Virus record (IMG/VR): IMGVR_UViG_3300028392_000029 | Coordinates: 62,001 to 126,000 of that record | Length of the DNA: 64,000 nt | Reading direction: 5' to 3' (one strand) | Shown here: in pieces, positions 1-64,000 of the stretch | Layout: each line of letters starts with the position of its first letter | Position numbering within the stretch: the first letter of the stretch is position 1 | The notes under the pieces: model-generated | Databases searched by the model: none | Seen by the model: the letters and a program-made list of their open reading frames with translations, nothing else | What the model was told of the DNA's origin: nothing | Position numbers and translations under genes: made by a program

Positions 1-219
1 ATGCAATGGAGTTGGAACATCAGCACCATCTTCTGCTTCGGTAAGCCACGGGCCCACATATTTGTTTGTTTCGTTATCTATGAATACCCAAATTTTGTTT
101 GGGCCCGTATACGTATGGGTTGCTGTTTTATTTAAAGTACGTTCTGTACTTAGATAATCGTCTGGCACATCATACGTGAATGTTTTTTCGATAATTGTAT
201 TTTTGCTTAAATCTGCCAT
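1..219 (-). CDS. Tail-fibre assembly chaperone-like protein, paralogue of 1770..2465 (partial, runs off left edge; not in ORF track)
   Basis: Manual translation from ATG at 219: MADLSKNTIIEKTFTYDVPDDYLSTERTLNKTATHTYTGPNKIWVFIDNETNKY..., which aligns with KFTYDIADQYLYQTNTLKKTAEWTYKGPEHLWIFID of 1770..2465. Confidence 0.75.
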   Translation of the reverse strand, partial: MADLSKNTIIEKTFTYDVPDDYLSTERTLNKTATHTYTGPNKIWVFIDNETNKYVGPWLTEAEDGADVPTPLH

Positions 220-223
220 GTTT

Positions 224-982
224 TTATCCGTATGTAATTGAAACTAAGCCGCCGCCACCCATGCCGCCGCACCAACAGTTTCCACCGTGTGCTTGAGCAC
301 TTAGGCCTCCGCCGCCTGGGAATGGCGTACAACCAAACCAGCCGCCGCAACCATTACTTTGCTGGCTTCCGTTAATACAGCCGCCTGGTCCGTAAAACGG
401 TCCAGACTGTGCTGCCGGAGCTGTGTGAGCATGTTGTTGTGGATACTGTGCGCACCATGTACTACCAGTATAACTACTGTTAATTCCGTGAATATTTACA
501 TCTCCGCCATAAGCACAACAGCAGTATGGCGATTCTGTATTACAGGTGTAACAAGAATAGTATAACCAGCAAGTTGCATTGCCGTATGATCCGCCGTTAG
601 CGCAGAAGTTACTTAGTCCATAACCTGTTACATAACTGGTATAGCCGCCGCAACCGATACAGTTAACTGATTGGTAAGTTGTTGATGCCGCGCATACAGT
701 GTATGAGCATCCTGCTAGCGCAGAGCTGTATACTGTCTTAACTGAATAGCTTCCACCGCCGCCTGGCCATGACTGCATACAGCAACATGCTCCGGATCCA
801 CCACCACCACCGCCCCACATTTCAAATGTAACAAAAGTTGACCCAGCTGGCACTACAAAGTTACAGCATTGTCCACCATTTGATCCCGAGTTAACGCTAG
901 TGTTGTATACTAGAATTTCTGTAGGGTAATTTGTTCCGCCGGGATAATTCAGCGTGTACATTAATGATCTTAAATCTGACAT
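224..982 (-). CDS. Cys/Gly-rich virion (fibre-tip-like) protein, paralogue C
   Basis: 252 aa, 22 Cys counted; FVVPAG..TFEMWGGGGGGSGACCC...PGGGG...GGGGLVSITYG resembles the glycine-rich domain of phage tail-fibre tips. Confidence 0.7.
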   Translation of the reverse strand: MSDLRSLMYTLNYPGGTNYPTEILVYNTSVNSGSNGGQCCNFVVPAGSTFVTFEMWGGGGGGSGACCCMQSWPGGGGSYSVKTVYSSALAGCSYTVCAASTTYQSVNCIGCGGYTSYVTGYGLSNFCANGGSYGNATCWLYYSCYTCNTESPYCCCAYGGDVNIHGINSSYTGSTWCAQYPQQHAHTAPAAQSGPFYGPGGCINGSQQSNGCGGWFGCTPFPGGGGLSAQAHGGNCWCGGMGGGGLVSITYG

Positions 983-995
983 AGTTATTTGCGCC

Positions 996-1751
996 TTATT
1001 TGTAAGTTACTTGAACTAGGCCGCCGGATCCCCAACCACCCCAGCAACAACCGCCATAACTAATAGCTGTGCCGCCGCCTCCGCCGGGCCAAGCGTTAAA
1101 GTTACCGCTCATTGCGCAACCCATCCATGACTCGCCACATGTTGTAAATGATGTACGTGTACCAGCACCAATATAAGTAGGTGATCCCATCATGTGCCAA
1201 GTGTCGTATCCACACCATCCTTCGTGGGCGGCACCAGTAACTCCGCAAATTGCTAGGTCATATCCACATGCACATCCGCAAACGTTGGTAGCACAGTGAT
1301 AGTTACCGCCAATGGCGGCCCAGCAACAGCTCTGGCCGCCGTAGCCGCCGCTTGCGCATAGATTTAATGCATAGGTAACTGTACCAGCACCTTGTGCAAA
1401 ACTTGGGAATCCGTTAGTACCCTTGGCATCTTGAGCACAGCATCCCGAGCCGGCTGCACAAATCACATAACATTGCCCTGCAACAACTCGAATAGTTTTT
1501 CGAGCATAAGTTCCCGAGCCTCCGCCTTGACTTGGTTGTTGGCAACAACAGGCTCCGCCGCCGTCACCACCTGCGCCCCAGAGTTCAAATTTAGCCCAAA
1601 CTACGTTGGCTGGAACTACCCACAAACAACATCTACCGCCGTCTTGTACCGCGTTACCAGTGTTGCCGTTATAAACATATAACTGACCAAAGGTTTGCGG
1701 AATATTAAATGTATATCTGCTGTCTGGGAAAAACTGTGTTAAGGAACTCAT
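996..1751 (-). CDS. Cys/Gly-rich virion (fibre-tip-like) protein, paralogue B
   Basis: 251 aa, 22 Cys counted; same WVVPA..FELWGAGGDGGGACCC...WGGWGSGGLVQVTY scaffold. Confidence 0.7.
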   Translation of the reverse strand: MSSLTQFFPDSRYTFNIPQTFGQLYVYNGNTGNAVQDGGRCCLWVVPANVVWAKFELWGAGGDGGGACCCQQPSQGGGSGTYARKTIRVVAGQCYVICAAGSGCCAQDAKGTNGFPSFAQGAGTVTYALNLCASGGYGGQSCCWAAIGGNYHCATNVCGCACGYDLAICGVTGAAHEGWCGYDTWHMMGSPTYIGAGTRTSFTTCGESWMGCAMSGNFNAWPGGGGGTAISYGGCCWGGWGSGGLVQVTYK

Positions 1752-1769
1752 ATTATAATATTCTCCGGA

Positions 1770-2465
1770 TTATAGTTGAGGACCAAGGTCGCCCGGGTTA
1801 GTTGGCATTACCACATCGGTTGGATTTGCTGGAAATGGAACTTTCCATGGATCAATCCCTGCGAATGTCTTTGGAAGGTCGCGTAATTTTTGACGATACT
1901 CTGATAACTTTTGTTTGATAACTGGATCAGTAGCCTGATGGAATGACTGGTCAGTACCTTTGAGAATCGAATCACGAGCTTTAGTCAATGTTTCCCAGTC
2001 CATGTGTGCTTCCTTCCACGGATAAGGCTTTTTAAACTCTTGCTTGTCAGCATCCCATTCAATTCCAGTTAGTTCATAAGTGTGACATGGCGGAATAGGG
2101 TCTGGGTGACCATAAGTATATCCTTCTGGAAGTTGCTCTACAGTGTGTGGCAAATCAGCATAGACATATTCAATGTGGATTAAGCTGGCAATGCAAGGAT
2201 ATTTTTTAGCATCTAATTCTACTTTAATCATATCATCTGGACATGGAACTAAATGACCATCATCAGCTAGAGTATAGTGATAGCGACTAGAAATTTTCAT
2301 TGTAGCTTTATCAATAAAGATCCATAAGTGCTCTGGACCTTTATAAGTCCATTCAGCTGTTTTCTTTAATGTGTTTGTTTGATAGAGATATTGGTCAGCG
2401 ATGTCATAGGTAAATTTTACCTCAACTCGGGGATTCTCAAAATTCTCTTTTTCTTGTTGGTCCAT
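1770..2465 (-). CDS. Phage tail (fibre) assembly chaperone-domain protein
   Basis: C-terminal WETLTKARDSILKGTD...LSEYRQKLRDLPKTF...WKVPFP matches the W..LR..RD.LL..TD...YRQ.LRDLP motif of phage tail assembly chaperones. Confidence 0.75.
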   Translation of the reverse strand: MDQQEKENFENPRVEVKFTYDIADQYLYQTNTLKKTAEWTYKGPEHLWIFIDKATMKISSRYHYTLADDGHLVPCPDDMIKVELDAKKYPCIASLIHIEYVYADLPHTVEQLPEGYTYGHPDPIPPCHTYELTGIEWDADKQEFKKPYPWKEAHMDWETLTKARDSILKGTDQSFHQATDPVIKQKLSEYRQKLRDLPKTFAGIDPWKVPFPANPTDVVMPTNPGDLGPQL

Positions 2466-2477
2466 TTTATATCCTTT

Positions 2478-3233
2478 TTATCCGTATGTTACCATAGCTA
2501 GGCCGCCTGCACCCCAACCACCCCAACAGCATCCGCCGCCGCAAGCTGTTGCGCTGTTACCTGCGCCGCCTGGCCATTTTGCACCGCACATCATTGAGCG
2601 GCCTTGAATTGTTAAACTGGTCAAGCAATAATCCATACCTTGACGATTGTAATTGCCGTATTTTGAAACACCATGTGACCATTCCCACTGGTTACTCCAG
2701 CAGTAATTACTTACCTTATTTGGGCTTGATACTGATGGCATTGTGAGATCGTAGTTAAGTGAGTAGCAACCATATGAGCAACTAGGTATACAAATACCAG
2801 TACATCCCATATATGTTCTGAAACACAACACGCATCCCATGTATCCACCGCATGAGTATGCTACGTTAGTGTAGTTTTGGCAAAGCGCAAAACTTGACAA
2901 TCCACATGTGCCGCAACATTGTTGGGCGCAACAACCTGATCCACCGCCGCATAGGATGAAATAACATCCGGCAGTTACAGGAAGATATTTTTTAGAGTAA
3001 TTGCCGCCTCCAGGACCCCAGTAAGGACCCATACAGCAACATGCGCCAGCTCCGTCGCCACCGCCACTCCATGTTTCAAATACTGCCCAGGTAGTACCTA
3101 CTGGCACTATCCAACAACAACACGCACCGCCATTAGATACAGAGTCAATGTTAGTGTTGTACACACTAACAACCTGCTGTTTATAGTTAGTACTGGGTGA
3201 TGTTGTAGGAAGCAAGTCTCTTAAATTTGACAT
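2478..3233 (-). CDS. Cys/Gly-rich virion (fibre-tip-like) protein, paralogue A
   Basis: 251 aa, 27 Cys counted; same scaffold with CCC/CC clusters, ends WGGWGAGGLAMVTYG. Confidence 0.7.
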   Translation of the reverse strand: MSNLRDLLPTTSPSTNYKQQVVSVYNTNIDSVSNGGACCCWIVPVGTTWAVFETWSGGGDGAGACCCMGPYWGPGGGNYSKKYLPVTAGCYFILCGGGSGCCAQQCCGTCGLSSFALCQNYTNVAYSCGGYMGCVLCFRTYMGCTGICIPSCSYGCYSLNYDLTMPSVSSPNKVSNYCWSNQWEWSHGVSKYGNYNRQGMDYCLTSLTIQGRSMMCGAKWPGGAGNSATACGGGCCWGGWGAGGLAMVTYG

Positions 3234-3245
3234 ATTGCTTTCTCT

Positions 3246-3569
3246 TTATTTAATAATAATCCAGCCAGCCGCAGTACTATAAAGCAAAGTTACTGTAACA
3301 TAAGCCACGTTAATAGTTAAGTCCTGTGCCAAGCCTTGGATGTTTGCTCCATTTCTTGCAACTGTGCAGTTTGAGCTTGCAAAGTTACCGTTAACATCGA
3401 TGATTTGCACACTATCGCCGTCTAGGCAAGTAGTGTAGGAAGGCAATGTAATTGTTTGCCCGCCTGATGTACAAAGAATCCTGTCGTTAACCAATGATTG
3501 GTAAGTTGTACCAGCATTAATCCTAGTTACGGTTCCTGCAGTTCCGACTGTTGTAATATATCGTCCCAT
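3246..3569 (-). CDS. Small tail-fibre/baseplate connector-type beta-sandwich protein
   Basis: TITLP...GDSVQIIDVNGNFASSNCTVARNGANIQG..DLTIN...LLY...GW, a pattern typical of T4-like fibre connector domains; own TAAATA box upstream. Confidence 0.6.
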   Translation of the reverse strand: MGRYITTVGTAGTVTRINAGTTYQSLVNDRILCTSGGQTITLPSYTTCLDGDSVQIIDVNGNFASSNCTVARNGANIQGLAQDLTINVAYVTVTLLYSTAAGWIIIK

Positions 3570-3593
3570 ATGAATATTCCTTTATCAGTGTAT

Positions 3594-3914
3594 TTATGCC
3601 GTTGAAGTCTCAATTCCAAACGCCATTGCACCAACGTTTGCAGTTGTTGACCAGCAAAGTATGTTAATGCCTGCGTTTAGTACTAGACCAGTTAATTGTA
3701 GAACACCGCGTGGTAAAATTTCACACTGATATTCAATGTACTCTCCGGCAACTGGCGTAGTAGAAGTGGATATTGCCACAGACGTTGCTATTGCCGAATT
3801 GCTCCTGTTAACAATGTTTAAAGTAGCTACTGTAAACGTAGTTGTTGGAACTGTATATACTACGGTCCAGGTTGTCGCTGATAAGTCAGCGTATCCTAAT
3901 CTTCCTGTTGCCAT
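3594..3914 (-). CDS. Small virion adaptor-like protein (family of 22391..22720 and 26540..26848)
   Basis: 106 aa; VYTVP...TLNIVN...YIEYQCEILPRGVLQLTGLVLNAG aligns by eye with the two paralogues. Confidence 0.6.
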   Translation of the reverse strand: MATGRLGYADLSATTWTVVYTVPTTTFTVATLNIVNRSNSAIATSVAISTSTTPVAGEYIEYQCEILPRGVLQLTGLVLNAGINILCWSTTANVGAMAFGIETSTA

Positions 3915-3928
3915 GTTTTATTTCTCCG

Positions 3929-6900
3929 TTAATTTAATAATAAAAAGTTCATTGCTAGCGGTATTCCATTAATACCTGCTCCTGCTCCGGTGAAGTTCAT
4001 AGTAGCAGGCACTAAAATTTGGACTTGCGTTGTAGTCGAAATTGTATTTCCTGCAATATAAATCACACCTGCCGTTAGTGTATTTACGTTCAAAGCACTA
4101 GAACCGCCACCAATTTGGCTACTAATGTATGATTTAATAGCTTTTTGCGTTGGTACAACGTTGTCACTATTGGCTGTAAAATACGGGTCTGTTGAGAACT
4201 GCGTAATAGTTGCATTACTAGAACCCAACGATATAGAACCCAGTGTTAATGAGTTCAATCCAGCTAAGTTAAACGCATCGGCGTTAATACTTGCTACACC
4301 AGTTGCCTGTTGAACGCTGAATAATGTACCAACTTGGAAGTTACCGTCCTGGTCTGTACTTGTATAGAACACACGACCGCCACCGTTCCCTACTGTTTGT
4401 AGAGTTGGGTTGGCTGCTTGTAAAGGTGTACCCGGGTAATTAGTTGTGGTTTGATTACCAGTACCGATACTTAAGAAGTCGTGTCCTGTTAAACGTACCT
4501 GACTATATTTCAATTTTAGTGTCATTGCTGAGCCATGCACTGGTGCATTAGCTGATGTAAATGATGGACTAATTTGGAATACCGCAGTATAAGGTGCAAG
4601 GCCAGGGCCTGTTCCTAACAAGTTAGATACCTGTACTAGTTTATAGTATGATCCGTTACCTGCAATTTGAATATTTGCGCCGGCTGTTGGAGTAACATAC
4701 AATCCAGATATGTTAATATAGGATGTAGTTTGATATGAATCAGCGTATCCGTTACCCGAAACAGTAGCAGTACCAGTTGCGTACTGCAATCCTCTATTAG
4801 TCCACATTGGGTTTGCAATAGCACCTACACCTACTCGGGTACTTTGCGTTGCTGGACTAGTTTGATTAGGATCAGTAATTGTAAGCAACGGGGCACTTGA
4901 ATACCCGCTACCTGGCTCAATCAGTCGGTATTCGCTAATTGCTCCTGCACTTACTTTACAACGTAGTGTTGCTGTTGCTCCTGTGACAATCTTATTAAAG
5001 ATTGTAGTATTCAACGAGCATGCAACCCACAACGGAACTGAACTAGGGTTACCAAATGCAATAGCAGGCCATGATGCAACTGATGTTAAGTTTTGTACAA
5101 CCCAATTAATGCCGTCATTTGATGCAGACACTTGAGTGGCAGCACCTGCCGTTGAAGTCCAGCCACCTGCACCACTGACTAGTGTGAATGAAGAGCCAGT
5201 GGATGTTTGTGAAACCTGTAACTGATTTGTACCAGAGAATACCTGTTGAACATAATAGGTACTTGTGGATACCAAATTACCGAAGAATGTACCGCATGCA
5301 GTGGACCAAGAATCACCAGTACTTGTAGTTATTGGTACAGGAGCTGTTCCAAAAGTTGAGCCAACTGTAACATAATTAGAGCCAACTGTTAAAATGTAAT
5401 AAGGTACGCCAGTAATCAGTCCAGAACTAACAACGTTAATATTCATAGTACCAGTACCGCCGGCCCATGATGTGAAAGCAGTTCCAGTTCCGGCACCGCC
5501 TGAGTAGGTAGCTACTGTTACACTATTAGTACTTGCACTATTTACATAGTATAGTGTGTTGGCTGTTGGGCCGCCAAATACAGTACCACTACCGTTGGTA
5601 AAATAAATCATAGAACCGACACTAATACCCAAAGCTGACACAGTCTGTGTAGTAGTGATTACACCGTTATTTACACCAACTGCGGTTACCTGCCCAGTGG
5701 TTGCCACAGGACCGCCTAAACTTACACCTGCGCCTGCCGCCCAAGCACCTGCCCCGAGTGCCCATGTTACTGCTGAACCGCCATAGCTAGTAGCTACTGT
5801 GATCACACCAGTGCCTGTGTTATTAGTCAACACATAATAAGTTTGTGTTCCGGATACTATGCCGCCTAATACTCCACCTGCAACTGAAGTCCATGCTCCT
5901 GCTGCCGCTGTGGTTAAGTTTAGAGTCGAGCCGCCTACAGTAGCAGAAATTTGTATAGTACTAGAACCGCTGTTAACTTGGGTAATATAGTAGGTAGTTC
6001 CAGCTGTGACTGAACTGAATGTTTGTCCAGTTGTTACGTTCCAGCTACCCACACCGTTGATTAAACTTACTGGATTTGAACCGTAGTTAGCACCTAATGT
6101 GAGTGTACTTGAAGTTGGAATTGTCAAGATATAATATGTGCTACCGCTAACTAATCCGCCTAAGGCAGCGCCTGCTGTGATTGCCACAGTTCCGCTTGCG
6201 TTAATTAACACAAACGGAGCTCCGCCCGGTGTAGCACTGATTGTAATAAATGTACTGTTAATTGTTAAAATGTAGTAGGTTGCACTGTTAGCCAAGTTAC
6301 CAAATGCACCTGATGATCCTGTAGCAAATGATTGCCCAACTACCATGTTACTGTTACTAGCAACTGTTACAATATAACTTGTACCAGTGATAGTAGTTGT
6401 GCTGACGTTGGTTGTTTGTGAAGAACTCACAGCCCACTGACTACCAGCACTAGTTCCGTTACCGCTAATGTTAGCAACAACGTATGTTCCAGCAGTTACA
6501 CCAGAACCACTCAGTGCCATACCGATTACAACAATACCACTTGATACTGTACCAACTGTTAGAATGCCACTAGTGATACTACTATTAGCCATCACGGCAC
6601 TTGTTGTTGTTGTTTGAGTGGCTGTTGTACTTGCTGTAACCGCGGTAGAAGTATAAGTTTCACCAACAACCATGCCAGTCGTAGAACCAACTGTTACAGA
6701 ACTTAGTGTGCCAGTAATTGTGGTGCTGGTCTGGGTAGTAGTTGTGTTGGTTTGCCAAGTAGATCCACTACCACTACCTAATAAGTTACCGGTAATGTAG
6801 ACACTTGCGCCAATACTTCCGCCAGTTAGTACCATACCAATTGATAAGCTGCCAGCTGTTAGTGTGCCTACAGTTAAAATACCAGTTGCACCAATAGTGC

Positions 6901-9900
6901 TACCAGTCATAGTTGCTGTTGCAGATGTTGTTGCTGTTGCTGTTGTAGTTTGAGTAACTGCTGTAAACACAATAGATTGGTTTACAACTAAATTGCTTGT
7001 GCTACTAACTGTTAACAAGTTTGTACCCGTAGCGGCTGCAAGTAATACAGGATTAAATGTAGCGGCTGTGAACACAACAGGTTCGCCCACATCAAATGTT
7101 GATGAGTTAGCAAGCGTAATGCTTGTGCCTGCCGCAGTAGAAACCACAGTACTTGCTGTTTGTGTCGATGTAGTAACAAAACTTTCTCCAGGTACTAAGC
7201 CAGCAACACTAGATAGTGTTATTGAATTTAGTGTACCAGTTGCCGCAAATGATGCAACTGTTCCAGGAGTTGTACTTAGGTTATATGTACCAGCTCCGCC
7301 TGTGCCTGTTCCTAACGAAGTAATGTAAGTGCCAGCTGGTATGCTTGCACTACCTGTTACTACCATACCAACGGCCCATGTACCAGATATTGTGCCGCCA
7401 ACTGTTAACACGCTAGTTGCAATAGTGCTTGCACTACCAGTAGCTGTAGCATTTGTTGTAGCTGTAGCTGTAGGAGTTTGTGTAACTGCTGTTGGAATAA
7501 ATGTTTCGCCAGCAACAACACCAGTAGTAGAACTTACTGTGATTAAATTGTTTACGCCAACAAATGCCTGAGGACTTCCAGTTGTGCCAACGTTGTTAGT
7601 AATGCTTACGTTGTAGGTACCCACACCGCCTGTGCCAGTTCCTAATGATGAAATATAAGTACCGTTTTGTGTTCCGCCGCCGCTAAGGTTCATACCAAGT
7701 GCAATTGTTCCTACTACTGAACCTGTTACTGTTAGAACTGTGCCTGTTGTTCCACTTGTACCTGTTACTGCACTGATATATCCCGAAAATGTTGCAGTAA
7801 TACTTGTAGTTGCTGTAATATTTTGATTTTGCGAAGCAGGAGCTGCCAAGAATAAACCTTGACCATACTTAACTCTACTCCAAGGCAAGTTAACTCCCAT
7901 ACCTGCACCTGAACTCTTCCAAGTAATGCCATCAATACTGTAAGCTGTGGCAGTTGTTGATGCCGCTACAGCTACAAATATGTTTTTACCGTATGTTACA
8001 CTGGTCCAGTTTTGTGAACTTGGTAATGTTCTAGCAGTCCATGTTGTGCCATCTGCACTTGATGCTGCCGCTGTTGAGCCTGCTACACCGCCTGAAATAG
8101 CAACCCAGATTGTACCACCGTATGCTACACCGCTCCAGTTTGCACCGGATGGCAGGGCATTGGTATTAGTCCAGTTTTGTCCAACTGTGCTGTAAGCCGC
8201 ATTAGCACTGCCTGATGCAACTGCCATAAATCTGCCGTTACCGTAGGCAATTGCGCTCCAGTTTGCTGTGGCTGGCATTGCACTACTCGCTTGCCATGTT
8301 AATGGTGTTGTAGCGTAGTTTGAAAGCGTGCCGCCTTTGGCAATAGCAACCCATACTCCGGCACCGTATGCAATAGCAGTCCATGTTGTACTAGATGAAA
8401 GTGTACCGCCTGTAGTCCATGATGTACCATCGCTACTATATTGTGTTGCATTACCATTAGAAGTGATAGCAACATAATAACCACCTGAACCTACACCGGT
8501 ATAGGTAAAGTTAGTAATTGCGCCAGTACCAGTGTTTACATTTGTAATTGTAACTACTAGGTTGTTGGCCGGTGTAACACCTCCTAAACTTGTACCAGGA
8601 ATAGTAATAGTGTTACCGATAGTGTATAATGTTCCGCCGGTTGTAATTGTAATTGCATAAGCAACACCTGTTCGAACAATGCTGAATGTTGCTCCAGAAC
8701 CACTGCTTAATGTTCCAGTTCCTAGTCCAATAGTTCCAGATACAGAGTTGTATGTAACTGTAGTATCACCGTAGGCAACATCAGCCCAACCTGCAGAATT
8801 AAGTACTTGAGTTCCAATTGATGGAACAAATCCCGGAGCACTAGCAACCACTCGTGGTTCAATAATATATGTCGTTGTTAAATCTAAGTTAGTAGCATTG
8901 GTAGTTCCGGGAACTACGTGATCCCATCCTGCGGCATTGATCGTCATAGTACCGCTACCTGATGTTAATACTACAGGTGATGAACTTCCGCTTGCTGACG
9001 CTACTGAGAATGTTGTACCGTTACTTGAAAGACTAGCACCAATAACATAATAAACTGTAGTCAATGGTGTGATGTTGCCGCCTCCAAATGTACTTGCACC
9101 GCTAAAATATATCGGCATGTTGGCATACAAAGTGCTTGTATTAGTTGTTGTAGTAAACACTGAAGTTGTACAACTGTTTACCACTATTGTGGTAAAACTT
9201 TCTTTAGCAACGTTAGCTAGTTTAGTACCTGAGTTATAATTAACAATATAACCAGCTTGTCCGTTACCTGTACCGCCTGTTAGCAATATTCTCATACCAA
9301 TATATGCCGCACTAATGGCACTATCTGTAGCTGCCAAGTTGATCTGATATAACGTACCAGCTTGGGCCACATTTGATTGTGTTACATAGTTTGCACCGCC
9401 AGTTAGTGGTCGTGTTTCAAATACTGCATTATCTCGGAATTCGTTAGCAACAACTGTGGCATTGTATCCAGTACCACCAATAGACCATGTAGCTGTATTA
9501 TAACCTGAACCGGCATTAGAAAATTCCATGCGGTAGATAGCATTTGTACTATCAGTAAACACGTTAGAGACAGTTGCTTGACCTGAACGGTTGTTAATCG
9601 CGGCAGTTACTGCAACTTCATAAGTATCGCCTCCTTCAGCTAGTGTACCGTATGTACCATATGAGCTGTTACCGTTTGTGGCACGCATACGTCCACCTAG
9701 TTCTGCTAGGTATCCAGCATAGCCGTAATAACAGAACACTGAAACTAGCTCAGTTAATGAACTTGAACCAGTACACCATACGCCAATACCGTCGCTTAGA
9801 ATTGTTGTATAGTCGTTAGCAACAATACTTCTGTTACCGCCAGCGTGTAGTGCTCCGTCAATCTTCATACCAACACAACCATAACCAAACATAGTACAGT

Positions 9901-12900
9901 TTTGTGTGTATGGGCTACGTGCGTAGATCCATGCGTTTGCATCGTTTGGACCAAACCCTGGATCTAAAGAACTGTAAGAGCCGGCTGTTGGACGTCTTGT
10001 TCCGTAAGCATTGGCAGCGCCTAGTGTTCCAGTTAAGCCAGTCATTGTCATGTTTCTTAAACCAGTACCGTTACGTAATAAGAACATGTTTTCTTTTACT
10101 GATCCGCCTACAGCGTTGTTATATAACTGTGCAGAACGTTGAGTTTTATAATTACCTGGGAAGTTTAAATCATAAACAATCGCATTTAAGTATGATGTAG
10201 TATCTCTAATGCAAGCTGGTACGCTGTATGCATACTTAACAGTTAAACTACCTAGAGTAGCTGTTGCTACTTGTGTTGGAACTAAACTAAATTGTGTTGA
10301 GGTAACAGCAAATGATGTTGAAGTTAAACCGGCAGCTAACACATAGTATGTATTACCGGCAACAATGTTACTAATTCCTACGGTTCCAGTAAACGTTACA
10401 GGATCGCCTACAACAAAGTTGTGATTACCTGTTGTTGTGATAAGGTATCCGGTACTGTTTGTACCTGATACAGTGCCGCCGTAGCTTGCATTAACATATG
10501 CAACAGATTCGTAAGCTAAGAAATTAATGTTAGCTCTGATAATTTCAGCACCGTTAATTGTAGATAGTGTGTTGTCATATGTTAAAGTGCCGTGTGTTTG
10601 TACAACAGCACCAATAGTCACTGCTACGCTAGTACTTGCCGCAGTTGTCAACGTAACCGCACTAACACTTCCGTACGTTGCTGTAATTGTAATCTGATTA
10701 GTTGTAGTATTAACGCTCAAGACCCAATAAGTTTGATTTTGTTGTGTACCGCCTTGGCTTCCGCTAGTAAACACTACTGGCATATTGACATAAACACCTG
10801 CAGTTGATGCAAGTGTTACTACGTTGCCTGAAGAATTAAATGCAGTTGCGGTAGTAGTTACTTGACCATAAATGGTAGACACAATATCATCAATCATCAC
10901 ACTTGCTTGTGCGGCTGCGCCACTGGCAGCAATTAATTTTGCTTTGTATCCAATAAATCCAATAGCACCAAGTTCTGCTTGTGTTTGATTTAATAATACT
11001 GTTTGAGCACTAGTAATTGCACGATAATATGATTTAGCAACAGTTATACTGTTAAAGTTAGTACCTAATACTAGGTCATATGCTAACGCATCAACAATAT
11101 AGCCAGCATCTCTATAACAAGTTGCAGTATTGAAGTTTAATGCTTGGAAATATTTTTGTACCCAAACAGTTGTATCACTTTGAATTTCTGTTTTCTTGTT
11201 TAGTAACGCATTGAACGCTGTCTGTAAGCTAGAACTGCTTAGTGCTACAGTACCTGCGTCATTTGGTGTAAATGCACCCTGTGTTCCAATTGCACTGCTA
11301 GCCACTGTTTGACTAACACTCACAGTCCATGTTGAACCATTACCAGATCCTGAAAGATTTGCAGTAATATAAGTTCCAGCGGCAACGCCTGCCCCAGTTA
11401 CTAACTGTCCAACAGCAATTGTACCGCTTACTAGGGTTCCAATTGTTAATGTAGTGCTTGATGGTCCAATAGTACTACCGGTTGTAGTTACTACGGTGCT
11501 AGTTGCGGCAGCATTAGTAACCCAATCAACAACGTTTTGAACTCTAGACTGTGCAAAAACTCCTGCAATAGAAGAACCAGCAGTTCCAGTTGTTACTTGT
11601 GTTGGGTATGCACCTGCAATTGCAATTGGCGATCCAACTGATCCAACTGTTTGACTAATGCTAACTGTCCAGTTAGAATTAATTGAGTTGTAGGCTGTAA
11701 CAATAGTATTTGAAGCAATACCAGCACCAGTAATTATTTGTCCAACTTGGATAGTACCAGATACTGTTGAACTTACATTCAATGCTGTTCCAACGATATA
11801 ACCAGTAATACTGGCATTAGTTGCTGTTTGAGATGTTACTAAAGTGCCAGTAGCAATTTGTCCAATGATAGTTTTTAACTGTCCGTAGGCTGCAATTGTG
11901 GCGGTTTTTTCTGTTGCGGCTTCTGTTAGTACACCGTATGAGTAATAAGCACTACCAGCAATATTAGTCTGTGTATTACCACCGTATGTCATATCGTGTA
12001 ATAATGCATCTAAAACATAACCTACGTCACGTTGGCAAATAGATACGTCTATTGCATTGTATACTGATAGGTAATTGTTGTAAATGTATTGACTAATTTG
12101 TGCTTTAATATAATTGTAATTTTGTACAATTTGTGCTTTAGCATCACCGTAACCAACTAAGAAACTTGTATTGTAACCTGTCGGGTTAGTGAATGAGTAT
12201 GCTGGTGCTAAAGCTAATCCATTACTAAAAATGTTAGACATCAGCGTTGTACTATTAATCACACTGTTTGCTGCCGCTGTACTTCCTGCATCACCTGCTG
12301 GAAGACTAGTAACTTGACTTGCAGTATTTCCACTAGTAGGTGTGATTGATGTATTTGAAACTAAATTACTTAACAATGCTTTAGTGCGTAATAGGGCTGT
12401 AACTGATTTTGGTTTATCATTTACTAAGGCAGCAACTGCACCGGCTGGCTGTATCACTGTGCCGCGAAGTTCGTCACCGCTAATAGCGGTATTAGCTGGA
12501 ACAACGATTGGAAGGATTTCGCTGTAGTTGCCGGTCTTGGCCATGATGGTTGTTTGTGGTAACTGCGCGGCTGATACTGTTACTCCTGGGAATAATGTAA
12601 ATGTTAATCCGGTAGTTGTTCCACCTACACCAACCGCAGTCACAGTACCCGCAACTGTTGGGCTAGAAGTAGCATTGGCGTAACTATTTGTTACTTGAAT
12701 TGTTGATACTGCTGTTCCACCTACCATAACATAGTAGATTGTATTGCTAGTAATAGTTCCAGTACCGGTATTTGTACCAGTAACTAAAATAGATGAACCA
12801 ACGGTATATGTTCCGCTTGGAACTGTTAGTTGTCCTGCGGTACCTGCGATAAGAACTCCACTTAACACTTTTCCTGAATTAGCTTGTAACGCTGTTGTAA

Positions 12901-15900
12901 CAATGCTTAAATTTGTTTGTACACCAGCTAACGATCCTGTTTCAGCAGTTAATGAGTTGTCAATAATTTGGTTTGCTTGGTTGCCTGAACTAATACCGTT
13001 TAATGCTTGATAGTTACTGCTAGGAGCAGTATTTCCTAATACTGCGGCAAACAATGAATTTTTCAAGTAGTTGTAGGCTGTAACACTTTGTGAAACTTGA
13101 TAGCCAAAAGTTGTAGTAATTGGATTGCCAGTACTATTGAAATATGATTTGGCGGCATCGGTGTTCTTTTGATTACCGCCGTGGCCAATATCAAATACTG
13201 CGGCATCTACTAAGAGGCCAACATCACGCTCGCATTTTGTTGAGTTGTATACTAGTGATGCTGTGTTTGCTGTACTAGTTGCTGACAATGCCTGTGTAGT
13301 TCCACCATAGGCAGCACTAACAGAGAAGTGAGTCGCATCAACAATGTTTGAAACATAATATGTAACGCCAGCAGTAACACCGCCAGCAGTAACAGTAAAT
13401 GTCATTGGCATGTATAGTGACAAATAAGCTGTTGAGTTGCAGGTAAATGTACTGTTGGTTCCTGTGCCTGGTGAGCCACCTGTTGTTGCTGTGATAGTAA
13501 CTGTATAGTTATAGATGATAAAGTTTGTAACTTCCTTCATCATGAACTGTTTATTTTTAGCCAATAATAATTGTGCGCTGGTATTTAGATAACCGTTTTC
13601 AACTTGCAAGGCTGCATATCGAACAGTCTGCCATGGCTTGTCAAGTGTTTGTCCTTGACCATTACCTAATGCATCAGTGCCTGAAGGTGCCACATACACT
13701 ACGTTATTGATAACTCCAAAATATGCCCACTGGGGGGTAAGTGATCCGCCTACTGTGGATGCACGTAAAACCTGTCCGTCAGTACCGATAGGTAGTCGAG
13801 CCGGGCCTGCACCACCGTAATAAATTGTATCGCCTTGTGTAGTTAGTACATTGGTAATAGAACCTACTGCTAACACGTTCCAATATGTACCAGTAGTGTC
13901 TGCGTCAGGTCTGTTGCCTGATGCGGCAACGTGTGCTGTTACACAGATGTAACTGTTAGATCCAAAATTAACAGTATCACCTGCTACATATGCTGTAGAA
14001 GATGCCCAGCTTACTGCATAACCAACAGATGTAATACCACCAGTTTGAATTACGCCACCCGATACATTAGTAACTGTGATTAATAAATCGTTAGCTGGAC
14101 TGATGCCACCTAGTGCAGTTCCTAAGATCTTGATAGTATTAGTATTTGCATAGCCAGTTCCGCCACTAGCTACTGTAACAGTATAGTTTGTATTACTTAC
14201 GATAACATTAAACGTTGCACTAGTTCCAGAACCAACAACGTTAGTTCCGCTCAGTGCTGAGAAAGTTTGTGTTGATGGGTTCCAACGAATACCGCTGTTC
14301 AATCGTGACCAGTAACCAGTAAATGGAGGACTTGGGTTTGTAGTTCCAGTCATTGAGCCAGACGCCGTTGTTACTGTAAACGGTGTACCGCCTGAAACTG
14401 TACTAACTGTAAATTGAGTAGCACTGATAATAGTACTAACATAATAGGTTTGTGTTGTAGCTACTATATTACCAAAAGTTGTTCCGGTAAACACTAAGGG
14501 TAAGTTTGGTAGTAGGTTAGCTGTTGATCCAACGGTGATAGCATTGATACTTCCAGTAACTGTAGTTGAACTTACTGCCTGGCTTGAACTAATTGTAAAA
14601 CTTTTACCGGTAATTGTTACTGAAGATACACCTGATTGAGTCTGATTAACAGTCCATGATGTACCGCTACCTGCGGTGATATAAGTTCCGGCACTGATGT
14701 TAGTACCAGTCACGACCATACCAATCGAGATTGTTCCGGTAATTGCACCAGCAATATTTAAAGACTGACCAGTAATACTAGCAGTAGCCATCGTAGCTGT
14801 ATTCACTGTTACAATCGTAGTATTTGCCGCAATACTGCCGCCGGATAGTGTCATACCTGCACTGAATGTACCAGTTTGAGTTCCAGCCGCGGTCATTGTT
14901 GTACCGCTAACAAATGTCGCAGTGTTTGACGCAGTTGTGTTAGTTGTTGCTGTTGCTGTAACTGTTTGTATTGAGTTGTCTAATGTTGCAACATAAGTAT
15001 ATCCGCCTAATCGAACAACGTTACCAGTTTGATATGATGTTGCACCAACCCAGTCACCTAATAGTGTAAATCCAGTTGTAAATATTGACCAATCACTTGA
15101 TGTAGGAGATGGAGTGCTGGCAGTATTAACTGTGTTTGACACATATTGATATCCGCCATAGGTTACTATATCTCCGTTTTGGTATGTAGTACCACTTGAC
15201 CAACTATTATAGAACTGTAAACCTGCAATCCATACTGCCCAATTGGCTGTGGCAAATGCCGCTGACGAAGTATGTTGTGTTGTACAGATCCATAAATCGG
15301 CACCGTACTTTACAACGTCGTTTATTTTATAACGAACTGTGCTGCCACTCCATGTGCCTAGATATGTTATACCTTTGTGTAAAAAGTCCCACTTGTTTTG
15401 ATCATTTTCTAAACCTAGACTTGCAGTGGCTGCAGAAGTGTGTCCGGCATTACATACATAAGAAATACCACCGTATAATACAATGTCATTTATTCTGTAT
15501 CGATATGATGTTGCCCAGTTGCCGGTCCAAGCAAGACCTTTAACCCAAATATCCCAGTTAGAGATATCGTTTTCTAAACCTAAGGCAGTAGTACTAGCGG
15601 ATGTGTGTGCAGTATTACAAATATATGAATTTGCGCCATAGTTAACAATATCGTTAACTTTGTATTTTGTACTAACAGCCCAGCCTGCTGAAACCCAGTT
15701 AAACGAACTAGCATATAAATCCCACTTGCTTTGATCGTTTTCTAATCCCAGTAGAGTTGTGGCTGCCGATGTGTGTGGAGTATTACAAATATAAAGACGA
15801 CCGCCGTAACTAATTACATCGCGTAATTTGTAATATGTACTAATAGCCCAGGCACCAGTCCATGTAGAGCCGTCGCTAACTAATTGCCAATTACCGGATG

Positions 15901-16057
15901 ATAAATCTGTATAAAAATTGGATGTTGCGGTATGCCCGAGGACACACATATAAGTTTGTCCGCCATAGCGTAACACGTCGTCTTTTACATAGGTAGTGGA
16001 TGCGCTCCAGTTACCCTGCCATACGAACTTAATTCTACCTAGTTTAAATTCAGCCAT
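3929..16057 (-). CDS. Giant modular tail fibre / adhesin-like virion protein (4042 aa)
   Basis: N-terminal W.G.W...T.Y..ND.V.YG..Y.C...HTS repeats (CBM5/12-like), YVAPSGTD beta-helix start, many Thr/Gly beta-modules, W..IAYG.G.FVAV propeller-like repeats; C-terminal RLTGHDFLSIGTG...TSTDQDGNF block shared with 16112..22000. Confidence 0.8.
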   Translation of the reverse strand: MAEFKLGRIKFVWQGNWSASTTYVKDDVLRYGGQTYMCVLGHTATSNFYTDLSSGNWQLVSDGSTWTGAWAISTYYKLRDVISYGGRLYICNTPHTSAATTLLGLENDQSKWDLYASSFNWVSAGWAVSTKYKVNDIVNYGANSYICNTAHTSASTTALGLENDISNWDIWVKGLAWTGNWATSYRYRINDIVLYGGISYVCNAGHTSAATASLGLENDQNKWDFLHKGITYLGTWSGSTVRYKINDVVKYGADLWICTTQHTSSAAFATANWAVWIAGLQFYNSWSSGTTYQNGDIVTYGGYQYVSNTVNTASTPSPTSSDWSIFTTGFTLLGDWVGATSYQTGNVVRLGGYTYVATLDNSIQTVTATATTNTTASNTATFVSGTTMTAAGTQTGTFSAGMTLSGGSIAANTTIVTVNTATMATASITGQSLNIAGAITGTISIGMVVTGTNISAGTYITAGSGTSWTVNQTQSGVSSVTITGKSFTISSSQAVSSTTVTGSINAITVGSTANLLPNLPLVFTGTTFGNIVATTQTYYVSTIISATQFTVSTVSGGTPFTVTTASGSMTGTTNPSPPFTGYWSRLNSGIRWNPSTQTFSALSGTNVVGSGTSATFNVIVSNTNYTVTVASGGTGYANTNTIKILGTALGGISPANDLLITVTNVSGGVIQTGGITSVGYAVSWASSTAYVAGDTVNFGSNSYICVTAHVAASGNRPDADTTGTYWNVLAVGSITNVLTTQGDTIYYGGAGPARLPIGTDGQVLRASTVGGSLTPQWAYFGVINNVVYVAPSGTDALGNGQGQTLDKPWQTVRYAALQVENGYLNTSAQLLLAKNKQFMMKEVTNFIIYNYTVTITATTGGSPGTGTNSTFTCNSTAYLSLYMPMTFTVTAGGVTAGVTYYVSNIVDATHFSVSAAYGGTTQALSATSTANTASLVYNSTKCERDVGLLVDAAVFDIGHGGNQKNTDAAKSYFNSTGNPITTTFGYQVSQSVTAYNYLKNSLFAAVLGNTAPSSNYQALNGISSGNQANQIIDNSLTAETGSLAGVQTNLSIVTTALQANSGKVLSGVLIAGTAGQLTVPSGTYTVGSSILVTGTNTGTGTITSNTIYYVMVGGTAVSTIQVTNSYANATSSPTVAGTVTAVGVGGTTTGLTFTLFPGVTVSAAQLPQTTIMAKTGNYSEILPIVVPANTAISGDELRGTVIQPAGAVAALVNDKPKSVTALLRTKALLSNLVSNTSITPTSGNTASQVTSLPAGDAGSTAAANSVINSTTLMSNIFSNGLALAPAYSFTNPTGYNTSFLVGYGDAKAQIVQNYNYIKAQISQYIYNNYLSVYNAIDVSICQRDVGYVLDALLHDMTYGGNTQTNIAGSAYYSYGVLTEAATEKTATIAAYGQLKTIIGQIATGTLVTSQTATNASITGYIVGTALNVSSTVSGTIQVGQIITGAGIASNTIVTAYNSINSNWTVSISQTVGSVGSPIAIAGAYPTQVTTGTAGSSIAGVFAQSRVQNVVDWVTNAAATSTVVTTTGSTIGPSSTTLTIGTLVSGTIAVGQLVTGAGVAAGTYITANLSGSGNGSTWTVSVSQTVASSAIGTQGAFTPNDAGTVALSSSSLQTAFNALLNKKTEIQSDTTVWVQKYFQALNFNTATCYRDAGYIVDALAYDLVLGTNFNSITVAKSYYRAITSAQTVLLNQTQAELGAIGFIGYKAKLIAASGAAAQASVMIDDIVSTIYGQVTTTATAFNSSGNVVTLASTAGVYVNMPVVFTSGSQGGTQQNQTYWVLSVNTTTNQITITATYGSVSAVTLTTAASTSVAVTIGAVVQTHGTLTYDNTLSTINGAEIIRANINFLAYESVAYVNASYGGTVSGTNSTGYLITTTGNHNFVVGDPVTFTGTVGISNIVAGNTYYVLAAGLTSTSFAVTSTQFSLVPTQVATATLGSLTVKYAYSVPACIRDTTSYLNAIVYDLNFPGNYKTQRSAQLYNNAVGGSVKENMFLLRNGTGLRNMTMTGLTGTLGAANAYGTRRPTAGSYSSLDPGFGPNDANAWIYARSPYTQNCTMFGYGCVGMKIDGALHAGGNRSIVANDYTTILSDGIGVWCTGSSSLTELVSVFCYYGYAGYLAELGGRMRATNGNSSYGTYGTLAEGGDTYEVAVTAAINNRSGQATVSNVFTDSTNAIYRMEFSNAGSGYNTATWSIGGTGYNATVVANEFRDNAVFETRPLTGGANYVTQSNVAQAGTLYQINLAATDSAISAAYIGMRILLTGGTGNGQAGYIVNYNSGTKLANVAKESFTTIVVNSCTTSVFTTTTNTSTLYANMPIYFSGASTFGGGNITPLTTVYYVIGASLSSNGTTFSVASASGSSSPVVLTSGSGTMTINAAGWDHVVPGTTNATNLDLTTTYIIEPRVVASAPGFVPSIGTQVLNSAGWADVAYGDTTVTYNSVSGTIGLGTGTLSSGSGATFSIVRTGVAYAITITTGGTLYTIGNTITIPGTSLGGVTPANNLVVTITNVNTGTGAITNFTYTGVGSGGYYVAITSNGNATQYSSDGTSWTTGGTLSSSTTWTAIAYGAGVWVAIAKGGTLSNYATTPLTWQASSAMPATANWSAIAYGNGRFMAVASGSANAAYSTVGQNWTNTNALPSGANWSGVAYGGTIWVAISGGVAGSTAAASSADGTTWTARTLPSSQNWTSVTYGKNIFVAVAASTTATAYSIDGITWKSSGAGMGVNLPWSRVKYGQGLFLAAPASQNQNITATTSITATFSGYISAVTGTSGTTGTVLTVTGSVVGTIALGMNLSGGGTQNGTYISSLGTGTGGVGTYNVSITNNVGTTGSPQAFVGVNNLITVSSTTGVVAGETFIPTAVTQTPTATATTNATATGSASTIATSVLTVGGTISGTWAVGMVVTGSASIPAGTYITSLGTGTGGAGTYNLSTTPGTVASFAATGTLNSITLSSVAGLVPGESFVTTSTQTASTVVSTAAGTSITLANSSTFDVGEPVVFTAATFNPVLLAAATGTNLLTVSSTSNLVVNQSIVFTAVTQTTTATATTSATATMTGSTIGATGILTVGTLTAGSLSIGMVLTGGSIGASVYITGNLLGSGSGSTWQTNTTTTQTSTTITGTLSSVTVGSTTGMVVGETYTSTAVTASTTATQTTTTSAVMANSSITSGILTVGTVSSGIVVIGMALSGSGVTAGTYVVANISGNGTSAGSQWAVSSSQTTNVSTTTITGTSYIVTVASNSNMVVGQSFATGSSGAFGNLANSATYYILTINSTFITISATPGGAPFVLINASGTVAITAGAALGGLVSGSTYYILTIPTSSTLTLGANYGSNPVSLINGVGSWNVTTGQTFSSVTAGTTYYITQVNSGSSTIQISATVGGSTLNLTTAAAGAWTSVAGGVLGGIVSGTQTYYVLTNNTGTGVITVATSYGGSAVTWALGAGAWAAGAGVSLGGPVATTGQVTAVGVNNGVITTTQTVSALGISVGSMIYFTNGSGTVFGGPTANTLYYVNSASTNSVTVATYSGGAGTGTAFTSWAGGTGTMNINVVSSGLITGVPYYILTVGSNYVTVGSTFGTAPVPITTSTGDSWSTACGTFFGNLVSTSTYYVQQVFSGTNQLQVSQTSTGSSFTLVSGAGGWTSTAGAATQVSASNDGINWVVQNLTSVASWPAIAFGNPSSVPLWVACSLNTTIFNKIVTGATATLRCKVSAGAISEYRLIEPGSGYSSAPLLTITDPNQTSPATQSTRVGVGAIANPMWTNRGLQYATGTATVSGNGYADSYQTTSYINISGLYVTPTAGANIQIAGNGSYYKLVQVSNLLGTGPGLAPYTAVFQISPSFTSANAPVHGSAMTLKLKYSQVRLTGHDFLSIGTGNQTTTNYPGTPLQAANPTLQTVGNGGGRVFYTSTDQDGNFQVGTLFSVQQATGVASINADAFNLAGLNSLTLGSISLGSSNATITQFSTDPYFTANSDNVVPTQKAIKSYISSQIGGGSSALNVNTLTAGVIYIAGNTISTTTQVQILVPATMNFTGAGAGINGIPLAMNFLLLN

Positions 16058-16111
16058 TCAATGCTCCAATTCTCATTATGTTGTATTTATGTTTATTTAA
16101 AATCTTATATT

Positions 16112-19100
16112 TTAGTTATTAGCACTAAAACTGTTGGCAAACAACGAATGTGCCAACATCATACCGTTGATACCTGCGTTTGGTCCTTTGATATTCACCG
16201 TGGCTTTCATCAAAATCTGTTGCCCAACACTTGAATATATTTTCTGCGATCCGCCAAGTCCTACCGTACCTGCAATAACTGCACCTGTTTGTGCATTTGA
16301 TCCGCCACCGGCAATGTTTCGTGCTAGGTATGCTTTAACAGCTTTTTGTGTCGGAACTACTGTGTCACTATTTGCAACAAAATATGTATCCGTTGAAAAA
16401 CTAGTAATTGTCACAGAGTTTGCACCTGCACTTAACCCGCCAATGACTAATTTTGTCAGTCCGGCTAGACTAAATTGATTAGCTGAAATTGTTACAATAC
16501 CGCTGGCCTGTTGTACTGCAAACAGATTACCGACTTTAAAGTTGCCGTCCTGGTCTGTTGATGTTTGGAATACTCGACCACTATTGTTTTCAGCAATTTG
16601 TTTATAACTGGCCGCGGTCAATGGGTCAACATTTGGATAGTTTGTCTGTGCTTTATTACCAGTACCGATGTACAAGAAATCGTGCCCCGTAATTCTACAC
16701 TGGCTATATTTTAATCGAATACTAATAGTTGTCCCGTGGACTGGTGCTAGACTAATTGTTAATGCGGCTGCAATTTGGAAAAGATAGTTTCCACTACCTA
16801 ACGGAGTTATAACTACGACTCGGTATAAATTATTATTTCCGCTGATAGTTATGGCCGCTCCCGGAGTTGGGGATTGTGACAACCCACTGACATATAGATA
16901 CTGACTAGATTGCAATTGGTCGGCATAGCCGTCACCATTGACTGCAACTGTCGTAGTTGATGTTTGATAACCATTACCTCGGTTGAGGAATGTAGGATTA
17001 CCTAATACTCCTGTGGCTGTGCGGCATGCAGTTGTCACGGCTAGTGTTGCATTAGGATCATATATAGTAACTGTTGGAGTAGTGGCATAGCCGCCTCCTG
17101 GCTCATATATCTTTACCATACTGACTTTGCTATTAGCTACAATCACTCGTCCAATAGTAGTTGGTCCGGTAAGTACACTGGCAGCAGTGTTTGACGCTGT
17201 ACCGGCAATTGCCGTCCAAATTGGTGTAACTGCTCCGGCTATGCTTGTAGGATTTCCAAATGCTACAGCTGACCAAGGAGCACTTGTTGGCATTATCTGC
17301 GGGGTCCAATATAATCCATCTTGACTAGTGGCCGCTGTGCTGGTATTGGCCGCAACTGCAAAAAATAAACCTTGCCCGTATGTCACGGCTGTCCATGTCT
17401 GCGTACTAGGTAGAGCGTTTATTGTCCAAGTAATACCATCAAAGGAATATGCTGATTGATTTGTTTGGTCAATCGCTACAAATCTACCGTTACCCCATGT
17501 TACTGATATCCATGTACTGCTAGCTGGCAATGTACAAGGTGTCCATAGACTGCCGTTGTTAGTAGAATAAGCGGCATTGGCTGTTCCGGAAGCGACTGCA
17601 ACCCATGTACCAATAGATCCATATGCTATACTAGACCAGTTTCTTGAAGTCGGTAATGATCCGCCGTTAGCCCATGAAGTTCCACTAGTTGATGTAGCCG
17701 AATATGTGCTACCGTATGCAATCGCTACAAATGTCCCGTTACCAAATGCACAAGCTGACCAGTTGGCTGCAACCGGCAGTGTGCCACCTGCACTCCATGA
17801 TGCACCAGTATTTGATATACTTGTTAAATTACTTGAAGATGCGCCGCCTGCGACTGCTACAAAAAATCCTTGCCCAAATGCTAACGAAGTCCACGCTGTG
17901 CCGGCTGCCAGTGCTGTGGGATTCACAGTTGCTGCCAGCCAATTTTTACCGTCTGTAGATGTTGCCACACTACTCACTTGATCAATTGCAACAAATGTTC
18001 CTAATGCATAAATCATTGCGGCCCAAGTACTAGTTGATGGTAGTACTTGTAGTGTTCCTGTAAATCCGGGTGATGAAAAACTTACTTTTGGTTCAATGGA
18101 ATATACTGTGGTTGTATCAAGAGCCGGTGCAATAGGTTGCCCAGGCAGGATATTGTCAAAACCTACAGCTCCAATGTACGAGTTGCCATTGGCGGTATAC
18201 ACCGGAACTGGAACTCCTGCATATGTCCATGTGCCAGTTACTGAAGTTAGTGTGGCTTGACTTAAAGTAACAGTACTGATACCAGTACCTAATACTGTAG
18301 TACCTGCTTGTATTCCGGGGCCTGTTACAGCGCCACCTACAATAATACCAACTGTGCTGGCAATACCGCTGATGGTCTGTGTACTGTTACTTGTTCCAGT
18401 AAATGTTCCTGGTGCAGTCGCAGATAAAGTAATTTGATTCGTAAGAGTATTGTTAGTCAAGACCCAATAAGGTGTTCCCCAGCCAAGTGTTCCAATTACT
18501 CCCTGAGCAGTCGCTAACATGTTAGCAGTACCAGCATAAGTAGAGATATTTAAAATAGTACCAGTACCACCTAAACTAGTAGGTAATGCTGTTGAAATCT
18601 GAATTTTAGATCCGTTGATTGCATAAACAAAATAGCTAGTTCCGGGACTTACTCCGCCAAAGATAGTATTAAATGTCGGATTAACTGCAAATATAATGTT
18701 TTCTCCTACAAATATTCCCGATACACTTGCTAGTGTAAGACTATTGTCAACACTACTTGATGCAGTTACTGATGTAGTTTGTGTACTAGGCCCAAACATA
18801 ATGGCCTGTCCTACTTGTAAAGTGCTAGTAGATAAACATGTTACTGAATTGTTTGCATTACTTGTAGAGGTAACTGTTACTTGCGGGAAACTTTCTCTAC
18901 TAATATATGCGGCTTTTGTACTACTGTTATAATATTGTATATAGCCGTACTGCCCAACTCCTGTACCCGAAGTAATAATTAATCGCATACCAAAATATGT
19001 GGAAATAAGGTTCTGGTCGTTTGATGCTAATGTAACGTAAGTATTGGTGCCGCCGCCGGCTTGATTACCTGCTGTTAAGTAGCCGGCACCGCCAGCTGTT

Positions 19101-22000
19101 ATATCAGTGGGCCCAATAATTCTAGCTTCAAAGATGCCGCCATCTCTAAACTCATCGGCAACTGCAACTGCACCTGTACCAGCACCACTAAATGTATAGG
19201 TTGCTGTTGAATAATTTTGTCCGGCATTAGAGAATTCTAATCTAAGAATTTTGTTATTTGCTTGGCCGGCAAAGGCTGCTTGAATTTGAGCTTGTTGGCT
19301 ACGATTATTAACTGTTGCGGCTAGCGGGACTTCGGTAGTGTCATATCCTTCAGCAACTGTTCCATATGTGCCATACGAACTATTACCGTTGGTAGCACGA
19401 ATTCTTCCACCGGCCTCTGCTAGATATCCAATATGTCCATAATAGTTAAACACTGATACTAGTTCTGTTAGTGCGCTAGGGCCTGTACACCATGCGCCAA
19501 TTCCATCGCTAATAACTGTGGTAAAATCGTTAGCCACGATTGATCGATTGCCACCGTTATGCAGTGTACCGTCAATCTTTACACCGGTACATCCGGTACC
19601 AAACATCGTAACGTTTTGCGCATAAGGAGATTTGCTGGTAATTTGTACACTAGTATCATTTGGTCCGGATCCGGGATCTAAACTAACAAATGCTCCGCCA
19701 GTTGGACGTGAAGTGAGATATTGATTAATTGGTGTAAGGCCGCCAGTCAATCCTTGTAAGGTCATATTTCTAATGCCTGTGCCGTTACGACAAAGGAACA
19801 TATTAGATCCTTCGTAGCCGGCTGCTGGTTGCACCACTGTACCGCGTAGTTCATCGCCGCATAGCGCAACACCTGCTGGAATACTGATTGGAAGAATTTC
19901 AGTATAAGTTCCAGTCTTAATAAAAATTGTAGCAGGTCCGATAACGTTTGCACAAGCATAACGGATGCTAGCCCAAGGTGTATTCACAGTTGTTCCACGA
20001 GTAGGTAAATCAATTCCACTCATAGCAACATAATATACAGCACCAATAATACCAAAATTATTCCAAGCCGGGGCAATATTTGTGTTATCAACTACACCAT
20101 TGGTAACTGCCGCAGTTGCACGAAGTAGTTGTCCTTGTGTACCTATTGGTATCGCTTTATTAGCAGTACCGTAAGTTGGTATATCGCCATAAGTCTGGAT
20201 AGCTACCCATTGGTCTCCAGCGGCGTATCTGTTCCAATAGATTGATGCATTTTGTATAGACCCGCCTGTGGTAAATCCTGTAGCTAATGTTTCAAAACTA
20301 GCTGTAGTATTAGTACAGGTTATTACTGTATATGTTCCGTTGTAAGCTGTTGGGGTTGTGTTTGATACAATGATTAAATTTCCTGGAGTATACGGGCTAT
20401 TAGCTTGTGTAGGGAAGGTAACTGTTCCCACACCGGTTACTGTTGGGGTAGCAGTGAAGGTTGTTCCAGATAATGTCAGTGTTCCAAAATTAATGTCAGC
20501 AGTACCAAGTGCTCCAAGATATGTTGATGCTAGTGCAATTGTTGTACCATCAATAATATTACCAATATAATAAGTACCAGCTGTTAATGCTCCTGCTCCT
20601 GTACCTGCTACTACAAAAGTTTCACCTATGTGTAGTCCTGTTGATGAACTAACTGTAACATTTACTCCACTGGTTGCAGTGATACTTCCTGTGCGAGTTG
20701 TTAATGCTCCAGTACCCAAAGCACCGGTGATCATCAACGACGTAAATGTATTATCGATTAACGGTGTATTACTTGTAGTTGCATTATGTAATTGTTTGCA
20801 AACATATGCTGTGCCATTGTAAGTAACAAGGTCGCCTGGAGCATATGATGTGGTCAATGCCCAGGTATTTCTCCACTGTACACCAGGAATTAATAATTGC
20901 CATGCCGATGTATCAGTGGGATCATTACCGGTGTTATCAGCAATTGCAACATAAAGTTGCCCATCACGACGTACAATCTCACCTACTTTATATCCCGGAG
21001 TTGGACTTGCTACATATTCACCTCTGATATTGTAACTCTTAGATAAAAGAGTCCAATCGGTTGCATCAGTTGACGGAATGTTACCTTGATTATTTGTAGT
21101 TGCGCTTACATACTGATATCCGCCGTACACTACAACATCGCCAACTACATATGATGCACTAACACTCCAAGTACTAGAAAATTCTAAACCAGGAACATAT
21201 ATTGAAAAATTTGTTGTGCTAAAAGTAGTAGTTGAAGTATGAGGAATGTTACAAAACCAAAGATCTGCACCGTACTTGACTATGTCGTTAAGTTTGTAAC
21301 GAGTCACTGATGCCCAGTTAGTTTTAAAATCTATACCACTATGTACTATAGTCCACTTGCTTTGATCAACTTCTAATCCAGACGATACAGATACATTGCT
21401 AGTGTGTCCAGTGACACACTTGTACACTATGCCGCCGTAACGGACTACATCACCTACTTTATATTGAACACTAGTCGACCAATCTGTTTTCCAATCTGAA
21501 CCGTAGCTGACCACAGCCCAGTTTGATTGATTTGCTTCTAGCGTAGCGCCTGTTTGGTGTCCGGTAAGGCAACGATATAACGTTGAGCCGTAGCGAACAA
21601 TGTCGCCCTTTTTAAATCTAGCACTGGCTGTCCAATTTTTAGACCATTCATCAGCTAGAGCGTATATAATCCAGTTTGCTTGATTTGCTTCAAGTCCTAG
21701 TAGTGCTGTTGCCGCAGAAGTGTGCCCAGCGGTACAAATATAAATTACACCACCGTAGGTAACATAATCGCCAATGTTGTATAGGGTACCTACAGCCCAA
21801 ACACCTTTCCATGTGTATCCATCAAACCATAAAGTCCAGTTGGCCGAATCTGTATAAAAATTTGCGCTGGCAGTGTTAGCCGATGTACACACATAGGATT
21901 TTCCACCGTAGTTTATTACATCGTCTTTAGCATACACTGTGCTGGTTGTCCAAACACCGCGCCATGTAAATCGTATTCTACTTATTTTAAAATCAGCCAT
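16112..22000 (-). CDS. Modular tail fibre / adhesin-like virion protein (1962 aa), paralogue of 3929..16057
   Basis: Same N-terminal repeats (MADFKISRIRFTWRGVW vs MAEFKLGRIKFVWQGNW), same NRSIVANDFTT..SDGIG.WCTG core and C-terminal block. Confidence 0.8.
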   Translation of the reverse strand: MADFKISRIRFTWRGVWTTSTVYAKDDVINYGGKSYVCTSANTASANFYTDSANWTLWFDGYTWKGVWAVGTLYNIGDYVTYGGVIYICTAGHTSAATALLGLEANQANWIIYALADEWSKNWTASARFKKGDIVRYGSTLYRCLTGHQTGATLEANQSNWAVVSYGSDWKTDWSTSVQYKVGDVVRYGGIVYKCVTGHTSNVSVSSGLEVDQSKWTIVHSGIDFKTNWASVTRYKLNDIVKYGADLWFCNIPHTSTTTFSTTNFSIYVPGLEFSSTWSVSASYVVGDVVVYGGYQYVSATTNNQGNIPSTDATDWTLLSKSYNIRGEYVASPTPGYKVGEIVRRDGQLYVAIADNTGNDPTDTSAWQLLIPGVQWRNTWALTTSYAPGDLVTYNGTAYVCKQLHNATTSNTPLIDNTFTSLMITGALGTGALTTRTGSITATSGVNVTVSSSTGLHIGETFVVAGTGAGALTAGTYYIGNIIDGTTIALASTYLGALGTADINFGTLTLSGTTFTATPTVTGVGTVTFPTQANSPYTPGNLIIVSNTTPTAYNGTYTVITCTNTTASFETLATGFTTGGSIQNASIYWNRYAAGDQWVAIQTYGDIPTYGTANKAIPIGTQGQLLRATAAVTNGVVDNTNIAPAWNNFGIIGAVYYVAMSGIDLPTRGTTVNTPWASIRYACANVIGPATIFIKTGTYTEILPISIPAGVALCGDELRGTVVQPAAGYEGSNMFLCRNGTGIRNMTLQGLTGGLTPINQYLTSRPTGGAFVSLDPGSGPNDTSVQITSKSPYAQNVTMFGTGCTGVKIDGTLHNGGNRSIVANDFTTVISDGIGAWCTGPSALTELVSVFNYYGHIGYLAEAGGRIRATNGNSSYGTYGTVAEGYDTTEVPLAATVNNRSQQAQIQAAFAGQANNKILRLEFSNAGQNYSTATYTFSGAGTGAVAVADEFRDGGIFEARIIGPTDITAGGAGYLTAGNQAGGGTNTYVTLASNDQNLISTYFGMRLIITSGTGVGQYGYIQYYNSSTKAAYISRESFPQVTVTSTSNANNSVTCLSTSTLQVGQAIMFGPSTQTTSVTASSSVDNSLTLASVSGIFVGENIIFAVNPTFNTIFGGVSPGTSYFVYAINGSKIQISTALPTSLGGTGTILNISTYAGTANMLATAQGVIGTLGWGTPYWVLTNNTLTNQITLSATAPGTFTGTSNSTQTISGIASTVGIIVGGAVTGPGIQAGTTVLGTGISTVTLSQATLTSVTGTWTYAGVPVPVYTANGNSYIGAVGFDNILPGQPIAPALDTTTVYSIEPKVSFSSPGFTGTLQVLPSTSTWAAMIYALGTFVAIDQVSSVATSTDGKNWLAATVNPTALAAGTAWTSLAFGQGFFVAVAGGASSSNLTSISNTGASWSAGGTLPVAANWSACAFGNGTFVAIAYGSTYSATSTSGTSWANGGSLPTSRNWSSIAYGSIGTWVAVASGTANAAYSTNNGSLWTPCTLPASSTWISVTWGNGRFVAIDQTNQSAYSFDGITWTINALPSTQTWTAVTYGQGLFFAVAANTSTAATSQDGLYWTPQIMPTSAPWSAVAFGNPTSIAGAVTPIWTAIAGTASNTAASVLTGPTTIGRVIVANSKVSMVKIYEPGGGYATTPTVTIYDPNATLAVTTACRTATGVLGNPTFLNRGNGYQTSTTTVAVNGDGYADQLQSSQYLYVSGLSQSPTPGAAITISGNNNLYRVVVITPLGSGNYLFQIAAALTISLAPVHGTTISIRLKYSQCRITGHDFLYIGTGNKAQTNYPNVDPLTAASYKQIAENNSGRVFQTSTDQDGNFKVGNLFAVQQASGIVTISANQFSLAGLTKLVIGGLSAGANSVTITSFSTDTYFVANSDTVVPTQKAVKAYLARNIAGGGSNAQTGAVIAGTVGLGGSQKIYSSVGQQILMKATVNIKGPNAGINGMMLAHSLFANSFSANN

Positions 22001-22019
22001 TTCTTACCTCAATATTTGT

Positions 22020-22379
22020 TTATAAACCAGTAGGGTATGCGTACTTACTACCAATTCTAGCAACAAGATTACCTTGGCTATCAATATAATAATAAATGCT
22101 ACGATCATCCCATCGTAATTGTTCGTACTTTAAATTTGCATATGTTAGATTGTGATTAACATCTCTACCTTCTAAAAAATCTACGCCGGGTTGAAAGTCA
22201 GGATAATTGTCGCTGGCTCCACCGTTGTTGTTAATAGTTATACTGTCAGTTCTACTTAATTGATTCACACGAGCAAAATATAAATCGCCAGCATCAGTTC
22301 TACGTAATGCGTACATGTATCTAGGTTGATCACCTAACAGTTCTTCTTGTGATCTACCAAAAAAGTAATTATCAGCCAT
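22020..22379 (-). CDS. Hypothetical virion-cluster protein
   Basis: 119-aa ORF tightly packed in the fibre operon, AGG(A)-type RBS upstream. Confidence 0.6.
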   Translation of the reverse strand: MADNYFFGRSQEELLGDQPRYMYALRRTDAGDLYFARVNQLSRTDSITINNNGGASDNYPDFQPGVDFLEGRDVNHNLTYANLKYEQLRWDDRSIYYYIDSQGNLVARIGSKYAYPTGL

Positions 22380-22390
22380 AATATTTGTCC

Positions 22391-22720
22391 TTATACAATT
22401 TCAGCGTAGCTTATAGTTGCGTCAATGCTAGTAGCAGTGTCGCTGGTTAAACTCATACTGCAACTACCAGCTAGAATCAATTTCTCACCGTTAGTAATAA
22501 CTTTGGCACTGGTATACGGATGAATAATCAGCGAGTTTATGTAGTTCACCGTTAGAGGTGTAGTATCAGTAATCGTCAGTGTACAACTTACATCATCATC
22601 TGTTGTATTAGACAAATTTATTCCAATAATAGTATATGTACTAGTATTAGGTGTAGTTAATAGTGCTGTAGGTGTAGTACCTAAGTCTTTTTTTACAGTT
22701 GTTCTAAAATATGTTGTCAT
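22391..22720 (-). CDS. Small virion adaptor-like protein
   Basis: 109 aa; LLTTP...IIGINLSN...YINSLIIHP...KLILAG, paralogous to 3594..3914 and 26540..26848. Confidence 0.6.
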   Translation of the reverse strand: MTTYFRTTVKKDLGTTPTALLTTPNTSTYTIIGINLSNTTDDDVSCTLTITDTTPLTVNYINSLIIHPYTSAKVITNGEKLILAGSCSMSLTSDTATSIDATISYAEIV

Positions 22721-22724
22721 GCTT

Positions 22725-24242
22725 TTATCCGAAAGTTATTGCTGCCGCAAATCCAATATCGTTAGCTTGCAGTGCATTAACACCGCTACTGCTACCAGCA
22801 ACAGATATCCAAGCTGACCCAGTCCATACTTCAACTAATTGAAGGTCGCTATTGTAGCGAATCATTCCAAGCTCAGAGTATGCTTGTAGAGGTCGGCTAC
22901 TACTTCCGCCAGTTGGAATTACTACACCATAGGTACCTGTGATTTTAGTATAACCGGTACCACTACCAGTGGCAGTCATTGCTGTTGCTGAAACTATTTG
23001 GCTGGGGTTCACATAGTATGTTCCGTTACCCCCGGTGCCTGTTGCTGGAGCAGTGATATAGGTCCCAGCGGTAACTGTATTTCCTGCTAGGATCATTCCA
23101 GTTACTATTGGCACTGAACCGGTAAAATTTGTTGCTGTTAAAATAATAGGGGTAGCGGTTACTGTTGTTCCCGATACTACCTGTGATGGAAATATTGTCC
23201 AAGTACTGGCAATGCTTGTGCCGGATCCTGTTAAGTTAGATACAATATATGTTCCAGCGGCAATTTGATTTCCCGTAATTACATATCCGGCTACTATACC
23301 TAATCCAGTTGGTGTGCTAGTAACACTTAATGTTGATCCGTTGATATTTCCTTGAAATGTGACTGCTGTTCCTAAACTAATTTCGCCAGTAAATGTTGCA
23401 ACTACCGAAGCAGTTCCGATAGTAGTAACAGCATTTGGGACTGTGTTGGTAATTGCACTATTATAAAATCGTAAATTGCCAGTTTGTAAACCGTAATTGT
23501 TACTAGTAGTAAAATTAATATCTGTATTAGGAGTATATGTACTAATCGTATTACCACTAATATCTAAATTAGCAGTTTTAATATCTGTAGCTGTTAGGTT
23601 AGTTACTGTGATATTTGTAAAATTAGCAGTATTAACATACAAGTTGTTCCACTGTAAATTACTCGAACCTAGATTATATGTACCAGTGGCCGCTGGTAAA
23701 ATATCGCTGTTAACTTCACCAGTGAATGTAATAGTGTCAGTTGTTTGATTACCTAAGGTGATATTTCCACTAGAGCCACCATCTGCACTGATATTACCAG
23801 TAACATGTAAATCACCATTGACCGTTGTATTGGCATTTATATTAATACTACCTGTGCCAGTAGTACTAATATTAATGTCAGTGTTTGTGCCCAAGCTGGC
23901 AATAGTGTTGCCAGTAATATTTAATTGTGTGCCAATAGACAAGCTACCCTGATAAACTACAGGATTAACTCCGCTTGGTAATAAATTAATTGTTGAACTT
24001 GAGCTACTAAGTGTATTGCTAGTTAAGGTAAAAGTAGCAATGTTAGATTGATTAGAAACGTATAAGTTTGTCGAGCGTGTTGTACCATTGACATCTAAGT
24101 CATAAGCCGGCGATGCTGTATTAATTCCAACACGGCCATTAACTACATCAAGATAGAGAAGGCTCGTCTCAAAAGCTAAATTCTGCCCGTTGCGGAGCAG
24201 ATTGTCTTTTAAGAGCGGCCCTGAAATTCGACCAACAGCCAT
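22725..24242 (-). CDS. Tail-fibre-related structural protein (505 aa)
   Basis: GRISGPLLKDNLLRNG..LYLDVVNGRVGINT N-terminus, ITLGNQTTDTITF motif, C-terminal PTG..RP...GMIRYNS motif; paralogue of 24387..25475. Confidence 0.7.
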   Translation of the reverse strand: MAVGRISGPLLKDNLLRNGQNLAFETSLLYLDVVNGRVGINTASPAYDLDVNGTTRSTNLYVSNQSNIATFTLTSNTLSSSSSTINLLPSGVNPVVYQGSLSIGTQLNITGNTIASLGTNTDINISTTGTGSININANTTVNGDLHVTGNISADGGSSGNITLGNQTTDTITFTGEVNSDILPAATGTYNLGSSNLQWNNLYVNTANFTNITVTNLTATDIKTANLDISGNTISTYTPNTDINFTTSNNYGLQTGNLRFYNSAITNTVPNAVTTIGTASVVATFTGEISLGTAVTFQGNINGSTLSVTSTPTGLGIVAGYVITGNQIAAGTYIVSNLTGSGTSIASTWTIFPSQVVSGTTVTATPIILTATNFTGSVPIVTGMILAGNTVTAGTYITAPATGTGGNGTYYVNPSQIVSATAMTATGSGTGYTKITGTYGVVIPTGGSSSRPLQAYSELGMIRYNSDLQLVEVWTGSAWISVAGSSSGVNALQANDIGFAAAITFG

Positions 24243-24360
24243 GAATGCTCCCTTATACCCCGTGTTTCACGGTTAACCACTTTTTCATCCCTTAGTAAAT
24301 AAGGGCTCTTTGCGGGTTTACCACAGTCGAACCATACAAGAAATGGTCATTTCTTGTAAT
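24243..24360 (-). promoter_or_regulatory. Structured 5' leader of 22725..24242
   Basis: Stems TACAAGAAAT/ATTTCTTGTA (24335-24358), CCCTTA/TAAGGG (24289-24305) and CCGTG/CACGG (24260-24272), downstream of the TAAATA box. Confidence 0.5.
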
Positions 24361-24386
24361 CAAAAGTATTTATCGTATTTTGGATA

Positions 24387-25475
24387 TTACCCGAAGATCA
24401 GGGACATTTCATTCATAATATCAGTAACATCAACTTCGGCTAGTACAGGACTTGTACCAATTGCTGGTATCCATCCTAAGGTACCATCATACACTTCAGT
24501 TTGAGAAATTGTAGAATTGTATCTGGTAGCGCCTACTTCTGGAGAACCTGGTCTCCCTGATGCTCCTGTAGAAGTTCCTACAGGAAGTACAACTCCGTTA
24601 GACCCTGTAAATTTTAAATAACCATTAGCAATATTGTTAAATGTCAGTGTTGAATTTGCAGAACTGCTATACAGCATAGTCAAAGTATTGCCATTAAATT
24701 TAAAATTATTATTTAAAATAACGCTACCGCTAGACGCTGATAAGATAGTATCAGCACTGGCATTACTGATAGTGTTTCCATTAAATAGAATATTTCCGCC
24801 AGTAATATTTGTTGGATTTAAAGAACTAACAGCAAGTGTTCCTCCTAATCCTCCTAAAATATTAACACCGTAAATATTTTTCCAACGTAGGCTATTAGAT
24901 CCTAGACTATAGGTATTTGTTGTAATGGGTAAAATATTACTATTAACTTCTGCTGTAATTGTAATAGTGTCAGTAGTTTGATTACCAAGTGTAATGTTAC
25001 CGTCAAGGGTGATATTACCGGTAGCGTGTAGGTCTCCAGTAACAGTAGTATTATTGTTTAGGTAAACATTGCCAGCGCCAATGGGACTAATTGAAATATT
25101 ATCGTTATTAATATAATCAACTATTGTGTTTCCACTAAGTGTTAATTTGTTAGTTTTAATAACAGGCGCAGTAATTGTTGGATTACTAGCCTGATTAGGA
25201 CTAATAGTAATTCCGCTAATAATATTTTGTATTTGATTAGTAGTAAACTCTAAATTTCCAAACTGTCCTAGAGTAGTAACATTTAAAGTCGGAGTGTTTA
25301 TTGCTCCAGCTGTTCCTGCAACGTTTAGATTTGATGTCGGACTAGAGGTACCAATGCCAACGTACTTGCCTGTAACATTTAAGTATAATAACTTAGTGTC
25401 AACAGCAAGATCAGAACCGTTACGTAGTAGATTATCTGCTAGTAACGGGCCGCCAATTCTTCCTATTTGAGCCAT
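24387..25475 (-). CDS. Tail-fibre-related structural protein (362 aa)
   Basis: GRIGGPLLADNLLRNG N-terminus, ITLGNQTTDTITI, PVGT...RP...GATRYNS. Confidence 0.7.
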   Translation of the reverse strand: MAQIGRIGGPLLADNLLRNGSDLAVDTKLLYLNVTGKYVGIGTSSPTSNLNVAGTAGAINTPTLNVTTLGQFGNLEFTTNQIQNIISGITISPNQASNPTITAPVIKTNKLTLSGNTIVDYINNDNISISPIGAGNVYLNNNTTVTGDLHATGNITLDGNITLGNQTTDTITITAEVNSNILPITTNTYSLGSNSLRWKNIYGVNILGGLGGTLAVSSLNPTNITGGNILFNGNTISNASADTILSASSGSVILNNNFKFNGNTLTMLYSSSANSTLTFNNIANGYLKFTGSNGVVLPVGTSTGASGRPGSPEVGATRYNSTISQTEVYDGTLGWIPAIGTSPVLAEVDVTDIMNEMSLIFG

Positions 25476-25484
25476 GCTAGCTCC

Positions 25485-26540
25485 TTATTGGTCAAAACCT
25501 AATAGCGCAATAACTACCTTGCCATAAGGCACCGGCGTACTAAATTTTAAGTAATAACTGTTGTTTGAAATTGATTGGCTAGCTTCAGCAATCGTTATAG
25601 CAGTATTAACTGCAATAGTTCCAGTTGGTACATGATTCATAGAAATACTAGTCAATGCTCCTGTGTTTGGATCAGTTATTGCAGAACCAGTAAGAAGGGC
25701 CCCGCTATAGATATTAGATCCGCTAACAGTTGCGCCAGTAAGAGGTACAGATGGGAATACCGCAGGAGTGCTACCACTTGCAGTAACTGATCCTCCGTTT
25801 TGATATGTTCCCGGATTAGTTGTTAGTGCGTAAGTAACTGTAGTTGCTGTTGAACCAGTGACTGTAAATACCCCGTTAAATGCACTTGATGCTTGTCCAG
25901 TAGATAAAATACCTTCAACTGTTATTGTTGCACCAATTGCAAATCCAGGTTGTGAAGACGTAGTATTTGACATTGTAACCGTAGCAACATTACTAGTCCA
26001 ACTTGCCGTGGTTACATTTAAACTTGTGTTAAAATATAATATTGCCGAACCTGTGCTAGCGGCTACGCTAAGAGATCCGGTATATGTTTCTGTCGGCAAT
26101 GTAGGATTTTGCACTACTGTATAGTTAAGGCTACTAAGTTGAATAACGTTTTCAACTACAACAATAATGTTTTGTCCGCCAAATGTTGAGTTTGTACTAT
26201 CTACATTTGTTGGGTTATAGGCGGAGTTTAAAGGACCAAAATATGTGTTATTGCTATCACCTGCACCTAAATTCTGTTGTACAATTGTTCCAGATTCTTT
26301 AAATCTTAAACTGCGCCATTTACTACTTTGATAAATTTCCAGTTGTCCACCAGCTGTTATGTCAGTGTTATATCGTACCATTCCGTTTACTGGATTGGCC
26401 GGACGTTGGGCAGTAGTACCAGTTGGTACTATTACATTATTAGTGCTTCCCAAAGTTACCTGACCCGTGGCGGTATTGGCGGATACATCAAATCCTGTAA
26501 CTGCCCTACGATTAAGGTTAACTTGTTTTAAGAATCTCAT
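25485..26540 (-). CDS. Virion structural protein (351 aa)
   Basis: VPTGTTAQRP...GMVRYNT fibre motif near the N-terminus and a Thr/Gly beta-module in the middle. Confidence 0.65.
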   Translation of the reverse strand: MRFLKQVNLNRRAVTGFDVSANTATGQVTLGSTNNVIVPTGTTAQRPANPVNGMVRYNTDITAGGQLEIYQSSKWRSLRFKESGTIVQQNLGAGDSNNTYFGPLNSAYNPTNVDSTNSTFGGQNIIVVVENVIQLSSLNYTVVQNPTLPTETYTGSLSVAASTGSAILYFNTSLNVTTASWTSNVATVTMSNTTSSQPGFAIGATITVEGILSTGQASSAFNGVFTVTGSTATTVTYALTTNPGTYQNGGSVTASGSTPAVFPSVPLTGATVSGSNIYSGALLTGSAITDPNTGALTSISMNHVPTGTIAVNTAITIAEASQSISNNSYYLKFSTPVPYGKVVIALLGFDQ

Positions 26541-26848
26541 TATACCGCCAATGTGCTAATTGTAAAAGATAACATCGAGCCTACACTGGCCACTGCTACA
26601 ATGCTATCTCCGTTTGCTAGTACTAATTTTTCTTGATCTAAACTTAATGTTTCCCCGCCTACGATTGGCAGTTGATAAACTATTGTTGTGTTATTTCCTG
26701 CACTGCTGCCGCTAGGGATTGCATACAGTGTAAGATTACTAGTAGTTGCTCCGTAATTACACACAATCATAGCAGTAATAGCATTGTTACCTGTACTGGT
26801 ATAAACTGTGGTATTGGTTATTGCAACTAGGGTATTTGAAATTGCCAT
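26540..26848 (-). CDS. Small virion adaptor-like protein
   Basis: 102 aa; VYTSTG..AIT.MIVCN...IVYQLPI..GETLSL..EKLVLANGDSI. Confidence 0.6.
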   Translation of the reverse strand: MAISNTLVAITNTTVYTSTGNNAITAMIVCNYGATTSNLTLYAIPSGSSAGNNTTIVYQLPIVGGETLSLDQEKLVLANGDSIVAVASVGSMLSFTISTLAV

Positions 26849-26857
26849 GTTCTTTCC

Positions 26858-27820
26858 TTATAGTAAAATACTCAAGAGTACTGCACGATTCTTACTGACA
26901 AGTTCGTCTTGAGTAGTTACATTTGATATATATAGTCCTGTATTACCCGGGCCAGCAGTCGCTTTGGAATACAATTTTGTTCGACCGGCTTGTTGGCTCG
27001 GTGTACTGCTTTGATCATCTAAATTTAATATCGCATTTACTTCAACGTTATTGTTGGCAGCGGCAAACACTAGATTTTGCGAAATTGAATTGTTAGTAAT
27101 AGTGTCACCAAAGAAATTCAAATCGCTAATATTCATACCGACTGCTGACACAGTAACAATAGTATTGCCACCAACATACATATTAATACTAGAACTAAAT
27201 GCTTGTACCTTACTGTATTCTGAACCAAAAACTGCATTTTGCGGAGTATATAATCTGTCAACTGTAGCAATACCATTGCTGGCAGCTACGTAATTGTACA
27301 AATATTTTCTGTTGAGAATATGATTATCTCTGGTAACTTTTGTTTCGTAGCTTGTTGAATTTGCAATTAACAATGCATAATTACTGTTCTGCATGTCAAA
27401 AGCAAAATCAGTTGTGCCGTCTGTGGCAATAGTTCTAAGTTGTAATCCTGATAGTTGTCCATCGATAGTCTTTAGTACAAATGCTCCGTTAACTTGACTG
27501 CTGTTTACAGGATTAAAATAAGGAACTTGTTCGTTGAATAAAAACTGAGCAGAGCTTCGACTACCTCGCAATATTTCAATACCGGCTTGGTAACTTTTTG
27601 TGCTACTAATACCAGCTCCAGTTTGCCCATAGTTTAACTGAAGTATATTATCTTTAATTTGAGTGTCAACGCTTTCTATATAAGAAGTAGTGCCTTGAAC
27701 ATCTAGATTGCCAATAACAGTAACAGTGCCTGTGGTACTTTGTGTATCCAGTATGATATTGCCACCAGATTGTACTTGGAGTTTGTAATCACCGTTACTG
27801 ACTTTTAATATTCTTGACAT
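26858..27820 (-). CDS. Virion structural protein (320 aa)
   Basis: VTVIGNLDVQGTTSYIES....IKDNILQLN...GIEI.RG, a beta-rich pattern common in T4-like fibre/baseplate proteins. Confidence 0.6.
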   Translation of the reverse strand: MSRILKVSNGDYKLQVQSGGNIILDTQSTTGTVTVIGNLDVQGTTSYIESVDTQIKDNILQLNYGQTGAGISSTKSYQAGIEILRGSRSSAQFLFNEQVPYFNPVNSSQVNGAFVLKTIDGQLSGLQLRTIATDGTTDFAFDMQNSNYALLIANSTSYETKVTRDNHILNRKYLYNYVAASNGIATVDRLYTPQNAVFGSEYSKVQAFSSSINMYVGGNTIVTVSAVGMNISDLNFFGDTITNNSISQNLVFAAANNNVEVNAILNLDDQSSTPSQQAGRTKLYSKATAGPGNTGLYISNVTTQDELVSKNRAVLLSILL

Positions 27821-27860
27821 TCTATATCCTTAAGTTGGGGACCTAAGTCCCCGTTCCTAA

Positions 27861-28883
27861 TTAAGCGTTATCGATCAACAATGAATCTGCTGTGGCTGCA
27901 GACATGTTCCACTTGACTTGTGATCCATCTACAAAAGCCGCATCTGTTCCAGTGCCACGTGCAATTGTAACTTTGCGTGATGTAATCTTGGTAGCAAAGT
28001 ATGTATAGCCAGCAGAGTCAAGTAAACGGATACTGCCTTCGCCAGCCGCTGAAGCAACTGAAGACTTCAATGCAACGATGCCTGTACGTGTACCGTCTGT
28101 TACTTTGAAACGATTTGTTGAAACTTGTTTAAGAATATCAACAGTAGTTGCTGAACCACCAGTTAAGTATGCTGTCATTAAGATTGTATTTTCTTGGTTA
28201 GTTGCTGAACCAACATTGCCAGTATCTACATTCAATACTGCTGTGGCTGTTAATGTGCCTTGTGTACCAGTTGACAATGTAACTGCCGGCACTGTTGTAT
28301 AACCAGAACCGCTTTCAGTAATTGTGAATCCAGTAATTGTACCTGCGGCTGCAACTGAACCACCTAATGTGATTGTTAAATCGTTTGTTGTAGCAACACC
28401 GCCTAAGCTAGCACCATCAATAACAATAGTGTTACCTGAAGCATAGCCTGTACCTTTAGTAGTACAAGTGATAGTTGTGCTTGCACCATAGCTTGTGCCA
28501 CCAGTACGTACAACTGTAAACACAGCACTAGTACCAGTACCGTTTGTTGATTTTTGTGTTAGGCCAGTAAAAGTCTGTGTTACTGCTACTGCTGTACCTG
28601 AACCAGTTAATGTTGTTACGTTAGTGCCAGATGTACCAGCGGCAATAGTTAACAATGCACCTGCTGGGCCTACTACTAAACTAGCTGTTGCACGAACACC
28701 ATTTGGTAGTGTTGGAGTTGCAATACTGATTTGTGATGCACCTGCTGTAAAACCTGATGAGTTGTTAGCACCAGCCAATGTGATACTTGCAATCCCTTCA
28801 CCGCCGATACCTTCATCAGTTGTAGTGCTTGCGGAACCGACGTTACGGTTACCAAAATATTTCTTATTTAAAGGACGTCCCAT
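27861..28883 (-). CDS. Virion structural protein (340 aa, Thr/Gly-rich)
   Basis: MGRPLNKKYFG start, ITESGSGYTTVPAVT repeat typical of T4-like structural proteins; AAGGAG RBS and TATAAATA upstream. Confidence 0.65.
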   Translation of the reverse strand: MGRPLNKKYFGNRNVGSASTTTDEGIGGEGIASITLAGANNSSGFTAGASQISIATPTLPNGVRATASLVVGPAGALLTIAAGTSGTNVTTLTGSGTAVAVTQTFTGLTQKSTNGTGTSAVFTVVRTGGTSYGASTTITCTTKGTGYASGNTIVIDGASLGGVATTNDLTITLGGSVAAAGTITGFTITESGSGYTTVPAVTLSTGTQGTLTATAVLNVDTGNVGSATNQENTILMTAYLTGGSATTVDILKQVSTNRFKVTDGTRTGIVALKSSVASAAGEGSIRLLDSAGYTYFATKITSRKVTIARGTGTDAAFVDGSQVKWNMSAATADSLLIDNA

Positions 28884-28970
28884 TTTGTTTTCTCCTTGTA
28901 GAAAAACGGCGTTCTAGGCCGTACGCGGTTGGATTTCCGCATAAAATCCACACCATGTGGATCATACATT
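28884..28970 (-). promoter_or_regulatory. Structured 5' leader of 27861..28883 with a terminator-like hairpin before the RBS
   Basis: Minus strand: AUCCACA-UGG-UGUGGAU; UAUGCGG-AAAUCCAA-CCGCGUA; ACGGC-CUAGAAC-GCCGU-UUUU; then AAGGAG. Confidence 0.5.
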
Positions 28971-28971
28971 G

Positions 28972-28979
28972 TATTTATA
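28972..28979 (-). promoter_or_regulatory. T4-type late promoter TATAAATA
   Basis: Exact consensus upstream of 27861..28883; further minus-strand TAAATA boxes in intergenic gaps at 3591, 16084, 24367, 33745, 34060 and 40925. Confidence 0.7.
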
Positions 28980-29721
28980 CGTAAGTGATTCGCATAGCTA
29001 CGTTGTCAATATATGCCGTATCAGTGTGTGGTGTAAGAACGTTGCTTCTAAAGGCTATTGCAACACCAAAGTTTACGTTAATTGTATCTATTAACTGTAT
29101 TGGACTATTCCATAAGTTTGTAGGAGATCCATAAATTTTATAGTTGTCTACTCCAGGATCTGCAATATTATCGCCGACTAGTTGTCCGTTTAGAACTAGT
29201 TGCACAACATAGTCTTGAACTCTAGATGCTCTGATAGAATCTATTTGAACTTCAATCCCCAGCAATGTTGATCCGTTGGGAGAAAATGCAAAGTTAGTAA
29301 ACCATAACTGGCTGGTTATTGTGGCAAATCGCTCTTGCCATAGACCTGATATTGTATGTAAAGGTTTAGCACTAGTGGCATACTTTGACACACCTCTACC
29401 AATGCTGGCTGCTGTATCTAGCCAGCTTATACTGTTATCCGTACTTACTTGAGTTACCAAGTTTGAAACAAGAAATTTGGTAGTTGTTGGTATAGGTGCT
29501 GGCGGTACTACCAGCACTGTTAGTACTAGTACTGAAAGTTTTTGAATATTATAATCATCTAATGTTCGACCAGGTTCTAAAATAGTACCATTGTAAGTTA
29601 ATTGTGGTTGTCCGGCAGGTGGACCTATTCTATCCTGTATTTTTGCTAGGACTCCTTCGATAGAATCAGAAGACTCTACATCAATTGTGATAGTAGACGG
29701 TACCTGAACAAATATTTGCAT
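28975..29721 (-). CDS. Ubiquitin-like domain (aa 1-~68) fused to a virion-type beta-sandwich domain; possible capsid decoration protein
   Basis: MQIFV...[21 protein letters not shown]...[14 protein letters not shown]: 40 of 76 positions identical to canonical ubiquitin in my manual alignment; no LRLRGG; Pro-rich linker; located directly after the major capsid gene. Confidence 0.85.
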
Positions 29722-29739
29722 AATAAATTCCTGTTAGTA

Positions 29740-29745
29740 TATTTA
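29740..29745 (-). promoter_or_regulatory. Late promoter box (TAAATA) for the ubiquitin-fusion gene
   Basis: Minus strand reads GGTAAATATACTAACAGGAATTTATTATG; it lies between the capsid terminator and the start codon. Confidence 0.6.
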
Positions 29746-29752
29746 CCCAAAG

Positions 29753-29776
29753 AAAAACGCCCCGAAGGGCGTTTTT
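29753..29776 (-). terminator. Rho-independent terminator after the major capsid gene
   Basis: Minus strand AAAAACGCCC-TTCG-GGGCGTTTTT: perfect stem, C(UUCG)G tetraloop, U-tract. Confidence 0.9.
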
Positions 29777-29804
29777 AATTTTGCTAAAGCAAAAAGTTAC
29801 AGGA

Positions 29805-30980
29805 TTACTGGAACTTAACGTTACCTGAAGTAATACCAACTAGACCTAAATAGTCAGCGGCGTTACCTAAGCTACTTGCTGTGTTCGACAACTCAACATA
29901 ACCATAACGTGTCATGAATGATACGACTGGCTCAAATGTTGATGGATCTAAAACAACACCACTGCTCATCAATGGAATGTATGGGCAATAGAAAGCAGGA
30001 GCATCAGATTCTGAAGAACCTTTGTAACCTACTAGGATGCTTTGTGAATCGCTAGCATATGAGTTAACATATACTTTCATAGCATTGTTCAATGTACCAA
30101 CAAACTTAGTGTTTGTAGGTGCTTCGAATGTACCTTCTGTTGTACGAGCAAATGCGCTAGTAGTAGCAGATTGTAGAATTGTCAATGCAAATGGGCTAAC
30201 CACAGCGTAGTTACCAGCACCACGACGTGTACGTTGAGCGATCAAGTTAGCAACGCGGTTGATCATAACTGCCAAGGCAGCATGCTCATCACCCACGAAT
30301 GTTGCTGTACCAGATACTGACGCTTGGTCGTATGTGTATAAAGCTGAACCAGCTAATGATTGTAGGCTAGCTAGAATCTCTTGGTCGATCTCAGCAGTAA
30401 TTTCTTGTGCTAGAGCAGCCATGATTTCAGCTTCTACGTCAATACCTTGTTGTGCTTGTGCATCTTGAGCTGATTCAAATGTCCAGCGAGCTGACAATTT
30501 ACGTGTCTTCGCTTCAACAGTTTGTTTCAAGATTTGAATGCTTAATCTGTTACCAGCTTGACCTTCTAAAGTAGCTGTTGAGCTAGCCTTAGGAGTTGCG
30601 TCAGTTGTGTTACCAGAGTAAGAAGCCGCAATCTTGAATGGGCTCAATGCCTCTTCACCAGCTACTACACCAGCGCCCGATGATGAATCAGCGTAGCGAA
30701 CACGTAGAGTGTGAATTTGTCCTACTGGACCAGTCATTGGTTGTACGCCTAACAACTCGTTAGCAATAACGGTTGGCATTACGCGGCGGATTACTGGAAG
30801 AATCACGCGATTTAGTGTTGCAACGTTACCGGCAGAAGTGGCACCAGCAGTAGCGGATTCTGCAAGATACTTACGAGTATTCTCAAGAGCCACGCCCATT
30901 ACTGATTTTTTAGTGCCTGATAGGCCTTCTAAAAGTGCTTCTTTAGTTTCTGCCCAACGTCCGTTTAATAGTTCTGACAT
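29805..30980 (-). CDS. gp23: Major capsid protein (T4 gp23-like)
   Basis: LPVIRRVMPTVIANELLGVQPMTGPVGQI, VEAKTRKLSARWTFESAQD, AFYCPYIPL, FMTRYG motifs. Confidence 0.95.
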   Translation of the reverse strand: MSELLNGRWAETKEALLEGLSGTKKSVMGVALENTRKYLAESATAGATSAGNVATLNRVILPVIRRVMPTVIANELLGVQPMTGPVGQIHTLRVRYADSSSGAGVVAGEEALSPFKIAASYSGNTTDATPKASSTATLEGQAGNRLSIQILKQTVEAKTRKLSARWTFESAQDAQAQQGIDVEAEIMAALAQEITAEIDQEILASLQSLAGSALYTYDQASVSGTATFVGDEHAALAVMINRVANLIAQRTRRGAGNYAVVSPFALTILQSATTSAFARTTEGTFEAPTNTKFVGTLNNAMKVYVNSYASDSQSILVGYKGSSESDAPAFYCPYIPLMSSGVVLDPSTFEPVVSFMTRYGYVELSNTASSLGNAADYLGLVGITSGNVKFQ

Positions 30981-30992
30981 TTAAATTTCTCC

Positions 30993-32096
30993 TTAAAATT
31001 TTAGTCCAGCAAGTTTGCGAATATCAATGATATTGGCATCTGACTCGCTACTATGATTGGTGTTGGAAATTTTATTTCCTGTGACTTCTTTTGCCTCTAC
31101 AAGTGCCTGTTTCTTCTGCGGAGCTCTTCCAGTGTTACCAGAGATAACTGATGGTAGATACTTTTCAAAACTTTCGTTTAGACGTTCTGTTTTCACAGAC
31201 TCCATTAATTCGCCCATGATTGAACGTTGCTCATTGTTTAGAGGAGCTAGTAATTCATTCATGATTGCTTTTCTTTCTTGACTCTCTTTAAGAGCACGGA
31301 TGGTAGCTTCTTTACTTTCTAATATTTGTTCTGCTTTTGCAACGGCCTGTGCGGCTTCTTGCATTGCCAAATCTTTCAAGTCTATAACTTTGAGTAATTT
31401 TGCTGTTTCCGATTTTTCATTTAGGTAACTTGTAGAATATTCTGCGGCAAAAGCTTCGAATAATTTACGTCCAAAATCTGCGCGACGAGCGGCTTCAATG
31501 TCTTCTTTCAGTGCTGTAATTTCAGAGTTTAAATTCTGAGTTACTACTGATTCAACCATCTTAGCGGCACGGGTAACAAATTCTTGTTGTACCTTCTTGA
31601 TTTCTTTACGACCTTCACGGACTAAGCGAACTTTCGTTTCAGCTAAGTCTTGTTTGTCTTTGTAAAACTCTGTGATTTCTTGAGCTAGAGCCTCAACTAC
31701 GAATTGTTCTAGTTTACCAAATTTACTTGCCATAACCACCTGATCTTCGTGTAACTCACGAACTTCAGAAGCTAACTGACGTGTAACAAATTCCTTCATT
31801 ACTTCAGTGTCTTTCTTCATCTTCTTAGCATATTTGACTTTCATCTCAGCTAATTGATTGCGGTCATCTGCAAACTCGACAATCTCAACAGCTAGTTGTT
31901 CAGAGATCATACGATCTACTGCTTCAACCATTGTGTTTTTGTCGTGTTCGTATTTTTGTGCAAACTCTTCACGTAATTGTTCAGCTACTTGTGTACGAGC
32001 TTCGTTAATACGACTCTCGAAAGCGGCTTCAATTGACTCCTTGATCTCTTCAGAAATCATGCTGTTTTCAAATAAACCTTTTAGTGCATCCAACAT
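30993..32096 (-). CDS. gp22: Prohead core scaffolding protein (gp22-like)
   Basis: Glu/Lys-rich coiled coil located between protease and capsid genes, as in T4 gene order. Confidence 0.8.
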   Translation of the reverse strand: MLDALKGLFENSMISEEIKESIEAAFESRINEARTQVAEQLREEFAQKYEHDKNTMVEAVDRMISEQLAVEIVEFADDRNQLAEMKVKYAKKMKKDTEVMKEFVTRQLASEVRELHEDQVVMASKFGKLEQFVVEALAQEITEFYKDKQDLAETKVRLVREGRKEIKKVQQEFVTRAAKMVESVVTQNLNSEITALKEDIEAARRADFGRKLFEAFAAEYSTSYLNEKSETAKLLKVIDLKDLAMQEAAQAVAKAEQILESKEATIRALKESQERKAIMNELLAPLNNEQRSIMGELMESVKTERLNESFEKYLPSVISGNTGRAPQKKQALVEAKEVTGNKISNTNHSSESDANIIDIRKLAGLKF

Positions 32097-32109
32097 ATGA
32101 TTCTCCTTA

Positions 32110-32745
32110 TTATTGGAGTTTGTTTATTATTGCTAATAAACTCTCTTTGAGATATTTCTGTGCTTTAGGGTCGCCCTTGACCTCTTGCGCTATGCGTAAG
32201 GAACTTAATCCGCCTCGACTATTCATCAAGTGTTCATAAATTGGTGTAGGGTATGCTCCAGGAGCACTAGGTTGAGCTACCATATCTACTGTGATAATCT
32301 CAAAATCTGATACTTCTCCTGATCCGTCTTCTTTTACGTTGCCGGATCCGCGACTTGAAACTCCTAACTTGACTCCGCTTTCCAACATTGTCTTGATAAG
32401 TTGTCCCATAGGGGTTGGTAAAATTTTCAGTTTACCGTAACCGTTAGGACCGTCCATCCACATGTTTGTTATCATGTGTGACACACGGTCCAGGTTAATT
32501 TTTAGATCATCTGGATGATCTACTTCTCCGAGAACTGAATAACCGTTCTGAATCTGATCGTTTAGGGTTTTGACAGCCTTGCCAATCTCATTAACAGGGT
32601 AAACACGCTGGTTAGCGTTACGTATACCGCCCTGGATACAAATCCCGGACATGTATAAGTTTTTCCCATCTTTGTCATCAGATTCAACGATCATTTTTGC
32701 TTCGTTGAAACTGAGATTCTCTCGGAGGTATAACATATTTTTCAA
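32110..32745 (-). CDS. gp21: Prohead protease (gp21-like)
   Basis: IQGGIRNANQRVYP, LGEVDHP, GVSSRGSG, DMVAQPSAPGAYP motifs. Confidence 0.92.
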   Translation of the reverse strand: MKNMLYLRENLSFNEAKMIVESDDKDGKNLYMSGICIQGGIRNANQRVYPVNEIGKAVKTLNDQIQNGYSVLGEVDHPDDLKINLDRVSHMITNMWMDGPNGYGKLKILPTPMGQLIKTMLESGVKLGVSSRGSGNVKEDGSGEVSDFEIITVDMVAQPSAPGAYPTPIYEHLMNSRGGLSSLRIAQEVKGDPKAQKYLKESLLAIINKLQ

Positions 32746-32757
32746 TGTTTTATCTTA

Positions 32758-33696
32758 TTACTTACGGGCACGTAAAGTGCTTTGGGTATTCTTTTCACCA
32801 TCACGTGAATTTTTACCTGTCTCTGCACCTGCGTTTTGTCCTGGCTTGTTAAAACCAGCTTGACGATCAATTCCGCCACCCTTTACTTGAGTTTTGAATC
32901 CTGTCTTGCCTGCTTTGCCGCCTGGAACATTAACGTTGCCTTTGGCATCTGGGTTAGGAACTACATTCGTACCCATTACGCCGTTGCCTTTAACTGTTGA
33001 TTTAGCGCCAATGTCAGCACTAACTTCACGCTGTCCATTTACGATGTTAGCAGTGGTGCCGCCCATATTGTTACGTGGACTACTTTTTCCGCCTAGCATA
33101 CTTGTATTTTGTACACCGTTGTCGCCGTGTGTTGGATTTGGAACTTTGTTAACATATTCCATAATTGGCATGCCTTCAGCGTCCATGTCACCACCCATGT
33201 CACCCATGTCGTCACCACCCATGTCGTGGATACCAGGATGGTCAGCTTCTTCAGCTTCTTCGCCGGCTAATAGTTGTTCAAATTCTGCTTTTAGATCTTC
33301 TAGAGCATCTTCTAGATCCATTACGCGATCTTCCATATCACCATCTTCAGCACCTTCTTCGTCGCCGAAGTCTGGTTCTTCTTCTGAATCAGCATCATCA
33401 CCTTCTTCATCGTCTGACTCTTCATCGTCTGACTCTTCATCGTCGGCACCTTCTTCTTCCATGCCTTCTTCTTCCATGCCTTCTTCTTCCATGCCTTCTT
33501 CCTTGAAGTCTTCTTGTTCTTCTGAACCGTAGGCTGGGCCACGATCTTTGGAATCGTCAAATTCGCTTTCTAATAATTCTTCGTAGATTTCACGTGATTT
33601 TCCAACAACGATATTGTGGAATATTTCTTTAGCTTGTTCTTGATCATCATTGATCAAAGCTTCTAGCATAGCTTCAAATTGAGCGCGGTCAGTCAT
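32758..33696 (-). CDS. Acidic prohead core protein (gp67/gp68 position)
   Basis: Very acidic N-half and basic Gly-rich C-half; lies between portal and protease. Confidence 0.6.
   Translation of the reverse strand: MTDRAQFEAMLEALINDDQEQAKEIFHNIVVGKSREIYEELLESEFDDSKDRGPAYGSEEQEDFKEEGMEEEGMEEEGMEEEGADDEESDDEESDDEEGDDADSEEEPDFGDEEGAEDGDMEDRVMDLEDALEDLKAEFEQLLAGEEAEEADHPGIHDMGGDDMGDMGGDMDAEGMPIMEYVNKVPNPTHGDNGVQNTSMLGGKSSPRNNMGGTTANIVNGQREVSADIGAKSTVKGNGVMGTNVVPNPDAKGNVNVPGGKAGKTGFKTQVKGGGIDRQAGFNKPGQNAGAETGKNSRDGEKNTQSTLRARK
33404..33495. repeat. Two short 15-bp tandem arrays encoding EEEGM x3 and (S)DDEE x2-3
   Basis: ttcttcttccatgcc at 33451, 33466 and 33481; tcttcatcgtctgac at 33404 and 33419, partial copy at 33434. 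Confidence 0.85.
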
Positions 33697-33815
33697 GTTT
33701 ATTCTCCTGAAATATGATTGGTTTGTTGATACAAGGCTGTAATATATTTACACTAATATTACAAAAGTGGGCAGATATACCTGAAAAACGGTCGTTTTTA
33801 AAAATATTTTATGAA

Positions 33816-34055
33816 TTAGGCCGCTGGTGCTGGCGGAGTTGCGTACATTGAATGTATAAAATCTAATTCGTTCTCTTGTTCTAATATGTGTGCTTCACTA
33901 CTTTTACGCAGTTCATTGATTTGTCCCAAAGTTAATCTTGTTTTACGTGTGTCAGTCCTGTGCATGACTGTATTGTCGCGTTTAGCATCATAGCGCAAAT
34001 CATTGGCTACGCTACGTGTGTCGGGATCAATGTAAAATAATTCTCTTAGGATCAT
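33816..34055 (-). CDS. Small head-module protein (79 aa; true start probably 34055, not 34172)
   Basis: MILRELFYID... starts just after the portal stop and a TAAATA box at 34060-34065; the 34172 extension overlaps the portal gene. Confidence 0.65.
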   Translation of the reverse strand: MILRELFYIDPDTRSVANDLRYDAKRDNTVMHRTDTRKTRLTLGQINELRKSSEAHILEQENELDFIHSMYATPPAPAA

Positions 34056-34062
34056 CTTGTAT

Positions 34063-35814
34063 TTATGCTGCCGGTGGTGGAGGAGGTGCACCTGGTTGTG
34101 CTGGAGCTCCGCCAACTGCTCCTTCTCCGCCTGTTTCTGCATCTTGCATATCTTCCGGAGCATCCATATCACCTGCGGCGCCTAAATCACCCTCTATACC
34201 AGCGGCACTCAGGCCTGCTGAACGTAATTCACCAGCGGCATCTGTATGATTAGGTTGTCCTTTGCCAGCTTCTTCAGCCCACATGCGTTCGTTTTCTGCT
34301 ACTTCTTCGTCTGTTAAGCCTAAAAAACGTTTAAGAGCAAAGCGTTTTGATACAAACGGCACAGCTTGAATAGTATTAAATGTATTAATACGCTCTGTAT
34401 CCATAGCCGCTTGTCGACTTGATGCAAAGTTCATTGGAGGATTAAACTGTAACTCAAATAGATTCGCATCTAAGTTAAGCCCTTTACTCTCCATATACAT
34501 TTTAAACTCTTCATCAAACACTGCTGTGATAAGACTCTGTAGTCTTTCACAGTATTTGTTAAAGCGTAGCTCTTGAATATAAGCTGTTCCTACTCTGCCG
34601 TCGTTGAAACTTGCTTGCGAATCGTCCGCGCCAGTAGGTAAGTAACTGCTAGGAATCCGCAAACCTCTAAAAAGTTTGTTCGTAAAGTATTTAAGGTCAT
34701 CAATTTCACCTAAATTAGTACCGCCGGGCAGTGTTTCTACTTTAGAACCACGTCCTTCCGCTGTTGTTGGGAAGAAATAGTCTTCATTGATTGACAATGG
34801 GTTATACGCACTGTCAATAACATTCTGCCCGCCACCCGATTGGCTAGGAATACGGCGCTGATGGATTTCATTTTTAACACGTTCTACGAATGCCATGGCC
34901 AAATGGCTTGGCATGTTGCCCACATCAATGTGAAATACCCTGCGTTCTGGCGCACGTTGTATACGATAGATTAAAATTGCATCTTCAAGCAACTCTTTCT
35001 GTTTGTAAACTTTAAAAATGTTTTCAAGTAAACTGTTACCAAACGGATAATTTTGATCTAGACCTTCCGACAGACTTAAATGTATCATGTGTTTAGCATC
35101 AACAGCATTTTCTTTCTGATTTAATCCAAAACGACCACCACCACCACCAGCTGAATACGGGCCTGATGCACCTTTTCCGCTACTACCTTGACCTAAATTG
35201 CCGCTTACTCCTTGAGTTCCGCCTGAACCTGCACGTGGACTCACTGTAGGGGTAATCATTGTAGCAACTAAATTTTCAAAATTAGGTGCTAGATCTTTAA
35301 CCACATACTGTTCAGGTTTCTTGCCTTCGCTTTCATTTACAATAACTTTGACAATGTTTGCTGGATCTACGTAAGACCATTTTTGATTTTCTGGATCGCG
35401 AATAAAAAAACTATCGCCATACTTGAATACGTTGCGCACAATACGAAATATTCTAGTATCAAACTGCTGTAGCTTATTCCATTGCTGTAGGTATTCACCT
35501 AAAATCTTAATTTCACTGTTAGTAGCTTTGTGGCGCCATTTAACTGAGAATGGACTTTTGTTATCTTTTACTTTTTGTGTGCAAAACTCTGCAAGAATAT
35601 CTAGTGCGGCATTAACTTCAGGATCTGAATCCATTACTTCGTATTGGCTATAACGTTCAACACGATTTGGACTACCTGTATAGATATCAGGTAGATAACT
35701 TGAATAGTTTGTTTGTGCGGGCCCTGGTCTAGATCCGCTGTTGTTTGCACCAGAGATAGGCCCTAATAGTTGCCCATTAACTGCTACTGGTGTGAAATAT
35801 TTTTTCCAACTCAT
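34063..35814 (-). CDS. gp20: Portal vertex protein (T4 gp20-like)
   Basis: MDSDPEVNAALD, EDAILIYRIQRAPERRVFHIDVGNMP, EDYFFP, LPGGTNLGEIDDLKYF motifs. Confidence 0.95.
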   Translation of the reverse strand: MSWKKYFTPVAVNGQLLGPISGANNSGSRPGPAQTNYSSYLPDIYTGSPNRVERYSQYEVMDSDPEVNAALDILAEFCTQKVKDNKSPFSVKWRHKATNSEIKILGEYLQQWNKLQQFDTRIFRIVRNVFKYGDSFFIRDPENQKWSYVDPANIVKVIVNESEGKKPEQYVVKDLAPNFENLVATMITPTVSPRAGSGGTQGVSGNLGQGSSGKGASGPYSAGGGGGRFGLNQKENAVDAKHMIHLSLSEGLDQNYPFGNSLLENIFKVYKQKELLEDAILIYRIQRAPERRVFHIDVGNMPSHLAMAFVERVKNEIHQRRIPSQSGGGQNVIDSAYNPLSINEDYFFPTTAEGRGSKVETLPGGTNLGEIDDLKYFTNKLFRGLRIPSSYLPTGADDSQASFNDGRVGTAYIQELRFNKYCERLQSLITAVFDEEFKMYMESKGLNLDANLFELQFNPPMNFASSRQAAMDTERINTFNTIQAVPFVSKRFALKRFLGLTDEEVAENERMWAEEAGKGQPNHTDAAGELRSAGLSAAGIEGDLGAAGDMDAPEDMQDAETGGEGAVGGAPAQPGAPPPPPAA

Positions 35815-35823
35815 CTATTATCC

Positions 35824-38643
35824 TTAGGCTAATGCTCTACTACCAGCGGGTCTAGAGGTAGACTTTGCAGTCTTTTGGCTAGCTTCTGAGGTAGTGGCGG
35901 CATGACTTATCATTTGTCCCATTTGTTTATTTAACATTATTAGCTGGTCATTGAGATCTTTTATAGATACTGCACTACTACCAGTTGCCGTAGGCAATGC
36001 CGCGGGCACACTAGAAACTTTTGGTTGTTCAACCGGTTTTTCTGCTTGTTCTATTTTAGGAACTGGTTTAGCCACTGGCGGTGCAGTTACTGGCTTGGCT
36101 ATGTCAGTGTTAATATTATCTAATTTTGGCATTGCTGGCGCAGTTATTGCACTAGTCTTAGGTAACATACTTGTTATCTGAGTTTTTATACGATCAAATA
36201 TACTTGGTTCTGCTTTAGGTGCCTCAACTTTAGGTATATCTAACTTAGGAATATCGACTTTAGGTGCCTCAACTTTAGGTATATCTAACTTAGGTGCTTC
36301 GACTTTAGGTACTATCTTAGGAATATCAACTTTAGGTGCTTCAACCTTAGGTACTTCAACTTTAGGTATATCTAACTTAGGTGGTTCTACCTTAGGTGTT
36401 TCAGCTTTAGGTAGTTCAACTTTAGGAATATCTACCTTAGGTGGTTCTGCTTTAGGTGGTTCAACTTTAGTTTCTTCGGACTTAGATTCTACTTTAGGTG
36501 GTTCAACTTTAGTTTCTTCGGGCTTAGATTCTACTTTAGGTGGTTCAACTTTAGGAGCTTCTACTTTAGGTGGTTCTACTTTTATATCAGTCTTAGGTGG
36601 TTGAACTTTAGGTGTAGCATCAGCCACTTGTTGCTTTAATTGAGCCATTACATCTTCCTTAGTTGAACCAGCTTTAGGTAGTTCAACTTTAGGAATATCT
36701 AACTTAGGTAATTCAGCTTTAGGTGCTTCTGTTTTGGCCGCTGACGCTCTTGCTTTGATATCTTCTTGTAGTTTTAGTGCTTCTTGATAGAAAGGACTGC
36801 CTTTACCTTGATTACGTTGACCAGGACCTTCTGCAAGAGTTTTTAATTGTTCTTCGCTTAGTTTAGGCAACTCTGGAGGTTTAACTTCGGGAACTTTTAT
36901 TCCGCCCTTAGGCAACATGTCAGTAAGCATGTTCTTACTAGTATCTGCCGCAGGTTTAGGCATTTGTTTAGCGGCACGCTCTTGCATGTCTTGCATAAAC
37001 GTTTTAACCTGTGCTTTAGGAACTACAGCCTCATCGCCATGTAGATTAACAGCAGTTTCCGTACCAAAGTTCTCAAACCAGTTACCAGTTGCTTCTTTAG
37101 ATCCGCCGGCACGACCTGGTTTGGGCTTACCTATTTCACGATTACCTACTGCTGATGCACCTGCCGCAGTAGGTGCGGCTGACGGTGCCCCGGCTTTGTT
37201 TATACCAGTAAGATCTCCTAGTAATTTAAAATCTGCTTTTAATTTTGCAGCCGCTGCCTCAGTAGTACCACCTTTGCCAAACACTTCTGACATAGCACTA
37301 TCAAATTTCTTAATTGAAGCCGCATCGCCTCCAATCTTTGCTGCCGTATCTGCTAGTGCTCCTGTACCTGCGGTACTTTGAACTCTTGCTTTTTCTTCTG
37401 TTCGTGATAATGCTTGATCAACTCCTCGTCTAGCATCTTGAGTTACTTTACCATCAGCACCTTTTACAAGGCCCTGTCCTTGTAGATCAACTTTATCTCT
37501 GTTTGCTTGATCTGCTTTTGTTCCAACCATTCCAGTTTCAGCTTTTGCACCTACTTGGCGCCCAGCTGTTCTATTTTCTTCAGCAATCTTTGACATTGCC
37601 GCTCCCATCTCCGGAGTAGAACGATTAACCATATTTTGAAAACGTTGGCTAGATTGAAATTCGTTAACGTGCGACTTAGCTTTTTCTAATGCTTGCTCAG
37701 CGGCTTCTTTTTGTTCCTTAGTTTTAGCATGTGTTAGTGCGTAAGTTGCACGTTGAAATTCGCCAGCCGCCGGACCCATTGCCATCAGTGCTGTTACGTT
37801 ATCTTTGGTATATCGGCCACCTTTAGCAATTGTATCGCTTAGATCACCTACGCTTTTACCCATGCCAAGCAGTGCAACTTGCGCTGAAACATACCCTTCA
37901 CGCTGTTGTTCTGACATGCGTCGCATCATCATAACAGTGCCGGGTTCTTTTAATCTTTCTTCAAGAGCCGCAGTTAGTGCCTGGTGCGTTTGCCCAGTAA
38001 CCATTGACGTGCGATGTAAATTAGTAGCTAGTTCGCCAGCAAACTGGCTGGCTTTTTCCATTGCTTTAGGATTATCAAGATTTGCCTTAGCACCATACTG
38101 ACTAACAATTGCTAAGTTTCCTAACTCAGCCGCAGCCATGTTAGTTTTTTCTTTAAGATTTTTACCTAAATCACCTTCTTGTAAACTATTTCCAAGTTTT
38201 AATAACTTTTCAGCCGATCCAGTTGCATTACCACTTACCGCATCTAGCGCAATTCCTGAATTGTTTACTGCTTGTAAATATTGTGCTTGGCTTAGTCCAG
38301 CTTTATTAGCCTTGTCTTGCATGTCAAGAAAACTCATTGACACGCCTTGCTGAGCATTAATTAAAGTACCGGTTCGTAATCCATCTAATTCGCCAATAGC
38401 TTTGCCGGCGGCGCCGCCTAGCCCTGGAATAACACTAGACATTCTCTGTAGAGCAGTAGCCGCATGGTTACCGTTAGTTGTAATGCTAGTAAATGCTGTA
38501 ACTACGCCTGCTGAGGATCTAAGGATATCTCCTAAACCAGCACCCGTGCCGCCGGCACCACTAGCTCCCGATCCGCCTGAATTACCTTTACCACCGTTGG
38601 CTTCTCTAAGTGCGTCAATAAGGTCTTGTTTAGTTAATTCCAT
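35824..38643 (-). CDS. Tape-measure / baseplate hub (gp29-position)-like protein with Pro-Lys-Val-Glu repeat tract
   Basis: Ala/Gly-rich helical N-half, LHGDEAVVP motif seen in tape-measure-type proteins, head-to-head with the gp26-like gene. Confidence 0.55.
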   Translation of the reverse strand: MELTKQDLIDALREANGGKGNSGGSGASGAGGTGAGLGDILRSSAGVVTAFTSITTNGNHAATALQRMSSVIPGLGGAAGKAIGELDGLRTGTLINAQQGVSMSFLDMQDKANKAGLSQAQYLQAVNNSGIALDAVSGNATGSAEKLLKLGNSLQEGDLGKNLKEKTNMAAAELGNLAIVSQYGAKANLDNPKAMEKASQFAGELATNLHRTSMVTGQTHQALTAALEERLKEPGTVMMMRRMSEQQREGYVSAQVALLGMGKSVGDLSDTIAKGGRYTKDNVTALMAMGPAAGEFQRATYALTHAKTKEQKEAAEQALEKAKSHVNEFQSSQRFQNMVNRSTPEMGAAMSKIAEENRTAGRQVGAKAETGMVGTKADQANRDKVDLQGQGLVKGADGKVTQDARRGVDQALSRTEEKARVQSTAGTGALADTAAKIGGDAASIKKFDSAMSEVFGKGGTTEAAAAKLKADFKLLGDLTGINKAGAPSAAPTAAGASAVGNREIGKPKPGRAGGSKEATGNWFENFGTETAVNLHGDEAVVPKAQVKTFMQDMQERAAKQMPKPAADTSKNMLTDMLPKGGIKVPEVKPPELPKLSEEQLKTLAEGPGQRNQGKGSPFYQEALKLQEDIKARASAAKTEAPKAELPKLDIPKVELPKAGSTKEDVMAQLKQQVADATPKVQPPKTDIKVEPPKVEAPKVEPPKVESKPEETKVEPPKVESKSEETKVEPPKAEPPKVDIPKVELPKAETPKVEPPKLDIPKVEVPKVEAPKVDIPKIVPKVEAPKLDIPKVEAPKVDIPKLDIPKVEAPKAEPSIFDRIKTQITSMLPKTSAITAPAMPKLDNINTDIAKPVTAPPVAKPVPKIEQAEKPVEQPKVSSVPAALPTATGSSAVSIKDLNDQLIMLNKQMGQMISHAATTSEASQKTAKSTSRPAGSRALA
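36200..36720. repeat. Degenerate 15-nt (PKVE/PKLD-type pentapeptide) tandem repeats including a 42-bp near-perfect duplication
   Basis: tttaggtggttcaactttagtttcttcgg[a/g]cttagattctac at 36451-36492 and 36493-36534; many (c/t)ttagg units. Confidence 0.85.
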
Positions 38644-38670
38644 ATAAAAAAATCCCCAGAAATATGCGTA

Positions 38671-38694
38671 TATAAATACTGTATCATATATTTA
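38671..38694. promoter_or_regulatory. Opposed late promoter boxes in a divergent intergenic region
   Basis: TATAAATA on + at 38671-38678 (T4 late consensus) and TAAATA on - at 38689-38694. Confidence 0.7.
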
Positions 38695-38707
38695 TCAGGA
38701 GTAAAAT

Positions 38708-39529
38708 ATGGCAAATAATCCTCTGCAACAGTATTTTAGACAACCTAAGATCTTTGTTAGTCTAGCCAGTAAAGGCACCTATAACGAACCAGGATCGCTA
38801 ACTGGCAATCTTGAAAGCATGCCAATATTTGGTATGACAGGCATGGACGAAATCGTTATTCGAACTCCTGATGCTTTGTTAAGCGGTGAAAGCACTGTAA
38901 AGGTACTAGAAAGTTGTTGCCCTAGTATCAAGAACGGATGGGATATTAGCACTCTTGATACCAACTTATTGTTTACTGCTATTAGAATTGCCACTTACGG
39001 AAATATGATGGCTGTTACACACAATTGTCCGGATTGTAATAACGAAAATGACTATGACCTAGATCTAGGCAAAGCTATTGAACACTATTCAACTTGCAAA
39101 TTTGATAATCGTGTGGTTGTAGACAATCTAGTAATTAAAATTAGACCATTAAACTATAAACAAAACACTGATATCAACATTAAAAATTTCCAACTGCAAC
39201 AACAGTTGTCTCAAGTTGAAGCTATCACTGATCCAACTGAGCAACAGAAAAAAATCAACGAATTGTTTGCCGCAATCGGTCTTATTCAAAATGACATGAT
39301 CACAGACTGTGTTGACAGTGTTGAGATTGAAACTACTAACGTTACCGAACGGGGTTACATCAAAGAATGGTTAGAGAATTGCGATAAATCTATTTTTGAT
39401 GCAATTAAAAAACAAATTGAAGAAAATCAAAAAACTTGGTTATTGCCCAACTATAAAGTTAAATGCAAAAAATGTGAAAAAGATAACGAAGTCAGTATAG
39501 AGTTAGATAATTCAAATTTTTTCGCATAA
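38708..39529 (+). CDS. gp26: Baseplate hub assembly chaperone (T4 gp26-like)
   Basis: NPLQQYFRQPK, MTGMDEI, LFTAIRIATYG, CPDC and CKKC Cys pairs, ends ...NFFA. Confidence 0.75.
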   Translation: MANNPLQQYFRQPKIFVSLASKGTYNEPGSLTGNLESMPIFGMTGMDEIVIRTPDALLSGESTVKVLESCCPSIKNGWDISTLDTNLLFTAIRIATYGNMMAVTHNCPDCNNENDYDLDLGKAIEHYSTCKFDNRVVVDNLVIKIRPLNYKQNTDINIKNFQLQQQLSQVEAITDPTEQQKKINELFAAIGLIQNDMITDCVDSVEIETTNVTERGYIKEWLENCDKSIFDAIKKQIEENQKTWLLPNYKVKCKKCEKDNEVSIELDNSNFFA

Positions 39530-39756
39530 GCCTAATTGGTCTCACACCCTATGAGATTGAAGAAAAGCTAGTTAGGCTAGATAACGAAATAAGAGCGTTT
39601 AAATCAGAGCTATTTAGAATCAGCTGGTACATGAGGGGTGGTATTACTGTAAATGATCTAATGTACACCTATAGCTATGACGACCGACTAGCCGCCTACG
39701 AGATCATTAAAGAAAATATTAAGTCAGTTGAAGAAACTGGCCTGCCTCTACTTTAA
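39511..39756 (+). CDS. gp51-like baseplate assembly segment in the -1 frame of gp26-like; probable frameshift extension (not in ORF track)
   Basis: Open frame FKFFRISLIGLTPYEIEEKLVRLDNEIRAFKSELFRISWYMRGGITVNDLMYTYSYDDRLAAYEIIKENIKSVEETGLPLL*; no ATG/GTG/TTG until 39631; slippery T TTT TTC at 39517-39523. Confidence 0.65.
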   Translation, partial: FKFFRISLIGLTPYEIEEKLVRLDNEIRAFKSELFRISWYMRGGITVNDLMYTYSYDDRLAAYEIIKENIKSVEETGLPLL

Positions 39757-40907
39757 TTTAGCTGTGCCTTTAATGCACGTTGTCCAGTTTTAGGATCTTG
39801 CATCCAACCAGTGCCAATATCTTTCCATTGCGCAATTGGACTAGCATTTGGTGCTAGCTTAAATCCACTTAGTAATTCAGGTTGCCCGCTGGCAGGGCCC
39901 GGTTTTGTAGCACTAGGTGTAGCTCCTTGTCCTTGATTAGCTTTAGATGTATCTGCCGGTGTATCATCAGTTTTATCGCCAGTAGTTTTATCAGCCGCAG
40001 GTTTGTCTCCAGTTGGACCTTGCTTAACACTCTTCATAAAATCAGGAGTTAGTGCATCTAATACTTGTACACCCTTAGCACCAATAAAATCTTGAATACC
40101 AAAGAATGATCCTGCCATAGTTTCTGCAATTCCTTTAGCTACATCGCTGTTGTTGAACATAGATAGAGCAACTGTGCCAACTACTTTATTACCTAAACCT
40201 GATACAGCACCGCCTAATTTTTCAGCACCTAACTTGGTAAGGAATCCGCCAAATATTTTTCCAGGGATTTTAGCAATTTTACCTACAGCAAAGTTTGCCA
40301 CCTCTCGACCAATTAGAATCTGCATTTCACGCTGACGATAAGCATTGTACCACTCACCGACATCTGTAAACTGCTCATATCCTGGCGGAATCTTTCCAGA
40401 CTTGACCCATTCTTCAGCATCCGTCATATGATTGTAGTACTCAAGGGCAGGTTGCCATAATTCATAAAGGTATGCGGCATCAAATCCAAGGCTAGCTAAT
40501 TTCTTACCACCTTCTTTGACCATCTCTAATTTACCCATACCAACAATTTTATCCAGGCCAAGCGTTCTGAGTCCACTGTCTGTTTTAGCTTGAGCCAGGA
40601 TCTTTGCATCAAGATCCGGTCTATGTCCTAACTGTTTAGCTGCCTCAGCAGGTGTAACTCCAGTTCTGCGAGCATAGCTGTTTACCTTTGCGGCATCAAT
40701 GGCCGCTTTTTCTTCAGCGGCTTTGGCAATAGTTATATTTCTAGATTTAGCAAAGTCAGCTAATTCTTGAGCACCTTGTTTAATCAAAGGTGTATCTCCT
40801 TTAAGTGCCTTAGCGGCCTTAAAACCAAGACTTCCTATACCACCTAATATATCAGCGGCTAGACCTTCTTGTGTTTGTTGTTCAGAGATTATTTCATAGA
40901 TTTTCAT
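39753..40907 (-). CDS. Hypothetical late protein, possible internal head protein
   Basis: 384 aa; N-terminus MKIYEIISEQ; TAAATA box at 40925-40930. Confidence 0.6.
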   Translation of the reverse strand: MKIYEIISEQQTQEGLAADILGGIGSLGFKAAKALKGDTPLIKQGAQELADFAKSRNITIAKAAEEKAAIDAAKVNSYARRTGVTPAEAAKQLGHRPDLDAKILAQAKTDSGLRTLGLDKIVGMGKLEMVKEGGKKLASLGFDAAYLYELWQPALEYYNHMTDAEEWVKSGKIPPGYEQFTDVGEWYNAYRQREMQILIGREVANFAVGKIAKIPGKIFGGFLTKLGAEKLGGAVSGLGNKVVGTVALSMFNNSDVAKGIAETMAGSFFGIQDFIGAKGVQVLDALTPDFMKSVKQGPTGDKPAADKTTGDKTDDTPADTSKANQGQGATPSATKPGPASGQPELLSGFKLAPNASPIAQWKDIGTGWMQDPKTGQRALKAQLN

Positions 40908-40934
40908 ATTAGGATCCTATCTGATATTTATCAC

Positions 40935-41415
40935 AGTTTAAAGTTGAACTACGTTCAACTGTGTTTATCGCTATCGCTCAAACACTGATTGTTTCTTTTA
41001 AGTAATTATAATATAACGCGAAGCGTTAAGATATTATCTAGATCGTTCAGTCACACTTTGCCCTAGCGGGCAAAGTTGTTTTTGGACATTATCTGAGTCG
41101 AACAATATCACTTAGCGTTAGCACTAAAACGTAGGCGGTCATCCTGTACCTACTCATGCTGTCTTTATATGACGGCGGCCTGCACACATACGCTAACACA
41201 TGTACAAACGTGGGGCTACTACCCCTCTTTTAACCTGGAAAATTCTTGCTGTTGATTAAACGGATTCTATAGGTATATTCCATCAACGTCCTGTAAAGGA
41301 TAGTAATCAACATCTCTGCTACCAAGCAGAACTACCCTGCCGTCACACATCAGAACGGATTCGGGGCACAATATCAGTCGCCTGTGCGGGCTTATTTGGC
41401 AGTTTTTTGCCTGGA
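40935..41415 (-). ncRNA. Unassigned highly structured non-coding element (large ncRNA or structured origin/primer region)
   Basis: Largest ORF-free gap in the window; more than ten stem-loops, several of which pair fully only on the minus strand through G-U wobbles. Confidence 0.55.
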
Positions 41416-41416
41416 T

Positions 41417-41848
41417 TTATTGAGCCTTGAGTATATGTGAACCATGTACACGCACTTGAATATGACCGTTATAATAGTCATTTGATTCTAGTACACGACG
41501 ACTAAATTGTTCACGAGCCTCTACGTATGAGCATTCTGCTTTGGATTTACAGTAAAAAAGTATTTCTCTTGTGAAGTTTGCTGTGCCTAATTCCGCAATA
41601 TCTTTGCTTAGTTCAGGCGACGATCCGTAATATTCACGCCAGTCTGAATCAATTTTACTGCGAATTTTCTTCTTTTTCTTTGTGCCGTTTTTAAGCGTTA
41701 CTGTTTTTGTGGTAGTTTTAGAGAATTTTGCTAATTTTTTGCCTATGTACTTACGTCCAGACAGTGTGTTAGTAATTAGATAAACATATCCTACACAATC
41801 TTCCGGTAACACTTCCACTAGTTGATTTTCATAAGTCCATGACATCAA
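41417..41848 (-). CDS. GIY-YIG endonuclease (T4 EndoII/DenA-like size)
   Basis: GYVYLITN...RKYIGKK, YYGSS, FTREIL, YVEAREQF, YYNGHI motifs; Lys-rich insertion TKTVTLKNGTKKKKKIRSK. Confidence 0.85.
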   Translation of the reverse strand: MMSWTYENQLVEVLPEDCVGYVYLITNTLSGRKYIGKKLAKFSKTTTKTVTLKNGTKKKKKIRSKIDSDWREYYGSSPELSKDIAELGTANFTREILFYCKSKAECSYVEAREQFSRRVLESNDYYNGHIQVRVHGSHILKAQ

Positions 41849-42115
41849 CTAGTTAGCGTTATCATCCCCTTGAGTCTTGCCTTTTTGAGCGGCCCGCCGA
41901 GCTTTACGTTCGTCTAACTGCTGTCTTTTTTCTATTTGCCAGAGCCTAATATCTTTACGTCTATCAGAACATACATTACGTATGTCCGATAGCAAATGCC
42001 TAACGCGAATACTGCTGGCATAGGTAGCTTCATTGAGCCACAGTTGATTCTCTTCGAAGTAAACTCGAAGTAATCGCATCAACTCTGCATGCAGATCTTC
42101 GTCTTGTTCTTTCAC
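41849..42115 (-). CDS. Hypothetical protein (88 aa, helical, basic)
   Basis: ORF overlaps the gp46 stop and abuts the nuclease start. Confidence 0.6.
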   Translation of the reverse strand: MKEQDEDLHAELMRLLRVYFEENQLWLNEATYASSIRVRHLLSDIRNVCSDRRKDIRLWQIEKRQQLDERKARRAAQKGKTQGDDNAN

Positions 42116-43893
42116 TCAGTTATTTCCAAATCATTGGCATAGCTAGTATAGCCATTTTCTTTGATAACTTTTAATACATTGTTCACACGTCCGATAAGTT
42201 CGTCCTTGTGAGAGATTAAGAAAATATTTTTCTTACGTTCACGAGCCATCTTTTTAAGCACTGCCAGTGCGCCCTCAACACCTGCGGCATCTAAGCCGTT
42301 GTCAATCAGTTCATCCACAAACAATAAGTTGATCTGCTGATATAGGCTTTCCCATACATCTCGGAAAGCCCACGACAAGCTCAATATAAGTCTATTGCGT
42401 TCACCTCGACTTAGATTATCAAAATCTAAGTCTTGCCCCAGCTGGGTGATCAGTACCGTAAGATCATTTTGGAATAGAACAGTATGGGGTAATCCCATCT
42501 TGTCTAGATAATAGGTCAAACGGTTGTTCAAATAGGCTAGGTTTTGATCTATGATCTTCTTGCGAATAAACGAATCTTTGCTGGTCAGCAGTTTAAGTAG
42601 GAACTCTTGATGCTCTTTTAAACTGTTAAGTTCGTTAACACCATCCCATACGATTTCTTGCATGGCAGTATTTTTTAATTCATCAATTTGTTCTTGGTAG
42701 GGATCACTTTCTCCGGCCTTAATCTCTAACTGTGTTTCTAGAGTCTTTAAATTATTCTGATGCTTTAGTGCTTCTTCTACAGTATCGTAATAGGTATCAG
42801 GACGTCCGGGCATCTCGCCGATAGCAGATAACTCTTTGTTAACCTTGGCAAGATCTTTTTCAACTTTATCGTGGTAGACGTTAGCTTCTGCTAGATGCTT
42901 AGTAGCATTGGCAGTCATTTCTTCATGCTTATGATCGTGAAGAGTCTGTTCACAGGCATGGCAAGTTTTGTTATCTAAGGTAGCAAGCTCGCTAGCGTAT
43001 TTTTTTACGCTTCGCTCCGCTTGCGCTATCGCGCTTTCTAACGTAGCCCGCTCTTTATTTAAACTAGCTAATTTTTGTTTCTGTTCTAAATATAACTTTA
43101 ATTCAGCATGGGCGGATATCTCCGCAGTGATGTCTACGTTTTCTAGTGCGATAATCGCACGACCGATCTTTTCTATTTCTTGATCATGTTGATTATTCCA
43201 AGCACTTTGTCGAACAATCAATGCATCAATACTTTTTTGTATGCCTTCATTGGCTTTCTTAGTTGCTTCTAGATTAGCACTTTCTTGTAAGATTGAATCT
43301 TTAGTCTGTTTAACTAGTTCTTTAAGAGTTTCTGCTTTTTCACTAAGCAGAGTAATGCCTAGTAACTGTTCAATAATAACTCGTTGGTCATTAGCTCGCA
43401 TACTGAGAAACGGCTCTGTATACGTATTAAGAGCAACAATATGCTTGAACATGTCGTGACTCATACCTAGCAGTTCATCTAAGTCTCGCTGGGTTTCACG
43501 CATATCTCCTTGTGAGTCGTCAGTTTCTTCGCCTTCTTGTTCTTGGTCATTAACAAAGAACTTCATTATAGAAGGTTTGCGTCCACGCTCAATACGATAG
43601 TCAGTCTCGTCTTTTTCGAAAGCTAGAGTAACTAACATGTTTCTATTGTTAATCTTATTAATAAGATTATCTTTTTTAATATTAGTAAGTGCATTACCAA
43701 ATAGTGCAAAACTCAGGGCATTAACAATAGTAGTCTTGCCCGTACCGTTACGACTTCCGTTATCGTCCCCACCTTGATCTAAGTTTTCACCTAGTACAAG
43801 TGTTAAATTTTCCGTGGCAAAGTTTACTGCTTGGGTTTGATTACCCACGCTCATAAAATTCTTAACTGTCAGTTCTTTAAGTTTAATGGTCAT
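42112..43893 (-). CDS. gp46: Recombination endonuclease ATPase subunit (gp46 / SbcC / Rad50-like)
   Basis: Walker A NGTGKT, zinc-hook CHAC within coiled coil, signature LSRGE, Walker B LLFVDE, ISH. Confidence 0.93.
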   Translation of the reverse strand: MTIKLKELTVKNFMSVGNQTQAVNFATENLTLVLGENLDQGGDDNGSRNGTGKTTIVNALSFALFGNALTNIKKDNLINKINNRNMLVTLAFEKDETDYRIERGRKPSIMKFFVNDQEQEGEETDDSQGDMRETQRDLDELLGMSHDMFKHIVALNTYTEPFLSMRANDQRVIIEQLLGITLLSEKAETLKELVKQTKDSILQESANLEATKKANEGIQKSIDALIVRQSAWNNQHDQEIEKIGRAIIALENVDITAEISAHAELKLYLEQKQKLASLNKERATLESAIAQAERSVKKYASELATLDNKTCHACEQTLHDHKHEEMTANATKHLAEANVYHDKVEKDLAKVNKELSAIGEMPGRPDTYYDTVEEALKHQNNLKTLETQLEIKAGESDPYQEQIDELKNTAMQEIVWDGVNELNSLKEHQEFLLKLLTSKDSFIRKKIIDQNLAYLNNRLTYYLDKMGLPHTVLFQNDLTVLITQLGQDLDFDNLSRGERNRLILSLSWAFRDVWESLYQQINLLFVDELIDNGLDAAGVEGALAVLKKMARERKKNIFLISHKDELIGRVNNVLKVIKENGYTSYANDLEITE

Positions 43894-44900
43894 AGGCTAT
43901 TGTAAATTGCTAAAAGTGTATTTTTGTTATACGTGTCGCTGTCAATATTAATAATTTGACTAGACACAATTTGATCTACACTCTCAAACGCTTGTATATC
44001 AATGTTTGTATTAATTTCTAATTCTTTCTTTTCAGCAATTAGTGTAAGTTCGCGGATATCATAATCTGCAATAAACTTCTCTTTAATAAAACTTGCTTCT
44101 TCAAAACTAATATCAATGTCTAAGGTAACACGTAGATGCTGTCTAGGTTTAATAATAGTATCAGCATCATCAATCAATTGACTTAGTTTAACAGTACGGA
44201 ATGTAGGTTGGCCAGGCCAACTATGATATTGGGGAGTGCCATCCCAGGCTAAGACCATCATACCACGCTCATCATCCCATGCATCTGCATAGTTATGTGG
44301 AAATGCATTTCCGATATAGATCATGTTTTTTTGTTGCTGACGCTTATGGAAATGTCCGCTAAATCCCAGCTCATATTTTTCAAAAGCATCAAGTTGTATT
44401 TCACCGTGATCAGGCATCTGTATCATAGCGTTCATAAAGAAGCTGGGCAATTCAAAGTGACCAAATATATACTTGCCACCTTTCTTGCCTACAGTCTTCC
44501 ACTCGTCCCCTACAAGCCACGGGCAGAGTGTAACGTCCCCAATGGTAGTCGGTTCGTGGACCACTGTAATACCTGGAATATATTTTCCAAACTCGACAGA
44601 GTGTATATCCCGCTTGTCTTTGTAATACAGATCATGATTACCAGGGAAAAAATAAAATTGATCGAACGCCTGACCCAGCTTTTCCAAGGCCCTAAGGCTA
44701 TAGTCCATAGTAGTGATATTAAGACTATTACGATTGTGATGCCAATCACCCATAAAAATTCCAACATCGCAACCTTCCTCCTTGGCTTTTGCAATGTACC
44801 AATCTACAAATTCTTCACAGTCTTGATTATGTACTGAGCTGTTGGATTTTAATCCAAAATGGATATCGGTAAAACATGCTACTTTTTTAAATAAGCTCAT
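43890..44900 (-). CDS. gp47: Recombination endonuclease nuclease subunit (gp47 / SbcD / Mre11-like)
   Basis: Metallophosphoesterase motifs DIHFG, GDWHH, GNHD, GHFH. Confidence 0.93.
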   Translation of the reverse strand: MSLFKKVACFTDIHFGLKSNSSVHNQDCEEFVDWYIAKAKEEGCDVGIFMGDWHHNRNSLNITTMDYSLRALEKLGQAFDQFYFFPGNHDLYYKDKRDIHSVEFGKYIPGITVVHEPTTIGDVTLCPWLVGDEWKTVGKKGGKYIFGHFELPSFFMNAMIQMPDHGEIQLDAFEKYELGFSGHFHKRQQQKNMIYIGNAFPHNYADAWDDERGMMVLAWDGTPQYHSWPGQPTFRTVKLSQLIDDADTIIKPRQHLRVTLDIDISFEEASFIKEKFIADYDIRELTLIAEKKELEINTNIDIQAFESVDQIVSSQIINIDSDTYNKNTLLAIYNSL

Positions 44901-45724
44901 TCACTGCTCTCATCAAATCTTTTTTGTGCGGCAGCATGATCGCTTGCCCCAGTTCTGCTGTAACTTGGATTCATTCCGTTCATTTCAAGAATATCATCAC
45001 GAATATTTTGATTGCGTTTTTCTATATTGATAACACGTACAAAACTATTGGTCACAGCCGCGGTAAAATATGCAAAAGGGTTATCTGATTTTGATTCATC
45101 GAATTGTAATCCTATTTGTGCTAGCTGTAGTATGGCCTGCCCCTTCATTTCGTCATTATATGTGTAGCCACGCACGTTGCCGCGAGTAGCATACCTCTCA
45201 CACAATTTTAACATCATTCTAGCTAAAGTTGGAGTGATTTGACCCGCATCTTTATCAAAGTGTCCGGTATCTAGTGGACCCTTCCAGTGGCTTTTGCCCA
45301 CGCATATAATTTCATCGTTGTCATTAAATTTCCAATGCTGGAACGGTGGAAAGTTTACTTTGTCTCTATGATCTGCTAGGCTTTTAGGGTTCTTTTTACG
45401 AATAGTGTTTAACGGAATATGATCAAATGTCATAATCCTGAATACAATATCTAGCTTGGCAATTTTTTTATAGTCTACTTCACAATCTGCTTGCTTGACT
45501 TTTTCACCAGCGGCTTTTCTTTGTGCATATTCTAAATCGCCAATACGTTTTGCTCTTACTCGTTTAGCTTCGGCAACAGTTCTAATATTGATTTTGTCCA
45601 CACTGGGCAAAATAAGGTCATATTGGTGAAATGCAGGGTCTGTAAAACTGCAATATGATGTTTTCGATCTATGTATCTCCAATAACATATCCTTGTTATT
45701 TAGGTAATTTACTTTTGCTGTCAT
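44897..45724 (-). CDS. gp55: Late-transcription sigma factor (gp55-like) with a long insertion
   Basis: NYLNNKDML; RGYTYNDEMKGQAI..FDESKSDNPFAYFT..NSFVRVINIEK; gp55-gp47-gp46 order as in T4. Confidence 0.8.
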   Translation of the reverse strand: MTAKVNYLNNKDMLLEIHRSKTSYCSFTDPAFHQYDLILPSVDKINIRTVAEAKRVRAKRIGDLEYAQRKAAGEKVKQADCEVDYKKIAKLDIVFRIMTFDHIPLNTIRKKNPKSLADHRDKVNFPPFQHWKFNDNDEIICVGKSHWKGPLDTGHFDKDAGQITPTLARMMLKLCERYATRGNVRGYTYNDEMKGQAILQLAQIGLQFDESKSDNPFAYFTAAVTNSFVRVINIEKRNQNIRDDILEMNGMNPSYSRTGASDHAAAQKRFDESSE

Positions 45725-45753
45725 TAAATTTGTTCTCCGGATCTGTTATTATA

Positions 45754-45783
45754 AACTACGCACTTAAAAAAGTCAACTAAATA
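45754..45783 (+). promoter_or_regulatory. Late promoter: AACTACGCAC-N14-TAAATA
   Basis: The same two boxes with identical spacing recur at 51428-51457. Confidence 0.55.
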
Positions 45784-45805
45784 TTATACCAAAAAGGAGT
45801 TTTAT

Positions 45806-46810
45806 ATGGGTTTTTTTGACGCTGGATCTAGCATAGTTTCAAATATTGGCGCGGCATCTAATCTGATCGGAGCCGCAAATCGTGCTGTAGGTACTGCTGG
45901 AAATTTAGCCTCAGCTCTTTCTTCTGGATACGGTGCCAAGGGTGTATTAGGTGCAATACGTAGCATGAATTTACCAGCGGCTGGTGAAGCAGTGGGTGAC
46001 ATCATGAGTGCTGTGGCCTCCTTTGGCGGCGATGCCAATGCTAATGATTGGCGTGTTAGGCTAAGTCTTGCTAACTGGTCTAGTTTTAAATCAAGTCCAG
46101 TATTAAAACCACTAAAAGATGCTGGCGGATTAATATTTCCGTATACACCTACTATCAATATATCGAGTGGCGCACAATACCAACCAATTAATACTATACA
46201 CAGTAATTATACATTCCAGGCATTTCAAAATAGTGATCCTGGAGAAATTAATATCAGTGCTCCGATGTTTGTTGAAGATCCTTCACAAGGCCTTTATTGG
46301 ATCGCCATGGTACATTACTTGCGTAGTCTAACTAAGATGTTTGCAGGCAATGATCCTAAAGCTGGAAATCCGCCGCCTGTTGTATTCCTAAACGGTTACG
46401 GTAACTATGTGTTTAAAAATGTTCCTGTTATAGTAAAAAGTATGAGTGTATCACTGACCAATGAGTGCGATTATATCGGAGTTGATGTAGTCGGTTCGGC
46501 AGCAGGCTCTATTGAAGGTGTCGCACAATCGGTAGGCGGACTTGCAGATACGCTGGGCGGAATCATTCCCGGACTCAGCGGTCTTTCAAGTACGGTAAGT
46601 AGTATAGCTGGCGGATTAGGACAAGTGGCAGCTCTTGCCGGAACATTTGGACTTGGCGGAACAACTAGTGGCGGCGTTGCCCATGTACCCACTAAGAGTA
46701 CATTTACAATAAAATTACAACCGATCTACAGTAGAAATAGTGCTAGAAACTTTAGCTTAGATAGATTTGTCACTGGCGGTTACTTAAACAACGGATTTGG
46801 CTATATTTAA
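45806..46810 (+). CDS. Baseplate tail-tube cap/initiator-like protein (gp48/gp54 type)
   Basis: GLIFPYTPTI, YLRSLTKMF, GNPPPVVFLNGYG..VFKNVPVIV motifs of tube-cap family proteins; first gene of the baseplate operon. Confidence 0.6.
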   Translation: MGFFDAGSSIVSNIGAASNLIGAANRAVGTAGNLASALSSGYGAKGVLGAIRSMNLPAAGEAVGDIMSAVASFGGDANANDWRVRLSLANWSSFKSSPVLKPLKDAGGLIFPYTPTINISSGAQYQPINTIHSNYTFQAFQNSDPGEINISAPMFVEDPSQGLYWIAMVHYLRSLTKMFAGNDPKAGNPPPVVFLNGYGNYVFKNVPVIVKSMSVSLTNECDYIGVDVVGSAAGSIEGVAQSVGGLADTLGGIIPGLSGLSSTVSSIAGGLGQVAALAGTFGLGGTTSGGVAHVPTKSTFTIKLQPIYSRNSARNFSLDRFVTGGYLNNGFGYI

Positions 46811-46811
46811 A

Positions 46812-47114
46812 ATGAAAACAAAATACACAAATACAAGCCCGTGGTATCATACTAAAATTAAACAAGATCATCTTGATGTTTTAAAAATACGACCAGTATC
46901 GGCAGAAGTAGATGATTTTCTTTATACCATTGAACCTCAATATACGTACAGACCTGATTTATTATCTGCTGACTTGTACGGTGAAGCTAACCTATGGTGG
47001 GTTTTCATACAACGTAATTTAGATGTACTACAAGATCCTATTTTAGATTTTGTTCCCGGGACTCAAATTTATATTCCAAAAAGCAGTAGCTTAAAACTTG
47101 TGTTAGGATTATAA
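46812..47114 (+). CDS. gp53: Baseplate wedge subunit, LysM-like (gp53-like)
   Basis: YTIEPQYTYRPDLLSADLYGEANLWWVF..N..LQDPI.DF..GTQIYIP; ATG at 46812 preferred over TTG at 46797. Confidence 0.7.
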   Translation: MKTKYTNTSPWYHTKIKQDHLDVLKIRPVSAEVDDFLYTIEPQYTYRPDLLSADLYGEANLWWVFIQRNLDVLQDPILDFVPGTQIYIPKSSSLKLVLGL

Positions 47115-47115
47115 T

Positions 47116-49395
47116 ATGGATTTTGGCAGTGTTACCGGCGCAATTAATTCTGCAACTAGAACCGTTAGCAGTGTGTCTTCGGCTGCCACTAGTTTATTAG
47201 CATCTGGGTCTAGTTTATTATCATCTGGGCCTGCAAGTGCGCTGTCGTCTATATCAAGTGCTATTTCTGGACTGTTAGGCGGACTGAGTTCGTTATTCAA
47301 AGGGTTACCTACTGGGGTAACTCTGCCTCTTCCTAATCCACTATTTGCATATGCTAGTTATACCTATGTATTAAGCATTGGATGTTTAACCGATGACGAC
47401 CTTAGTCATCCTGATACCACTTATAAAATTGGAAAACGCATTCCTTTAATATGTAAATCAGCAAATGCCGATCCCAGCAACAGAGTTAATACACCATATG
47501 GAAAGTTTGATTTTTTTCTTGACGAGTTAACACTAGACAGTTTAATTGGATTTGAAGAAGGATCGGGTAATACCAATGTTACCGGACTGACTTTTCAAAT
47601 AACTGAACCATATAGTATGGGACTGTTTATAATAGCGGTACAACAGCTCGCTCAGGAATTAGGGCATGATAACTGGAGAGAAGCACCTTTCTTGCTTACA
47701 ATAGAATTTAGAGGTAATACTGAAACAGGGCAAATTCAAAATATTCCAAACACTACTCGTCACATTCCGTTTAATTTTAACGAAATGAGCATGGTTGTTA
47801 ACGACCGGGGATCGGTGTATTCTTGTACAGCACAGCCTTGCAACCAATATGCTTTAGGCGATGCGGCAGCAAATTTACAATCAGATCATTCTACAGTAGG
47901 ATCAACAGTACAAGAAATTTTACAAACCGGAGAAAAAAGTTTACAAGCTGTAATTAATCAACGAGCACAGTTATTGGTTCAAAAAGGTATAGTACCGGTA
48001 GCCGACGAATATATTATTATCTTTCCAACAAATCCAGCATCTTCTAATACTGGATTTACGCCGGACGATACTACTAGTAAAGATCTAGGAGCAACGGAAG
48101 ATCCAAGTGCTGGAAATGGCGCTGGTGGGATAGAGGCAATATTAGGACTTTCAAGAAGCTCGGTGAATGGCACATTGATTCAAAGCTCAGAGGATGTTAA
48201 TGCCTTAGGACAAGCTACTCTAATAGCCGAGGACAGCAGAAGAGGAGATCCACAAACTGGAAAAGCTGATGCAGTTTACGATCCTAAAAGTAAAACTTTT
48301 ATACAAGGTAATTTAAAAAACGATCCTACACAAACAGAGATGAAATTTAGCCAAGATACAAATATACCCAATGCTATAAATCAAGTTCTTTTGCAAAGTG
48401 ATTTTGTTAAAGATGCATTAGACAGCTCACTAATAACCCCCGAAGGATATCGTGGATGGTGGAGAATTGATTGCCAAGTATATAATAATCCAACAAGTGA
48501 AAACATGGCAGTCACTGGAACGAAACCTAAAATAATTGTTTATAGAGTAATACCATATAAGGTACATAGTAGTAGAATGATGCCACCTAACACTAAAGCA
48601 CCAGGACTTGGCGAAGGCGGTGAATTAGAAGCACAAGTGGTCAAGCACTATAACTACATCTATACTGGTAAAAATGTCGACATTTTAAAATTTGAAATTA
48701 AAGTCAACAACGGATTTACTCAAATTATGGGATCCGATGGATTGACTAGAACCCAAGACGAAGTGAAGGCAGCATCAGATGGCGGTGATCCGGAAACAAA
48801 TACTTCACCAGTACAACCAATGCCGCTGGGAAATCCACCATCAACTGAGTTGGGTGTGATACCTACAATCGTAAAGTATATAGGTACTATGACTTCTACC
48901 GACCGCATGGGCGGCGGCGGCCAAGAAGGTGTTGCTCAACGTGCGGCTCGATTATTCCAAGATGCACTTTCTTACAGCACTGACATGATTGATTTAGATA
49001 TGGAAATCATCGGGGATCCGTATTTTATTGCACAAAGTGGAATGGGCAACTACACTAGTGAAGCTGCCACTACCAATTTAAATACAGATGGTTCTGTGAA
49101 TTATCAAGATGGCGAAGTTGATATCAAAGTTAATTTTAGAACCCCAATAGACTTAAATCAAGGTACTGGATTATATGATTTTGGAGGCTCGAGTAAAAGT
49201 GCTCCGGTTATGCAATTTAGTGGAGTATACTGTGTTAATCAAGTAATCAGCACATTTAGTAAAGGTGTGTTTAAACAACAATTAAAAGGATTTAGACGTC
49301 CGTATCAGGAAGCATTGGAAGATGCTACTCCGGACCAAATGTTCTCAACACGTCGAACTCAGCCTGATCCGACAATAGACGGCGAAGGCGAATAA
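47116..49395 (+). CDS. Baseplate hub protein (gp27/VgrG-like)
   Basis: Located between gp53-like and gp5-like; ITEPYSMGLF, LDMEIIGDPYFI, FSGVYCVNQVISTFSKGVFKQQL motifs. Confidence 0.65.
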   Translation: MDFGSVTGAINSATRTVSSVSSAATSLLASGSSLLSSGPASALSSISSAISGLLGGLSSLFKGLPTGVTLPLPNPLFAYASYTYVLSIGCLTDDDLSHPDTTYKIGKRIPLICKSANADPSNRVNTPYGKFDFFLDELTLDSLIGFEEGSGNTNVTGLTFQITEPYSMGLFIIAVQQLAQELGHDNWREAPFLLTIEFRGNTETGQIQNIPNTTRHIPFNFNEMSMVVNDRGSVYSCTAQPCNQYALGDAAANLQSDHSTVGSTVQEILQTGEKSLQAVINQRAQLLVQKGIVPVADEYIIIFPTNPASSNTGFTPDDTTSKDLGATEDPSAGNGAGGIEAILGLSRSSVNGTLIQSSEDVNALGQATLIAEDSRRGDPQTGKADAVYDPKSKTFIQGNLKNDPTQTEMKFSQDTNIPNAINQVLLQSDFVKDALDSSLITPEGYRGWWRIDCQVYNNPTSENMAVTGTKPKIIVYRVIPYKVHSSRMMPPNTKAPGLGEGGELEAQVVKHYNYIYTGKNVDILKFEIKVNNGFTQIMGSDGLTRTQDEVKAASDGGDPETNTSPVQPMPLGNPPSTELGVIPTIVKYIGTMTSTDRMGGGGQEGVAQRAARLFQDALSYSTDMIDLDMEIIGDPYFIAQSGMGNYTSEAATTNLNTDGSVNYQDGEVDIKVNFRTPIDLNQGTGLYDFGGSSKSAPVMQFSGVYCVNQVISTFSKGVFKQQLKGFRRPYQEALEDATPDQMFSTRRTQPDPTIDGEGE

Positions 49396-49399
49396 CACA

Positions 49400-50998
49400 A
49401 TGGCAAATAAAGATCAAAATCATATGTCGGCGGAGTCTGGTACTCCTCGCCCCGGCCCGTTTTTAGCTAGAGTAGTAAGTCATCAAGATCCTACCTATAT
49501 GGGGGTCCTAACCGTTGAAATATTAAGGCCCAGCGGCAGCACATCCAGTGAAGGCGAGTTACATCAGGTAAAATACATGAGTCCATTTTACGGAGTAACC
49601 AAAGCTGAGTTTGTTAATAAAGATCCCGACGACTATAATAATGCACAAAAAAGTTACGGTATGTGGATGATACCACCAGACACTGGAACTACAGTAGTAA
49701 TATTTTTTATCGACGGCGACCCTAAGCGTGGTTATTGGATGGGTAGTGTATTAGATACAGATATGAATCATATGTTACCGGGAATTGCCGCTACAGAAAA
49801 TAATGTAGAAGGTGGTACAACTAGTTTAACCGGCGACCCTTTGCGAGCACCAGTTTCGGAATATAACAATCTAGTCAACAAACAACCAGAAGATGGTACT
49901 AAGGTCAAGAAACCTCAACACCCGTTAACTAAGGCACTACAAGACCAAGGCTTGATAGAAGATGATATTAGGGGTATTACAACTAGTAGTGCTAGACGAG
50001 AAGTACCTAGCATGGTATTTGGAATATCTACACCCGGGCCATTAGATAAACAGGATGGCACCCCTACTGGAAAAGTTGGTACCGAACAAAATTTTATTCC
50101 TAATTACCCTGCTAGTAGACTTGGTGGCACGACATTTGTTATGGATGACGGTGACGATAAATTTATTAGAAAAACTAAAGTAACTGAAGGGCCTCCGGAG
50201 TATGTTGCGGTAAGTCAAGGAGAAACAGGAGGCGAAGTAACAATTCCGCACAACGAATTATTCAGGATTCGTACACGGACCGGGCATCAAATACTAATGC
50301 ACAACAGCGAAGATTTAATTTACATTACAAATAGTCGAGGTACAAGCTGGATTGAAATGTCGAGCGATGGAAAAATTGATATTTTTGCTACAGACAGCAT
50401 TAGTGTACATACCGGCAATGATTTAAATTTCTATGCTGATCGTGATATCAATTTTGAAGCAGGGCGTAATTTTAATCTCAAAGTTAAAGAGCGCCATCAA
50501 ACAGAAGTAGGCAAAGATAAGATTACCATAGTCGATGGCAAGGTAGCAATTAAAGTAGCTGAAACTCACGACGAAACGATAGGCGGGCAAGCTAACATAA
50601 CAGTTGCTGGCGGATTCGATCTCAATACTAGCGGAACTAATAAATTAACATCGGGCGGAACAATGGAAATAGGCGCAGCCAATACAACTATATCTGGAGG
50701 CAGTATTAACCTTAACGGGCCTGCCGCAGCCTCAGCCGGATCAGCCGCTGTGCCAGAACCTCTTAGCACTTTTGATAACCCAACAGAAAAAGACGGTACA
50801 ACTATCACTAGTATTATGTTGAGAGTACCAACTACAGAGCCATACCCGCACCATGAAAATTTAGATGCTACAAAGTTTACACCCGATGCCACAGATAGGG
50901 AAAGTGGTAGTGCAATAGCAATACCTGATTTTTATAAAAAGTATACAACATCAACAGATCCCTTTAACAAGGTAAAAGGACCAGATAATGCCCAATAA
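49400..50998 (+). CDS. gp5: Baseplate central spike (gp5-like; OB fold + beta-helix, no lysozyme domain evident)
   Basis: SYGMWMIPPDTGTTVVIFFIDGDP..GYWMG OB-fold; RTRTGHQILMHNSEDLIYI and VxG-type beta-helix repeats. Confidence 0.8.
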   Translation: MANKDQNHMSAESGTPRPGPFLARVVSHQDPTYMGVLTVEILRPSGSTSSEGELHQVKYMSPFYGVTKAEFVNKDPDDYNNAQKSYGMWMIPPDTGTTVVIFFIDGDPKRGYWMGSVLDTDMNHMLPGIAATENNVEGGTTSLTGDPLRAPVSEYNNLVNKQPEDGTKVKKPQHPLTKALQDQGLIEDDIRGITTSSARREVPSMVFGISTPGPLDKQDGTPTGKVGTEQNFIPNYPASRLGGTTFVMDDGDDKFIRKTKVTEGPPEYVAVSQGETGGEVTIPHNELFRIRTRTGHQILMHNSEDLIYITNSRGTSWIEMSSDGKIDIFATDSISVHTGNDLNFYADRDINFEAGRNFNLKVKERHQTEVGKDKITIVDGKVAIKVAETHDETIGGQANITVAGGFDLNTSGTNKLTSGGTMEIGAANTTISGGSINLNGPAAASAGSAAVPEPLSTFDNPTEKDGTTITSIMLRVPTTEPYPHHENLDATKFTPDATDRESGSAIAIPDFYKKYTTSTDPFNKVKGPDNAQ

Positions 50999-51425
50999 TC
51001 TTTACAGCAATATTAATGTACAAAATCGCACAGTCGCTAAAACAGTCACTCCTCAGATGTATCGAGGATTCAGCACAGTTAATACTACCACACAAAATTT
51101 TACACTGTATGACTTTGAATTAATTAAACAAGACTTGTTAAATCATTTTTACGTTAGACAAGGCGAACGATTAATGAATCCTTTGTTTGGCACAGTTATA
51201 TGGGATCTAATATTTGAACCGATGACTGAAGAAATAAAAGATTTAATCTTACAAAATGTTAACGAGATTGTTAACTATGACCCAAGGATTCAAGCACAGA
51301 ATGTAGTGGTAACTAGCTACGATAAAGGTATACAAATTGAGTGTACTTTAAAATATTTGCCTTATAATATTTCTCAGAATCTAAAATTACAGTTTGATCA
51401 AGCATCTGGGCTATCGATTGCATGA
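50988..51425 (+). CDS. gp25: Baseplate wedge subunit (gp25-like)
   Basis: YRGFST, LIKQDLLNHF..RQGERLMNPLFGT.IWDLIFEP, YDPRI motifs. Confidence 0.88.
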   Translation: MPNNLYSNINVQNRTVAKTVTPQMYRGFSTVNTTTQNFTLYDFELIKQDLLNHFYVRQGERLMNPLFGTVIWDLIFEPMTEEIKDLILQNVNEIVNYDPRIQAQNVVVTSYDKGIQIECTLKYLPYNISQNLKLQFDQASGLSIA

Positions 51426-51427
51426 TA

Positions 51428-51457
51428 AACTACGCACATAATTTTATTCAATAAATA
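51428..51457 (+). promoter_or_regulatory. Late promoter: AACTACGCAC-N14-TAAATA upstream of gp6
   Basis: gataaactacgcacataattttattcaataaatac, followed by an AGGA RBS and the ATG at 51476. Confidence 0.55.
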
Positions 51458-51475
51458 CACTTATTAGGATAAAAC

Positions 51476-54400
51476 ATGAGTTCAACAGATCGTCAAAATA
51501 ATCTTCTCATAAGCCAAGACTGGACAAAAATTTACCAGTCTTTCAAGAATGCCGATTTTCAAAGCTACGATTTTGAAAATTTACGCAGGTCTATGATTGA
51601 GTATATTCGCACCAACTTTCCTGAGGATTTTAACGATTACATCGAGTCCAGCGAATACCTTGCCCTAATTGATCTTATTGCTTATGTGGGACAAAGCATA
51701 GCTTTCCGTGTTGACCTAAATGCCCGCGAAAACTTTTTAGAGCTAGCAGAGCGTCGAGATAGTATCCTTCGATTAGCAAGATTAATTAGCTACAATGCTA
51801 GTAGGAATGTGGCTGCTAGAGGTTTATTAAAATTTAGCACAGTTAAAACTACTGAAAATGTTATTGATAGTAATGGACGAAATCTGTCCGGACAAATAAT
51901 TACCTGGAACGATCCTAGCAATGCAAACTGGTATGACCAGTTTATTAAAATCATCAATGCCGCACTACCGACTACTCAACAATTTGGAAATCCTATCGAT
52001 TCTGGAAGTATCTACGGCATTAGTTCAGCACAATATCGATTCAACGGGTCTAACACAGATATACCATTGTATAGTTTTACCAAGACGATAGCTGGCCGTT
52101 CAATGGCGTTTGAAATTACAAGTACTACATTTAATGGGCAAAGTTACATTTACGAGGAAGCTCCTAAAGTTGGAAATCGCTTGGCATGTGTCTATACCGA
52201 CGACGGGTATGGCGCTAGCAGTAGTAATACTGGATTCTTTTTAAATTTTACGCAGGGTACATTACAACAAGGTGTCTTTTCAATTACTCAACCTAGTACT
52301 AATGAAATAATTAATATCAATACACAAAATATCAACAACACAGATGTATGGTTATATAAATTAAATTCAACTGGTTTAGAATCCGAATTATGGAGTAAAG
52401 TTCCTAATCTAACTGGCAATAATATCATTTATAATAGTCTATCTAATAAAATTAAAAATATTTACAGTGTAATAACTAGAGGCGGCGATACAATTAGCCT
52501 ATCGTTTAGCGACGGAACATTTGGTAATTTGCCATTAGGCACCTTTAGAAGTTACTACCGGACTAGTAATAATTTAACATATACAATTAATCCTTCGGAT
52601 ATATTAAATGTAACAATTAATATTCCATACATATCTGCGAAAAATCAATCTGAAACATTATCAATTACTTTAGGATTACCTAGTTCTGTTAGTAACGCCG
52701 CCCAATCAGAAACAAATGCTAGCATAAAGGCAAACGCACCTGCAACTTACTATACACAAAATCGTATGATTACAGGTGAAGATTATAATATTAGTCCTCT
52801 GTCTGCTACTCAAAAAATCTCAAAAATAAAAGCAGTCAATCGATCTAGCAGTGGAATTAGCAGATATTTTGATCTTGTAGATCCTACCGGAAAATATAGT
52901 TCAACAAACTTATTTGCAGATGATGGAATATTATACCAAGATCCGTATACATCGTTAGTTAATTTTTCTTATACTACACAGTCGGATGTTGAAAGTATCG
53001 TATTAAATACTGTATATGATATATTGAACTCTCCCGAATTAAGAAATTTTTATTATGCGAATTTCACTAACACCATTAATACTAGTGTGAATCTAATTTG
53101 GCATGCAGTCACTACTGACAGTAACGCATCAACAGGATATATCGGTGATGCTACTAGCACTGTAATTTATAAAACCGGATCGTATACAGCAACAGATCTA
53201 AGATACGTTACCTTGGGATCCCTGATTAAATTCATAGCCCCTCCTGGTTATTATTTTGATAATAATAATCGCAATAAATTAGTTGCAGGTATCCCGATCG
53301 CTAATGGGTCAAGCTACTATATTTGGGCTGAAACAGTTTCTGTGACACAAGATGGAACAGCATCGGGTATTGGAGTACTCGGAGACGGCACAGGCCCGAT
53401 ACACTTGAATATCTCAGTGCCTGACCGTGCAATAATTTCTCAAATAATCCCAAAATTAACAAGAACTATTGATGCTTCAGTTATAACAGCAATAATTGAT
53501 CTAGTGTTTGCAAATCAGCCATTTGGTCTCCGATATGACTCGTCTATACAATCATGGCAAATTATATTTGAAACAAATCTTAATACAAGTACAGTTTTTA
53601 GTTTATCCAATCAAGGCAGTACTTCAAATACACAACAAGATGCCAGTTGGTTTATGTTGTTTACAACCAACAACGAATATTATACTATTACAACTAGATT
53701 ATTAAGATATGTATTCGAAAGCGACCAACAACTTAACTTTTATTTTGATTCAGATCAAAAAATATATGATATTGTATCAACATCAATCGTTAAAGATGCA
53801 ATTAATGTATTAAATGTTAATACGCAGCCTCTCGGGTCTCTGCCATTTACTAGTAGTTTATCATGGGAAGTAATTTCATCCTACAGCGGATTAGATGGGT
53901 ATGTTGACCCTAAAAAAATTATTGTTACTTTCACAGATTCTGATAACAACGGAGTTGTTGATAATCCTCAGTTATTTTTTGATATTGTTACAACATCTAA
54001 TATTACAGGATCTGCTGTAATTAAAACAACAACAATTACTTCTTTGCTAGCCAGCGCGGTTATGGTAGGATCGGCAGTCCAGGGTGCAGGGATCCCTCCA
54101 GACACTATTATTGTTTCTGTTACTCCGGGGATTTCTTTTACTATAAACAATCCTACAACTGCTACTATAACCAATGAAACCCTCACAGTCAAAAAAATAA
54201 CTTACATTATACAGAAAAGATATCTAATCAGTCAAGGGCAAGAAGACTACAGATATGTTAGTAATGTATCAAATATTGTATTGATATTGCCTTCTGAAAA
54301 CCAAGTAGGATTTTTAACACAATATACCGACGGACAATATTTTTATTTTATAGATACTGATGTAGTTAAAAAGTTTAATGCATCTACTTCTTCCTTATCT

Positions 54401-55126
54401 ATAAGTTTAGATTATAAAGTATATATTGGTAGAGATAAATTAAAATTCCAATATACTCATAGTGCAGACTATGATAGCAGAATTGATCCTGGGTCTAGCA
54501 ACATTATGGATATGTATGTGCTGACTACTGATTATAATAGTCGATATCGCCAGTGGTTAAGTGGTGCGAACATTAGCCAGCCACTTCCGCCTAGCTCTGA
54601 CGAATTACATACGTTGTTAAGTTCTAACCTTGATCCAATTAAAGCAATGTCGGATGAAATAATATATCATCCGGTTAGTTATAAATTACTGTTCGGAGCC
54701 CAGGCAGAAATTAATTTGCAAGCGACATTCAGTGTCATTAAAAATTCAAGCTCAACAGCATCTGATAATGATATCAAAGCAAGAATCTTAATTGCAATTA
54801 ATACGTTCTTTGCTTTAGATAATTGGAATTTTGGTGATACATTTTATTTTACTGAATTATCAACTTATGTTATGAATCAGTTGGCTCCGGACATTACAAA
54901 TTTTGTAATTATTCCTAAGCAAGGCGATTTATACTTTGGGGCATTATTTGAAATTAAATGTCCTAGTAATCAAATATTTTTAAGTTGTGCAACATCTGAC
55001 ACAATTGTTGTTGTATCTGGATTTACATCTTCTAATTTAAAAACAGTAACAGGTAATGCATTAACATCATCCGTGGTAACATCACAAAATGTTACCAGTG
55101 CAAATTTTGGAGTAACAAATGGTTGA
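51476..55126 (+). CDS. gp6: Baseplate wedge subunit (gp6-like, extended, 1216 aa)
   Basis: DFENLRRSMIEY, ESSEYLALIDLIAY, ENFLELAERRDSILRLARLISYN, TQNRMITGEDY motifs. Confidence 0.85.
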   Translation: MSSTDRQNNLLISQDWTKIYQSFKNADFQSYDFENLRRSMIEYIRTNFPEDFNDYIESSEYLALIDLIAYVGQSIAFRVDLNARENFLELAERRDSILRLARLISYNASRNVAARGLLKFSTVKTTENVIDSNGRNLSGQIITWNDPSNANWYDQFIKIINAALPTTQQFGNPIDSGSIYGISSAQYRFNGSNTDIPLYSFTKTIAGRSMAFEITSTTFNGQSYIYEEAPKVGNRLACVYTDDGYGASSSNTGFFLNFTQGTLQQGVFSITQPSTNEIININTQNINNTDVWLYKLNSTGLESELWSKVPNLTGNNIIYNSLSNKIKNIYSVITRGGDTISLSFSDGTFGNLPLGTFRSYYRTSNNLTYTINPSDILNVTINIPYISAKNQSETLSITLGLPSSVSNAAQSETNASIKANAPATYYTQNRMITGEDYNISPLSATQKISKIKAVNRSSSGISRYFDLVDPTGKYSSTNLFADDGILYQDPYTSLVNFSYTTQSDVESIVLNTVYDILNSPELRNFYYANFTNTINTSVNLIWHAVTTDSNASTGYIGDATSTVIYKTGSYTATDLRYVTLGSLIKFIAPPGYYFDNNNRNKLVAGIPIANGSSYYIWAETVSVTQDGTASGIGVLGDGTGPIHLNISVPDRAIISQIIPKLTRTIDASVITAIIDLVFANQPFGLRYDSSIQSWQIIFETNLNTSTVFSLSNQGSTSNTQQDASWFMLFTTNNEYYTITTRLLRYVFESDQQLNFYFDSDQKIYDIVSTSIVKDAINVLNVNTQPLGSLPFTSSLSWEVISSYSGLDGYVDPKKIIVTFTDSDNNGVVDNPQLFFDIVTTSNITGSAVIKTTTITSLLASAVMVGSAVQGAGIPPDTIIVSVTPGISFTINNPTTATITNETLTVKKITYIIQKRYLISQGQEDYRYVSNVSNIVLILPSENQVGFLTQYTDGQYFYFIDTDVVKKFNASTSSLSISLDYKVYIGRDKLKFQYTHSADYDSRIDPGSSNIMDMYVLTTDYNSRYRQWLSGANISQPLPPSSDELHTLLSSNLDPIKAMSDEIIYHPVSYKLLFGAQAEINLQATFSVIKNSSSTASDNDIKARILIAINTFFALDNWNFGDTFYFTELSTYVMNQLAPDITNFVIIPKQGDLYFGALFEIKCPSNQIFLSCATSDTIVVVSGFTSSNLKTVTGNALTSSVVTSQNVTSANFGVTNG

Positions 55127-58100
55127 TAATGTTAACCCTAACGGCAGCAATTCTGGTCTTACTTTAAATTTACTACCAGCTTTTTATAGAACAGAAGCTA
55201 ATAAGAAATTTTTACAAGCAACACTGGATCAGTTATATCAACCTGGCTCTATTAAAAAAACAAACGGCTATATTGGGCGAGAAAATGCTAAATCGTCTAC
55301 CGGATCAGATATATTTGTCGAGGCATCGGATAGTACACGACAAAATTATCAGTTGGAACCTGCATTAACTGTAACCGACTCGATCGGCAATGTGACATTT
55401 TTTAAAGACTATATTGATTATATCAATCAATTAAATGTGTTCGGTGCTAATACCAGCAACCATGCTCGACTAAACAAACAAGAATTTTATTCTTGGGATC
55501 CGCATATTGATTGGGACAAGTTTGTTAACTTTCAAAATTATTACTGGTTGCCTTACGGCCCTGATTTAATTACAATCTATGGACAACAGTTAGCCATTGA
55601 AAGTACGTATACTGTAACACTTGAGTCAGAATTAAATAATAATCAATATTTGTTCACGCCTAACGGTTTTACTCGAAATCCGGTACTACGATTATTTAGA
55701 GGACAAACATATACTTTTGAAATTAATAGTCCGGGAAATCCTTTCAGTTTTAAAACTGCCCGTAGCCTCGGTATTGCTGATAGATATGAAATCCCAACAT
55801 TAAGTGATCATGCAGTTACTAATGGTACAATTACATTTACAATACCGTCGGATGCCCCTAGCTTACTTTATTATCAAAGCGAGTCAGATTTGAATCTTGG
55901 TGGTGTTATCGCAATTTATAATATTACTGAAGATACATTTATTAATGTCACTGACGAGATACTTGGAAAAAAACAATATAAATTAGCAAACGGCACACAA
56001 TTAAGTAACGGAATGAAACTTGCGTTTGGCGGAAATGTATCCCCAGACATGTATATGTCAGGAAAATACTATGTTGATGGTGTTGGTACCTCTATCAGAT
56101 TAATTCCAGAAACAATTTTAGAAATTACAAGCCCATATACAACTGTCACTGATATCCTATTTGATTCTGATGCATTTGATACTGAACCGTTTGATAATGC
56201 AAGCGGTTTTGCAAACACTTTAGACTATATCGTAATTAATCGAGCATCGAGAGATTATAATCCGTGGAGTCGATATAATAGATGGTTTCATAAAGATGTT
56301 ATAAATGCCAGCTCGGCATTTAACAATGCTATTGCTAATTTAGATCAAAAATATCGAGCAATAAGACCTATTATTGAATTCAATGCAGATTTAAAACTAT
56401 TTAATTATGGTACAGTAGCACTTGACGATATCGATTTAGTTGACGACTTTACAACTGATGTATTTTCAACTATCGAAGGAACATTTGGCTATAATATTGA
56501 TTCAACAGCATTGCAAGAAGGCCATCGAATATTGTTTACAGCTGATACTGATATACTTGTAAAAAATAAAATTTTTGAAGTGCGATTTATTGACATACAG
56601 CATATTAATGGTGTAAAACAAATACATTTAGTTGAGATCATAGAACCTATAGAAAATCATGTTGTTCTAGTGAGACAAGGTAAGATAAATCAAGGACAAA
56701 GCTATTGGTTTAATGGGACAGCTTGGAAACTAGCTCAAAAGAAAACGGTTACTAATCAACCTCCGCTATTTGACATAGTTGATTCGAATAAGATAAGTTA
56801 TGGAAATACTGAAGTATATAACGGCTCGACCTTTACAGGAACCTCTATCTTTTCGTATAAAAAAGGTAAAGGCGTAACTGATCCTAGCTTAGGATTCCCG
56901 CTAGCATATCAAAATGTTAGTAATATTGGCGACATTGTTTTTAACTTTAATCTAGCAACTGATGCATTTGAATATAAGAAAACTACAGCAATAATTTCTC
57001 AGAAAATAAATGTTGGGTATCTTGTTACACAAGATTATGCAGGAAATGTTGTATATGAGAACGGCTGGAAAAGGTCAGTAGTTAATACTCTGCAAGCTGC
57101 CGTTAGACTATACAAAAATTCAAATAAGACTAATAATTTTAATTTAGATATTTTTGATGATGTTAATAACTTAGAGGATCTAGTGGTCCAAGTTTTTGTT
57201 AACGGCAAACGATTAGATTGGCCTCAATGGTCAATAAAATCTGAATCGGACTACAAACAGATTGTACTCAAGACTGATATCAGTCTCACAGATGTGCTAA
57301 CACTTAAAGCATATGCCGCTCAACCTATAAATTCTAAGGGCTATTATGAAATTCCTATAAGTCTGCAAAACAATCCTCTAAACGATGAAATTAATGAATT
57401 TACCCTTGGCGAAGTTATCGACCATGTTAATTCTATTGTCGATAATCTAGGAAAAATATTTGTTGGAGTATTTCCGGGCGAAAGCAATTTACGAGATTTA
57501 GGAAACTTGTCTGAGTTTGGAACTAAATTTGTTCAGCATAGCGGTCCATCTAGTTTATCGCTATATCATATTACCTCGCCTCAAAACAATATTGTTCAGG
57601 CTTTAGAACTTTCTAGAGATGAATATAGTAATTTTAAAAGAAATTTAATTGCAGTTGCAGAATCACTAGGAGTCGATGCTGATTCTCGAACACTGGTTGA
57701 CATTATTCTACTGCAAATTACTAAAGATACTCCTAAAACACACCCTTATTATTTTAGTGATATGCTACCTTTTGGTGCTAGTTTAATTACAAATCTAAAT
57801 GTAGTAGACTATAGGATAAAATTATATCCGCTAACAAATAGTTTTAATTTAGAAAAACTGTCACCTAGTGCAGTTGGTGTATATTTAAATAACACACAAC
57901 TAATACACGGTCGTGATTATACTTTTGTCAGTCAAAATTTTATAAATGTTTCTGCACCATTAGTAAACGGCGATATAATCACAACATATGAATATGAAAG
58001 TACAGATGCATGCTTTGTGCCAGAAACTCCGACTAAATTAGGTATATGGCCGAAATATGAACCTAAATTATATTTAGATACATCGTATGTTACTCCCCGA

Positions 58101-61100
58101 TGGATGATACAAGGCCACGACGGAAGTCAGGTGCTAGCATATGGTACGTACGGAGATTCTGGACATAGTGACTACCGCGACGGCATTTTATTAGAATTTG
58201 AAAAACGAATTTATAATAATATTAAAATTAATTACGATATTTCTATCTGCGATTTTGCTAAAATCATTCCTAGCTACAATCGAACCAATGACTATAGTAT
58301 TGATGAATTCAACAAGGTATTGGCTCCCTCTTTTTATAAATGGACAGGGCTAGTAGGGGTTGATTTTACTAAACCACTAAGCTATGATCGTAGCAATTCT
58401 TTTACATATAATTATGCAGGACATAGTTCCCCCGATGGGCGTAATGTTCCGGGATACTGGAGAGGTATATATCGTTGGATGCTAGACACTGATAGACCTA
58501 ACCTGTGCCCCTGGGAAATGCTAGGATTCTCAATCGAACCTAAATGGTGGACAACACTATACGGCCCATCACCATATACCAATGACAACAGACCAATGTG
58601 GCAAGACATTGCAGATGGCATGGTTAGAGAGCCAGGAAAACCTGCAGTCTATCTAAGTGATTATGCTAAGCCGTTTTTAATGGATCATATTCCTGTTGAC
58701 GAAAATGGTAATATTGTTAGTCCTGCAATTTCTGGGCTGGCATCTGGAGTATTCACAGTATCAACTGACAATAATTTTGTATTTGGCGATGTAAGCCCTG
58801 TAGAATCTGCATGGCGCAGAAGTAGCCATTATCCATTTAGTGTAGTACTAGCATCAATATTATTGACTCCAGCACAATCATTTGGAGCACTATTAGACAG
58901 ATCAAGAATTGTAAGGAATATAGCTGGACAGCTTATAAATTCTGATACAGGATTACGTATAAGACCGGCTGATGTAGTTTTACCTAGTATATACTCAAGT
59001 ACGACTAGGGTACAGACAGCGGGGATTATAAACTACATAGTTGATTATATTTTGCATTTTACATTTAGCAATAATCTTAAATCATACAATATGTATAGGA
59101 CAGAGTTAAAAACTTTGTTGCCAAAGTTGTCGTATCGTGTTGGGTCATTTACAAATAAAGAGCAATTTAATCTATTATTAGATTCTAAAACGCCGCTATC
59201 AGCGGGAAGCGTGTTTATCCCAAAAGAAGATTATGACATTATTTTGAATACATCTAGTACAGTACGTAAAATTACCTATAGCGGTGTAATAATAACAAAA
59301 CTACAAACAGGATTTGAGGTTAAAGGTTATAGTATCACCCAGCCTTATTTTAAATACTACCGATATATAAAGACTGGTGCTAAAATTAATATTGGTGGTA
59401 TCTCAGAAACATATTCTACATGGACTGCGTATCAACAATACGGTGCCGGTACTAATGTAAGATATAATAATGTTTATTACAGAGTTCAGTCAACGCATAC
59501 TGCGGCCGCTACATTTAATCCAGCGTACTATCAAGCATTGCCAGACCTGCCAATAGTAGGCGGAGCCAATGCTGCCTTACGAAGTGTCTGGGATCGTACG
59601 GAATCAATAGATGTTCCGTACGGTACTTTATTCTCTTCTATACAAGATGTAGTGGATTTCCTGCTAGGATACGGCGAGTGGTTAAAAGACCAAGGATTTA
59701 TATTTGATGAATTCAACGCTAAATTAGGTACAGTAAGCAATTGGGAGTCAAGTGCAAAAGAATTTTTGTTCTGGACTACTCAAAACTGGAGTGCTAGTAC
59801 AACTAAGTGGCAAGATTGGACTCCAACTATATCAGTCCCATACGGGAATATAATTCGATATAATGGAGATTATTATAGCGCATTATTTAATGTTCCTCCG
59901 TCTGAAATTTTTGATACTAACTTATATACGAAGTTAGCAGGACTTAGCGATATTGGTAGCTCAGTCCTTAGCGTTAGCCCGTCTGCATCAAAATTAGTTT
60001 TCAATGCTCCTCTTACAGTCGTTGAAGATATCAATAACCCATTCAACGGCTATGAAATTTTTAAAGTAGACGGCACACCATTGAGCTCAATTTTTCTAGA
60101 TAGCTATAGAAACGGTAATCTAGTAAGCTATACTACAAAAACAACAGATGGGATTTATTGTGCTAGTTTTTATCTAGTTCAACTAGAGCATGTGGCTATT
60201 TTAAATAATAATACAATTTTTAATGATACATTGTATAATCCCGGTACAGGTTATAGACAAGAAAGAATTAAACTTGCCGGATATATAACATCTGGGTGGT
60301 ACGGCGGTTTAGACATTCCTGGATTTATCTTTGATCAAGCAAAAATTCAAGAGTGGGAACCTTGGAAAGATTATGCATTAGGTGATACAGTCAGCTATCA
60401 AAGTTTTTATTATAGTGCCACAGCTTTTATAGCAGGTGCCTTAGTATTTAAAGCATCTCTATGGACAAAACTTACAGAAAAACCGACTCCGAAATTATTA
60501 CCCAACTGGACAAATATTGCTACTCAATTTACTGATTTTTACAGTTTAGATGATGATAACTTTAGTTCAACACAGCAAAAAGTTGCTCATCATCTAATTG
60601 GATATCAGAAACGTCGATACCTTGGCAATATTATTAAAGATGATGTTAGTGAATTTAAATTTTATCAGGGAATGGTTCGAGAAAAAGGAACTTTAAATGT
60701 TCTTAAAAAATTATTTGATGTATTAAGTTCTGAAAATAAAGAAAGTTTAGTTTTTTATGAAGAGTGGGCGTTACGGGTAGGGCAATACGGTGCTAGTAAT
60801 TCTTTTGAAAATATAGAATTTGTTTTAGATGAAGCATTATTTAGAAATAACCCTCAAGGATACTTGTTATTAAATCAACAAGATCCAACACTTAATGTGT
60901 TTATTAATCAGCAAACTCCTAATTCTGTTTATTTAAAACCTTTGAACTATAATAGTTCTCCGTGGCCTGCATTGCCTACATACAATCAATATTTTCGAGA
61001 TGCAGGATATGTTGATTCTGCTGATGTATTCTTAACGTTAGGATCGCTATCGGATATTACATCTCAAGATATTACTACATTCAGTAATGGTGCGTATATT

Positions 61101-64000
61101 TGGGTAACCTTTGAGAAAAATAGTTGGAATGTATATAGATATACTGACATTAATTTAGTAGTTACTAATGTAACATATGATAAAACTTTAAAAATTTTAA
61201 CAATAACAGCACAGGATATTGTCAACCTAAAAGTTGGTTCGTATATTGGACTAGCCCAGATTTCGATATTACAGGGATTTTATAAAATTGAAACTGTCAC
61301 GTTGAATTCATTTACAGTATCTGCAAATATTACTGGATTCCCAGTACCGACATTTACACAATCAGCTGAGTTGGTAGTATATGCACTAAAATCTCAGCGG
61401 GTTGACTCAATTGATTCCATAGATACTGCTTTACCTAATGTAATTAATAACGGCGAGCTAGTATGGACTGACAAAAATTTTAATGACTTATGGACAGTTT
61501 GGAAGTATGGAACAGTATATCAACAGTCGTTAATTAATAATTTTAACCCTCAAGATAATTTAGAATACGGATTAACTGTTGCGATGAATAAAGCAGGTAA
61601 CATATCTGCAGTTGGAACAGCAATCGGACAAATTATTACTTATGACAAAGCGTCCCCAAAATCACCTTGGATACAACGTCAGGTGATTCTGCCTCCGTTT
61701 ATTGCCCGAGCTAATCTAAATTTAATTAGTGATATAGCTAGGGTGGTTGGATTTTCCCCTGACGGATCGTACATGGCAATCGGTAGCCCATTTGCAGGAT
61801 CTGCATCTCATAATTTTGTAGGAGCATGGGTGTCGGGTACAATTTACGGTCCTAATCTAATAGTTTCTATAGATCCGTTATCTAACGGAAATATACAATT
61901 TTATAAAGCAATGGCTATAACCTCAGATAGCCCGCTGAACAGTTATAAATGGAAAAGAATACCATACATCACCGTTTCACAGGCAGGTAGTTGGTCGCAA
62001 TATGATTCATATCCGGTGGGCGCACTTGTTACCTACAATGATGTACAGTATCGTGCTATACTTCCAACTTTTGGTAACACAACTGTCATTATTACAGCAA
62101 TAGACGGATTTACTGGACGATTAACAACAACATCGACAGCAAGTCTTGAGCCCGGACGACTTTTAAAATTTGAAAGCACTGGAGCATTTGGAGGAATTAT
62201 CCCAACACAAAACTATTATGTGTTAAGCATAGATAATAGCACTCAATTTACAATTACTGATACGTACAACGGCACTAATTTTGTTTTATTAACATCGGGT
62301 AAAGGTCGCATGACGGTTACACAAGAGGCCCCTAGTGCCCCATCCGCTGGTGTATCATCATGGACAAGAGTAAAAGATCAAATTGGACCTTCAGCACACG
62401 GAGTAGTGTCTTTATATTCTAAAGACACAAATAATATCTATACATTAGTTGATACAATTATCAGCCCTAACATCACAGCTAACGAGCAATTTGGATCAAC
62501 TATTACATTTGGTAATAACAACTTGTTCATTGGAGCTGTTGGAAACAATAACAATACAGGCGCAGTTTATGGCTTAGTCTATACAGAGTTTTTAGAAGCT
62601 ACTACAGGCTACAATCCAGTTGGTAGTAGTTTTAGTACAATTGTTGTAAGTTCAACAGTGGGAATCCGAGAAGGTATGTATGTTCGAGGAATTGGATTTA
62701 CCGGAGACCAGCAAGTTGAAGCTGTTATTAATTCAGTAACTTTAGTGCTAACTGGTAGTCCTAATTCTACACCTAGCGGCACACTAAACTTTATTTCTAT
62801 AGGTTGGAGATACCAACCCGTACTGCCGATTACTGGAACAGTTGCAGGTAGCAACTTTGGAAGCAGTATTGCAGTTAGCGGGGACAACTCGGTACTGGCT
62901 ATTGCGGCAGCAGGCGGCACAGTTGGCGGCTCAGTAACTGTATTTTTTAATATAAATGAAGTTGCAGGGTCTCAGCAATTAATCAGTAATTCCGACATAA
63001 ATTTTGGACAAAGTATTTCTTTGTCTGACTCTTCAGAATATTTGATTATCTCAGATGACAGTGCTAGTAAAATATTACGTCCGCAAATTGGAAATGTATA
63101 CATTTACAAATTTAATGGTATTAATTACGGAACTACTCCGTACCAGACATTAGTTGATCACCACCCTGAACCAAATGGCAGGTTTGGAAATAAAGTTTCG
63201 TTCATGAATGATTACAAAACTATAGTCGTTTATAGTTTATATGGCGATACCGCTAATGCTATGACATTTAATACAGGAGGTGTTACGACATTTGACAAAA
63301 ATTCAACGACTTTCTCAACTAAAAATTCTGATAGCGGTAGAATAGATATCTATGACAATTATTTTACTAAATGGGTGTTTAGTGAAAGTTTAGCCACAAC
63401 AAATCAGTCATCTGACGGATTTGGAACAGGATTTGCTGTAGGTAACGATCATGTGTTTGTTAGCGCACCAAATGCTGTAGATTATGATAATTTACAACAA
63501 CCATATATTTCTGGCAGAGTATATTATTATGGTAAACAGCCTAATACTCATACTTGGGAAACATACAAACAAGAAATTGAAAAACCTAATATTAGCAGAG
63601 TTAAAAAAGCATTTTTGTATAACAGAACTACGAACCAACTAATCAGATATTTAGATGTAGTTGACCCTGCCCAGGGCAAAATTCCCGGGCCAGCTGAAGA
63701 AGAAATTAAATTTAAAACATTTTATGATCCAGCCCATTATTCAGTTGGAGATGATAGAGTCAATATAGATGCAAGATCTGCCTGGTCAAAAGACCAAGTA
63801 GGTACATTATGGTGGGACTTGCGGACTGCAAAGTTTATTGATAGTTACTCAAGCGATGTTGTATACAGAAATAGTACTTGGAATTCTTTAGCAATTGGAG
63901 CCAGTATTGATATCTACGAGTGGGTATCGACTACTAATTTGCCATCTGCCTGGGACAAAATAGCTGATACTGGTGCCGGAGTGGCCTTAGGTATCAGCGG
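55119..64000 (+). CDS. Very large baseplate/virion structural protein (>2960 aa, gp7-position), partial; absent from the ORF track because it has no stop in the window
   Basis: GGAG RBS and ATG at 55119: MVDNVNPNGSNSGLTLNLLPAFYRTEANKKFLQATLDQ...; same frame gives coherent protein at spot checks (58383 YDRSNSFTYNY, 60603 YQKRRYL, 62481 NEQFGSTITFG, 63963 ADTGAGVALGIS). Confidence 0.8.
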   Translation, partial: MVDNVNPNGSNSGLTLNLLPAFYRTEANKKFLQATLDQLYQPGSIKKTNGYIGRENAKSSTGSDIFVEASDSTRQNYQLEPALTVTDSIGNVTFFKDYIDYINQLNVFGANTSNHARLNKQEFYSWDPHIDWDKFVNFQNYYWLPYGPDLITIYGQQLAIESTYTVTLESELNNNQYLFTPNGFTRNPVLRLFRGQTYTFEINSPGNPFSFKTARSLGIADRYEIPTLSDHAVTNGTITFTIPSDAPSLLYYQSESDLNLGGVIAIYNITEDTFINVTDEILGKKQYKLANGTQLSNGMKLAFGGNVSPDMYMSGKYYVDGVGTSIRLIPETILEITSPYTTVTDILFDSDAFDTEPFDNASGFANTLDYIVINRASRDYNPWSRYNRWFHKDVINASSAFNNAIANLDQKYRAIRPIIEFNADLKLFNYGTVALDDIDLVDDFTTDVFSTIEGTFGYNIDSTALQEGHRILFTADTDILVKNKIFEVRFIDIQHINGVKQIHLVEIIEPIENHVVLVRQGKINQGQSYWFNGTAWKLAQKKTVTNQPPLFDIVDSNKISYGNTEVYNGSTFTGTSIFSYKKGKGVTDPSLGFPLAYQNVSNIGDIVFNFNLATDAFEYKKTTAIISQKINVGYLVTQDYAGNVVYENGWKRSVVNTLQAAVRLYKNSNKTNNFNLDIFDDVNNLEDLVVQVFVNGKRLDWPQWSIKSESDYKQIVLKTDISLTDVLTLKAYAAQPINSKGYYEIPISLQNNPLNDEINEFTLGEVIDHVNSIVDNLGKIFVGVFPGESNLRDLGNLSEFGTKFVQHSGPSSLSLYHITSPQNNIVQALELSRDEYSNFKRNLIAVAESLGVDADSRTLVDIILLQITKDTPKTHPYYFSDMLPFGASLITNLNVVDYRIKLYPLTNSFNLEKLSPSAVGVYLNNTQLIHGRDYTFVSQNFINVSAPLVNGDIITTYEYESTDACFVPETPTKLGIWPKYEPKLYLDTSYVTPRWMIQGHDGSQVLAYGTYGDSGHSDYRDGILLEFEKRIYNNIKINYDISICDFAKIIPSYNRTNDYSIDEFNKVLAPSFYKWTGLVGVDFTKPLSYDRSNSFTYNYAGHSSPDGRNVPGYWRGIYRWMLDTDRPNLCPWEMLGFSIEPKWWTTLYGPSPYTNDNRPMWQDIADGMVREPGKPAVYLSDYAKPFLMDHIPVDENGNIVSPAISGLASGVFTVSTDNNFVFGDVSPVESAWRRSSHYPFSVVLASILLTPAQSFGALLDRSRIVRNIAGQLINSDTGLRIRPADVVLPSIYSSTTRVQTAGIINYIVDYILHFTFSNNLKSYNMYRTELKTLLPKLSYRVGSFTNKEQFNLLLDSKTPLSAGSVFIPKEDYDIILNTSSTVRKITYSGVIITKLQTGFEVKGYSITQPYFKYYRYIKTGAKINIGGISETYSTWTAYQQYGAGTNVRYNNVYYRVQSTHTAAATFNPAYYQALPDLPIVGGANAALRSVWDRTESIDVPYGTLFSSIQDVVDFLLGYGEWLKDQGFIFDEFNAKLGTVSNWESSAKEFLFWTTQNWSASTTKWQDWTPTISVPYGNIIRYNGDYYSALFNVPPSEIFDTNLYTKLAGLSDIGSSVLSVSPSASKLVFNAPLTVVEDINNPFNGYEIFKVDGTPLSSIFLDSYRNGNLVSYTTKTTDGIYCASFYLVQLEHVAILNNNTIFNDTLYNPGTGYRQERIKLAGYITSGWYGGLDIPGFIFDQAKIQEWEPWKDYALGDTVSYQSFYYSATAFIAGALVFKASLWTKLTEKPTPKLLPNWTNIATQFTDFYSLDDDNFSSTQQKVAHHLIGYQKRRYLGNIIKDDVSEFKFYQGMVREKGTLNVLKKLFDVLSSENKESLVFYEEWALRVGQYGASNSFENIEFVLDEALFRNNPQGYLLLNQQDPTLNVFINQQTPNSVYLKPLNYNSSPWPALPTYNQYFRDAGYVDSADVFLTLGSLSDITSQDITTFSNGAYIWVTFEKNSWNVYRYTDINLVVTNVTYDKTLKILTITAQDIVNLKVGSYIGLAQISILQGFYKIETVTLNSFTVSANITGFPVPTFTQSAELVVYALKSQRVDSIDSIDTALPNVINNGELVWTDKNFNDLWTVWKYGTVYQQSLINNFNPQDNLEYGLTVAMNKAGNISAVGTAIGQIITYDKASPKSPWIQRQVILPPFIARANLNLISDIARVVGFSPDGSYMAIGSPFAGSASHNFVGAWVSGTIYGPNLIVSIDPLSNGNIQFYKAMAITSDSPLNSYKWKRIPYITVSQAGSWSQYDSYPVGALVTYNDVQYRAILPTFGNTTVIITAIDGFTGRLTTTSTASLEPGRLLKFESTGAFGGIIPTQNYYVLSIDNSTQFTITDTYNGTNFVLLTSGKGRMTVTQEAPSAPSAGVSSWTRVKDQIGPSAHGVVSLYSKDTNNIYTLVDTIISPNITANEQFGSTITFGNNNLFIGAVGNNNNTGAVYGLVYTEFLEATTGYNPVGSSFSTIVVSSTVGIREGMYVRGIGFTGDQQVEAVINSVTLVLTGSPNSTPSGTLNFISIGWRYQPVLPITGTVAGSNFGSSIAVSGDNSVLAIAAAGGTVGGSVTVFFNINEVAGSQQLISNSDINFGQSISLSDSSEYLIISDDSASKILRPQIGNVYIYKFNGINYGTTPYQTLVDHHPEPNGRFGNKVSFMNDYKTIVVYSLYGDTANAMTFNTGGVTTFDKNSTTFSTKNSDSGRIDIYDNYFTKWVFSESLATTNQSSDGFGTGFAVGNDHVFVSAPNAVDYDNLQQPYISGRVYYYGKQPNTHTWETYKQEIEKPNISRVKKAFLYNRTTNQLIRYLDVVDPAQGKIPGPAEEEIKFKTFYDPAHYSVGDDRVNIDARSAWSKDQVGTLWWDLRTAKFIDSYSSDVVYRNSTWNSLAIGASIDIYEWVSTTNLPSAWDKIADTGAGVALGIS

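Follow-up and report, generated by a model that had tools for sequence, protein, structure and literature searches.

We examined how a ubiquitin-family domain came to be part of a protein encoded next to the major capsid gene of a tailed phage, and what it might do there. Genes of the ubiquitin family have been described from viruses of eukaryotes and from a few Bacteroides strains. We found none in tailed phages: neither eukaryote-type ubiquitin nor the present protein had a tblastn match among 50,697 GenBank phage records, and a literature search found no report of such a gene in a tailed phage. The gene lies on the minus strand of the 64,000-nucleotide stretch of viral DNA analysed here (the window) as an intact open reading frame of 248 aa (28975-29721), and its product begins with MQIF. 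A sequence-only reading of the window had taken it for a captured eukaryotic ubiquitin gene fused to a virion-type protein.

Structure of the locus

The layout of the locus (Table 1) agrees with that reading in several respects. A VPPAPIP linker, which ends in IP and is followed by a conserved TTT motif, joins the N-terminal domain to a beta-rich C-terminal domain of 170 aa (the body), as first described. The gene was also said to follow the capsid terminator with a TAAATA box and ribosome-binding site of its own, and the hairpin, the GTAAATA box and an AGGA sequence could all be located. Each of the eight aligned loci has a hairpin at this position, with a stem sequence that varies. Counts of the 7-mer GTAAATA showed no enrichment in the window; the significance of this putative promoter comes from its conservation across loci. 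The AT-rich coding noted earlier likewise held, as the GC (36%) and GC3 (17%) of the ubiquitin segment are equal to or below those of its neighbours. Right after the stop codon of the fusion gene and a TAAATA box, the freshwater-2 RNA motif lies within the leader of the gene that follows (27861-28883), and it occupies the same place at 10 of 18 related loci.

Table 1. Features of the fusion gene and its surroundings (positions in the window)
Feature	Position	Strand	Basis or remark
Ubiquitin-family domain, aa 1-68	29518..29721	-	PF00240, PDB ubiquitin, AF2 and Foldseek
Hydrophobic Pro-rich linker, aa 69-78, in place of the ubiquitin RLRGG tail	29488..29517	-	Alignments
Conserved 170-aa beta-sandwich (body), aa 79-248	28978..29487	-	Mostly a stand-alone product in related phages
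Mobile ubiquitin cassette	29488..29739	-	Indel between L028 and L098; swap among the window, L029 and L010
GTAAATA box, T4-late-promoter-like	29740..29746	-	No variation among the aligned loci; left boundary of the cassette
Palindromic GC-rich terminator-like hairpin, after the gp23 stop codon	29753..29776	.	Sequence
gp23-type major capsid protein gene, directly upstream	29805..30980	-	PF07068, E=3e-96
Freshwater-2 RNA motif (RF02980)	28881..28962	-	75.9 bits in Rfam (gathering score 49.9)

Features of the N-terminal domain

The first 68 residues are a true ubiquitin-family domain. In a Pfam search, PF00240 matched aa 4-68 with 46.5 bits (E=3e-12), above the curated gathering cutoff of 25.4 bits for this family, and phmmer aligned aa 1-68 with residues 1-70 of PDB ubiquitin across a single 2-aa gap (E ~7e-15). 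The domain is identical to canonical ubiquitin at 41 of 70 positions, to some eukaryotic variants at 43 of 70, and to ubiquitin-type sequences overall at 57-66%. These values bear out the earlier assignment to the eukaryote-type ubiquitin family rather than to beta-grasp proteins of the Bil type, and on the Pfam score and the overall identity a ThiS/MoaD-type ubiquitin-like protein (Ubl) was rejected. The N-terminus also models as a beta-grasp, as expected from that assignment: the AF2 model had a pLDDT of 92.7, and Foldseek superposed its beta-grasp on ubiquitin chains with a TM(target) of 0.84-0.92 and an rmsd of 1.7-1.9 Å. The BFVD matches of the N-terminal domain were ubiquitins of eukaryotic viruses.

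All nine phage variants lack the Gly-Gly and the tail arginines (R72/R74) of ubiquitin and have a hydrophobic Pro-rich linker instead. The recognition patch is lost, with L8 deleted, I44 replaced by T or K, and V70 replaced by T, I or Q. The K48 position is occupied by T, L, Q, R or H, and K63 is retained only in type 1 of the two phage ubiquitin types, which are 50% diverged. Judged by these residues, the phage domain is without the features needed for conjugation or for recognition by a ubiquitin system; because it has no Gly-Gly tail, no tail arginines and no L8/I44/V70 patch, it is not a modifier.

The C-terminal domain and its genomic context

The body is a fast-evolving beta-sandwich, and its gene belongs to the core set of a freshwater clade of jumbo T4-core myoviruses. 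Its family comprises 51 clusters at 90% identity, most of them 171-175 aa long and without ubiquitin. A search with the C-terminal domain alone, as the sequence-only reading had proposed, found that relatives do carry it without ubiquitin, at 72 of the 76 IMG/VR loci with a body gene, the other four having the ubiquitin domain. Of 72 informative loci, 63 have the gp23 gene as the immediate upstream neighbour of the body gene. The genes that follow are conserved too, the order of the late block being gp23, the body gene, and genes for proteins of 340, 320, 102 and 351 aa. The claim of an in-frame fusion to a virion-type protein just behind the capsid gene is upheld, the partner being a conserved protein of the late structural module.

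Beyond this clade the body has 3896 distant relatives, and the module recurs as repeats in giant proteins with Ig/cadherin domains. Ubiquitin was absent from the 145 distant representatives that were read, of 150 listed, and no second copy of the body module was found elsewhere in the window, giant ORFs included. The body had no match in Pfam or PHROG, its profile had none among PDB sequences, and these three collections showed no homology to the known decoration families Hoc, Soc, gpD and pb10. A Foldseek search of the full model against PDB was dominated by ubiquitin matches, and a separate model of a relative without ubiquitin was therefore used. This gave a jelly-roll with weak CBM-like matches (E ~1e-3, TM 0.3-0.47), which weakly suggest a surface-type fold; the BFVD matches of the body were phage tail and uncharacterised Caudovirales proteins. 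Comparison by hhalign revealed no homology between the body profile and the genes that come after the capsid gene in PA5oct and Phosso, and megablast and tblastn searches of the locus against INPHARED phages found no match, and hence no cultured relative with the gene.

Distribution and exchange of the ubiquitin cassette

The nine distinct fusion variants occupy the same locus every time. Two loci with flanks that are ~99% identical (L028 and L098) differ by a clean indel of ~240 bp that corresponds to the cassette, a unit of ~250 bp in which an 18-nt leader containing the ribosome-binding site AGGA precedes the ATG, the ubiquitin domain and the linker. Another locus, L029, combines a backbone of the window type with a cassette of the L010 type; L010 and L029 are 98% identical at the nucleotide level in ubiquitin, but only 50% identical in the body. 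On the body tree, the presence and absence of ubiquitin requires at least five changes. Taken together, the alignments show that the ubiquitin head is an optional, swappable cassette that co-circulating phages gain, lose and exchange through recombination bounded by the conserved terminator/GTAAATA region on one side and the conserved Thr-Thr-Thr codons on the other. Purifying selection maintains the integrity of the cassette (ubiquitin dN/dS of 0.11-0.28 within type 2).

Relationship to bacterial surface proteins

According to the sequence-only reading the phage had acquired a eukaryotic gene, and here the phylogeny led to a different conclusion. In a tree built on 72 columns, the phage and bacterial ubiquitin domains form one clade, outside the cluster of 83 eukaryote-type sequences, although this clade is weak (bootstrap 54, SH-aLRT 93). 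Phage type 1 groups with a Curvibacter-type protein (95/86, and 89 in a larger tree), the gene for which has 59% GC within a locus of 69% GC. The larger tree, with 57 sequences from bacterial genomes, is a bush in which this pairing is the sole supported one, and a single origin of both phage ubiquitin types was not rejected by the AU test (p=0.39). The phage domain is 63-66% identical to bacterial ubiquitin domains, compared with 58-61% for eukaryotic ubiquitin. It also has derived residues in common with the bacterial proteins (T22S, R42Q/I, I44T, Q49V/I and V70T), and the phage linker is similar to the opening residues of (S)VPT(L), a sorting motif of bacteria.

The bacterial proteins in question were found at 499 bacterial genome loci, and most of the 80 that were read consist of a signal peptide, ubiquitin and a tail. 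Autotransporter domains (PF03797) and an IPTL-CTERM tail (TIGR04174) were confirmed in the carriers, and proteins with a ubiquitin tip occur in hundreds of species of many phyla. Among the bacteria that encode them and are in culture are Novipirellula rosea JCM 17759, Perlucidibaca piscinae DSM 21586 and an Iodobacter sp. A literature search found no paper describing such surface proteins, and in the 2018 literature a ubiquitin homologue was said to exist in no bacterium other than B. fragilis (PMC6194340). In their architecture, ubiquitin stands at the mature N-terminus, lacks Gly-Gly and is followed by a carrier or anchor. The phage protein matches this arrangement; it is without a Sec signal peptide or envelope anchor, and its carrier is the phage beta-sandwich. 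The autotransporter and IPTL/PEP-CTERM proteins are the nearest sequence relatives of the phage domain and resemble it in the distal N-terminal ubiquitin, the replacement of the Gly-Gly tail by a hydrophobic or Pro-rich linker, and the common substitutions. They differ in that their carrier is a cell-envelope anchor and their ubiquitin is closer to the canonical form. A hint to the host comes from a Polynucleobacter-1 RNA motif that was found, a motif listed for Burkholderiales and fresh water (PMC2864571). Polynucleobacter, Limnohabitans and Methylotenera are candidate laboratory hosts.

On these comparisons, the probable origin of the cassette lies in surface proteins of bacteria and not in direct uptake from a eukaryote. 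Direct capture from a protist grazer or its virus, with mimicry towards eukaryotic machinery, is not the best reading because the phage ubiquitin falls with bacterial ubiquitin-domain proteins that are widespread on the tips of surface proteins. We consider such a capture unlikely, even though the domain is still 58-61% identical to eukaryotic ubiquitin, the window variant has an ESSD-IEGV stretch in common with some eukaryotic variants, and free ubiquitin genes are present on giant-virus contigs from the same kinds of samples. In addition to the identities, the tree, the derived residues and the linker, the loss of the patch and tail that ubiquitin receptors read argues against it.

Possible functions of the fusion protein

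The reading that best joins these results, to which we assign a probability of roughly 55%, is that the ubiquitin domain is a selected, mobile and non-conjugable cassette of bacterial surface-ubiquitin descent that is displayed on the virion. The cassette would descend from the bacterial class of ubiquitin domains borne on the distal N-terminal end of exported proteins of the cell surface (autotransporter passengers and IPTL/PEP-CTERM-anchored proteins), the probable source being a Burkholderiales-like host lineage. It would then do the same job on the phage: the beta-sandwich would dock on the virion, at the capsid or a fibre, and the ubiquitin fold would project outward on the Pro-rich linker, where it would serve binding or shielding as an accessory tip, acting through non-covalent surface contacts and not through ubiquitination. 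Display of the putative surface protein on the virion is plausible. The pointers to capsid decoration are its position by gp23 and the late-promoter-like box, and association with a fibre is equally possible, since the downstream genes are fibre-like.

A more tentative proposal, which we hold to be possible but rather doubtful, goes further. After an old eukaryotic transfer, ubiquitin may have become a widespread prokaryotic extracellular tip module that jumbo phages took up as an exchangeable virion-surface cassette, where it might interact specifically with protist grazers or with a partner that bacterial ubiquitin-tip proteins have on the host surface, and so affect adsorption or particle survival.

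Alternatively, ubiquitin could act in cis only, within the infected cell, serving the beta-sandwich as a tag that folds fast and promotes solubility or expression, the main value of the cassette lying in its leader and ribosome-binding site. Alleles without ubiquitin have their ATG 4 nt past the TAAATA box and no obvious ribosome-binding site, whereas the cassette brings its own leader with AGGA. N-terminal ubiquitin fusions increase the yield and solubility of their partners, and the ubiquitin-ribosomal protein fusions are a precedent for a tag in cis. However, most phages of the clade do without the cassette, and a tag would leave unexplained the purifying selection over the whole domain in two types so strongly diverged, and the parallel to bacterial surface-tip architectures. 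This explanation therefore seems improbable.

The sequence-only reading had also raised a decoy against bacterial antiphage Ubl conjugation and a BfUbb-like effector, considered here for Bil or Cap2-type systems and for antibacterial action, respectively. In their favour is a general theme: bacterial Ubl systems are described in one report as modifying phage structural proteins (10.1101/2023.09.26.559546), and toxicity of a bacterial ubiquitin has a precedent in BfUbb (PMC5705921, PMC11467351). Without Gly-Gly or a free C-terminus, however, the phage domain cannot enter E1; Bil/Bub Ubls are far from PF00240-type ubiquitin; and no E1, E2 or JAB/DUB gene was present among the Pfam-scanned ORFs of the 64-kb window, itself part of a contig that is 223 kb or longer. 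Neither does the effector proposal fit, as the protein of the window is not free-standing and has no signal peptide and no cysteine for the C-terminal disulfide of BfUbb. Both roles are very unlikely.

Finally, an assembly chimera or a mis-called ORF has next to no chance of being the explanation and was rejected in practice, which supports the sequence-only reading of a fusion: 13 contigs from at least six samples (including JGI 3300028392, 3300010885 and 3300010334, and SRR5754829, SRR5211153 and SRR5754827) and several assemblers encode exactly this protein, purifying selection acts on the homologous fusions, of which there are nine variants, and the composition is phage-like.

Relation to other ubiquitin and display systems

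BfUbb and BoUbb of Bacteroides resemble the phage domain in being PF00240-type proteins in a prokaryotic setting, ~60% identical to ubiquitin (PMC3352274, PMC5705921, PMC11467351). They are also not usable as conjugated modifiers and act outside the cytoplasm, as is proposed here for the phage domain. BfUbb differs in that it stands alone and, having a signal peptide, is secreted as a toxin. The phage domain has no signal peptide and is permanently joined to a larger protein as its N-terminal part; the C-terminal disulfide of BfUbb is essential for its activity (PMC11467351), and the phage protein has no cysteine with which to form it.

The ubiquitins of eukaryotic viruses (baculovirus v-ubi, those of entomopoxviruses and giant viruses, and the pestivirus polyprotein inserts) are likewise virus-encoded ubiquitin-family domains. 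Their hosts have a ubiquitin system, and many retain the full RLRGG, although a good share of the ubiquitin genes on giant-virus contigs end before the Gly-Gly. The other top ubiquitin matches in IMG/VR are free-standing genes on giant-virus contigs. In contrast, the phage domain belongs to a tailed phage, has no tail at all and is fused to a protein of the structural module.

The Ig-like display domains of T4 Hoc offer a possible parallel as optional, small, outward domains on a late structural protein near the capsid gene, fast-evolving and exchanged. Hoc, Soc and gpD have no sequence or fold relation to the phage fusion protein, for which a virion location is proposed here. Prokaryotic Ubls (ThiS/MoaD, Bil/Bub and the lambda gpI-type tail-assembly Ubl) have the beta-grasp fold in common with the phage domain and some of them are phage-linked, but their sequences are very far from it and their partners are E1 or JAB proteins, none of which was seen in the window.

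Conclusions

The ubiquitin domain of this phage protein is no stray capture. It is a selected cassette, polymorphic for presence and absence, that is swapped on a conserved protein of the structural module. Its relatives indicate an overlooked class of bacterial surface proteins that carry ubiquitin at their tip, and both findings make the role of a non-conjugable ubiquitin fold outside the cell testable.

Genomic setting of the fusion gene

The window belongs to a T4-core myovirus and is its structural region, in which genes for portal, prohead protease, scaffold and gp23 are followed by fibre-like genes. The sequence-only reading had described a ubiquitin fusion behind the capsid gene with a terminator, TAAATA box and ribosome-binding site, and this layout was confirmed in all particulars: the capsid gene is a PF07068 gp23, and a GC-rich hairpin, a GTAAATA box and an 18-nt leader with AGGA separate it from the fusion ATG. 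The AT-rich codons noted in the same reading are equally evident, the ubiquitin segment (GC 36%, GC3 17%) being at least as AT-rich as the genes around it. Also present are baseplate genes (gp5, gp25 and gp53-like), Rad50/Mre11-like genes and, among the fibre-like genes, ORFs resembling tail-fibre chaperones. The window gp23 is 68-73% identical to that of the jumbo phages Phosso, Vibrio 2.275.O, CBB, GAP32 and PA5oct, and no DNA-level match of the window to a cultured phage was found. Two giant ORFs, which likewise count among the fibre-like genes, are probably very long fibres. Four tandem ORFs are possibly paralogous fibre chaperones; one weakly matched the PF16778 phage tail assembly chaperone domain at 24.9 bits, slightly below the curated cutoff of 26.6.

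Features of the window
Feature	Position	Strand	Annotation
Four tandem ORFs	224-3233	-	231-252 aa each
Giant ORF	3929-16057	-	4042 aa, five CBM_5_12 repeats
Giant ORF	16112-22000	-	1962 aa, five CBM_5_12 repeats
freshwater-2 RNA motif	28881-28962	-	RF02980 (Rfam), orphan, cis-regulatory
Fusion gene	28975-29721	-	intact 248-aa ORF
gp23-type capsid gene	upstream of fusion gene, coding strand		PF07068
Polynucleobacter-1 RNA motif	41249-41392	-	RF01718, 74.3 bits
SegE-like GIY-YIG endonuclease ORF	41417-41848		adjoins Polynucleobacter-1 motif

Two Rfam motifs lie in the window. The freshwater-2 motif sits exactly between the stop codon/TAAATA box of the fusion gene and a 340-aa gene, recurs at this position in 10 of 18 related loci (L007, L010, L022, L025, L028, L038, L047, L055, L062, L088), and is better conserved than the coding DNA on either side, which suggests that it serves as the leader of a structural gene in jumbo phages. 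The Polynucleobacter-1 motif, listed for "Burkholderiales, fresh water/estuary" (PMC2864571), is a weak hint of the phage's host range.

The ubiquitin domain and its carrier

PF00240 matched residues 4-68 of the window protein at 46.5 bits (E=3e-12; curated cutoff 25.4). A phmmer search of PDB sequences aligned residues 1-68 with ubiquitin 1-70 (E about 7e-15), the single gap of 2 residues falling in the beta1-beta2 loop, and 41 of 70 positions are identical to canonical ubiquitin, in agreement with the 40 of 76 counted earlier. An AlphaFold2 model built from 45 family members (mean pLDDT 92.7) likewise bore out the fold, its N-terminal domain matching solved ubiquitin chains with TM(target) 0.84-0.92 and rmsd 1.7-1.9 A. 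A hydrophobic, Pro-rich linker after residue 68 leads to a 170-residue all-beta domain, hereafter the body.

When the body (residues 79-248) was searched alone, most relatives proved to be stand-alone proteins of 171-175 aa that start M-(I/T)-T-T-x-F. Ubiquitin is present at only 4 of the 76 IMG/VR loci with a body domain, and in 6 of 51 body clusters at 90% identity (7 of 52 with P0093, a further fusion protein, added). A loop insertion of about 100 residues is seen in some of the other clusters. Directly upstream of the body gene is gp23 in 63 of the 72 loci with enough flank, and genes of 340, 320, 102 and 351 aa come after it; given these conserved neighbours, the carrier of the ubiquitin domain is a core part of a conserved late structural block. 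The body has diverged to 33-45% identity; gp23 at these loci has changed much less (phmmer E about 1e-220 to 1e-249). The same-position genes of PA5oct and Phosso are unrelated to it. One 145-kb contig labelled as a giant-virus MAG (IMGVR_UViG_GVMAG-S-404869-41_000001) carries a T4-type gp23 and a body gene, and looks like a mis-binned jumbo phage.

The body had no match in Pfam, PHROG or PDB sequences. A profile search of 1.84 billion representatives returned 3896 relatives; distant ones include stand-alone proteins of 165-200 aa, and the C-terminal ~115 residues are repeated within 500-3964-aa proteins bearing Ig, cadherin or He_PIG domains. The model of a ubiquitin-less member (pLDDT 86.6) is a jelly-roll sandwich with weak PDB matches to carbohydrate-binding modules (E about 1e-3, TM 0.3-0.47), and hits in BFVD comprise, among others, a tail protein of an archaeal virus and uncharacterised proteins of Caudovirales. 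The body gene product fits a surface-exposed virion protein, of capsid or fibre alike. In some members (proteins P0143-P0146 and P0161; loci L055, L089, L095, L097) one loop of the sandwich carries insertions of 100-250 residues, which makes it, after the N-terminus, a second hot spot where modules are added.

Origin of the ubiquitin domain

The phage domain has its nearest relatives at the tips of surface proteins of bacteria. Of the bacterial relatives, one (P0284) lies on a 47.6-kb chromosomal contig of a Curvibacter sp. MAG, another (P0227) joins ubiquitin to a bona fide IPTL-CTERM sorting domain (TIGR04174, 46.3 bits, cutoff 20.5), and others, on Bacteroidota-like contigs, consist of a signal peptide, ubiquitin and a hydrophobic tail. 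The closest bacterial relative (Curvibacter sp. MAG, L100:8001-8354) has no signal peptide and retains a Gly-Gly where canonical ubiquitin ends, before a hydrophobic PEP/IPTL-like tail. Phage linkers (e.g. SVPTTT, PIPTTT) look like the opening residues of (S/I)VPT(L), the sorting motif of the bacterial proteins, a likeness of only four residues by which the fusion junction may fall inside that motif.

Scanning one genome per GTDB species gave 499 loci with eukaryote-type ubiquitin domains in bacterial or archaeal genomes. Among the best 80 of these (L101-L180), some six are probably contamination by eukaryotic polyubiquitin, and most others have a signal peptide, ubiquitin straight after the predicted cleavage site and a Gly-Gly-less tail. 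These others come from Pseudomonadota, Bacteroidota, Verrucomicrobiota, Planctomycetota, Actinomycetota, Bacillota and further phyla, in some cases from complete chromosomes. Their carriers include autotransporter beta-barrels, IPTL/PEP-CTERM-like tails, Ig-domain arrays and an S-layer domain. By Pfam, signal peptide, ubiquitin and autotransporter beta-domain are combined in Methylotenera, a Burkholderiales MAG, a Comamonadaceae MAG, Luteolibacter, Novipirellula and Iodobacter, and ubiquitin, NHL propeller and S-layer domain in Arcobacter.

The proposal that the phage had captured a eukaryotic gene held as to the eukaryote type of the ubiquitin, but direct capture is not favoured, since the window domain is 63-66% identical to the bacterial set vs 58-61% to eukaryotic ubiquitin and groups with bacteria. 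An ML tree of 100 domains unites all phage and bacterial sequences and separates them from the 83 eukaryote-type ones, with weak support (bootstrap 54 / SH-aLRT 93); type 1, one of two phage cassette types, pairs with Curvibacter-type proteins (95/86), type 2 takes no stable position, and a single clade of both phage types was not rejected (AU test, p-AU 0.39). A larger tree with bacterial genome sequences was a bush, with the eukaryotic set still on one side and the type 1-Curvibacter grouping retaining SH-aLRT 89. Phage and bacterial domains share the derived residues T22S, R42Q/I, I44T, Q49V/I and V70T. Direct eukaryotic capture with mimicry is thus unlikely, and the data are best read as a two-step transfer, from a eukaryote into bacteria and from bacteria into phage. 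The exchange between phage and the Curvibacter lineage may have run either way, as the Curvibacter gene has a low GC content for its surroundings (59% against 69%, the difference lying in its ubiquitin segment).

A mobile cassette under selection

In these phages the ubiquitin fold is a selected, non-conjugatable, optional cassette moved by recombination. Its presence needs at least five changes on the body-domain tree, where each fused lineage has a closer ubiquitin-less relative and the window protein is sister to P0002 (100/99). Two phage loci, fused L028 and unfused L098, are about 99% identical over the gp23 end, hairpin, GTAAATA box, body gene and downstream leader; the sole difference is one clean indel of about 240 bp, from right after GTAAATA to the ACT-ACT-ACA codons of the TTT motif. 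Locus L029 combines a window-type backbone with the cassette of L010, L010 hairpin included: ubiquitin DNA is 98% identical between these two loci and the body 50% (94% and 51% for the window vs L010). The two cassette types are about 50% identical in protein and have the leader TAAATA-TACT-A/T-AC-A/T-GGAA in common. Such comparisons indicate that recombination in the conserved flanks adds, removes and exchanges the cassette. Comparison of type 2 sequences gives the ubiquitin part a dN/dS of 0.11-0.28, with dS about 0.8-1.3 (body, 0.08 where dS is measurable), and the domain is therefore kept by selection.

A purely cis role, as a folding or expression tag, draws some support from ubiquitin-less alleles, in which no evident ribosome-binding site precedes the body ATG, 4 nt after an invariant TAAATA box (L098:136-151, L099:37-52, L007:5988-6003), while the cassette brings an 18-nt leader with AGGA; we nonetheless consider it improbable. 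The ubiquitin-less transcripts may be leaderless late mRNAs.

Capabilities of the domain

Nine distinct fusion variants were found (P0001, P0004, P0021, P0093, P0149, P0151, P0154 and the products of L028 and L029), with gp23 directly upstream in every one with flanking DNA available. All nine lack L8 (the loop is shortened), R42, R72, R74 and the Gly-Gly end, none keeps K48, none has the ubiquitin identities at I44, H68 and V70, and the window protein contains no cysteine. Judged from these residues, the domain would be incapable of E1 activation and of DUB release, and standard ubiquitin receptors would not read it. No E1, E2 or JAB genes were found within the 64-kb window, and a decoy or toxin role seems very unlikely. 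An artefactual fusion can be dismissed in view of the nine variants, the neighbour-like AT composition and the identical 248-aa protein on 13 contigs, drawn from three independent SRA assemblies as well as three JGI metagenomes; the window itself comes from the longest contig (IMG/VR record 3300028392_000029, 223,176 bp).

Proposed role and significance

We favor, with a probability of about 0.55, a model in which the beta-sandwich body would dock on the particle and the ubiquitin fold, carried by its Pro-rich linker, would project outward to form an accessory tip, binding or shielding by non-covalent contacts. Ig-like display domains on phage heads are comparable in logic.

Queries with the window protein and eukaryote-type ubiquitin found no ubiquitin in 50,697 GenBank phage records, and the other IMG/VR matches were free-standing genes on giant-virus contigs. 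The literature search found BfUbb/BoUbb and bacterial Ubl defence systems, and no report of a phage ubiquitin or a ubiquitin-autotransporter. The phage domain joins the captured ubiquitin homologues already known, and its population genetics are unusual. The bacterial ubiquitin surface-protein architecture is a notable by-product, and ubiquitin in bacteria and archaea is spread far wider than the BfUbb literature implies.

Follow-up and report, generated by a model that had tools for sequence, protein, structure and literature searches.

Ubiquitin is the textbook eukaryotic modifier, and virus-encoded copies are familiar from baculoviruses and entomopoxviruses, whose PF00240 ubiquitins are free proteins of ~75% identity that keep the Gly-Gly end and have a host conjugation system within reach; virions of baculoviruses carry the protein. 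Among phages, lambda gpD, SPP1 gp12, phi29 gp8.5 and T4 Hoc are capsid decoration or head-fibre proteins encoded beside the capsid gene. BfUbb of Bacteroides is, to our knowledge, the one studied true ubiquitin-family protein outside eukaryotes and their viruses. It is of the PF00240 type, ~60% identical to eukaryotic ubiquitin, has no terminal Gly-Gly, acts outside the cytoplasm and, according to its authors, keeps other residues for interaction with the eukaryotic pathway (PMC3463472, PMC11467351). It inhibits eukaryotic ubiquitination in vitro (PMC3463472) and is an antibacterial toxin that is imported through the TonB-dependent SusCD-type transporter ButCD and binds a periplasmic PPIase, a route of killing known only from experiments in Bacteroides (PMC11467351). 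The TAPI protein of lambda and T1 shows an N-terminal beta-grasp in a phage morphogenesis protein, followed by a linker and a small C-terminal domain; it is ThiS/MoaD-like with a conserved C-terminal Gly, a neighbouring JAB peptidase is predicted to release the TAPI domain, and the protein is absent from the mature tail (PMC1779556).

Here, one domain of a structural-module protein in a tailed phage is a ubiquitin that lacks Gly-Gly. The window, a stretch of 64,000 nucleotides from IMG/VR record IMGVR_UViG_3300028392_000029, comes from a freshwater Rak2-like jumbo myophage. Its capsid protein is 68-73% identical to capsid proteins of Rak2-like jumbo phages, and the fusion gene follows directly after this gp23-like major capsid gene, in an order conserved among relatives (portal, protease, scaffold, capsid, fusion-gene position). 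The initial annotation had taken the phage ubiquitin for a protein in its own right that has a new C-terminus and ends at 29494. There is no stop codon at that position: the frame continues past codon 76, from VLVVPP in frame into APIPTTTKF and 170 further residues, and 28975-29721 on the minus strand is a single ORF of 248 aa, with these features in and around it:

29805-30980, minus strand: gp23-like major capsid protein gene, the upstream neighbour (PF07068, E 3e-96)
29753-29776, no strand: palindromic terminator-like hairpin separating the capsid and fusion genes (10 pairs, T run on both strands)
29728-29732, minus strand: Shine-Dalgarno-like AGGAA, 6 nt before the ATG (sequence)
29506-29721, minus strand: ubiquitin-fold domain, codons 1-72 of the 248-aa ORF (PF00240, alignment to solved ubiquitin)
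29488-29505, minus strand: Pro-rich linker PPAPIP, codons 73-78, replacing the Gly-Gly end of ubiquitin (translation, alignments)
28978-29487, minus strand: C-terminal beta-sandwich of ~170 aa, predicted galactose-binding-like or CBM-type, from the conserved TTT-x-F motif (AF2 model, fold matches)
28975-28977, minus strand: stop codon of the fusion ORF (translation)
28906-28922, minus strand: terminator-like hairpin just 3' of the fusion gene (sequence)

The coordinate 29494 falls within the linker, and 29494-29721 are the bounds of a domain, not of a protein. Because the 248-aa fusion begins with the ubiquitin domain, the missing Gly-Gly belongs to a junction and not to a protein end. This junction is hydrophobic and Pro-rich in all seven phage homologues, with a linker four residues shorter in those of type B, and none has the RLRGG of cleavable ubiquitin fusion precursors. 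Ubiquitin is likewise N-terminal to an unrelated protein in UBA52, RPS27A and giant-virus fusions (giant-virus contigs in IMG/VR have the layout with other partners), but those fusions keep RLRGG and are cleaved to conjugatable ubiquitin, whereas the phage junction is uncleavable that way. TAPI shares with the fusion an N-terminal beta-grasp, a linker and a C-terminal domain in a phage protein; the phage domain differs in belonging to PF00240, in having no C-terminal Gly and no JAB gene found, and in its neighbours, which are capsid-module genes. Processing by a prohead protease was set aside, there being no (L/I)-x-E site at the junction; the sole such motif, I-L-E, is created by Q49I inside the folded ubiquitin domain. 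A full-length AF2 model built from 11 sequences had a pLDDT of 59, too poor for domain packing, and the predicted complex of the ubiquitin domain with the C-domain scored 0.00 in both runs, which were made without controls and speak neither for binding nor against it.

Over its first ~70 residues the protein matches PF00240 with 46.5 bits (cut-off 25.4; residues 4-68, E 3e-12), and a genome-level scan gave 49-55 bits in three phage records. The domain aligns to solved ubiquitin structures over residues 1-68 (E ~7e-15) with a two-residue gap in the beta1-beta2 loop and is ~55% identical to eukaryotic ubiquitin; its best-matching families are ubiquitin and Rad60-SLD. The order of elements in the AF2 model, strand-strand-helix-strand-strand-short helix-strand, is that of a beta-grasp, at a pLDDT of only 57-79. 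Residues were compared across seven homologous phage ubiquitin domains, with protein P0117:1-76 as the canonical reference. At 15 core positions, 95/105 cells were identical to ubiquitin and 105/105 hydrophobic, and these alignments identify the domain as a true ubiquitin-family member with an intact hydrophobic core. Conservation also extended to helix 1 and to the loop at 50-59 (the 'D58 patch', 22/28), whereas the I44 patch (L8/I44/H68/V70) was identical in 0/28 cells and the tail (71-76) in 5/42, R42, R72 and K48 were each kept in 0/7 homologues, and none of the seven had Gly at position 75 or 76.

Within the window, G75-G76 have become Pro-Pro, L8 is gone in the shortened beta1-beta2 loop, the rest of the patch reads I44T, H68V and V70T, and further changes include R42Q, R72L and R74V. 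Five lysines are replaced (K6Q, K11S, K27L, K33R, K48T) and K29 and K63 are kept, as is the 14-residue segment 50-63. The residue-level description in the initial annotation, that is, loss of Gly-Gly, of the hydrophobic patch and of these lysines from around a preserved core and 50-63 segment, is thus borne out for the window, and the loss is surface-specific. Its lysine pattern does not extend to the family, since K11, K27 and K33 occur in some homologues and position 63 is R or S in type B. The same overall pattern recurs in the seven homologous domains and is far beyond chance; T22S, A46N/Q and Q49I are common to 7/7. Surface residues outside the fold-determining ones vary among the phage domains.

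Lacking Gly-Gly, R42, R72 and the I44 patch, the domain is predicted to be non-conjugatable, in agreement with the first proposal. Searches for a ThiF-type E1 (PF00899), a UBC-type E2 (PF00179) and a prokaryotic JAB (PF14464) found no match in three records of the phage and its close kin (165, 223 and 103 kb; 28-60% complete), the E2 search being run without a positive control. BfUbb resembles the phage domain as a PF00240 ubiquitin outside eukaryotes that has no Gly-Gly, but it is a free protein of ~76 residues with a signal peptide, whereas the phage domain has a 170-aa domain attached, belongs to a structural module and has none of I44, R42 and R72. Baculovirus and entomopoxvirus ubiquitins are likewise virus-encoded members of PF00240, but those viruses infect eukaryotes and the phage domain is fused. 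A kept fold with a lost Gly-Gly is also the expected look of a dead-end inhibitor, and the protein could be imagined as an intracellular decoy that jams some ubiquitin-binding factor, such as a host Ubl-conjugation defence of the Bil or CBASS-Cap2 type. Against such a role, the Ubls of bacterial defence systems are only distantly related to ubiquitin of the PF00240 family. In its favour, BfUbb acts as an inhibitor in vitro (PMC3463472), but the phage domain has lost R42 and R72, which are needed for E1 recognition, and its fusion partner is a structural-module protein. The gene follows that of the capsid and is flanked by terminator-like hairpins, rather than lying in a region of early or anti-defence genes; we regard a decoy as very unlikely.

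Ubiquitin is among the most conserved proteins known, and a domain only ~55% identical to it, with all canonical functional surfaces lost, could be read as a captured eukaryotic or giant-virus ubiquitin that drifts neutrally in an accidental fusion. This reading is hardly credible and already contradicted: all usable pairs give dN/dS values well under 1, 8 variants from many samples have undamaged reading frames, the core is hydrophobic throughout, the module persisted through a replacement of the C-domain that follows it, and its GC content is fully phage-like. The ubiquitin domain is under purifying selection, with dN/dS of 0.11-0.46 compared to 0.05-0.33 for the C-domain, values that come from only 7-8 ubiquitin-fused sequences with most pairwise dS near saturation. 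The initial annotation had further proposed that selection kept one face of the fold. Conservation of the face formed by helix 1 and the 50s loop may stem from fold constraint and not from a binding surface; because the conserved residues also hold the fold together, 7-8 sequences are too few to tell the two explanations apart. Of the repurposed, non-conjugatable function inferred at the outset, the non-conjugatable character, the selection and the surface-specific loss therefore stand, whereas the free protein does not, and the one-face selection is not supported.

Relatives of the phage occur with and without the module. The exact window protein was found on 10 contigs, and variants came from IMG/VR, ENA, JGI and Logan assemblies. 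In 46/53 protein clusters of relatives the beta-sandwich stands alone as a protein of ~171-190 aa that starts M-TTT-x-F. An empty site is seen in loci L102 and L103, where a 171-aa gene without ubiquitin starts MITTNF and the end of the capsid gene, the hairpin and the downstream gene show 90-96% nucleotide identity. The hairpin at 29753-29776 is conserved in the ubiquitin-less L103, while AGGAA is absent from that locus, whose own start is the TTT-x-F motif; the Shine-Dalgarno-like AGGAA arrived together with the ubiquitin module. Presence and absence are polymorphic, showing that the phages can do without the module, as would also be expected if its benefit were weak or conditional, and the existence of natural near-isogenic phages with and without it makes its contribution directly testable.

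These observations bear on whether ubiquitin is a cis-acting folding or solubility tag that aids the beta-sandwich during assembly, serves no purpose in the finished particle and is perhaps trimmed later. Its N-terminal position, the short linker and the dispensability seen at the empty site fit such a tag, as do the variation of surface residues other than the fold-determining ones and the occurrence of the same ubiquitin with very different C-domains. Ubiquitin aids eukaryotic ribosomal-protein fusions in a like manner, and in bacteria, where deubiquitinases are lacking, proteins fused to ubiquitin are obtained in higher yield and more soluble form. However, the 46 family clusters without ubiquitin fold without its help, trimming is unlikely at a junction with neither Gly-Gly nor a prohead-protease motif, and the shared T22S, A46N/Q and Q49I suggest more than generic fold retention. 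We consider a pure folding tag unlikely, if still worth weighing.

The C-domain was modelled with a pLDDT of 94, and its model points to a galactose-binding-like or CBM-type fold, a predicted surface or binding module. Structural comparisons gave VIA Z scores of 8.0-9.7 over 117-134 residues with CBM32, fucolectin and discoidin, a range that may mean only a common arrangement, and TM scores of 0.75-0.84 in the Atlas with domains from T9SS surface proteins and from phage tail proteins of the Dit type, and of 0.65-0.72 in BFVD; Foldseek against the PDB returned only weak CBM matches (E about 2e-3). There was no sequence match in Pfam, PHROG or PDB. Homologues are numerous, with 3921 representative proteins matching the C-domain, among them giant proteins with Ig, cadherin and laminin-G domains, and some carry loop insertions of 100-210 aa. 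As a small, dispensable and variable accessory gene with an adhesion-type fold that adjoins the capsid gene, the fusion gene resembles those of decoration and head-fibre proteins, a comparison with lambda gpD, SPP1 gp12, phi29 gp8.5 and T4 Hoc that rests on gene position and not on a sequence or fold relation.

We consider it about 60% probable that ubiquitin here caps a binding protein on the virion surface, as an extracellular structural or adaptor domain that cannot be conjugated. The ancestral gene at the locus would have encoded only the ~170-aa beta-sandwich, directly after the major capsid gene, and in a minority of phages a ubiquitin module with its own ribosome-binding site would have been joined in frame at the second or third codon. 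With neither Gly-Gly nor a protease motif at the junction, ubiquitin would stay attached and be neither activated nor conjugated. The product may be a virion-surface accessory protein, either a capsid decoration or a fibre-associated adhesin. Binding would then fall to the beta-sandwich, and ubiquitin, very stable and quick to fold, would be exposed at the N-terminus as a cap or adaptor. Such a role bears on why the fold of ubiquitin serves apart from its chemistry.

Both halves of the gene have been exchanged by recombination. When the window or L009 was compared with L002, dS was 0.02-0.15 in the ubiquitin part and saturated in the C-domain, and identity fell exactly at the PTTT junction; the ubiquitin stayed almost the same while the beta-sandwich that follows was exchanged, which makes ubiquitin an N-terminal module that recombines. 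In the C-domain tree, ubiquitin-fused rows were scattered, requiring 4-5 or more changes, and a single clade was rejected (p-AU 0.0002). The ubiquitin tree, by contrast, had all phage ubiquitins as one clade in the best or an unrejected topology (SH-aLRT 87; p-AU 0.81). Two independent captures, one for type A and one for type B, were considered; the single clade fits best or is unrejected, and A46N/Q, Q49I and T22S are common to both types. The nearest non-phage rows by path in the ubiquitin tree were the bacterial exported ubiquitins P0412 and P0418, which no supported branch joins to the phage clade. Identities of the phage domain to bacterial, eukaryotic and giant-virus ubiquitins differ by only 0-7 points, and 72 columns are too few to resolve the tree; the module may derive from the bacterial signal-peptide-ubiquitin family and not directly from a eukaryote, which bears on gene movement among eukaryotes, giant viruses, bacteria and phages in lakes. 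This modular gain and loss, together with the bacterial parallel, lies beyond what could be seen when the window was first annotated.

A word search with the ubiquitin part alone found no free-standing phage-type ubiquitin and led to this bacterial family. At least 514 bacterial loci encode a signal peptide followed by ubiquitin, and Gly-Gly was absent in 69 of 74 scored loci. Ubiquitin heads sorting signals or large surface domains in these proteins, and the signal peptide is cleaved exactly before M1 of the Gly-Gly-less ubiquitin. In P0404, P0406, P0418 and P0412, signal peptide and ubiquitin are followed by an IPTL-CTERM sorting domain (TIGR04174, E 4e-12), and all four have T22S, R42I/Q, I44T, Q49V, V70T and an 'SVPT'-form junction. 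No description of such fusions was found in the searchable literature, and the layout appears to be largely undescribed for bacterial secreted and surface proteins. The genes occur in many phyla, cultured strains included.

The bacterial fusions (for example P0418 and loci L182-L261) resemble the phage protein in that ubiquitin comes first in the mature protein and a short linker, hydrophobic or Pro-rich, stands in for Gly-Gly, and many share with the phage domains the changes at T22S, R42, I44, Q49 and V70 and the 'SVPT'-form junction. They differ in being cellular genes with a Sec signal peptide, in having C-terminal partners unrelated to the phage beta-sandwich, and in that most are 75-95% identical to canonical ubiquitin, far closer than the phage domains. 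The phage ORF opens with MQIF and has no Sec signal peptide, with only the ribosome-binding site and hairpin upstream. Because a lytic phage protein would need none, the missing signal peptide lowers membership of the family but not the analogy. The phage domain fits the exported bacterial ubiquitins in its M1 start and lost Gly-Gly, and its place in the structural module suggests an extracytoplasmic fate. The cap role proposed for the phage protein seems to be held by ubiquitin in the widespread bacterial architecture as well, and the bacterial genes suggest a second, conjugation-independent career of ubiquitin as an extracellular building block.

The same relationship could mean that the virion shows a copy of a secreted bacterial ubiquitin as a ligand that docks on an outer-membrane importer or receptor of the host. 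Consistent with this are the exported bacterial ubiquitins as nearest non-phage tree rows with shared derived residues, the swapping of the module among phages like a host-range cassette, and the uptake of BfUbb by a SusCD-type transporter and its binding to a periplasmic PPIase (PMC11467351). Yet the BfUbb system is known only in Bacteroides, and types A and B (~50% identity) have very different exposed residues; we hold a recognition ligand improbable. The more specific proposal of a two-part host-recognition device, in which a mimic of secreted bacterial ubiquitin is paired with an interchangeable sugar-binding-like domain, is to us a long shot. If such a device were real, bacteria and their phages would be using a eukaryote-derived fold as a recognition currency, and one unrecognised extracellular 'ubiquitin' biology would take in the hundreds of bacterial surface proteins that begin with signal peptide and ubiquitin.

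Viral and metagenome contig scans were full of giant-virus and eukaryotic ubiquitins, and the loci examined were L008-L087 and L102-L104, with L105-L181 left out. Short Logan unitigs break at 29429-29483 and none of those listed bridges the junction, which is bridged by the longer assemblies L004, L008, L009 and L002. Among cultured phages (INPHARED), neither the fusion gene nor the two downstream genes had a DNA or protein match, and no C-domain homologue was found near the capsid genes of the cultured Rak2-like phages CBB, Phosso and Vibrio 2.275.O, even by unfiltered profile. Tail-fibre genes also lie close to the capsid gene in cultured Rak2-like relatives.

The ubiquitin-coding stretch at 29494-29721 (minus strand) was found by translation to be codons 1-76 of a 248-aa open reading frame, P0001, with no stop after codon 76, and the window encodes a permanently fused, non-conjugatable ubiquitin fold that is kept by selection as the recombining N-terminal module of a structural-region protein. 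Residues 4-68 of P0001 matched Pfam ubiquitin (PF00240) at 46.5 bits, above the cut-off of 25.4 bits, and residues 1-68 aligned to solved ubiquitin chains at E about 7e-15, the beta1-beta2 loop being gapped by two residues. These alignments agree with the initial annotation that, in the window domain, K6, K11, K27, K33 and K48 are replaced with K29 and K63 kept, that the hydrophobic patch is lost (I44 = T, H68 = V, V70 = T, L8 within the shortened loop), that a hydrophobic, Pro-rich stretch stands in place of RLRGG, and that the 50-63 segment is intact. Its reading of the domain as non-conjugatable and repurposed holds, but not that of a phage ubiquitin with a new C-terminus, as 'VLVVPP' is a linker within the fusion, continued in frame by 'APIPTTTKF' and 170 more residues; nor did the lysine pattern prove to be a family trait among seven phage ubiquitin domains.

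The neighbours of the fusion gene all lie on the same (minus) strand and form a T4-type head module, and after it comes a long series of genes that lack annotation but look structural, among them ORFs of 1962 and 4042 aa.

Features of the fusion-gene region
34063-35814, minus strand, portal (head module)
32110-32745, minus strand, prohead protease S77 (head module)
30993-32096, minus strand, scaffold (head module)
29805-30980, minus strand, gp23-like major capsid protein, directly before the ubiquitin fusion
29721 to 28975, minus strand, fusion ORF P0001, 248 aa (translation)
25485-26540, minus strand, 351-aa protein with the common ~60-aa segment
24387-25475, minus strand, 362-aa protein with the common ~60-aa segment
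22725-24242, minus strand, 505-aa protein with the common ~60-aa segment
16112-22000, minus strand, giant ORF, 1962 aa (structural region)
3929-16057, minus strand, giant ORF, 4042 aa (structural region)
55119-63998, plus strand, giant ORF, at least 2960 aa, running off the window end (structural region)

The segment common to the 505-, 362- and 351-aa proteins, C-terminal in two and N-terminal in one, matched the same unknown-function PHROGs (25721, 2803 and 38538), and the three may be paralogues, fibre or branch proteins that share an anchor. Palindromic, terminator-like hairpins lie between the capsid and fusion genes and again after the fusion gene. The 165-kb IMG/VR virus record that includes the window is an estimated 45% complete, the same phage was also found on a 223-kb contig, and window DNA was present in at least 7 freshwater metagenome runs. 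Capsid-protein identity is 68-73% with the Rak2-like jumbo phages Sinorhizobium Phosso, Vibrio 2.275.O, Pectobacterium CBB and Cronobacter GAP32. The post-capsid slot differs in each of the cultured relatives Pectobacterium CBB (L099), Sinorhizobium Phosso (L100) and Vibrio 2.275.O (L101), where it holds small, unrelated hypothetical genes, which indicates that the slot is a hot spot of gene turnover; in Phosso the entire head module is broken up by other genes.

We also assessed selection on the fusion. Pairwise dN/dS was 0.11-0.46 in the ubiquitin part and 0.05-0.33 in the C-domain, and reading frames were intact in all phage ubiquitin fusions compared. The check on pseudogenisation proposed in the initial annotation was thus negative, and neutral decay of the ubiquitin is scarcely credible. 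The gene has phage-like composition (38% GC, GC3 17%). Identity to canonical ubiquitin across the seven phage domains was scored surface by surface.

Identity to canonical ubiquitin by surface, seven phage domains
I44 patch: 0/28 cells identical
Tail 71-76: 5/42 cells identical
R42, R72 and K48: 0/7 identical each
I36 patch: 10/21 cells identical
F4 patch: 12/21 cells identical
D58 patch: 22/28 cells identical
15 core positions: 95/105 identical, 105/105 hydrophobic

The conserved helix-1 and 50s-loop residues could represent a kept face or, with 7-8 sequences aligned, residues merely holding the fold. No ThiF-type E1, UBC-type E2 or prokaryotic JAB genes were found in three phage records, all incomplete, which carry a single ubiquitin copy. 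An intracellular decoy role is quite improbable. Three derived states (T22S, A46N/Q and Q49I) are common to 7/7 phage ubiquitins. Through Q49I an (L/I)-x-E motif arises, which is the consensus cleaved by prohead proteases of T4 type; it reads I-L-E at codons 47-49 (window 29575-29583), and the prohead protease is encoded 2.4 kb upstream. Cleavage seems unlikely there because the motif sits within the folded domain.

Ubiquitin is an optional, mobile N-terminal module, as shown by an empty site, a swapped C-domain and discordant trees. It occurs in seven clusters of two types, A (P0001 and P0093) and B (P0004, P0021, P0154, P0158 and P0159), which are about 50% identical to each other, with L009 an additional fused variant 96% identical to P0001. 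Two empty-site relatives, L102 and L103, on contigs of 79 kb and 164 kb, are 90-96% identical to the window at the nucleotide level over the capsid gene end, hairpin and downstream gene, and encode a 171-aa protein starting MITTNF without ubiquitin; at this site the window has an extra RBS (AGGAA), 72 ubiquitin codons and the linker, in frame before TTTKF. Of the viral and metagenome contigs matched in the ubiquitin scans, the analysis covered loci L008-L087 and L102-L104. Compared with L002, which encodes P0093, the window or L009 is 85-100% identical in the capsid gene end, ubiquitin part and last ~30 codons, and merely 26-56% identical from codon 79 to about 235, identity dropping right at the PTTT junction. 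Synonymous divergence is 0.02-0.15 over the ubiquitin part but saturated over the C-domain. Ubiquitin-fused rows are scattered in the C-domain tree, requiring at least 4-5 changes (single clade rejected, p-AU 0.0002), while the best ubiquitin tree groups the phage domains as one clade (SH-aLRT 87) and a single clade is not rejected in the joint tree (p-AU 0.81). In four freshwater runs, exact-match Logan unitigs broke off at either flank of 29429-29483, a stretch immediately downstream of the ubiquitin/C-domain junction; co-existing variants differing there would fit this. At 29539-29580, the 42 bases encoding GRTL-DYNIQK are cross-matched by canonical ubiquitin genes from those samples that are unrelated to this one.

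A word search with P0001 residues 78-248 matched 53 protein clusters, 46 of which lack ubiquitin and are mostly stand-alone 170-190-aa proteins starting M-(T/I)-TT-x-F, the equivalent of the linker end in the fusion; the beta-sandwich-only gene is the ancestral one. Wherever contigs were long enough the order was conserved (portal, small ORF, ~307 aa, protease, scaffold, capsid, C-domain gene, ~324 aa, ~322 aa). The AF2 model of the C-domain (pLDDT 94) has a galactose-binding-like beta-sandwich fold, with VIA Z of 8-9.7 to CBM32, fucolectin and discoidin-type chains, values that can also mean no more than a common arrangement. TM was 0.75-0.84 against domains from T9SS-secreted Bacteroidota proteins, M14 peptidases and phage tail proteins of Dit type, and 0.65-0.72 against those from large phage tail proteins. 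Sequence matches were absent from Pfam, PHROG and PDB, and the domain was not found in the three giant ORFs (4042, 1962 and at least 2960 aa). Across 1.8 billion representatives, its profile had 3921 matches, many of them repeats in giant proteins also bearing Ig, cadherin-like and laminin-G domains, and we read the domain as a putative unnamed surface-binding module. Some homologues carry 100-210-aa insertions in one loop, which in P0143-P0152 is the loop after the conserved FTNF motif. The domain is hypervariable, having been exchanged in its entirety between otherwise 85-100% identical phages (L002:351-1172 versus window 28978-29487); such exchange and insertion would be typical of a surface protein that binds receptors or is antigenic.

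Capsid-gene adjacency, the CBM-type fold, loop insertions and cassette exchange suggest that the beta-sandwich is a virion-surface binding protein, which would carry its own attachment since most relatives function without ubiquitin. The ubiquitin would then most likely be an extra part on the free N-terminus of the beta-sandwich, an exposed cap or adaptor that is very stable and folds fast; that it is purely a folding tag is possible but doubtful. The fusion may be a capsid decoration or part of the fibre apparatus, and in cultured Rak2-like phages tail-fibre genes likewise lie near the capsid gene.

The N-terminal position of ubiquitin is shared with bacterial surface proteins. When the ubiquitin part was the sole query of a word search, no phage-type ubiquitin standing on its own turned up, and the highest identities were to P0404, P0406, P0418 and P0412 (62-64%, versus 54-59% for canonical ubiquitin), all four lacking Gly-Gly. 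A signal peptide is present in P0404 and P0418, and an IPTL-CTERM sorting domain was confirmed in P0406 and P0418 (TIGR04174, E 4e-12); P0404 and P0412 had no significant match to the sorting-domain profile, and their tails are similarly hydrophobic and basic. These four share T22S, R42I/Q, I44T, Q49V and V70T with the phage domains, and have a junction of 'SVPT' form where phage proteins have 'SVPTTT' or 'PIPTTT'. Scanning one genome per prokaryotic species gave at least 514 loci of this kind, spread over many phyla; those from cultured strains include Paracidovorax valerianellae, two Pseudomonas species, Saccharibacillus, Dyella humi, Rhodopirellula maiorica, Novipirellula rosea, Ruminococcus albus 8, Pseudovibrio denitrificans and Neptunomonas antarctica. 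In 72 ORFs read from 80 of these loci (L182-L261), the usual layout was a signal peptide with its final Ala directly before MQIF and cleavage immediately ahead of M1, then eukaryote-type ubiquitin, leading to a sorting signal (IPTL/PEP-CTERM-like) or 100-1400 aa of further, extracellular domains, and Gly-Gly was absent in 69/74 scored ubiquitin domains. The nearest non-phage rows to both phage types in the joint tree were bacterial, without branch support, and identity alone names no donor.

Exported, Gly-Gly-less ubiquitin homologues are known already, and the phage setting is new. The literature searched on such bacterial ubiquitins yielded only BfUbb, a toxin secreted in free form and taken up through the ButCD transporter, and its Bacteroides homologues (PMC3463472, PMC11467351). 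The bacterial signal-peptide ubiquitins could prove more broadly interesting than the phage gene. That the phage ubiquitin is a recognition ligand for a host receptor, as import of BfUbb might suggest, is unlikely. Canonical ubiquitin with intact RLRGG was seen in seven other IMG/VR loci, several labelled giant-virus MAGs, fused to an HMG-box-like basic domain (L041, L047, L055, L056, L062 and L076) or a histone-H4-like sequence (L057), and these are fusions of the cleavable type with unusual partners.

Follow-up and report, generated by a model that had tools for sequence, protein, structure and literature searches.

A T4-like phage very probably produces a short and a long form of its baseplate-hub assembly protein (gp26 and gp26-gp51) by a programmed -1 ribosomal frameshift. 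The evidence is comparative. We propose that a fraction of the ribosomes translating the gp26-like gene slip back one base on the sequence U_UUU_UUC (39517-39523), where they are paused by a stem-loop starting 6 nt downstream, and then read 77 more codons in the -1 frame. This would yield a 349-aa gp26-extension protein beside the 273-aa gp26-like protein, which stops two codons after the slip site. The same type of signal was found in T4-like phages outside the subfamily of T4, whereas T4 itself possesses two separate genes, which would explain why T4 seemed to lack the frameshift of other long-tailed phages. No report linking gp26 or gp51 to frameshifting was found among open-access papers and preprints.

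The analysed sequence, hereafter the window, is a 64,000-nucleotide stretch (positions 62,001 to 126,000) of the IMG/VR record IMGVR_UViG_3300028392_000029, a freshwater T4-like phage contig of 165 kb estimated to be about 45% complete. A 223-kb IMG/VR contig was 100% identical over the gp26-like protein. The gp26-like gene (38708..39529, plus strand) encodes a 273-aa protein belonging to PF12322 T4_baseplate (E 3.7e-17, 63.2 bits against a cut-off of 24.5) and to phrog_150 "baseplate hub" (E 1.8e-18). It is preceded by the sequence TATAAATA (38671..38678, plus strand), which appears to match the T4 late-promoter consensus, and by an AGGAG ribosome-binding site (38697..38701, plus strand) located 6 nt before the ATG. 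The last zero-frame codons are GAT AAT TCA AAT TTT TTC GCA TAA, with the stop at 39527-39529. The heptamer T_TTT_TTC (39517..39523, plus strand) is in the X_XXY_YYZ register, so that TTT would sit in the P site and TTC in the A site. The -1 frame is closed by a TAA at 39508-39510, and is then open from 39511 to the TAA at 39754-39756. Its first ATG/GTG/TTG is the ATG at 39631, corresponding to codon 41 of that frame, and nothing comparable to the gp26 ribosome-binding site precedes the -1 frame. A slip would add to 272 residues the 77 codons of the extension (39523..39756, plus strand, stop included; RISLIGLTPYE...GLPLL), giving 349 aa. No alternative genetic code was needed. In the first-pass annotation, which had predicted this frameshift from the sequence alone together with the junction peptide ..DNSNFFRISLIGLTPYE, every element of the observation was correct except the placement of the stimulatory stem.

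The signal was conserved in related loci. Of 1521 homologues of the gp26-like protein, the 120 best (52-94% identical) all ended in (N/S/T)FF followed by 1-3 residues. Eighty related viral contigs were fetched, 64 of them distinct around the site, with a gp26 51-60% identical to that of the window apart from four near relatives at 90-97% (51-100% over the 64 distinct loci). In every one, TTTTTTC followed by G was present in the same register, the zero-frame stop followed 1 or 3 codons later, and the -1 frame continued for exactly 77 codons in 77 of 78 complete loci. Elsewhere in these genes Phe is encoded by TTT 84% of the time and by TTC 16% of the time, whereas at the site it was TTT then TTC in 64 of 64 loci. 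The preceding codon was AAT (48 loci), AGT (14) or ACT (2), never a synonym ending in another base. It should be noted that the FF dipeptide is also conserved at the protein level, T4 included, and that part of the nucleotide conservation is therefore ordinary coding constraint. In 15 of 64 loci a -1-frame stop was located immediately 5' of the heptamer, and the only place where the frames can be joined is therefore the heptamer itself.

The extension was well conserved from its first residue, an invariant Arg, with the consensus RxSLIxL..EI.E.LVRLD.E.K.FK.ELFRISWYMRGGVTVNDLL..YS.EDR...Y.IIKENIE.TK.T.MPLL. In codons 6-36, upstream of the only conserved ATG (codon 37), the variation by codon position was 0.87/0.53/1.12, which is a coding pattern. 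Thirty-three of the 64 distinct loci had no ATG/GTG/TTG in codons 1-36, and 59 of 64 had no ATG. Where a start-like codon occurred its position varied (7, 12, 15, 16, 24, 25, 28, 30, 31 or 33). A conserved independent start with its ribosome-binding site, which the first-pass annotation had named as the observation that would contradict the frameshift, was thus not observed in the homologues.

The RNA structure was investigated with RNAalifold on 60 sequences. A single stem of 10 pairs was predicted between alignment columns 14-23 and 52-61, corresponding in the window to 39530-39539 paired with 39568-39577 (39530..39577, plus strand), with a 28-nt loop and a 6-nt spacer after the heptamer. 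Four pairs showed changes on both sides (AU to GC, UA to CG or AU, GC to AU, and GC to UG). In total, 95.7% of the cells were paired, against at most 56% when the 3' partner was slid by 1-3 columns, and none of 500 column shuffles reached the observed covariation. The arm nucleotides were more constant than the residues they encode: the first arm reads NGC CTR, where the residue is Ser, Arg, Gly or Cys, and the second reads RGG CTN, where the residue is Arg or Gly. However, both arms lie in conserved codons, and some of the pairing could be a by-product of the protein sequence. In the window the stem extends to 39529-39540 with 39567-39578 (-16.8 kcal/mol, z -2.2), and starts 5-6 nt after the heptamer. 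The G-U-rich hairpin at 39536-39560, placed by the first-pass annotation about 12 nt downstream, is an inner, non-conserved element.

The signal is far older than this clade. A blastn search with positions 38000-40500 against named phages found nothing, but at the protein level the closest cultured relatives were jumbo T4-like phages, with a gp26 21-32% identical. The nine phages examined (Atu_ph07, RaK2, 121Q, PA5oct, Phosso, Xoo-sp13, Vibrio 2.275.O, CBB and SCTP-2) all had an in-register T_TTT_TTY at the FF and a -1 ORF of 70-80 codons. The same in-register signal was present in cyanophages S-PM2 and P-SSM2, pelagiphage HTVC008M and vibriophage KVP40, in which the -1 ORF is the gene annotated "gp51 baseplate hub assembly catalyst" and read-through gives FFRISM or FFRIML, against FFRISL in the window. 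With Aeh1, this makes 14 of 14 named T4-like phages tested outside Tevenvirinae. Stem-loops of unrelated sequence followed the heptamer within about 2-9 nt in six of the ten named phages folded, namely Atu_ph07 (-33.4 kcal/mol, z -6.7), PA5oct (-14.5), Aeh1 (-20.2), S-PM2 (-17.9), P-SSM2 (-18.8) and KVP40 (-23.6). In 121Q the stem was located further downstream (-18.1, z -2.4), HTVC008M folded only weakly (-9.9), and RaK2 showed no convincing structure (-9.5, z -0.5).

Previous work noted that the gp51 of cyanophages and vibriophage lacks the first ~200 residues, and that gp51 is "missing only in Aeh1" (Sullivan et al. 2010, PMC3037559). In that paper these ORFs are discussed as independent short genes and frameshifting is not mentioned. 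The frameshift model predicts a hidden gp51 in Aeh1, and it is there: an unannotated 166-nt gap after gp26 holds a -1-frame ORF following T_TTT_TTC, whose first ATG/GTG/TTG is codon 19 and which matches phrog_634 at E 1.1e-13. Under this model, the "gp51" gene of cyanophage, pelagiphage, vibriophage and jumbo-phage genomes would be the 3' part of a trans-frame gene.

The designation of the window's own extension as gp51-like, proposed in the first-pass annotation, is right by position but weak by sequence. The equivalent -1 ORF of S-PM2, P-SSM2, HTVC008M, KVP40 and Aeh1 matched phrog_634 at E 1e-13 to 1e-28, as did the tail of T4 gp51. In cyanophages and KVP40 these ORFs, 45-57 aa as annotated, occupy the same place directly after gp26 and have nearly the same junction. 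In contrast, the 77-aa extension of the window gave no PHROG hit even at E 10 and no match in the Pfam copy searched, which lacks the corresponding newer family PF28602. No Pfam family is on record for the called downstream ORFs. The extension aligned to gp51 tails only at hhalign E 0.004-0.01 (4-8% probability), although in the same register each time, and hhalign against T4 gp26 or gp51 as single sequences was uninformative.

In T4, gp26 (208 aa) ends ..KEFFELL*, at the position equivalent to ..NFFA* in the window, but the FF is encoded TTC TTT and gene 25 follows. T4 gp51 (249 aa) is composed of PF12322 over residues 1-201 and a 48-aa tail, which is the architecture of the predicted frameshift product. 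This tail matched phrog_634 and the C-terminal part of phrog_150, as the short gp51s do, and in an alignment the T4 sequence ..DVFKLLVNPDEI.. lay over ..(F)FRISMFYNNLE... T4 possesses two divergent PF12322 genes and no slippery site, whereas each of the nine complete genomes with the signal that were searched (S-PM2, P-SSM2, HTVC008M, KVP40, RaK2, Aeh1, Atu_ph07, PA5oct and 121Q) has one. A profile of the window-type extension was then searched against 1.84 billion protein representatives, and 273 relatives were found. At least 17 of the best 150 were protein clusters of 319-351 aa carrying the extension at the C-terminus, in frame, after a PF12322 domain, with the junction ..LDFSxxFRxKLI... 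On two contigs, L103 and L104, such a long gene was directly preceded by a short PF12322 paralogue of 294-300 aa. A short and a long form are therefore provided in three ways, by the predicted frameshifting, by tandem duplication, and by the divergent pair of T4. This argues that both forms are needed, as with lambda G and GT, and frameshifting and gene duplication appear here as alternative ways to fix the ratio of two products.

Other explanations were considered and appear unlikely. The downstream frame could be an independent small gene, translated from its own start or by termination-reinitiation at the gp26 stop, the T-run being then just the codons of a conserved FF motif. Indeed small ORFs of 41-71 aa are annotated there, sometimes from an ATG close to the stop, and FF is conserved even in T4, which has no slippery site. 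In S-PM2, P-SSM2, KVP40 and 121Q an ATG lies within 5 codons of the slip site, and termination-reinitiation could contribute to expression in those phages. This hypothesis, however, cannot explain the synonymous positions of the heptamer frozen against codon bias, the coding constraint upstream of any start, or the absence of ATG/GTG/TTG in the first 18 codons of the Aeh1 gp51 ORF. It also has to face the lack of a start codon for 40 codons in the window, the lack of a ribosome-binding site, and the existence of in-frame fusions with the same F-R-x-K-L junction.

Transcriptional slippage, by which the RNA polymerase would add one U at the T6 run, would give exactly the same protein, and two relatives, HTVC008M and Xoo-sp13, have T7 rather than T6. 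It is nevertheless also unlikely, as the run is only 6 T and of fixed length, when productive slippage probably requires 8-9 or more in most cases. In addition, the invariant codon register and 3' C matter for tRNA re-pairing and not for polymerase slippage, and the conserved stem lies at the spacing typical of ribosomal frameshifting. One contig from a lake RNA library covered 39502-39641 with an unchanged T6, but this is weak evidence since contigs hide minor variants and DNA carry-over is possible. Finally, homopolymers are error-prone and in-frame fused versions exist in a sister lineage, but a sequencing or assembly error, or a pseudogenised fusion gene, is very improbable. The same T6C and frame relation appeared in 64 distinct assemblies from many samples and in 14 finished phage genomes from different laboratories and platforms, and independent DNA runs reproduced the stretch without indels.

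We propose that the two forms act as short and long assembly factors for the baseplate hub and the tape-measure protein. These would be the roles that T4 divides between the two paralogous genes gp26 (domain only) and gp51 (the same domain plus a C-terminal tail), and lambda between gpG and gpGT (Levin, Hendrix and Casjens 1993; Xu, Hendrix and Duda 2004, as summarised in PMC5009743). As in lambda, a short product and a C-terminally extended -1 product would be made from one gene, a heptamer is followed by a structure, the zero-frame stop comes just after the slip site, and the gene lies beside the probable tape-measure gene. The slippery sequence, U_UUU_UUC, differs, and so does the protein family (PF12322). 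Membership in the G/GT protein family is not supported, although no gpG-type chaperone was compared directly and the presence of solved chaperone structures in the libraries searched was not ascertained. A PDB sequence search gave nothing for gp26 and only chance coiled-coil hits for the extension. A high-confidence AlphaFold model of a natural fusion (pLDDT 94.3) showed a mixed alpha/beta domain followed by a helical extension, with no Foldseek hit at E 0.001 or better and only generic helical-hairpin matches with Z below 8 by VIA-align. The proposed resemblance to G/GT is therefore one of mode of action and not of membership.

It is possible, and in our view somewhat more likely than not, that an ancient programmed -1 frameshift (U_UUU_UUC plus a stem-loop) links gp26 to the gp51 tail across the T4-like lineages tested: cyanophages, a pelagiphage, KVP40, Aeh1 and RaK2-type jumbo phages. 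T4 and its close relatives, and independently a metagenomic lineage, would have replaced it by gene duplication into a short and a long paralogue. This hypothesis implies that T4 gp26 and gp51 are the missing counterpart of lambda G/GT, hard-wired as two genes, and that the statement that G-T frameshifting is conserved in long-tailed phages "except T4" (PMC5009743) reflects a secondary loss.

The assignment of the neighbouring ORF 35824..38643 (minus strand, 939 aa) as the tape measure, also suggested in the first-pass annotation, is reasonable but, like the G/GT analogy, rests on inference from synteny and one PHROG match. This ORF matched phrog_33360, tail length tape measure, at E 1.9e-14. 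A tail-tube gene was looked for in the window's own incomplete record, in which there was no phrog_45 hit and only a sub-threshold PF06841 hit outside the window. In the window the probable tape-measure gene is divergent from the gp26-like gene, not downstream. It sits between the portal gene and gp26, as does the large ORF of RaK2, 121Q and PA5oct, in the same position as RaK2 ORF088, annotated as similar to a tape-measure protein, and a PA5oct protein annotated as structural with the note ESI-MS/MS. In HTVC008M, the order tube / gp26 / gp51 / small ORF / tape measure lies on one strand, following the V-G-GT-H logic of lambda, and KVP40 and Aeh1 have a tube-like gene, gp26, gp51 and then a large unassigned ORF in the same order.

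In the Aeromonas phage Aeh1 (NC_005260; record positions 118834-119007, minus strand), an unannotated 166-nt gap after gp26 was found to hold a -1-frame homologue of the gp51 tail (phrog_634, E 1.1e-13), the first ATG/GTG/TTG of which is codon 19. The published comparison (PMC3037559) lists gp51 as missing in this phage. In phage T4, gene 25 starts on the last base of the gene 26 stop codon (positions 2303-2305 of the T4 record L085, minus strand), so that it lies in the -1 frame relative to gene 26. This is the frame relation that the gp51 ORF has in other phages, but here there is no slippery site.

A different organization was observed in metagenomic phages, represented by the contigs L103 (positions 820-2744) and L104 (positions 5097-6990), which carry two PF12322 genes in tandem: a short one that has lost the CxxC pairs, and a long one with the extension in frame. 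The short gene in L103 still has T_TTT_TTC at its FF, but the -1 frame closes after one codon, and this looks like a relic of the frameshift site. The -1 extensions of the RaK2-type phages (extension ORFs of RaK2 and 121Q) form their own PHROG of unknown function, phrog_18291. This PHROG was built from ORFs called at internal starts, and it probably represents only part of a trans-frame protein.

In the window, the gp26-like gene is preceded by TATAAATA (positions 38671-38678), which appears to correspond to the T4 late-promoter consensus, and by AGGAG (positions 38697-38701), both situated in the 64-nt divergent intergenic region shared with the tape-measure gene. On the other side, a 384-aa ORF (positions 39753-40907, minus strand) converges on the extension and overlaps its stop by 4 nt. 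This ORF matches no PHROG or Pfam family, and relatives have a 453-485-aa ORF at the same place. A GIY-YIG/SegE-like homing endonuclease ORF (positions 41417-41848, minus strand; phrog_447, phrog_7363) sits beside the gp46/gp47-like recombination nuclease genes (positions 42112-43893 and 43890-44900), and the same arrangement is seen in the relatives L086-L088.

What the first reader, a model, noticed from the sequence alone, without database searches (positions are those of the whole stretch)
40908..41416. ~500-nt hairpin-dense non-coding element with minus-strand-specific G-U pairing
Seen: the largest ORF-free gap contains AGTTGAAC/GTTCAACT (40942-40960), GTGTTT/AAACAC (40961-40985), TAACGC/GCGTTA (41015-41029) and ACTTTGCCC/GGGCAAAGT (41055-41076) nested inside GATATT...AATATC (41030-41109). 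It also contains TCTGCT/AGCAGA (41315-41330), GTTGATT/AATCAAC (41251-41311) and GCACA/TGTGC (41366-41387). Four stems pair fully only as minus-strand RNA using G-U: UUAGUG-CUAA-CGCUAA (41112-41127), GUAGGU...GCCUAC (41131-41153), GUACAUGUG-UUAGCG-UAUGUGUGC (41182-41205) and GGGGU-AGUA-GCCCC (41212-41225). An AT-rich run (40988-41016) lies near the 3' end. Inference: a large, unassigned structured RNA co-transcribed with gp55-47-46-nuclease. It could be an ornate phage ncRNA, or an R-loop primer RNA at a replication origin (compare ColE1 RNA II and transcript-primed T4 origins).
Basis: partly seen in the sequence, partly recalled or inferred. Interest (0 to 1): 0.8.

Follow-up and report, generated by a model that had tools for sequence, protein, structure and literature searches.

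The report
Large folded phage RNA, partly known
The 509-base gap encodes a roughly 460-nucleotide, intricately folded non-coding RNA whose first third is the known but unexplained Polynucleobacter-1 motif, and whose larger, undescribed remainder is conserved in hundreds of freshwater T4-like phages.

Summary
Window 40908-41416 has no credible ORF and carries a conserved, minus-strand structured RNA of about 460 nt.

- **Known part.** The 5' third (41249-41392) is a full-length match to Rfam RF01718, Polynucleobacter-1 (74 bits against a threshold of 37). The element is therefore not "unassigned".
- **New part.** The 3' two thirds match no Rfam family. Across 38 diverse phage relatives, 89% of cells pair (about 39% in slid controls) and 50 of 71 pairs show compensatory changes. 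Two pseudoknots are supported.
- **Conservation.** This 3' core is more widely kept than the Rfam domain. A second phage lineage has the core without RF01718.
- **Phage context.** The RNA sits after a catalytic-domain-only SegE-type GIY-YIG gene (102 of 103 RNA-first loci; the exception is a chance match).
- **Bacterial context.** A related RNA stands alone in Polynucleobacter chromosomal islands with no GIY-YIG.
- **Nuclease without RNA.** Phage Melnitz has the nuclease but not the RNA.

I read it as an autonomous, trans-acting folded RNA made as the tail of the gp55-47-46-nuclease unit. It is unlikely to be a nuclease cofactor, and there is no origin signal. Its biochemical function is unknown. 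Two repeated modules co-vary by identity (A/A or G/G), which remains unexplained.

The parts
41417..41845 (-). 142-aa SegE-type GIY-YIG nuclease, catalytic domain only. It is the gene directly 5' of the RNA in phages.
   Evidence: Pfam PF19835 at E 3.6e-33 over residues 3-129; phrog_447. It stays 75-91% identical across loci whose gp46 is only 47-85% identical.
41398..41411 (-). Small leader hairpin GGCA-AAAAAC-UGCC between the stop codon and the RNA body. The AGGCA motif is also present in phage lineage B.
   Evidence: Sequence; alignments A1 and lineage B. Conservation is partial.
41249..41392 (-). 5' domain, the Polynucleobacter-1 RNA motif (RF01718).
   Evidence: 74.3 bits against a gathering score of 37, E 3.2e-15, model positions 1-141 of 141. 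The same hit occurs in 15 of 20 related phage loci and in all 8 bacterial loci scanned.
41212..41225 (-). Hairpin GGGG-UAGUAG-CCCC.
   Evidence: Helices 1 and 2. The outer pairs are 96% kept, with G-C to A-U changes.
41178..41209 (-). 12-bp hairpin GUUUGUACAUGU / AUGUGUGCAGGC, rich in G-U, with loop GUUAGCGU.
   Evidence: Helix 3: 12 of 12 pairs have compensatory changes and 93.6% of cells pair.
41112..41196 (-). Pseudoknot 1: the hairpin loop UUAGCGU (41190-41196) pairs with ACGCUAA (41112-41118).
   Evidence: Helix 4: 7 of 7 pairs co-vary and 98.9% pair. The bacterial lineage has the equivalent CCACUUA/UAAGUGG with its own co-variation (by inspection).
41121..41173 (-). Conserved core CCGCCGUCAUAUAAAGAC...GGUACAGGAUGACCGCC. 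It contains pseudoknot 2 (GUCAU 41169-41173 with AUGAC 41138-41142) and nested helices GCAU/GUGC and UAGG/CCUA.
   Evidence: Helices 5-8: 97-100% paired, with C-G to U-A at 20 against 18 and G-C to A-U at 22 against 15. Long invariant runs in A2 and A3.
41086..41100 (-). Twin module 1: CGACUCAGAUAAUGU.
   Evidence: Invariant ACUC-GAUAAU. Positions 41099 and 41094 co-vary by identity with 41044 and 41039.
41055..41076 (-). Hairpin ACUUUGCCC-GCUA-GGGCAAAGU between the twin modules.
   Evidence: Helix 10: kept in all sequences, with register shifts in the alignment.
41031..41045 (-). Twin module 2: CGAUCUAGAUAAUAU.
   Evidence: It can pair with module 1 as UCAGAU/AUCU(A)GA (helix 9: 100% paired, but invariant apart from A-U against G-U).
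41015..41029 (-). UUCG-loop hairpin AACGC-UUCG-GCGUU.
   Evidence: Helix 11: 4 of 5 pairs have compensatory changes.
40986..41014 (-). Variable A/U-rich linker.
   Evidence: Poorly conserved and length-variable in A1 and A2.
40961..40985 (-). Hairpin GUGUUU-GAGC-GAUA-GCGA-U-AAACAC, with tandem G-A pairs and a GNRA-type loop.
   Evidence: The UGAGCG..AGCGAA motif is kept in phage lineages A and B and in bacteria. nhmmer matches this hairpin plus the next one in all 13 bacterial loci, E down to 7e-7.
40942..40960 (-). Terminal hairpin AGUUGAAC-GUA-GUUCAACU followed by UUUAAA. It is the likely 3' end or terminator.
   Evidence: Helices 14 and 15: 7 of 8 pairs have compensatory changes. It is the last conserved element in every lineage.
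40926..40934 (-). T4-type late-promoter-like GAUAAAUA, about 20 nt before the ATG (40905-40907) of the 384-aa downstream gene. It marks the end of the RNA unit.
   Evidence: [G/T]ATAAATA recurs at the same place in most sequences of A1. Its match to the T4 late-promoter consensus TATAAATA is from established knowledge.

Best explanation
Window about 41400 to 40940, minus strand, encodes one non-coding RNA of about 460 nt.

**Architecture (shown).**
- The 5' domain is the known Polynucleobacter-1 motif.
- The larger 3' domain is not in Rfam. It holds a compact core with two pseudoknots.
- That core is followed by two near-identical 15-nt modules flanking a hairpin, then a UUCG hairpin and an A-rich linker.
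- It ends with a G-A/GNRA hairpin and a terminal hairpin.

**Expression (inferred).** It is transcribed as the tail of the gp55-gp47-gp46-88aa-GIY-YIG unit. It ends at, or is protected by, the terminal hairpin. The next gene restarts from its own late promoter.

**Function (inferred).** It works as an autonomous, trans-acting folded RNA: a scaffold for a protein or nucleic-acid partner, or a ribozyme-type RNA. It is unlikely to be a dedicated partner of the nuclease or a cis-regulator, and nothing points to a replication primer.

**The twin modules (inferred).** I think they present the same surface twice, either to each other through purine-purine or base-triple contacts, or to one ligand bound twice.

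The biochemical activity is unknown.
For: **Real structured RNA.**
- RF01718 matches at 74 bits.
- On 38 relatives, 89.3% of cells pair against 37-41% in slid controls.
- 50 of 71 pairs show compensatory change, and 0 of 500 shuffles reach the observed values.
- Both pseudoknots pair in 97-99% of cells.

**Non-coding.** The gap has no credible ORF.

**Strand.** Frequent G-U pairs fit only the minus strand.

**Autonomy.**
- Related RNAs with the RF01718 domain and the same two 3' hairpins lie in 13 Polynucleobacter/Burkholderiaceae loci with no GIY-YIG. There they sit divergent from a DUF6641 gene.
- A conserved promoter-like TTGCCA-18-TAAATT lies upstream in two of these loci.
- The phage RNA persists when another ORF is inserted between it and the nuclease gene (L005, L006/7, L029, L039).
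- Phage Melnitz has a 51%-identical nuclease but no RNA.
- No column of the nuclease gene co-varies with the twin modules.

**The 3' core is the conserved part.** Phage lineage B has the core (R1, E 1e-10 to 1e-3) but no RF01718 hit even at E up to 1.

**Expression hint.** Metatranscriptome contigs of relatives cover the RNA and the nuclease gene.
Against: - No direct evidence exists for a discrete stable transcript, its ends or any activity.
- The read evidence is assembled contigs from RNA libraries chosen because they hold this sequence. They may include DNA.
- In phages the RNA follows the nuclease gene in every real case (102 of 102). A functional link cannot be excluded.
- Homology of the central core between phage and bacterial RNAs rests on motif order seen by eye. 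The covariance model R1 does not find the bacterial core even with filters off.
- A trans-acting role is inferred from architecture and context only.
Confidence: 0.5

Rival explanations
1. Cis-acting 3' end module. The fold is a 3'-UTR that terminates early or middle transcription before the late gene. It also shields the gp46/47/nuclease message from 3' exonucleases.
For: - The RNA starts 20-60 nt after the nuclease stop codon, with no convincing promoter of its own.
- It ends with a conserved hairpin followed by UUU and then a late-promoter-like motif.
- It is always the last element of the co-directional gene string.
Against: - About 460 nt with two pseudoknots and long invariant single-stranded runs is far more than a terminator or stabiliser needs.
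- In bacteria the related RNA has no co-directional upstream gene.
- The U-tail is weak, so the terminator scan does not call the terminal hairpin on the minus strand.
Confidence: 0.2
2. Partner of the GIY-YIG nuclease. The RNA would supply targeting, restraint (antitoxin-like) or scaffolding to a nuclease that lacks a DNA-binding domain.
For: - Adjacency holds in 102 of 102 real RNA-first phage loci and in about 66 of 71 nuclease-first loci.
- The protein is a catalytic domain only.
- It is unusually well conserved.
- The twin modules could act as paired recognition segments.
Against: - The RNA occurs without the nuclease in bacteria.
- The nuclease occurs without the RNA in Melnitz. None of 50,697 deposited phage records, including 496 that encode a homologue, matches the RNA.
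- ORFs are inserted between the two in several phages.
- There is no hypervariable guide-like segment and no co-variation with the protein.
- No second copy of the module sequence exists in the 64-kb window or in the bacterial loci.
Confidence: 0.15
3. Replication-origin transcript. The RNA would form an R-loop and prime DNA synthesis, as ColE1 RNA II or T4 oriF/oriG transcripts do.
For: - The length is similar to RNA II.
- It contains an A/T-rich stretch.
- It lies next to recombination and replication genes.
Against: - The GC-skew minimum is near 46 kb, at the gene-orientation switch.
- The constraint is on RNA tertiary structure, not on a DNA unwinding element.
- No match is found in 72,556 plasmids.
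- The related RNA is in bacterial chromosomal islands.
Confidence: 0.04
4. Decoy or mimic in a phage-host conflict. The Polynucleobacter island RNA would belong to a host or satellite system, and the phage copy would titrate its protein partner. This is analogous to pseudo-ToxI RNAs.
For: - The RNA is the only element shared between phages and the bacterial islands.
- The islands are variable, rich in ORFans and carry a recombinase.
Against: - PADLOC finds no defence-system protein among the neighbours tested.
- DUF6641 is only partly coupled to the RNA. Of 59 metagenomic loci, 19 have the full RNA and 9 more match only the 3' hairpins.
- The hosts of these phages are not known.
Confidence: 0.08

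Closest known systems
Polynucleobacter-1 RNA motif (Rfam RF01718; Weinberg et al. 2010, PMC2864571)
   Same: - The 5' domain here is a full-length match above threshold.
- The gene context is the one originally reported: downstream of the GOS11034 family, with possible homology to a cyanophage P-SSM2 gene.
- Function is unknown in both.
   Different: - The Rfam model covers 141 nt. The conserved RNA here is about 460 nt in phages and about 550-600 nt in bacteria.
- It has a 3' domain with two pseudoknots that is more widely conserved than the Rfam domain.
- The 2010 authors found no example in a sequenced purified phage. Here it sits in T4-like phage contigs among gp46, gp47, gp55 and baseplate genes.
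GOLLD, ROOL and OLE: large 'ornate' bacterial and phage RNAs (Rfam; cryo-EM in PMC12286853)
   Same: - Size class above 400 nt.
- Many helices with tertiary-type motifs.
- GOLLD and ROOL are phage- or prophage-borne.
- No known biochemical function.
   Different: - No Rfam match to any of them (E up to 10).
- Different hosts (freshwater T4-like phages, Burkholderiaceae).
- Different neighbours.
- Oligomerisation is untested.
Nuclease- or recombinase-adjacent guide RNAs of mobile elements (omega RNA/HEARO with IscB; IS110 bridge RNA)
   Same: - A structured RNA next to a small nuclease gene in a mobile genome.
- Two internal modules whose variable positions must match each other, as the core positions of the two bridge-RNA loops must.
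   Different: - No hypervariable guide, no transposon ends and no target copies were found.
- The nuclease family is different.
- RNA and nuclease occur apart.
ColE1 RNA II and T4 origin transcripts
   Same: Several hundred nucleotides of structured transcript in a replication-gene neighbourhood.
   Different: - No origin signal.
- Conservation pattern of a tertiary fold.
- Absent from plasmids.

Membership tests
Rfam RF01718 Polynucleobacter-1 RNA | Covariance-model score at or above the curated gathering score, full length. | tested here: met
   74.3 bits against 37, model positions 1-141 of 141, at window 41249-41392 minus strand.
Rfam RF01718 Polynucleobacter-1 RNA | Model helices present: the 5' hairpin, the GCAGUAGC-type hairpin, and the long-range stem enclosing two hairpins. 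| tested here: met
   The cmscan alignment shows GCACA/UGUGC, UCUGC/GCAGA and UUGAUU/AAUCAA paired. The second hairpin has non-canonical pairs flagged.
Rfam RF01718 Polynucleobacter-1 RNA | Location downstream of the GOS11034-type gene (Weinberg 2010). | tested here: inconclusive
   It lies downstream of a SegE-type GIY-YIG gene with cyanophage homologues. 15 of 20 loci holding that gene carry the motif. I could not check the identity of this gene with GOS11034 or PSSM2_218 directly.
Group I intron carrying a GIY-YIG homing endonuclease | Intron core (P3-P9) recognisable, plus interrupted exons. | tested here: not met
   No Intron_gpI hit at E up to 10. The genes directly upstream differ between loci and abut the nuclease gene. 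The bacterial copies have no ORF and no exons.
GOLLD / ROOL / HEARO / OLE and other large Rfam RNAs | Covariance-model match. | tested here: not met
   Only RF01718 is reported in 39500-42500 at E up to 10.
Origin-priming transcript (ColE1 RNA II type) | Coincidence with a replication origin (skew switch, plasmid-replicon context). | tested here: not met
   The cumulative GC-skew minimum is near 46 kb. No plasmid match. Origin activity itself is not testable with these tools.
Intrinsic terminator | G+C-rich hairpin followed by a run of at least 5 U. | tested here: not met
   The terminal hairpin is followed by UUUAAA only. The scan does not call it on the minus strand.
Proposed extended family (3' double-pseudoknot core) | Match to model R1, built from 32 lineage-A phage cores. 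| tested here: met
   Window 41011-41183 scores 154.5 bits by construction. Independent lineage-B loci score 26-57 bits, E 1e-10 to 8e-4, full length. The bacterial cores are not detected.

The most novel reading that the evidence does not exclude
The twin modules are paired recognition segments that read the same short nucleic-acid sequence twice. That would make this a new kind of RNA that bridges or aligns two identical DNA or RNA sites for a nuclease in phages or a small tyrosine recombinase in the bacterial islands. Alternatively, they form an unprecedented natural purine-purine, parallel-type contact that organises a catalytic fold.
Probability: 0.07. Interest if true: 0.9.

Novelty: new variant of a known kind. 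Interest (0 to 1): 0.62.

Why it matters
**A rare size class.** Large, intricately folded bacterial and phage RNAs are rare. Nearly all those understood are ribozymes or cores of ribonucleoprotein machines.

**What changes for Polynucleobacter-1.** This motif has sat in Rfam since 2010 as a 141-nt "sRNA" of unknown role.
- It appears to be the optional front end of an RNA three to four times larger.
- That RNA has two pseudoknots.
- It is carried by a very abundant group of uncultured freshwater T4-like phages, and by chromosomal islands of Polynucleobacter, a dominant lake bacterium.

**What becomes possible.**
- It gives the family a proper definition.
- It supplies the phage assignment the original authors suspected but could not show.
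- It offers a cultivable organism, P. asymbioticus, in which the function can be tested.

**A structural clue.** The identity-type covariation of the two modules is unusual and worth solving.

Tried and rejected
**Alternative identities tested and rejected.**
- Coding potential: all six frames of the gap are full of stops. The 49-codon read-through frame after the nuclease stop is not conserved.
- tRNA or tmRNA: none in the window or the bacterial loci.
- Group I or II intron, GOLLD, ROOL, HEARO or ribozymes: no Rfam hit.
- Origin: the skew analysis is negative.

**Searches for targets or further copies.**
- Extra copies or targets of the twin-module sequence: chance level in the window and none consistent in the bacterial loci.
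- A third co-varying strand for the twin modules: none in the nuclease gene, the RNA or 330 nt downstream.

**Searches of other collections.**
- Isolated phages and plasmids: no DNA match.
- The bacterial-lineage motif in viral contigs: none.

**Neighbouring proteins.**
- Island proteins have no homologues in the phage loci.
- DUF6641 function: nothing from Pfam, PADLOC, the ESM Atlas or the literature.
- Solved structures for the nuclease: no sequence hit.

**Models and measures that fell short.**
- Model R1 could not bridge to the bacterial core.
- My crude ORF-free-gap measure upstream of DUF6641 was uninformative.

The GATATT/AATATC and UUAGUG/CGCUAA stems fail on covariation.

**An error corrected.** I briefly thought larger ORF-free gaps existed at 55-64 kb. 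That region is one giant ORF running off the window.

Full report
**What is there.** Window 40908-41416 lies between two minus-strand genes. Upstream in the sense of transcription is a 142-aa protein (41417-41845). It consists only of a SegE-type GIY-YIG nuclease domain (Pfam PF19835, E 3.6e-33; phrog_447). Before it come an 88-aa ORF, gp46 (SbcC/Rad50-like), gp47 (SbcD/Mre11-like) and the gp55 late sigma factor. All are on the minus strand with overlapping stop and start codons. Downstream is a 384-aa protein of unknown function (39753-40907). The gap has no ORF above 36 aa in any frame. It is the largest ORF-free stretch of the window. An apparent larger gap at 55-64 kb is one giant ORF that runs off the window end. 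No tRNA is present.

**Part of it is known.** Against Rfam 15, window 41249-41392 (minus strand) is a full-length match to RF01718, Polynucleobacter-1 RNA. It scores 74.3 bits against a gathering score of 37, E 3e-15. The only paper in the library that mentions the family is its 2010 description. Its supplement says the motif lies mostly downstream of genes of family GOS11034. It also notes possible homology to a cyanophage P-SSM2 gene, and that no example was found in a sequenced purified phage. Nothing else in 39500-42500 matches any Rfam family at E up to 10.

**The conserved element is much longer than the Rfam motif.**
- More than 583 viral contigs encode a 75-91% identical nuclease.
- In 15 of 20 of these loci, RF01718 follows the stop codon by 20-60 nt.
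- BLAST of the whole gap shows that dozens of loci align over nearly all 500 nt at 70-82% identity.
- In a 21-sequence alignment, conservation runs from just after the stop codon to a terminal hairpin. It stops right before a T4-late-promoter-like [G/T]ATAAATA and the ATG of the next gene.
- RNAalifold finds 81 pairs, 45 of them with compensatory changes.

**Structure of the undescribed 3' domain.** I aligned 38 diverse phage sequences (A2) and wrote a structure with two pseudoknots. The counts are:
- 89.3% of cells form standard pairs, against 37-41% when the partners are slid.
- 50 of 71 pairs carry two-sided changes.
- None of 500 shuffles reaches any observed measure.

The best-supported elements are:
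- a 12-bp hairpin rich in G-U (41178-41209; 12 of 12 pairs co-vary);
- pseudoknot 1 between that hairpin's loop UUAGCGU and ACGCUAA at 41112-41118 (7 of 7 pairs co-vary, 98.9% paired);
- pseudoknot 2, GUCAU with AUGAC (97% paired);
- the nested helices GCAU/GUGC and UAGG/CCUA (99-100% paired);
- the UUCG hairpin;
- the terminal hairpin.

Long single-stranded runs are invariant, for example GGUAC.GG....CCGCC, ACUC.GAUAAU and AUCU.GAUAAUA. The enclosing GATATT/AATATC helix and the local hairpin UUAGUG/CGCUAA are not conserved. The frequent G-U pairs fix the functional strand as the minus strand.

**Which part is the core.**
- A profile of the 3' domain finds it in about 66 of 71 nuclease loci that have enough downstream DNA. 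This includes loci where another ORF has been inserted between nuclease and RNA.
- A second phage lineage (L016, L034, L044 and others) has the 3' core. Model R1 scores these at 26-57 bits, E 1e-10 to 8e-4.
- That lineage has a different 5' region and no RF01718 hit even at E up to 1.
- The part missing from Rfam is therefore the more conserved one.

**Linkage to the nuclease.**
- I sampled by an RNA motif alone (GTGACT-N5-ATCTRGATAATA). Of 103 viral loci with enough upstream DNA, 102 have the nuclease gene ending 256-423 nt upstream, nearly all at 337-423 nt.
- The single exception is a chance match inside a coding region.
- The gene always sits downstream of gp46, with variable genes in between and variable genes on either strand after the RNA. 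It is syntenic rather than hopping.
- The nuclease stays 75-91% identical while gp46 ranges from 47 to 85%.
- The nuclease family is much wider than the RNA. 496 deposited phage genomes encode a homologue, all below 60% identity and often mislabelled "NAD synthetase".
- None of the 50,697 phage records matches the RNA.
- The closest isolate, Methylophilales phage Melnitz (51% identical protein), has only a 148-nt unstructured spacer and no hit to either domain.

**A bacterial lineage without the nuclease.**
- The flanks printed in the 2010 raw alignment showed a similar 3' extension in Polynucleobacter.
- A 24-mer from it retrieved 13 loci in Polynucleobacter and other Burkholderiaceae genomes, including chromosomes of 1.3-2.2 Mb.
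- All 8 loci I scanned carry RF01718 at 70-102 bits.
- All 13 carry the same two 3' hairpins at the expected place (nhmmer, E down to 7e-7).
- By inspection they show the same order of motifs. This includes a co-varying equivalent of pseudoknot 1, and twin modules that read CGAAAGU where the phages read AUAAURU.

Their context differs from the phages:
- There is no GIY-YIG.
- A DUF6641 gene lies divergently next to the RNA in 11 of 11 loci.
- A 188-aa tyrosine recombinase lies about 1 kb downstream in 8 of 13.
- The surroundings are ORFans and an AAA ATPase.
- A promoter-like TTGCCA-18-TAAATT lies 70-90 nt upstream of the Rfam domain in two loci.
- None of the island proteins has a relative in the phage loci.

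Two limits apply:
- Model R1 does not detect the bacterial core even without filters. Homology of the middle part rests on inspection only.
- Sampling by DUF6641 in metagenomes gave the full RNA in 19 of 59 usable loci and a match to only the 3' hairpins in 9 more. The rest had nothing detectable and no RF01718. That coupling is partial too.

The bacterial motif is absent from viral contigs and from plasmids.

**An unexplained feature: the twin modules.**
- Modules CGACUCAGAUAAUGU (41100-41086) and CGAUCUAGAUAAUAU (41045-41031) flank a hairpin. They co-vary by identity, not by complementarity.
- In 83 distinct phage sequences, 41094/41039 are A/A 60 times and G/G 23 times, with no exception. 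Positions 41099/41044 are A/A 56 times and G/G 22 times.
- On a tree built without these columns, each pair changed together at least 10 independent times (sign test p 0.002).
- The two positions 5 nt apart inside one module are not significantly linked. That argues against linkage or gene conversion.
- No third column co-varies with them.
- Lineage B shows a third such position, matched in 15 of 15 sequences.

Possible readings are a bulge-base triple, symmetric purine-purine contacts in a pseudo-two-fold fold, or one ligand read twice. I found no extra copies of the sequence nearby.

**Expression.** Four lake metatranscriptome runs hold contigs of relatives that cover the RNA and the nuclease gene. 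One 422-nt contig spans 41086-41399. These are assembled contigs from libraries chosen because they hold this sequence, and they could include DNA. This is weak support only.

**Interpretation.**
- That this is a genuine, conserved structured RNA and a member of RF01718 is close to certain.
- That RF01718 is only the 5' domain of a much larger RNA is well supported.
- The evidence favours an autonomous RNA gene product acting in trans. The reasons are its tertiary-type architecture, its stand-alone bacterial copies, the separability of RNA and nuclease, and the absence of any guide-like variable segment.
- In phages it is made as the tail of the gp55-47-46-nuclease transcription unit and is closed by the terminal hairpin. 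These steps are inferred, not shown.
The last has no support: the GC-skew minimum is near 46 kb.

**Novelty.** The instance is a new member of a known family. The finding as a whole extends that family:
- from 141 nt to about 460 nt and more;
- with two pseudoknots and twin modules;
- with a firm home in T4-like phage genomes;
- with a second phage lineage that lacks the Rfam domain.

I did not find this described in Rfam 15 or in the searchable literature.

Noticed in passing
window 28881-28962 (minus strand): A second Rfam candidate RNA, freshwater-2 (RF02980, 75.9 bits against a threshold of 49.9). It lies between two minus-strand ORFs (27861-28883 and 28975-29721).
   Followed up: no
window 3929-16057, 16112-22000 (minus strand) and 55127-64000 (plus strand): Three giant ORFs: 4042 aa, 1962 aa, and at least 2957 codons still open at the window end. 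The last is not listed by the ORF tools because it has no stop inside the window.
   Followed up: partly
window 41417-41845 and loci L001-L080: The domain-only GIY-YIG protein stays 75-91% identical across phages whose gp46 has diverged to 47-57%. Homologues in about 500 deposited phage genomes are often labelled 'NAD synthetase', which looks like a propagated misannotation.
   Followed up: partly
window 41094/41039 and 41099/41044: Identity-type covariation (A/A or G/G) between two direct-repeat modules of the RNA, arising at least 10 independent times. No structural explanation is established.
   Followed up: yes
L201-L213 (Polynucleobacter and other Burkholderiaceae): The bacterial RNA sits in variable islands beside a DUF6641 gene, a 188-aa tyrosine recombinase and an AAA ATPase. 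About ten metagenomic DUF6641 loci (L215, L217, L218, L220-L224, L270, L290) match mainly the two 3' hairpins about 650-900 nt upstream. That hints at a further diverged RNA lineage.
   Followed up: partly
L123 (IMGVR_UViG_3300025358_000182): A 276-aa ORF lies between the nuclease gene and the RNA core. The RF01718 domain is absent, yet the core scores 50 bits with model R1.
   Followed up: partly
window 41055-41076, plus strand: On the plus strand, the central hairpin followed by TGTTTTTGG scores as a terminator-like site. No plus-strand gene runs into it.
   Followed up: no
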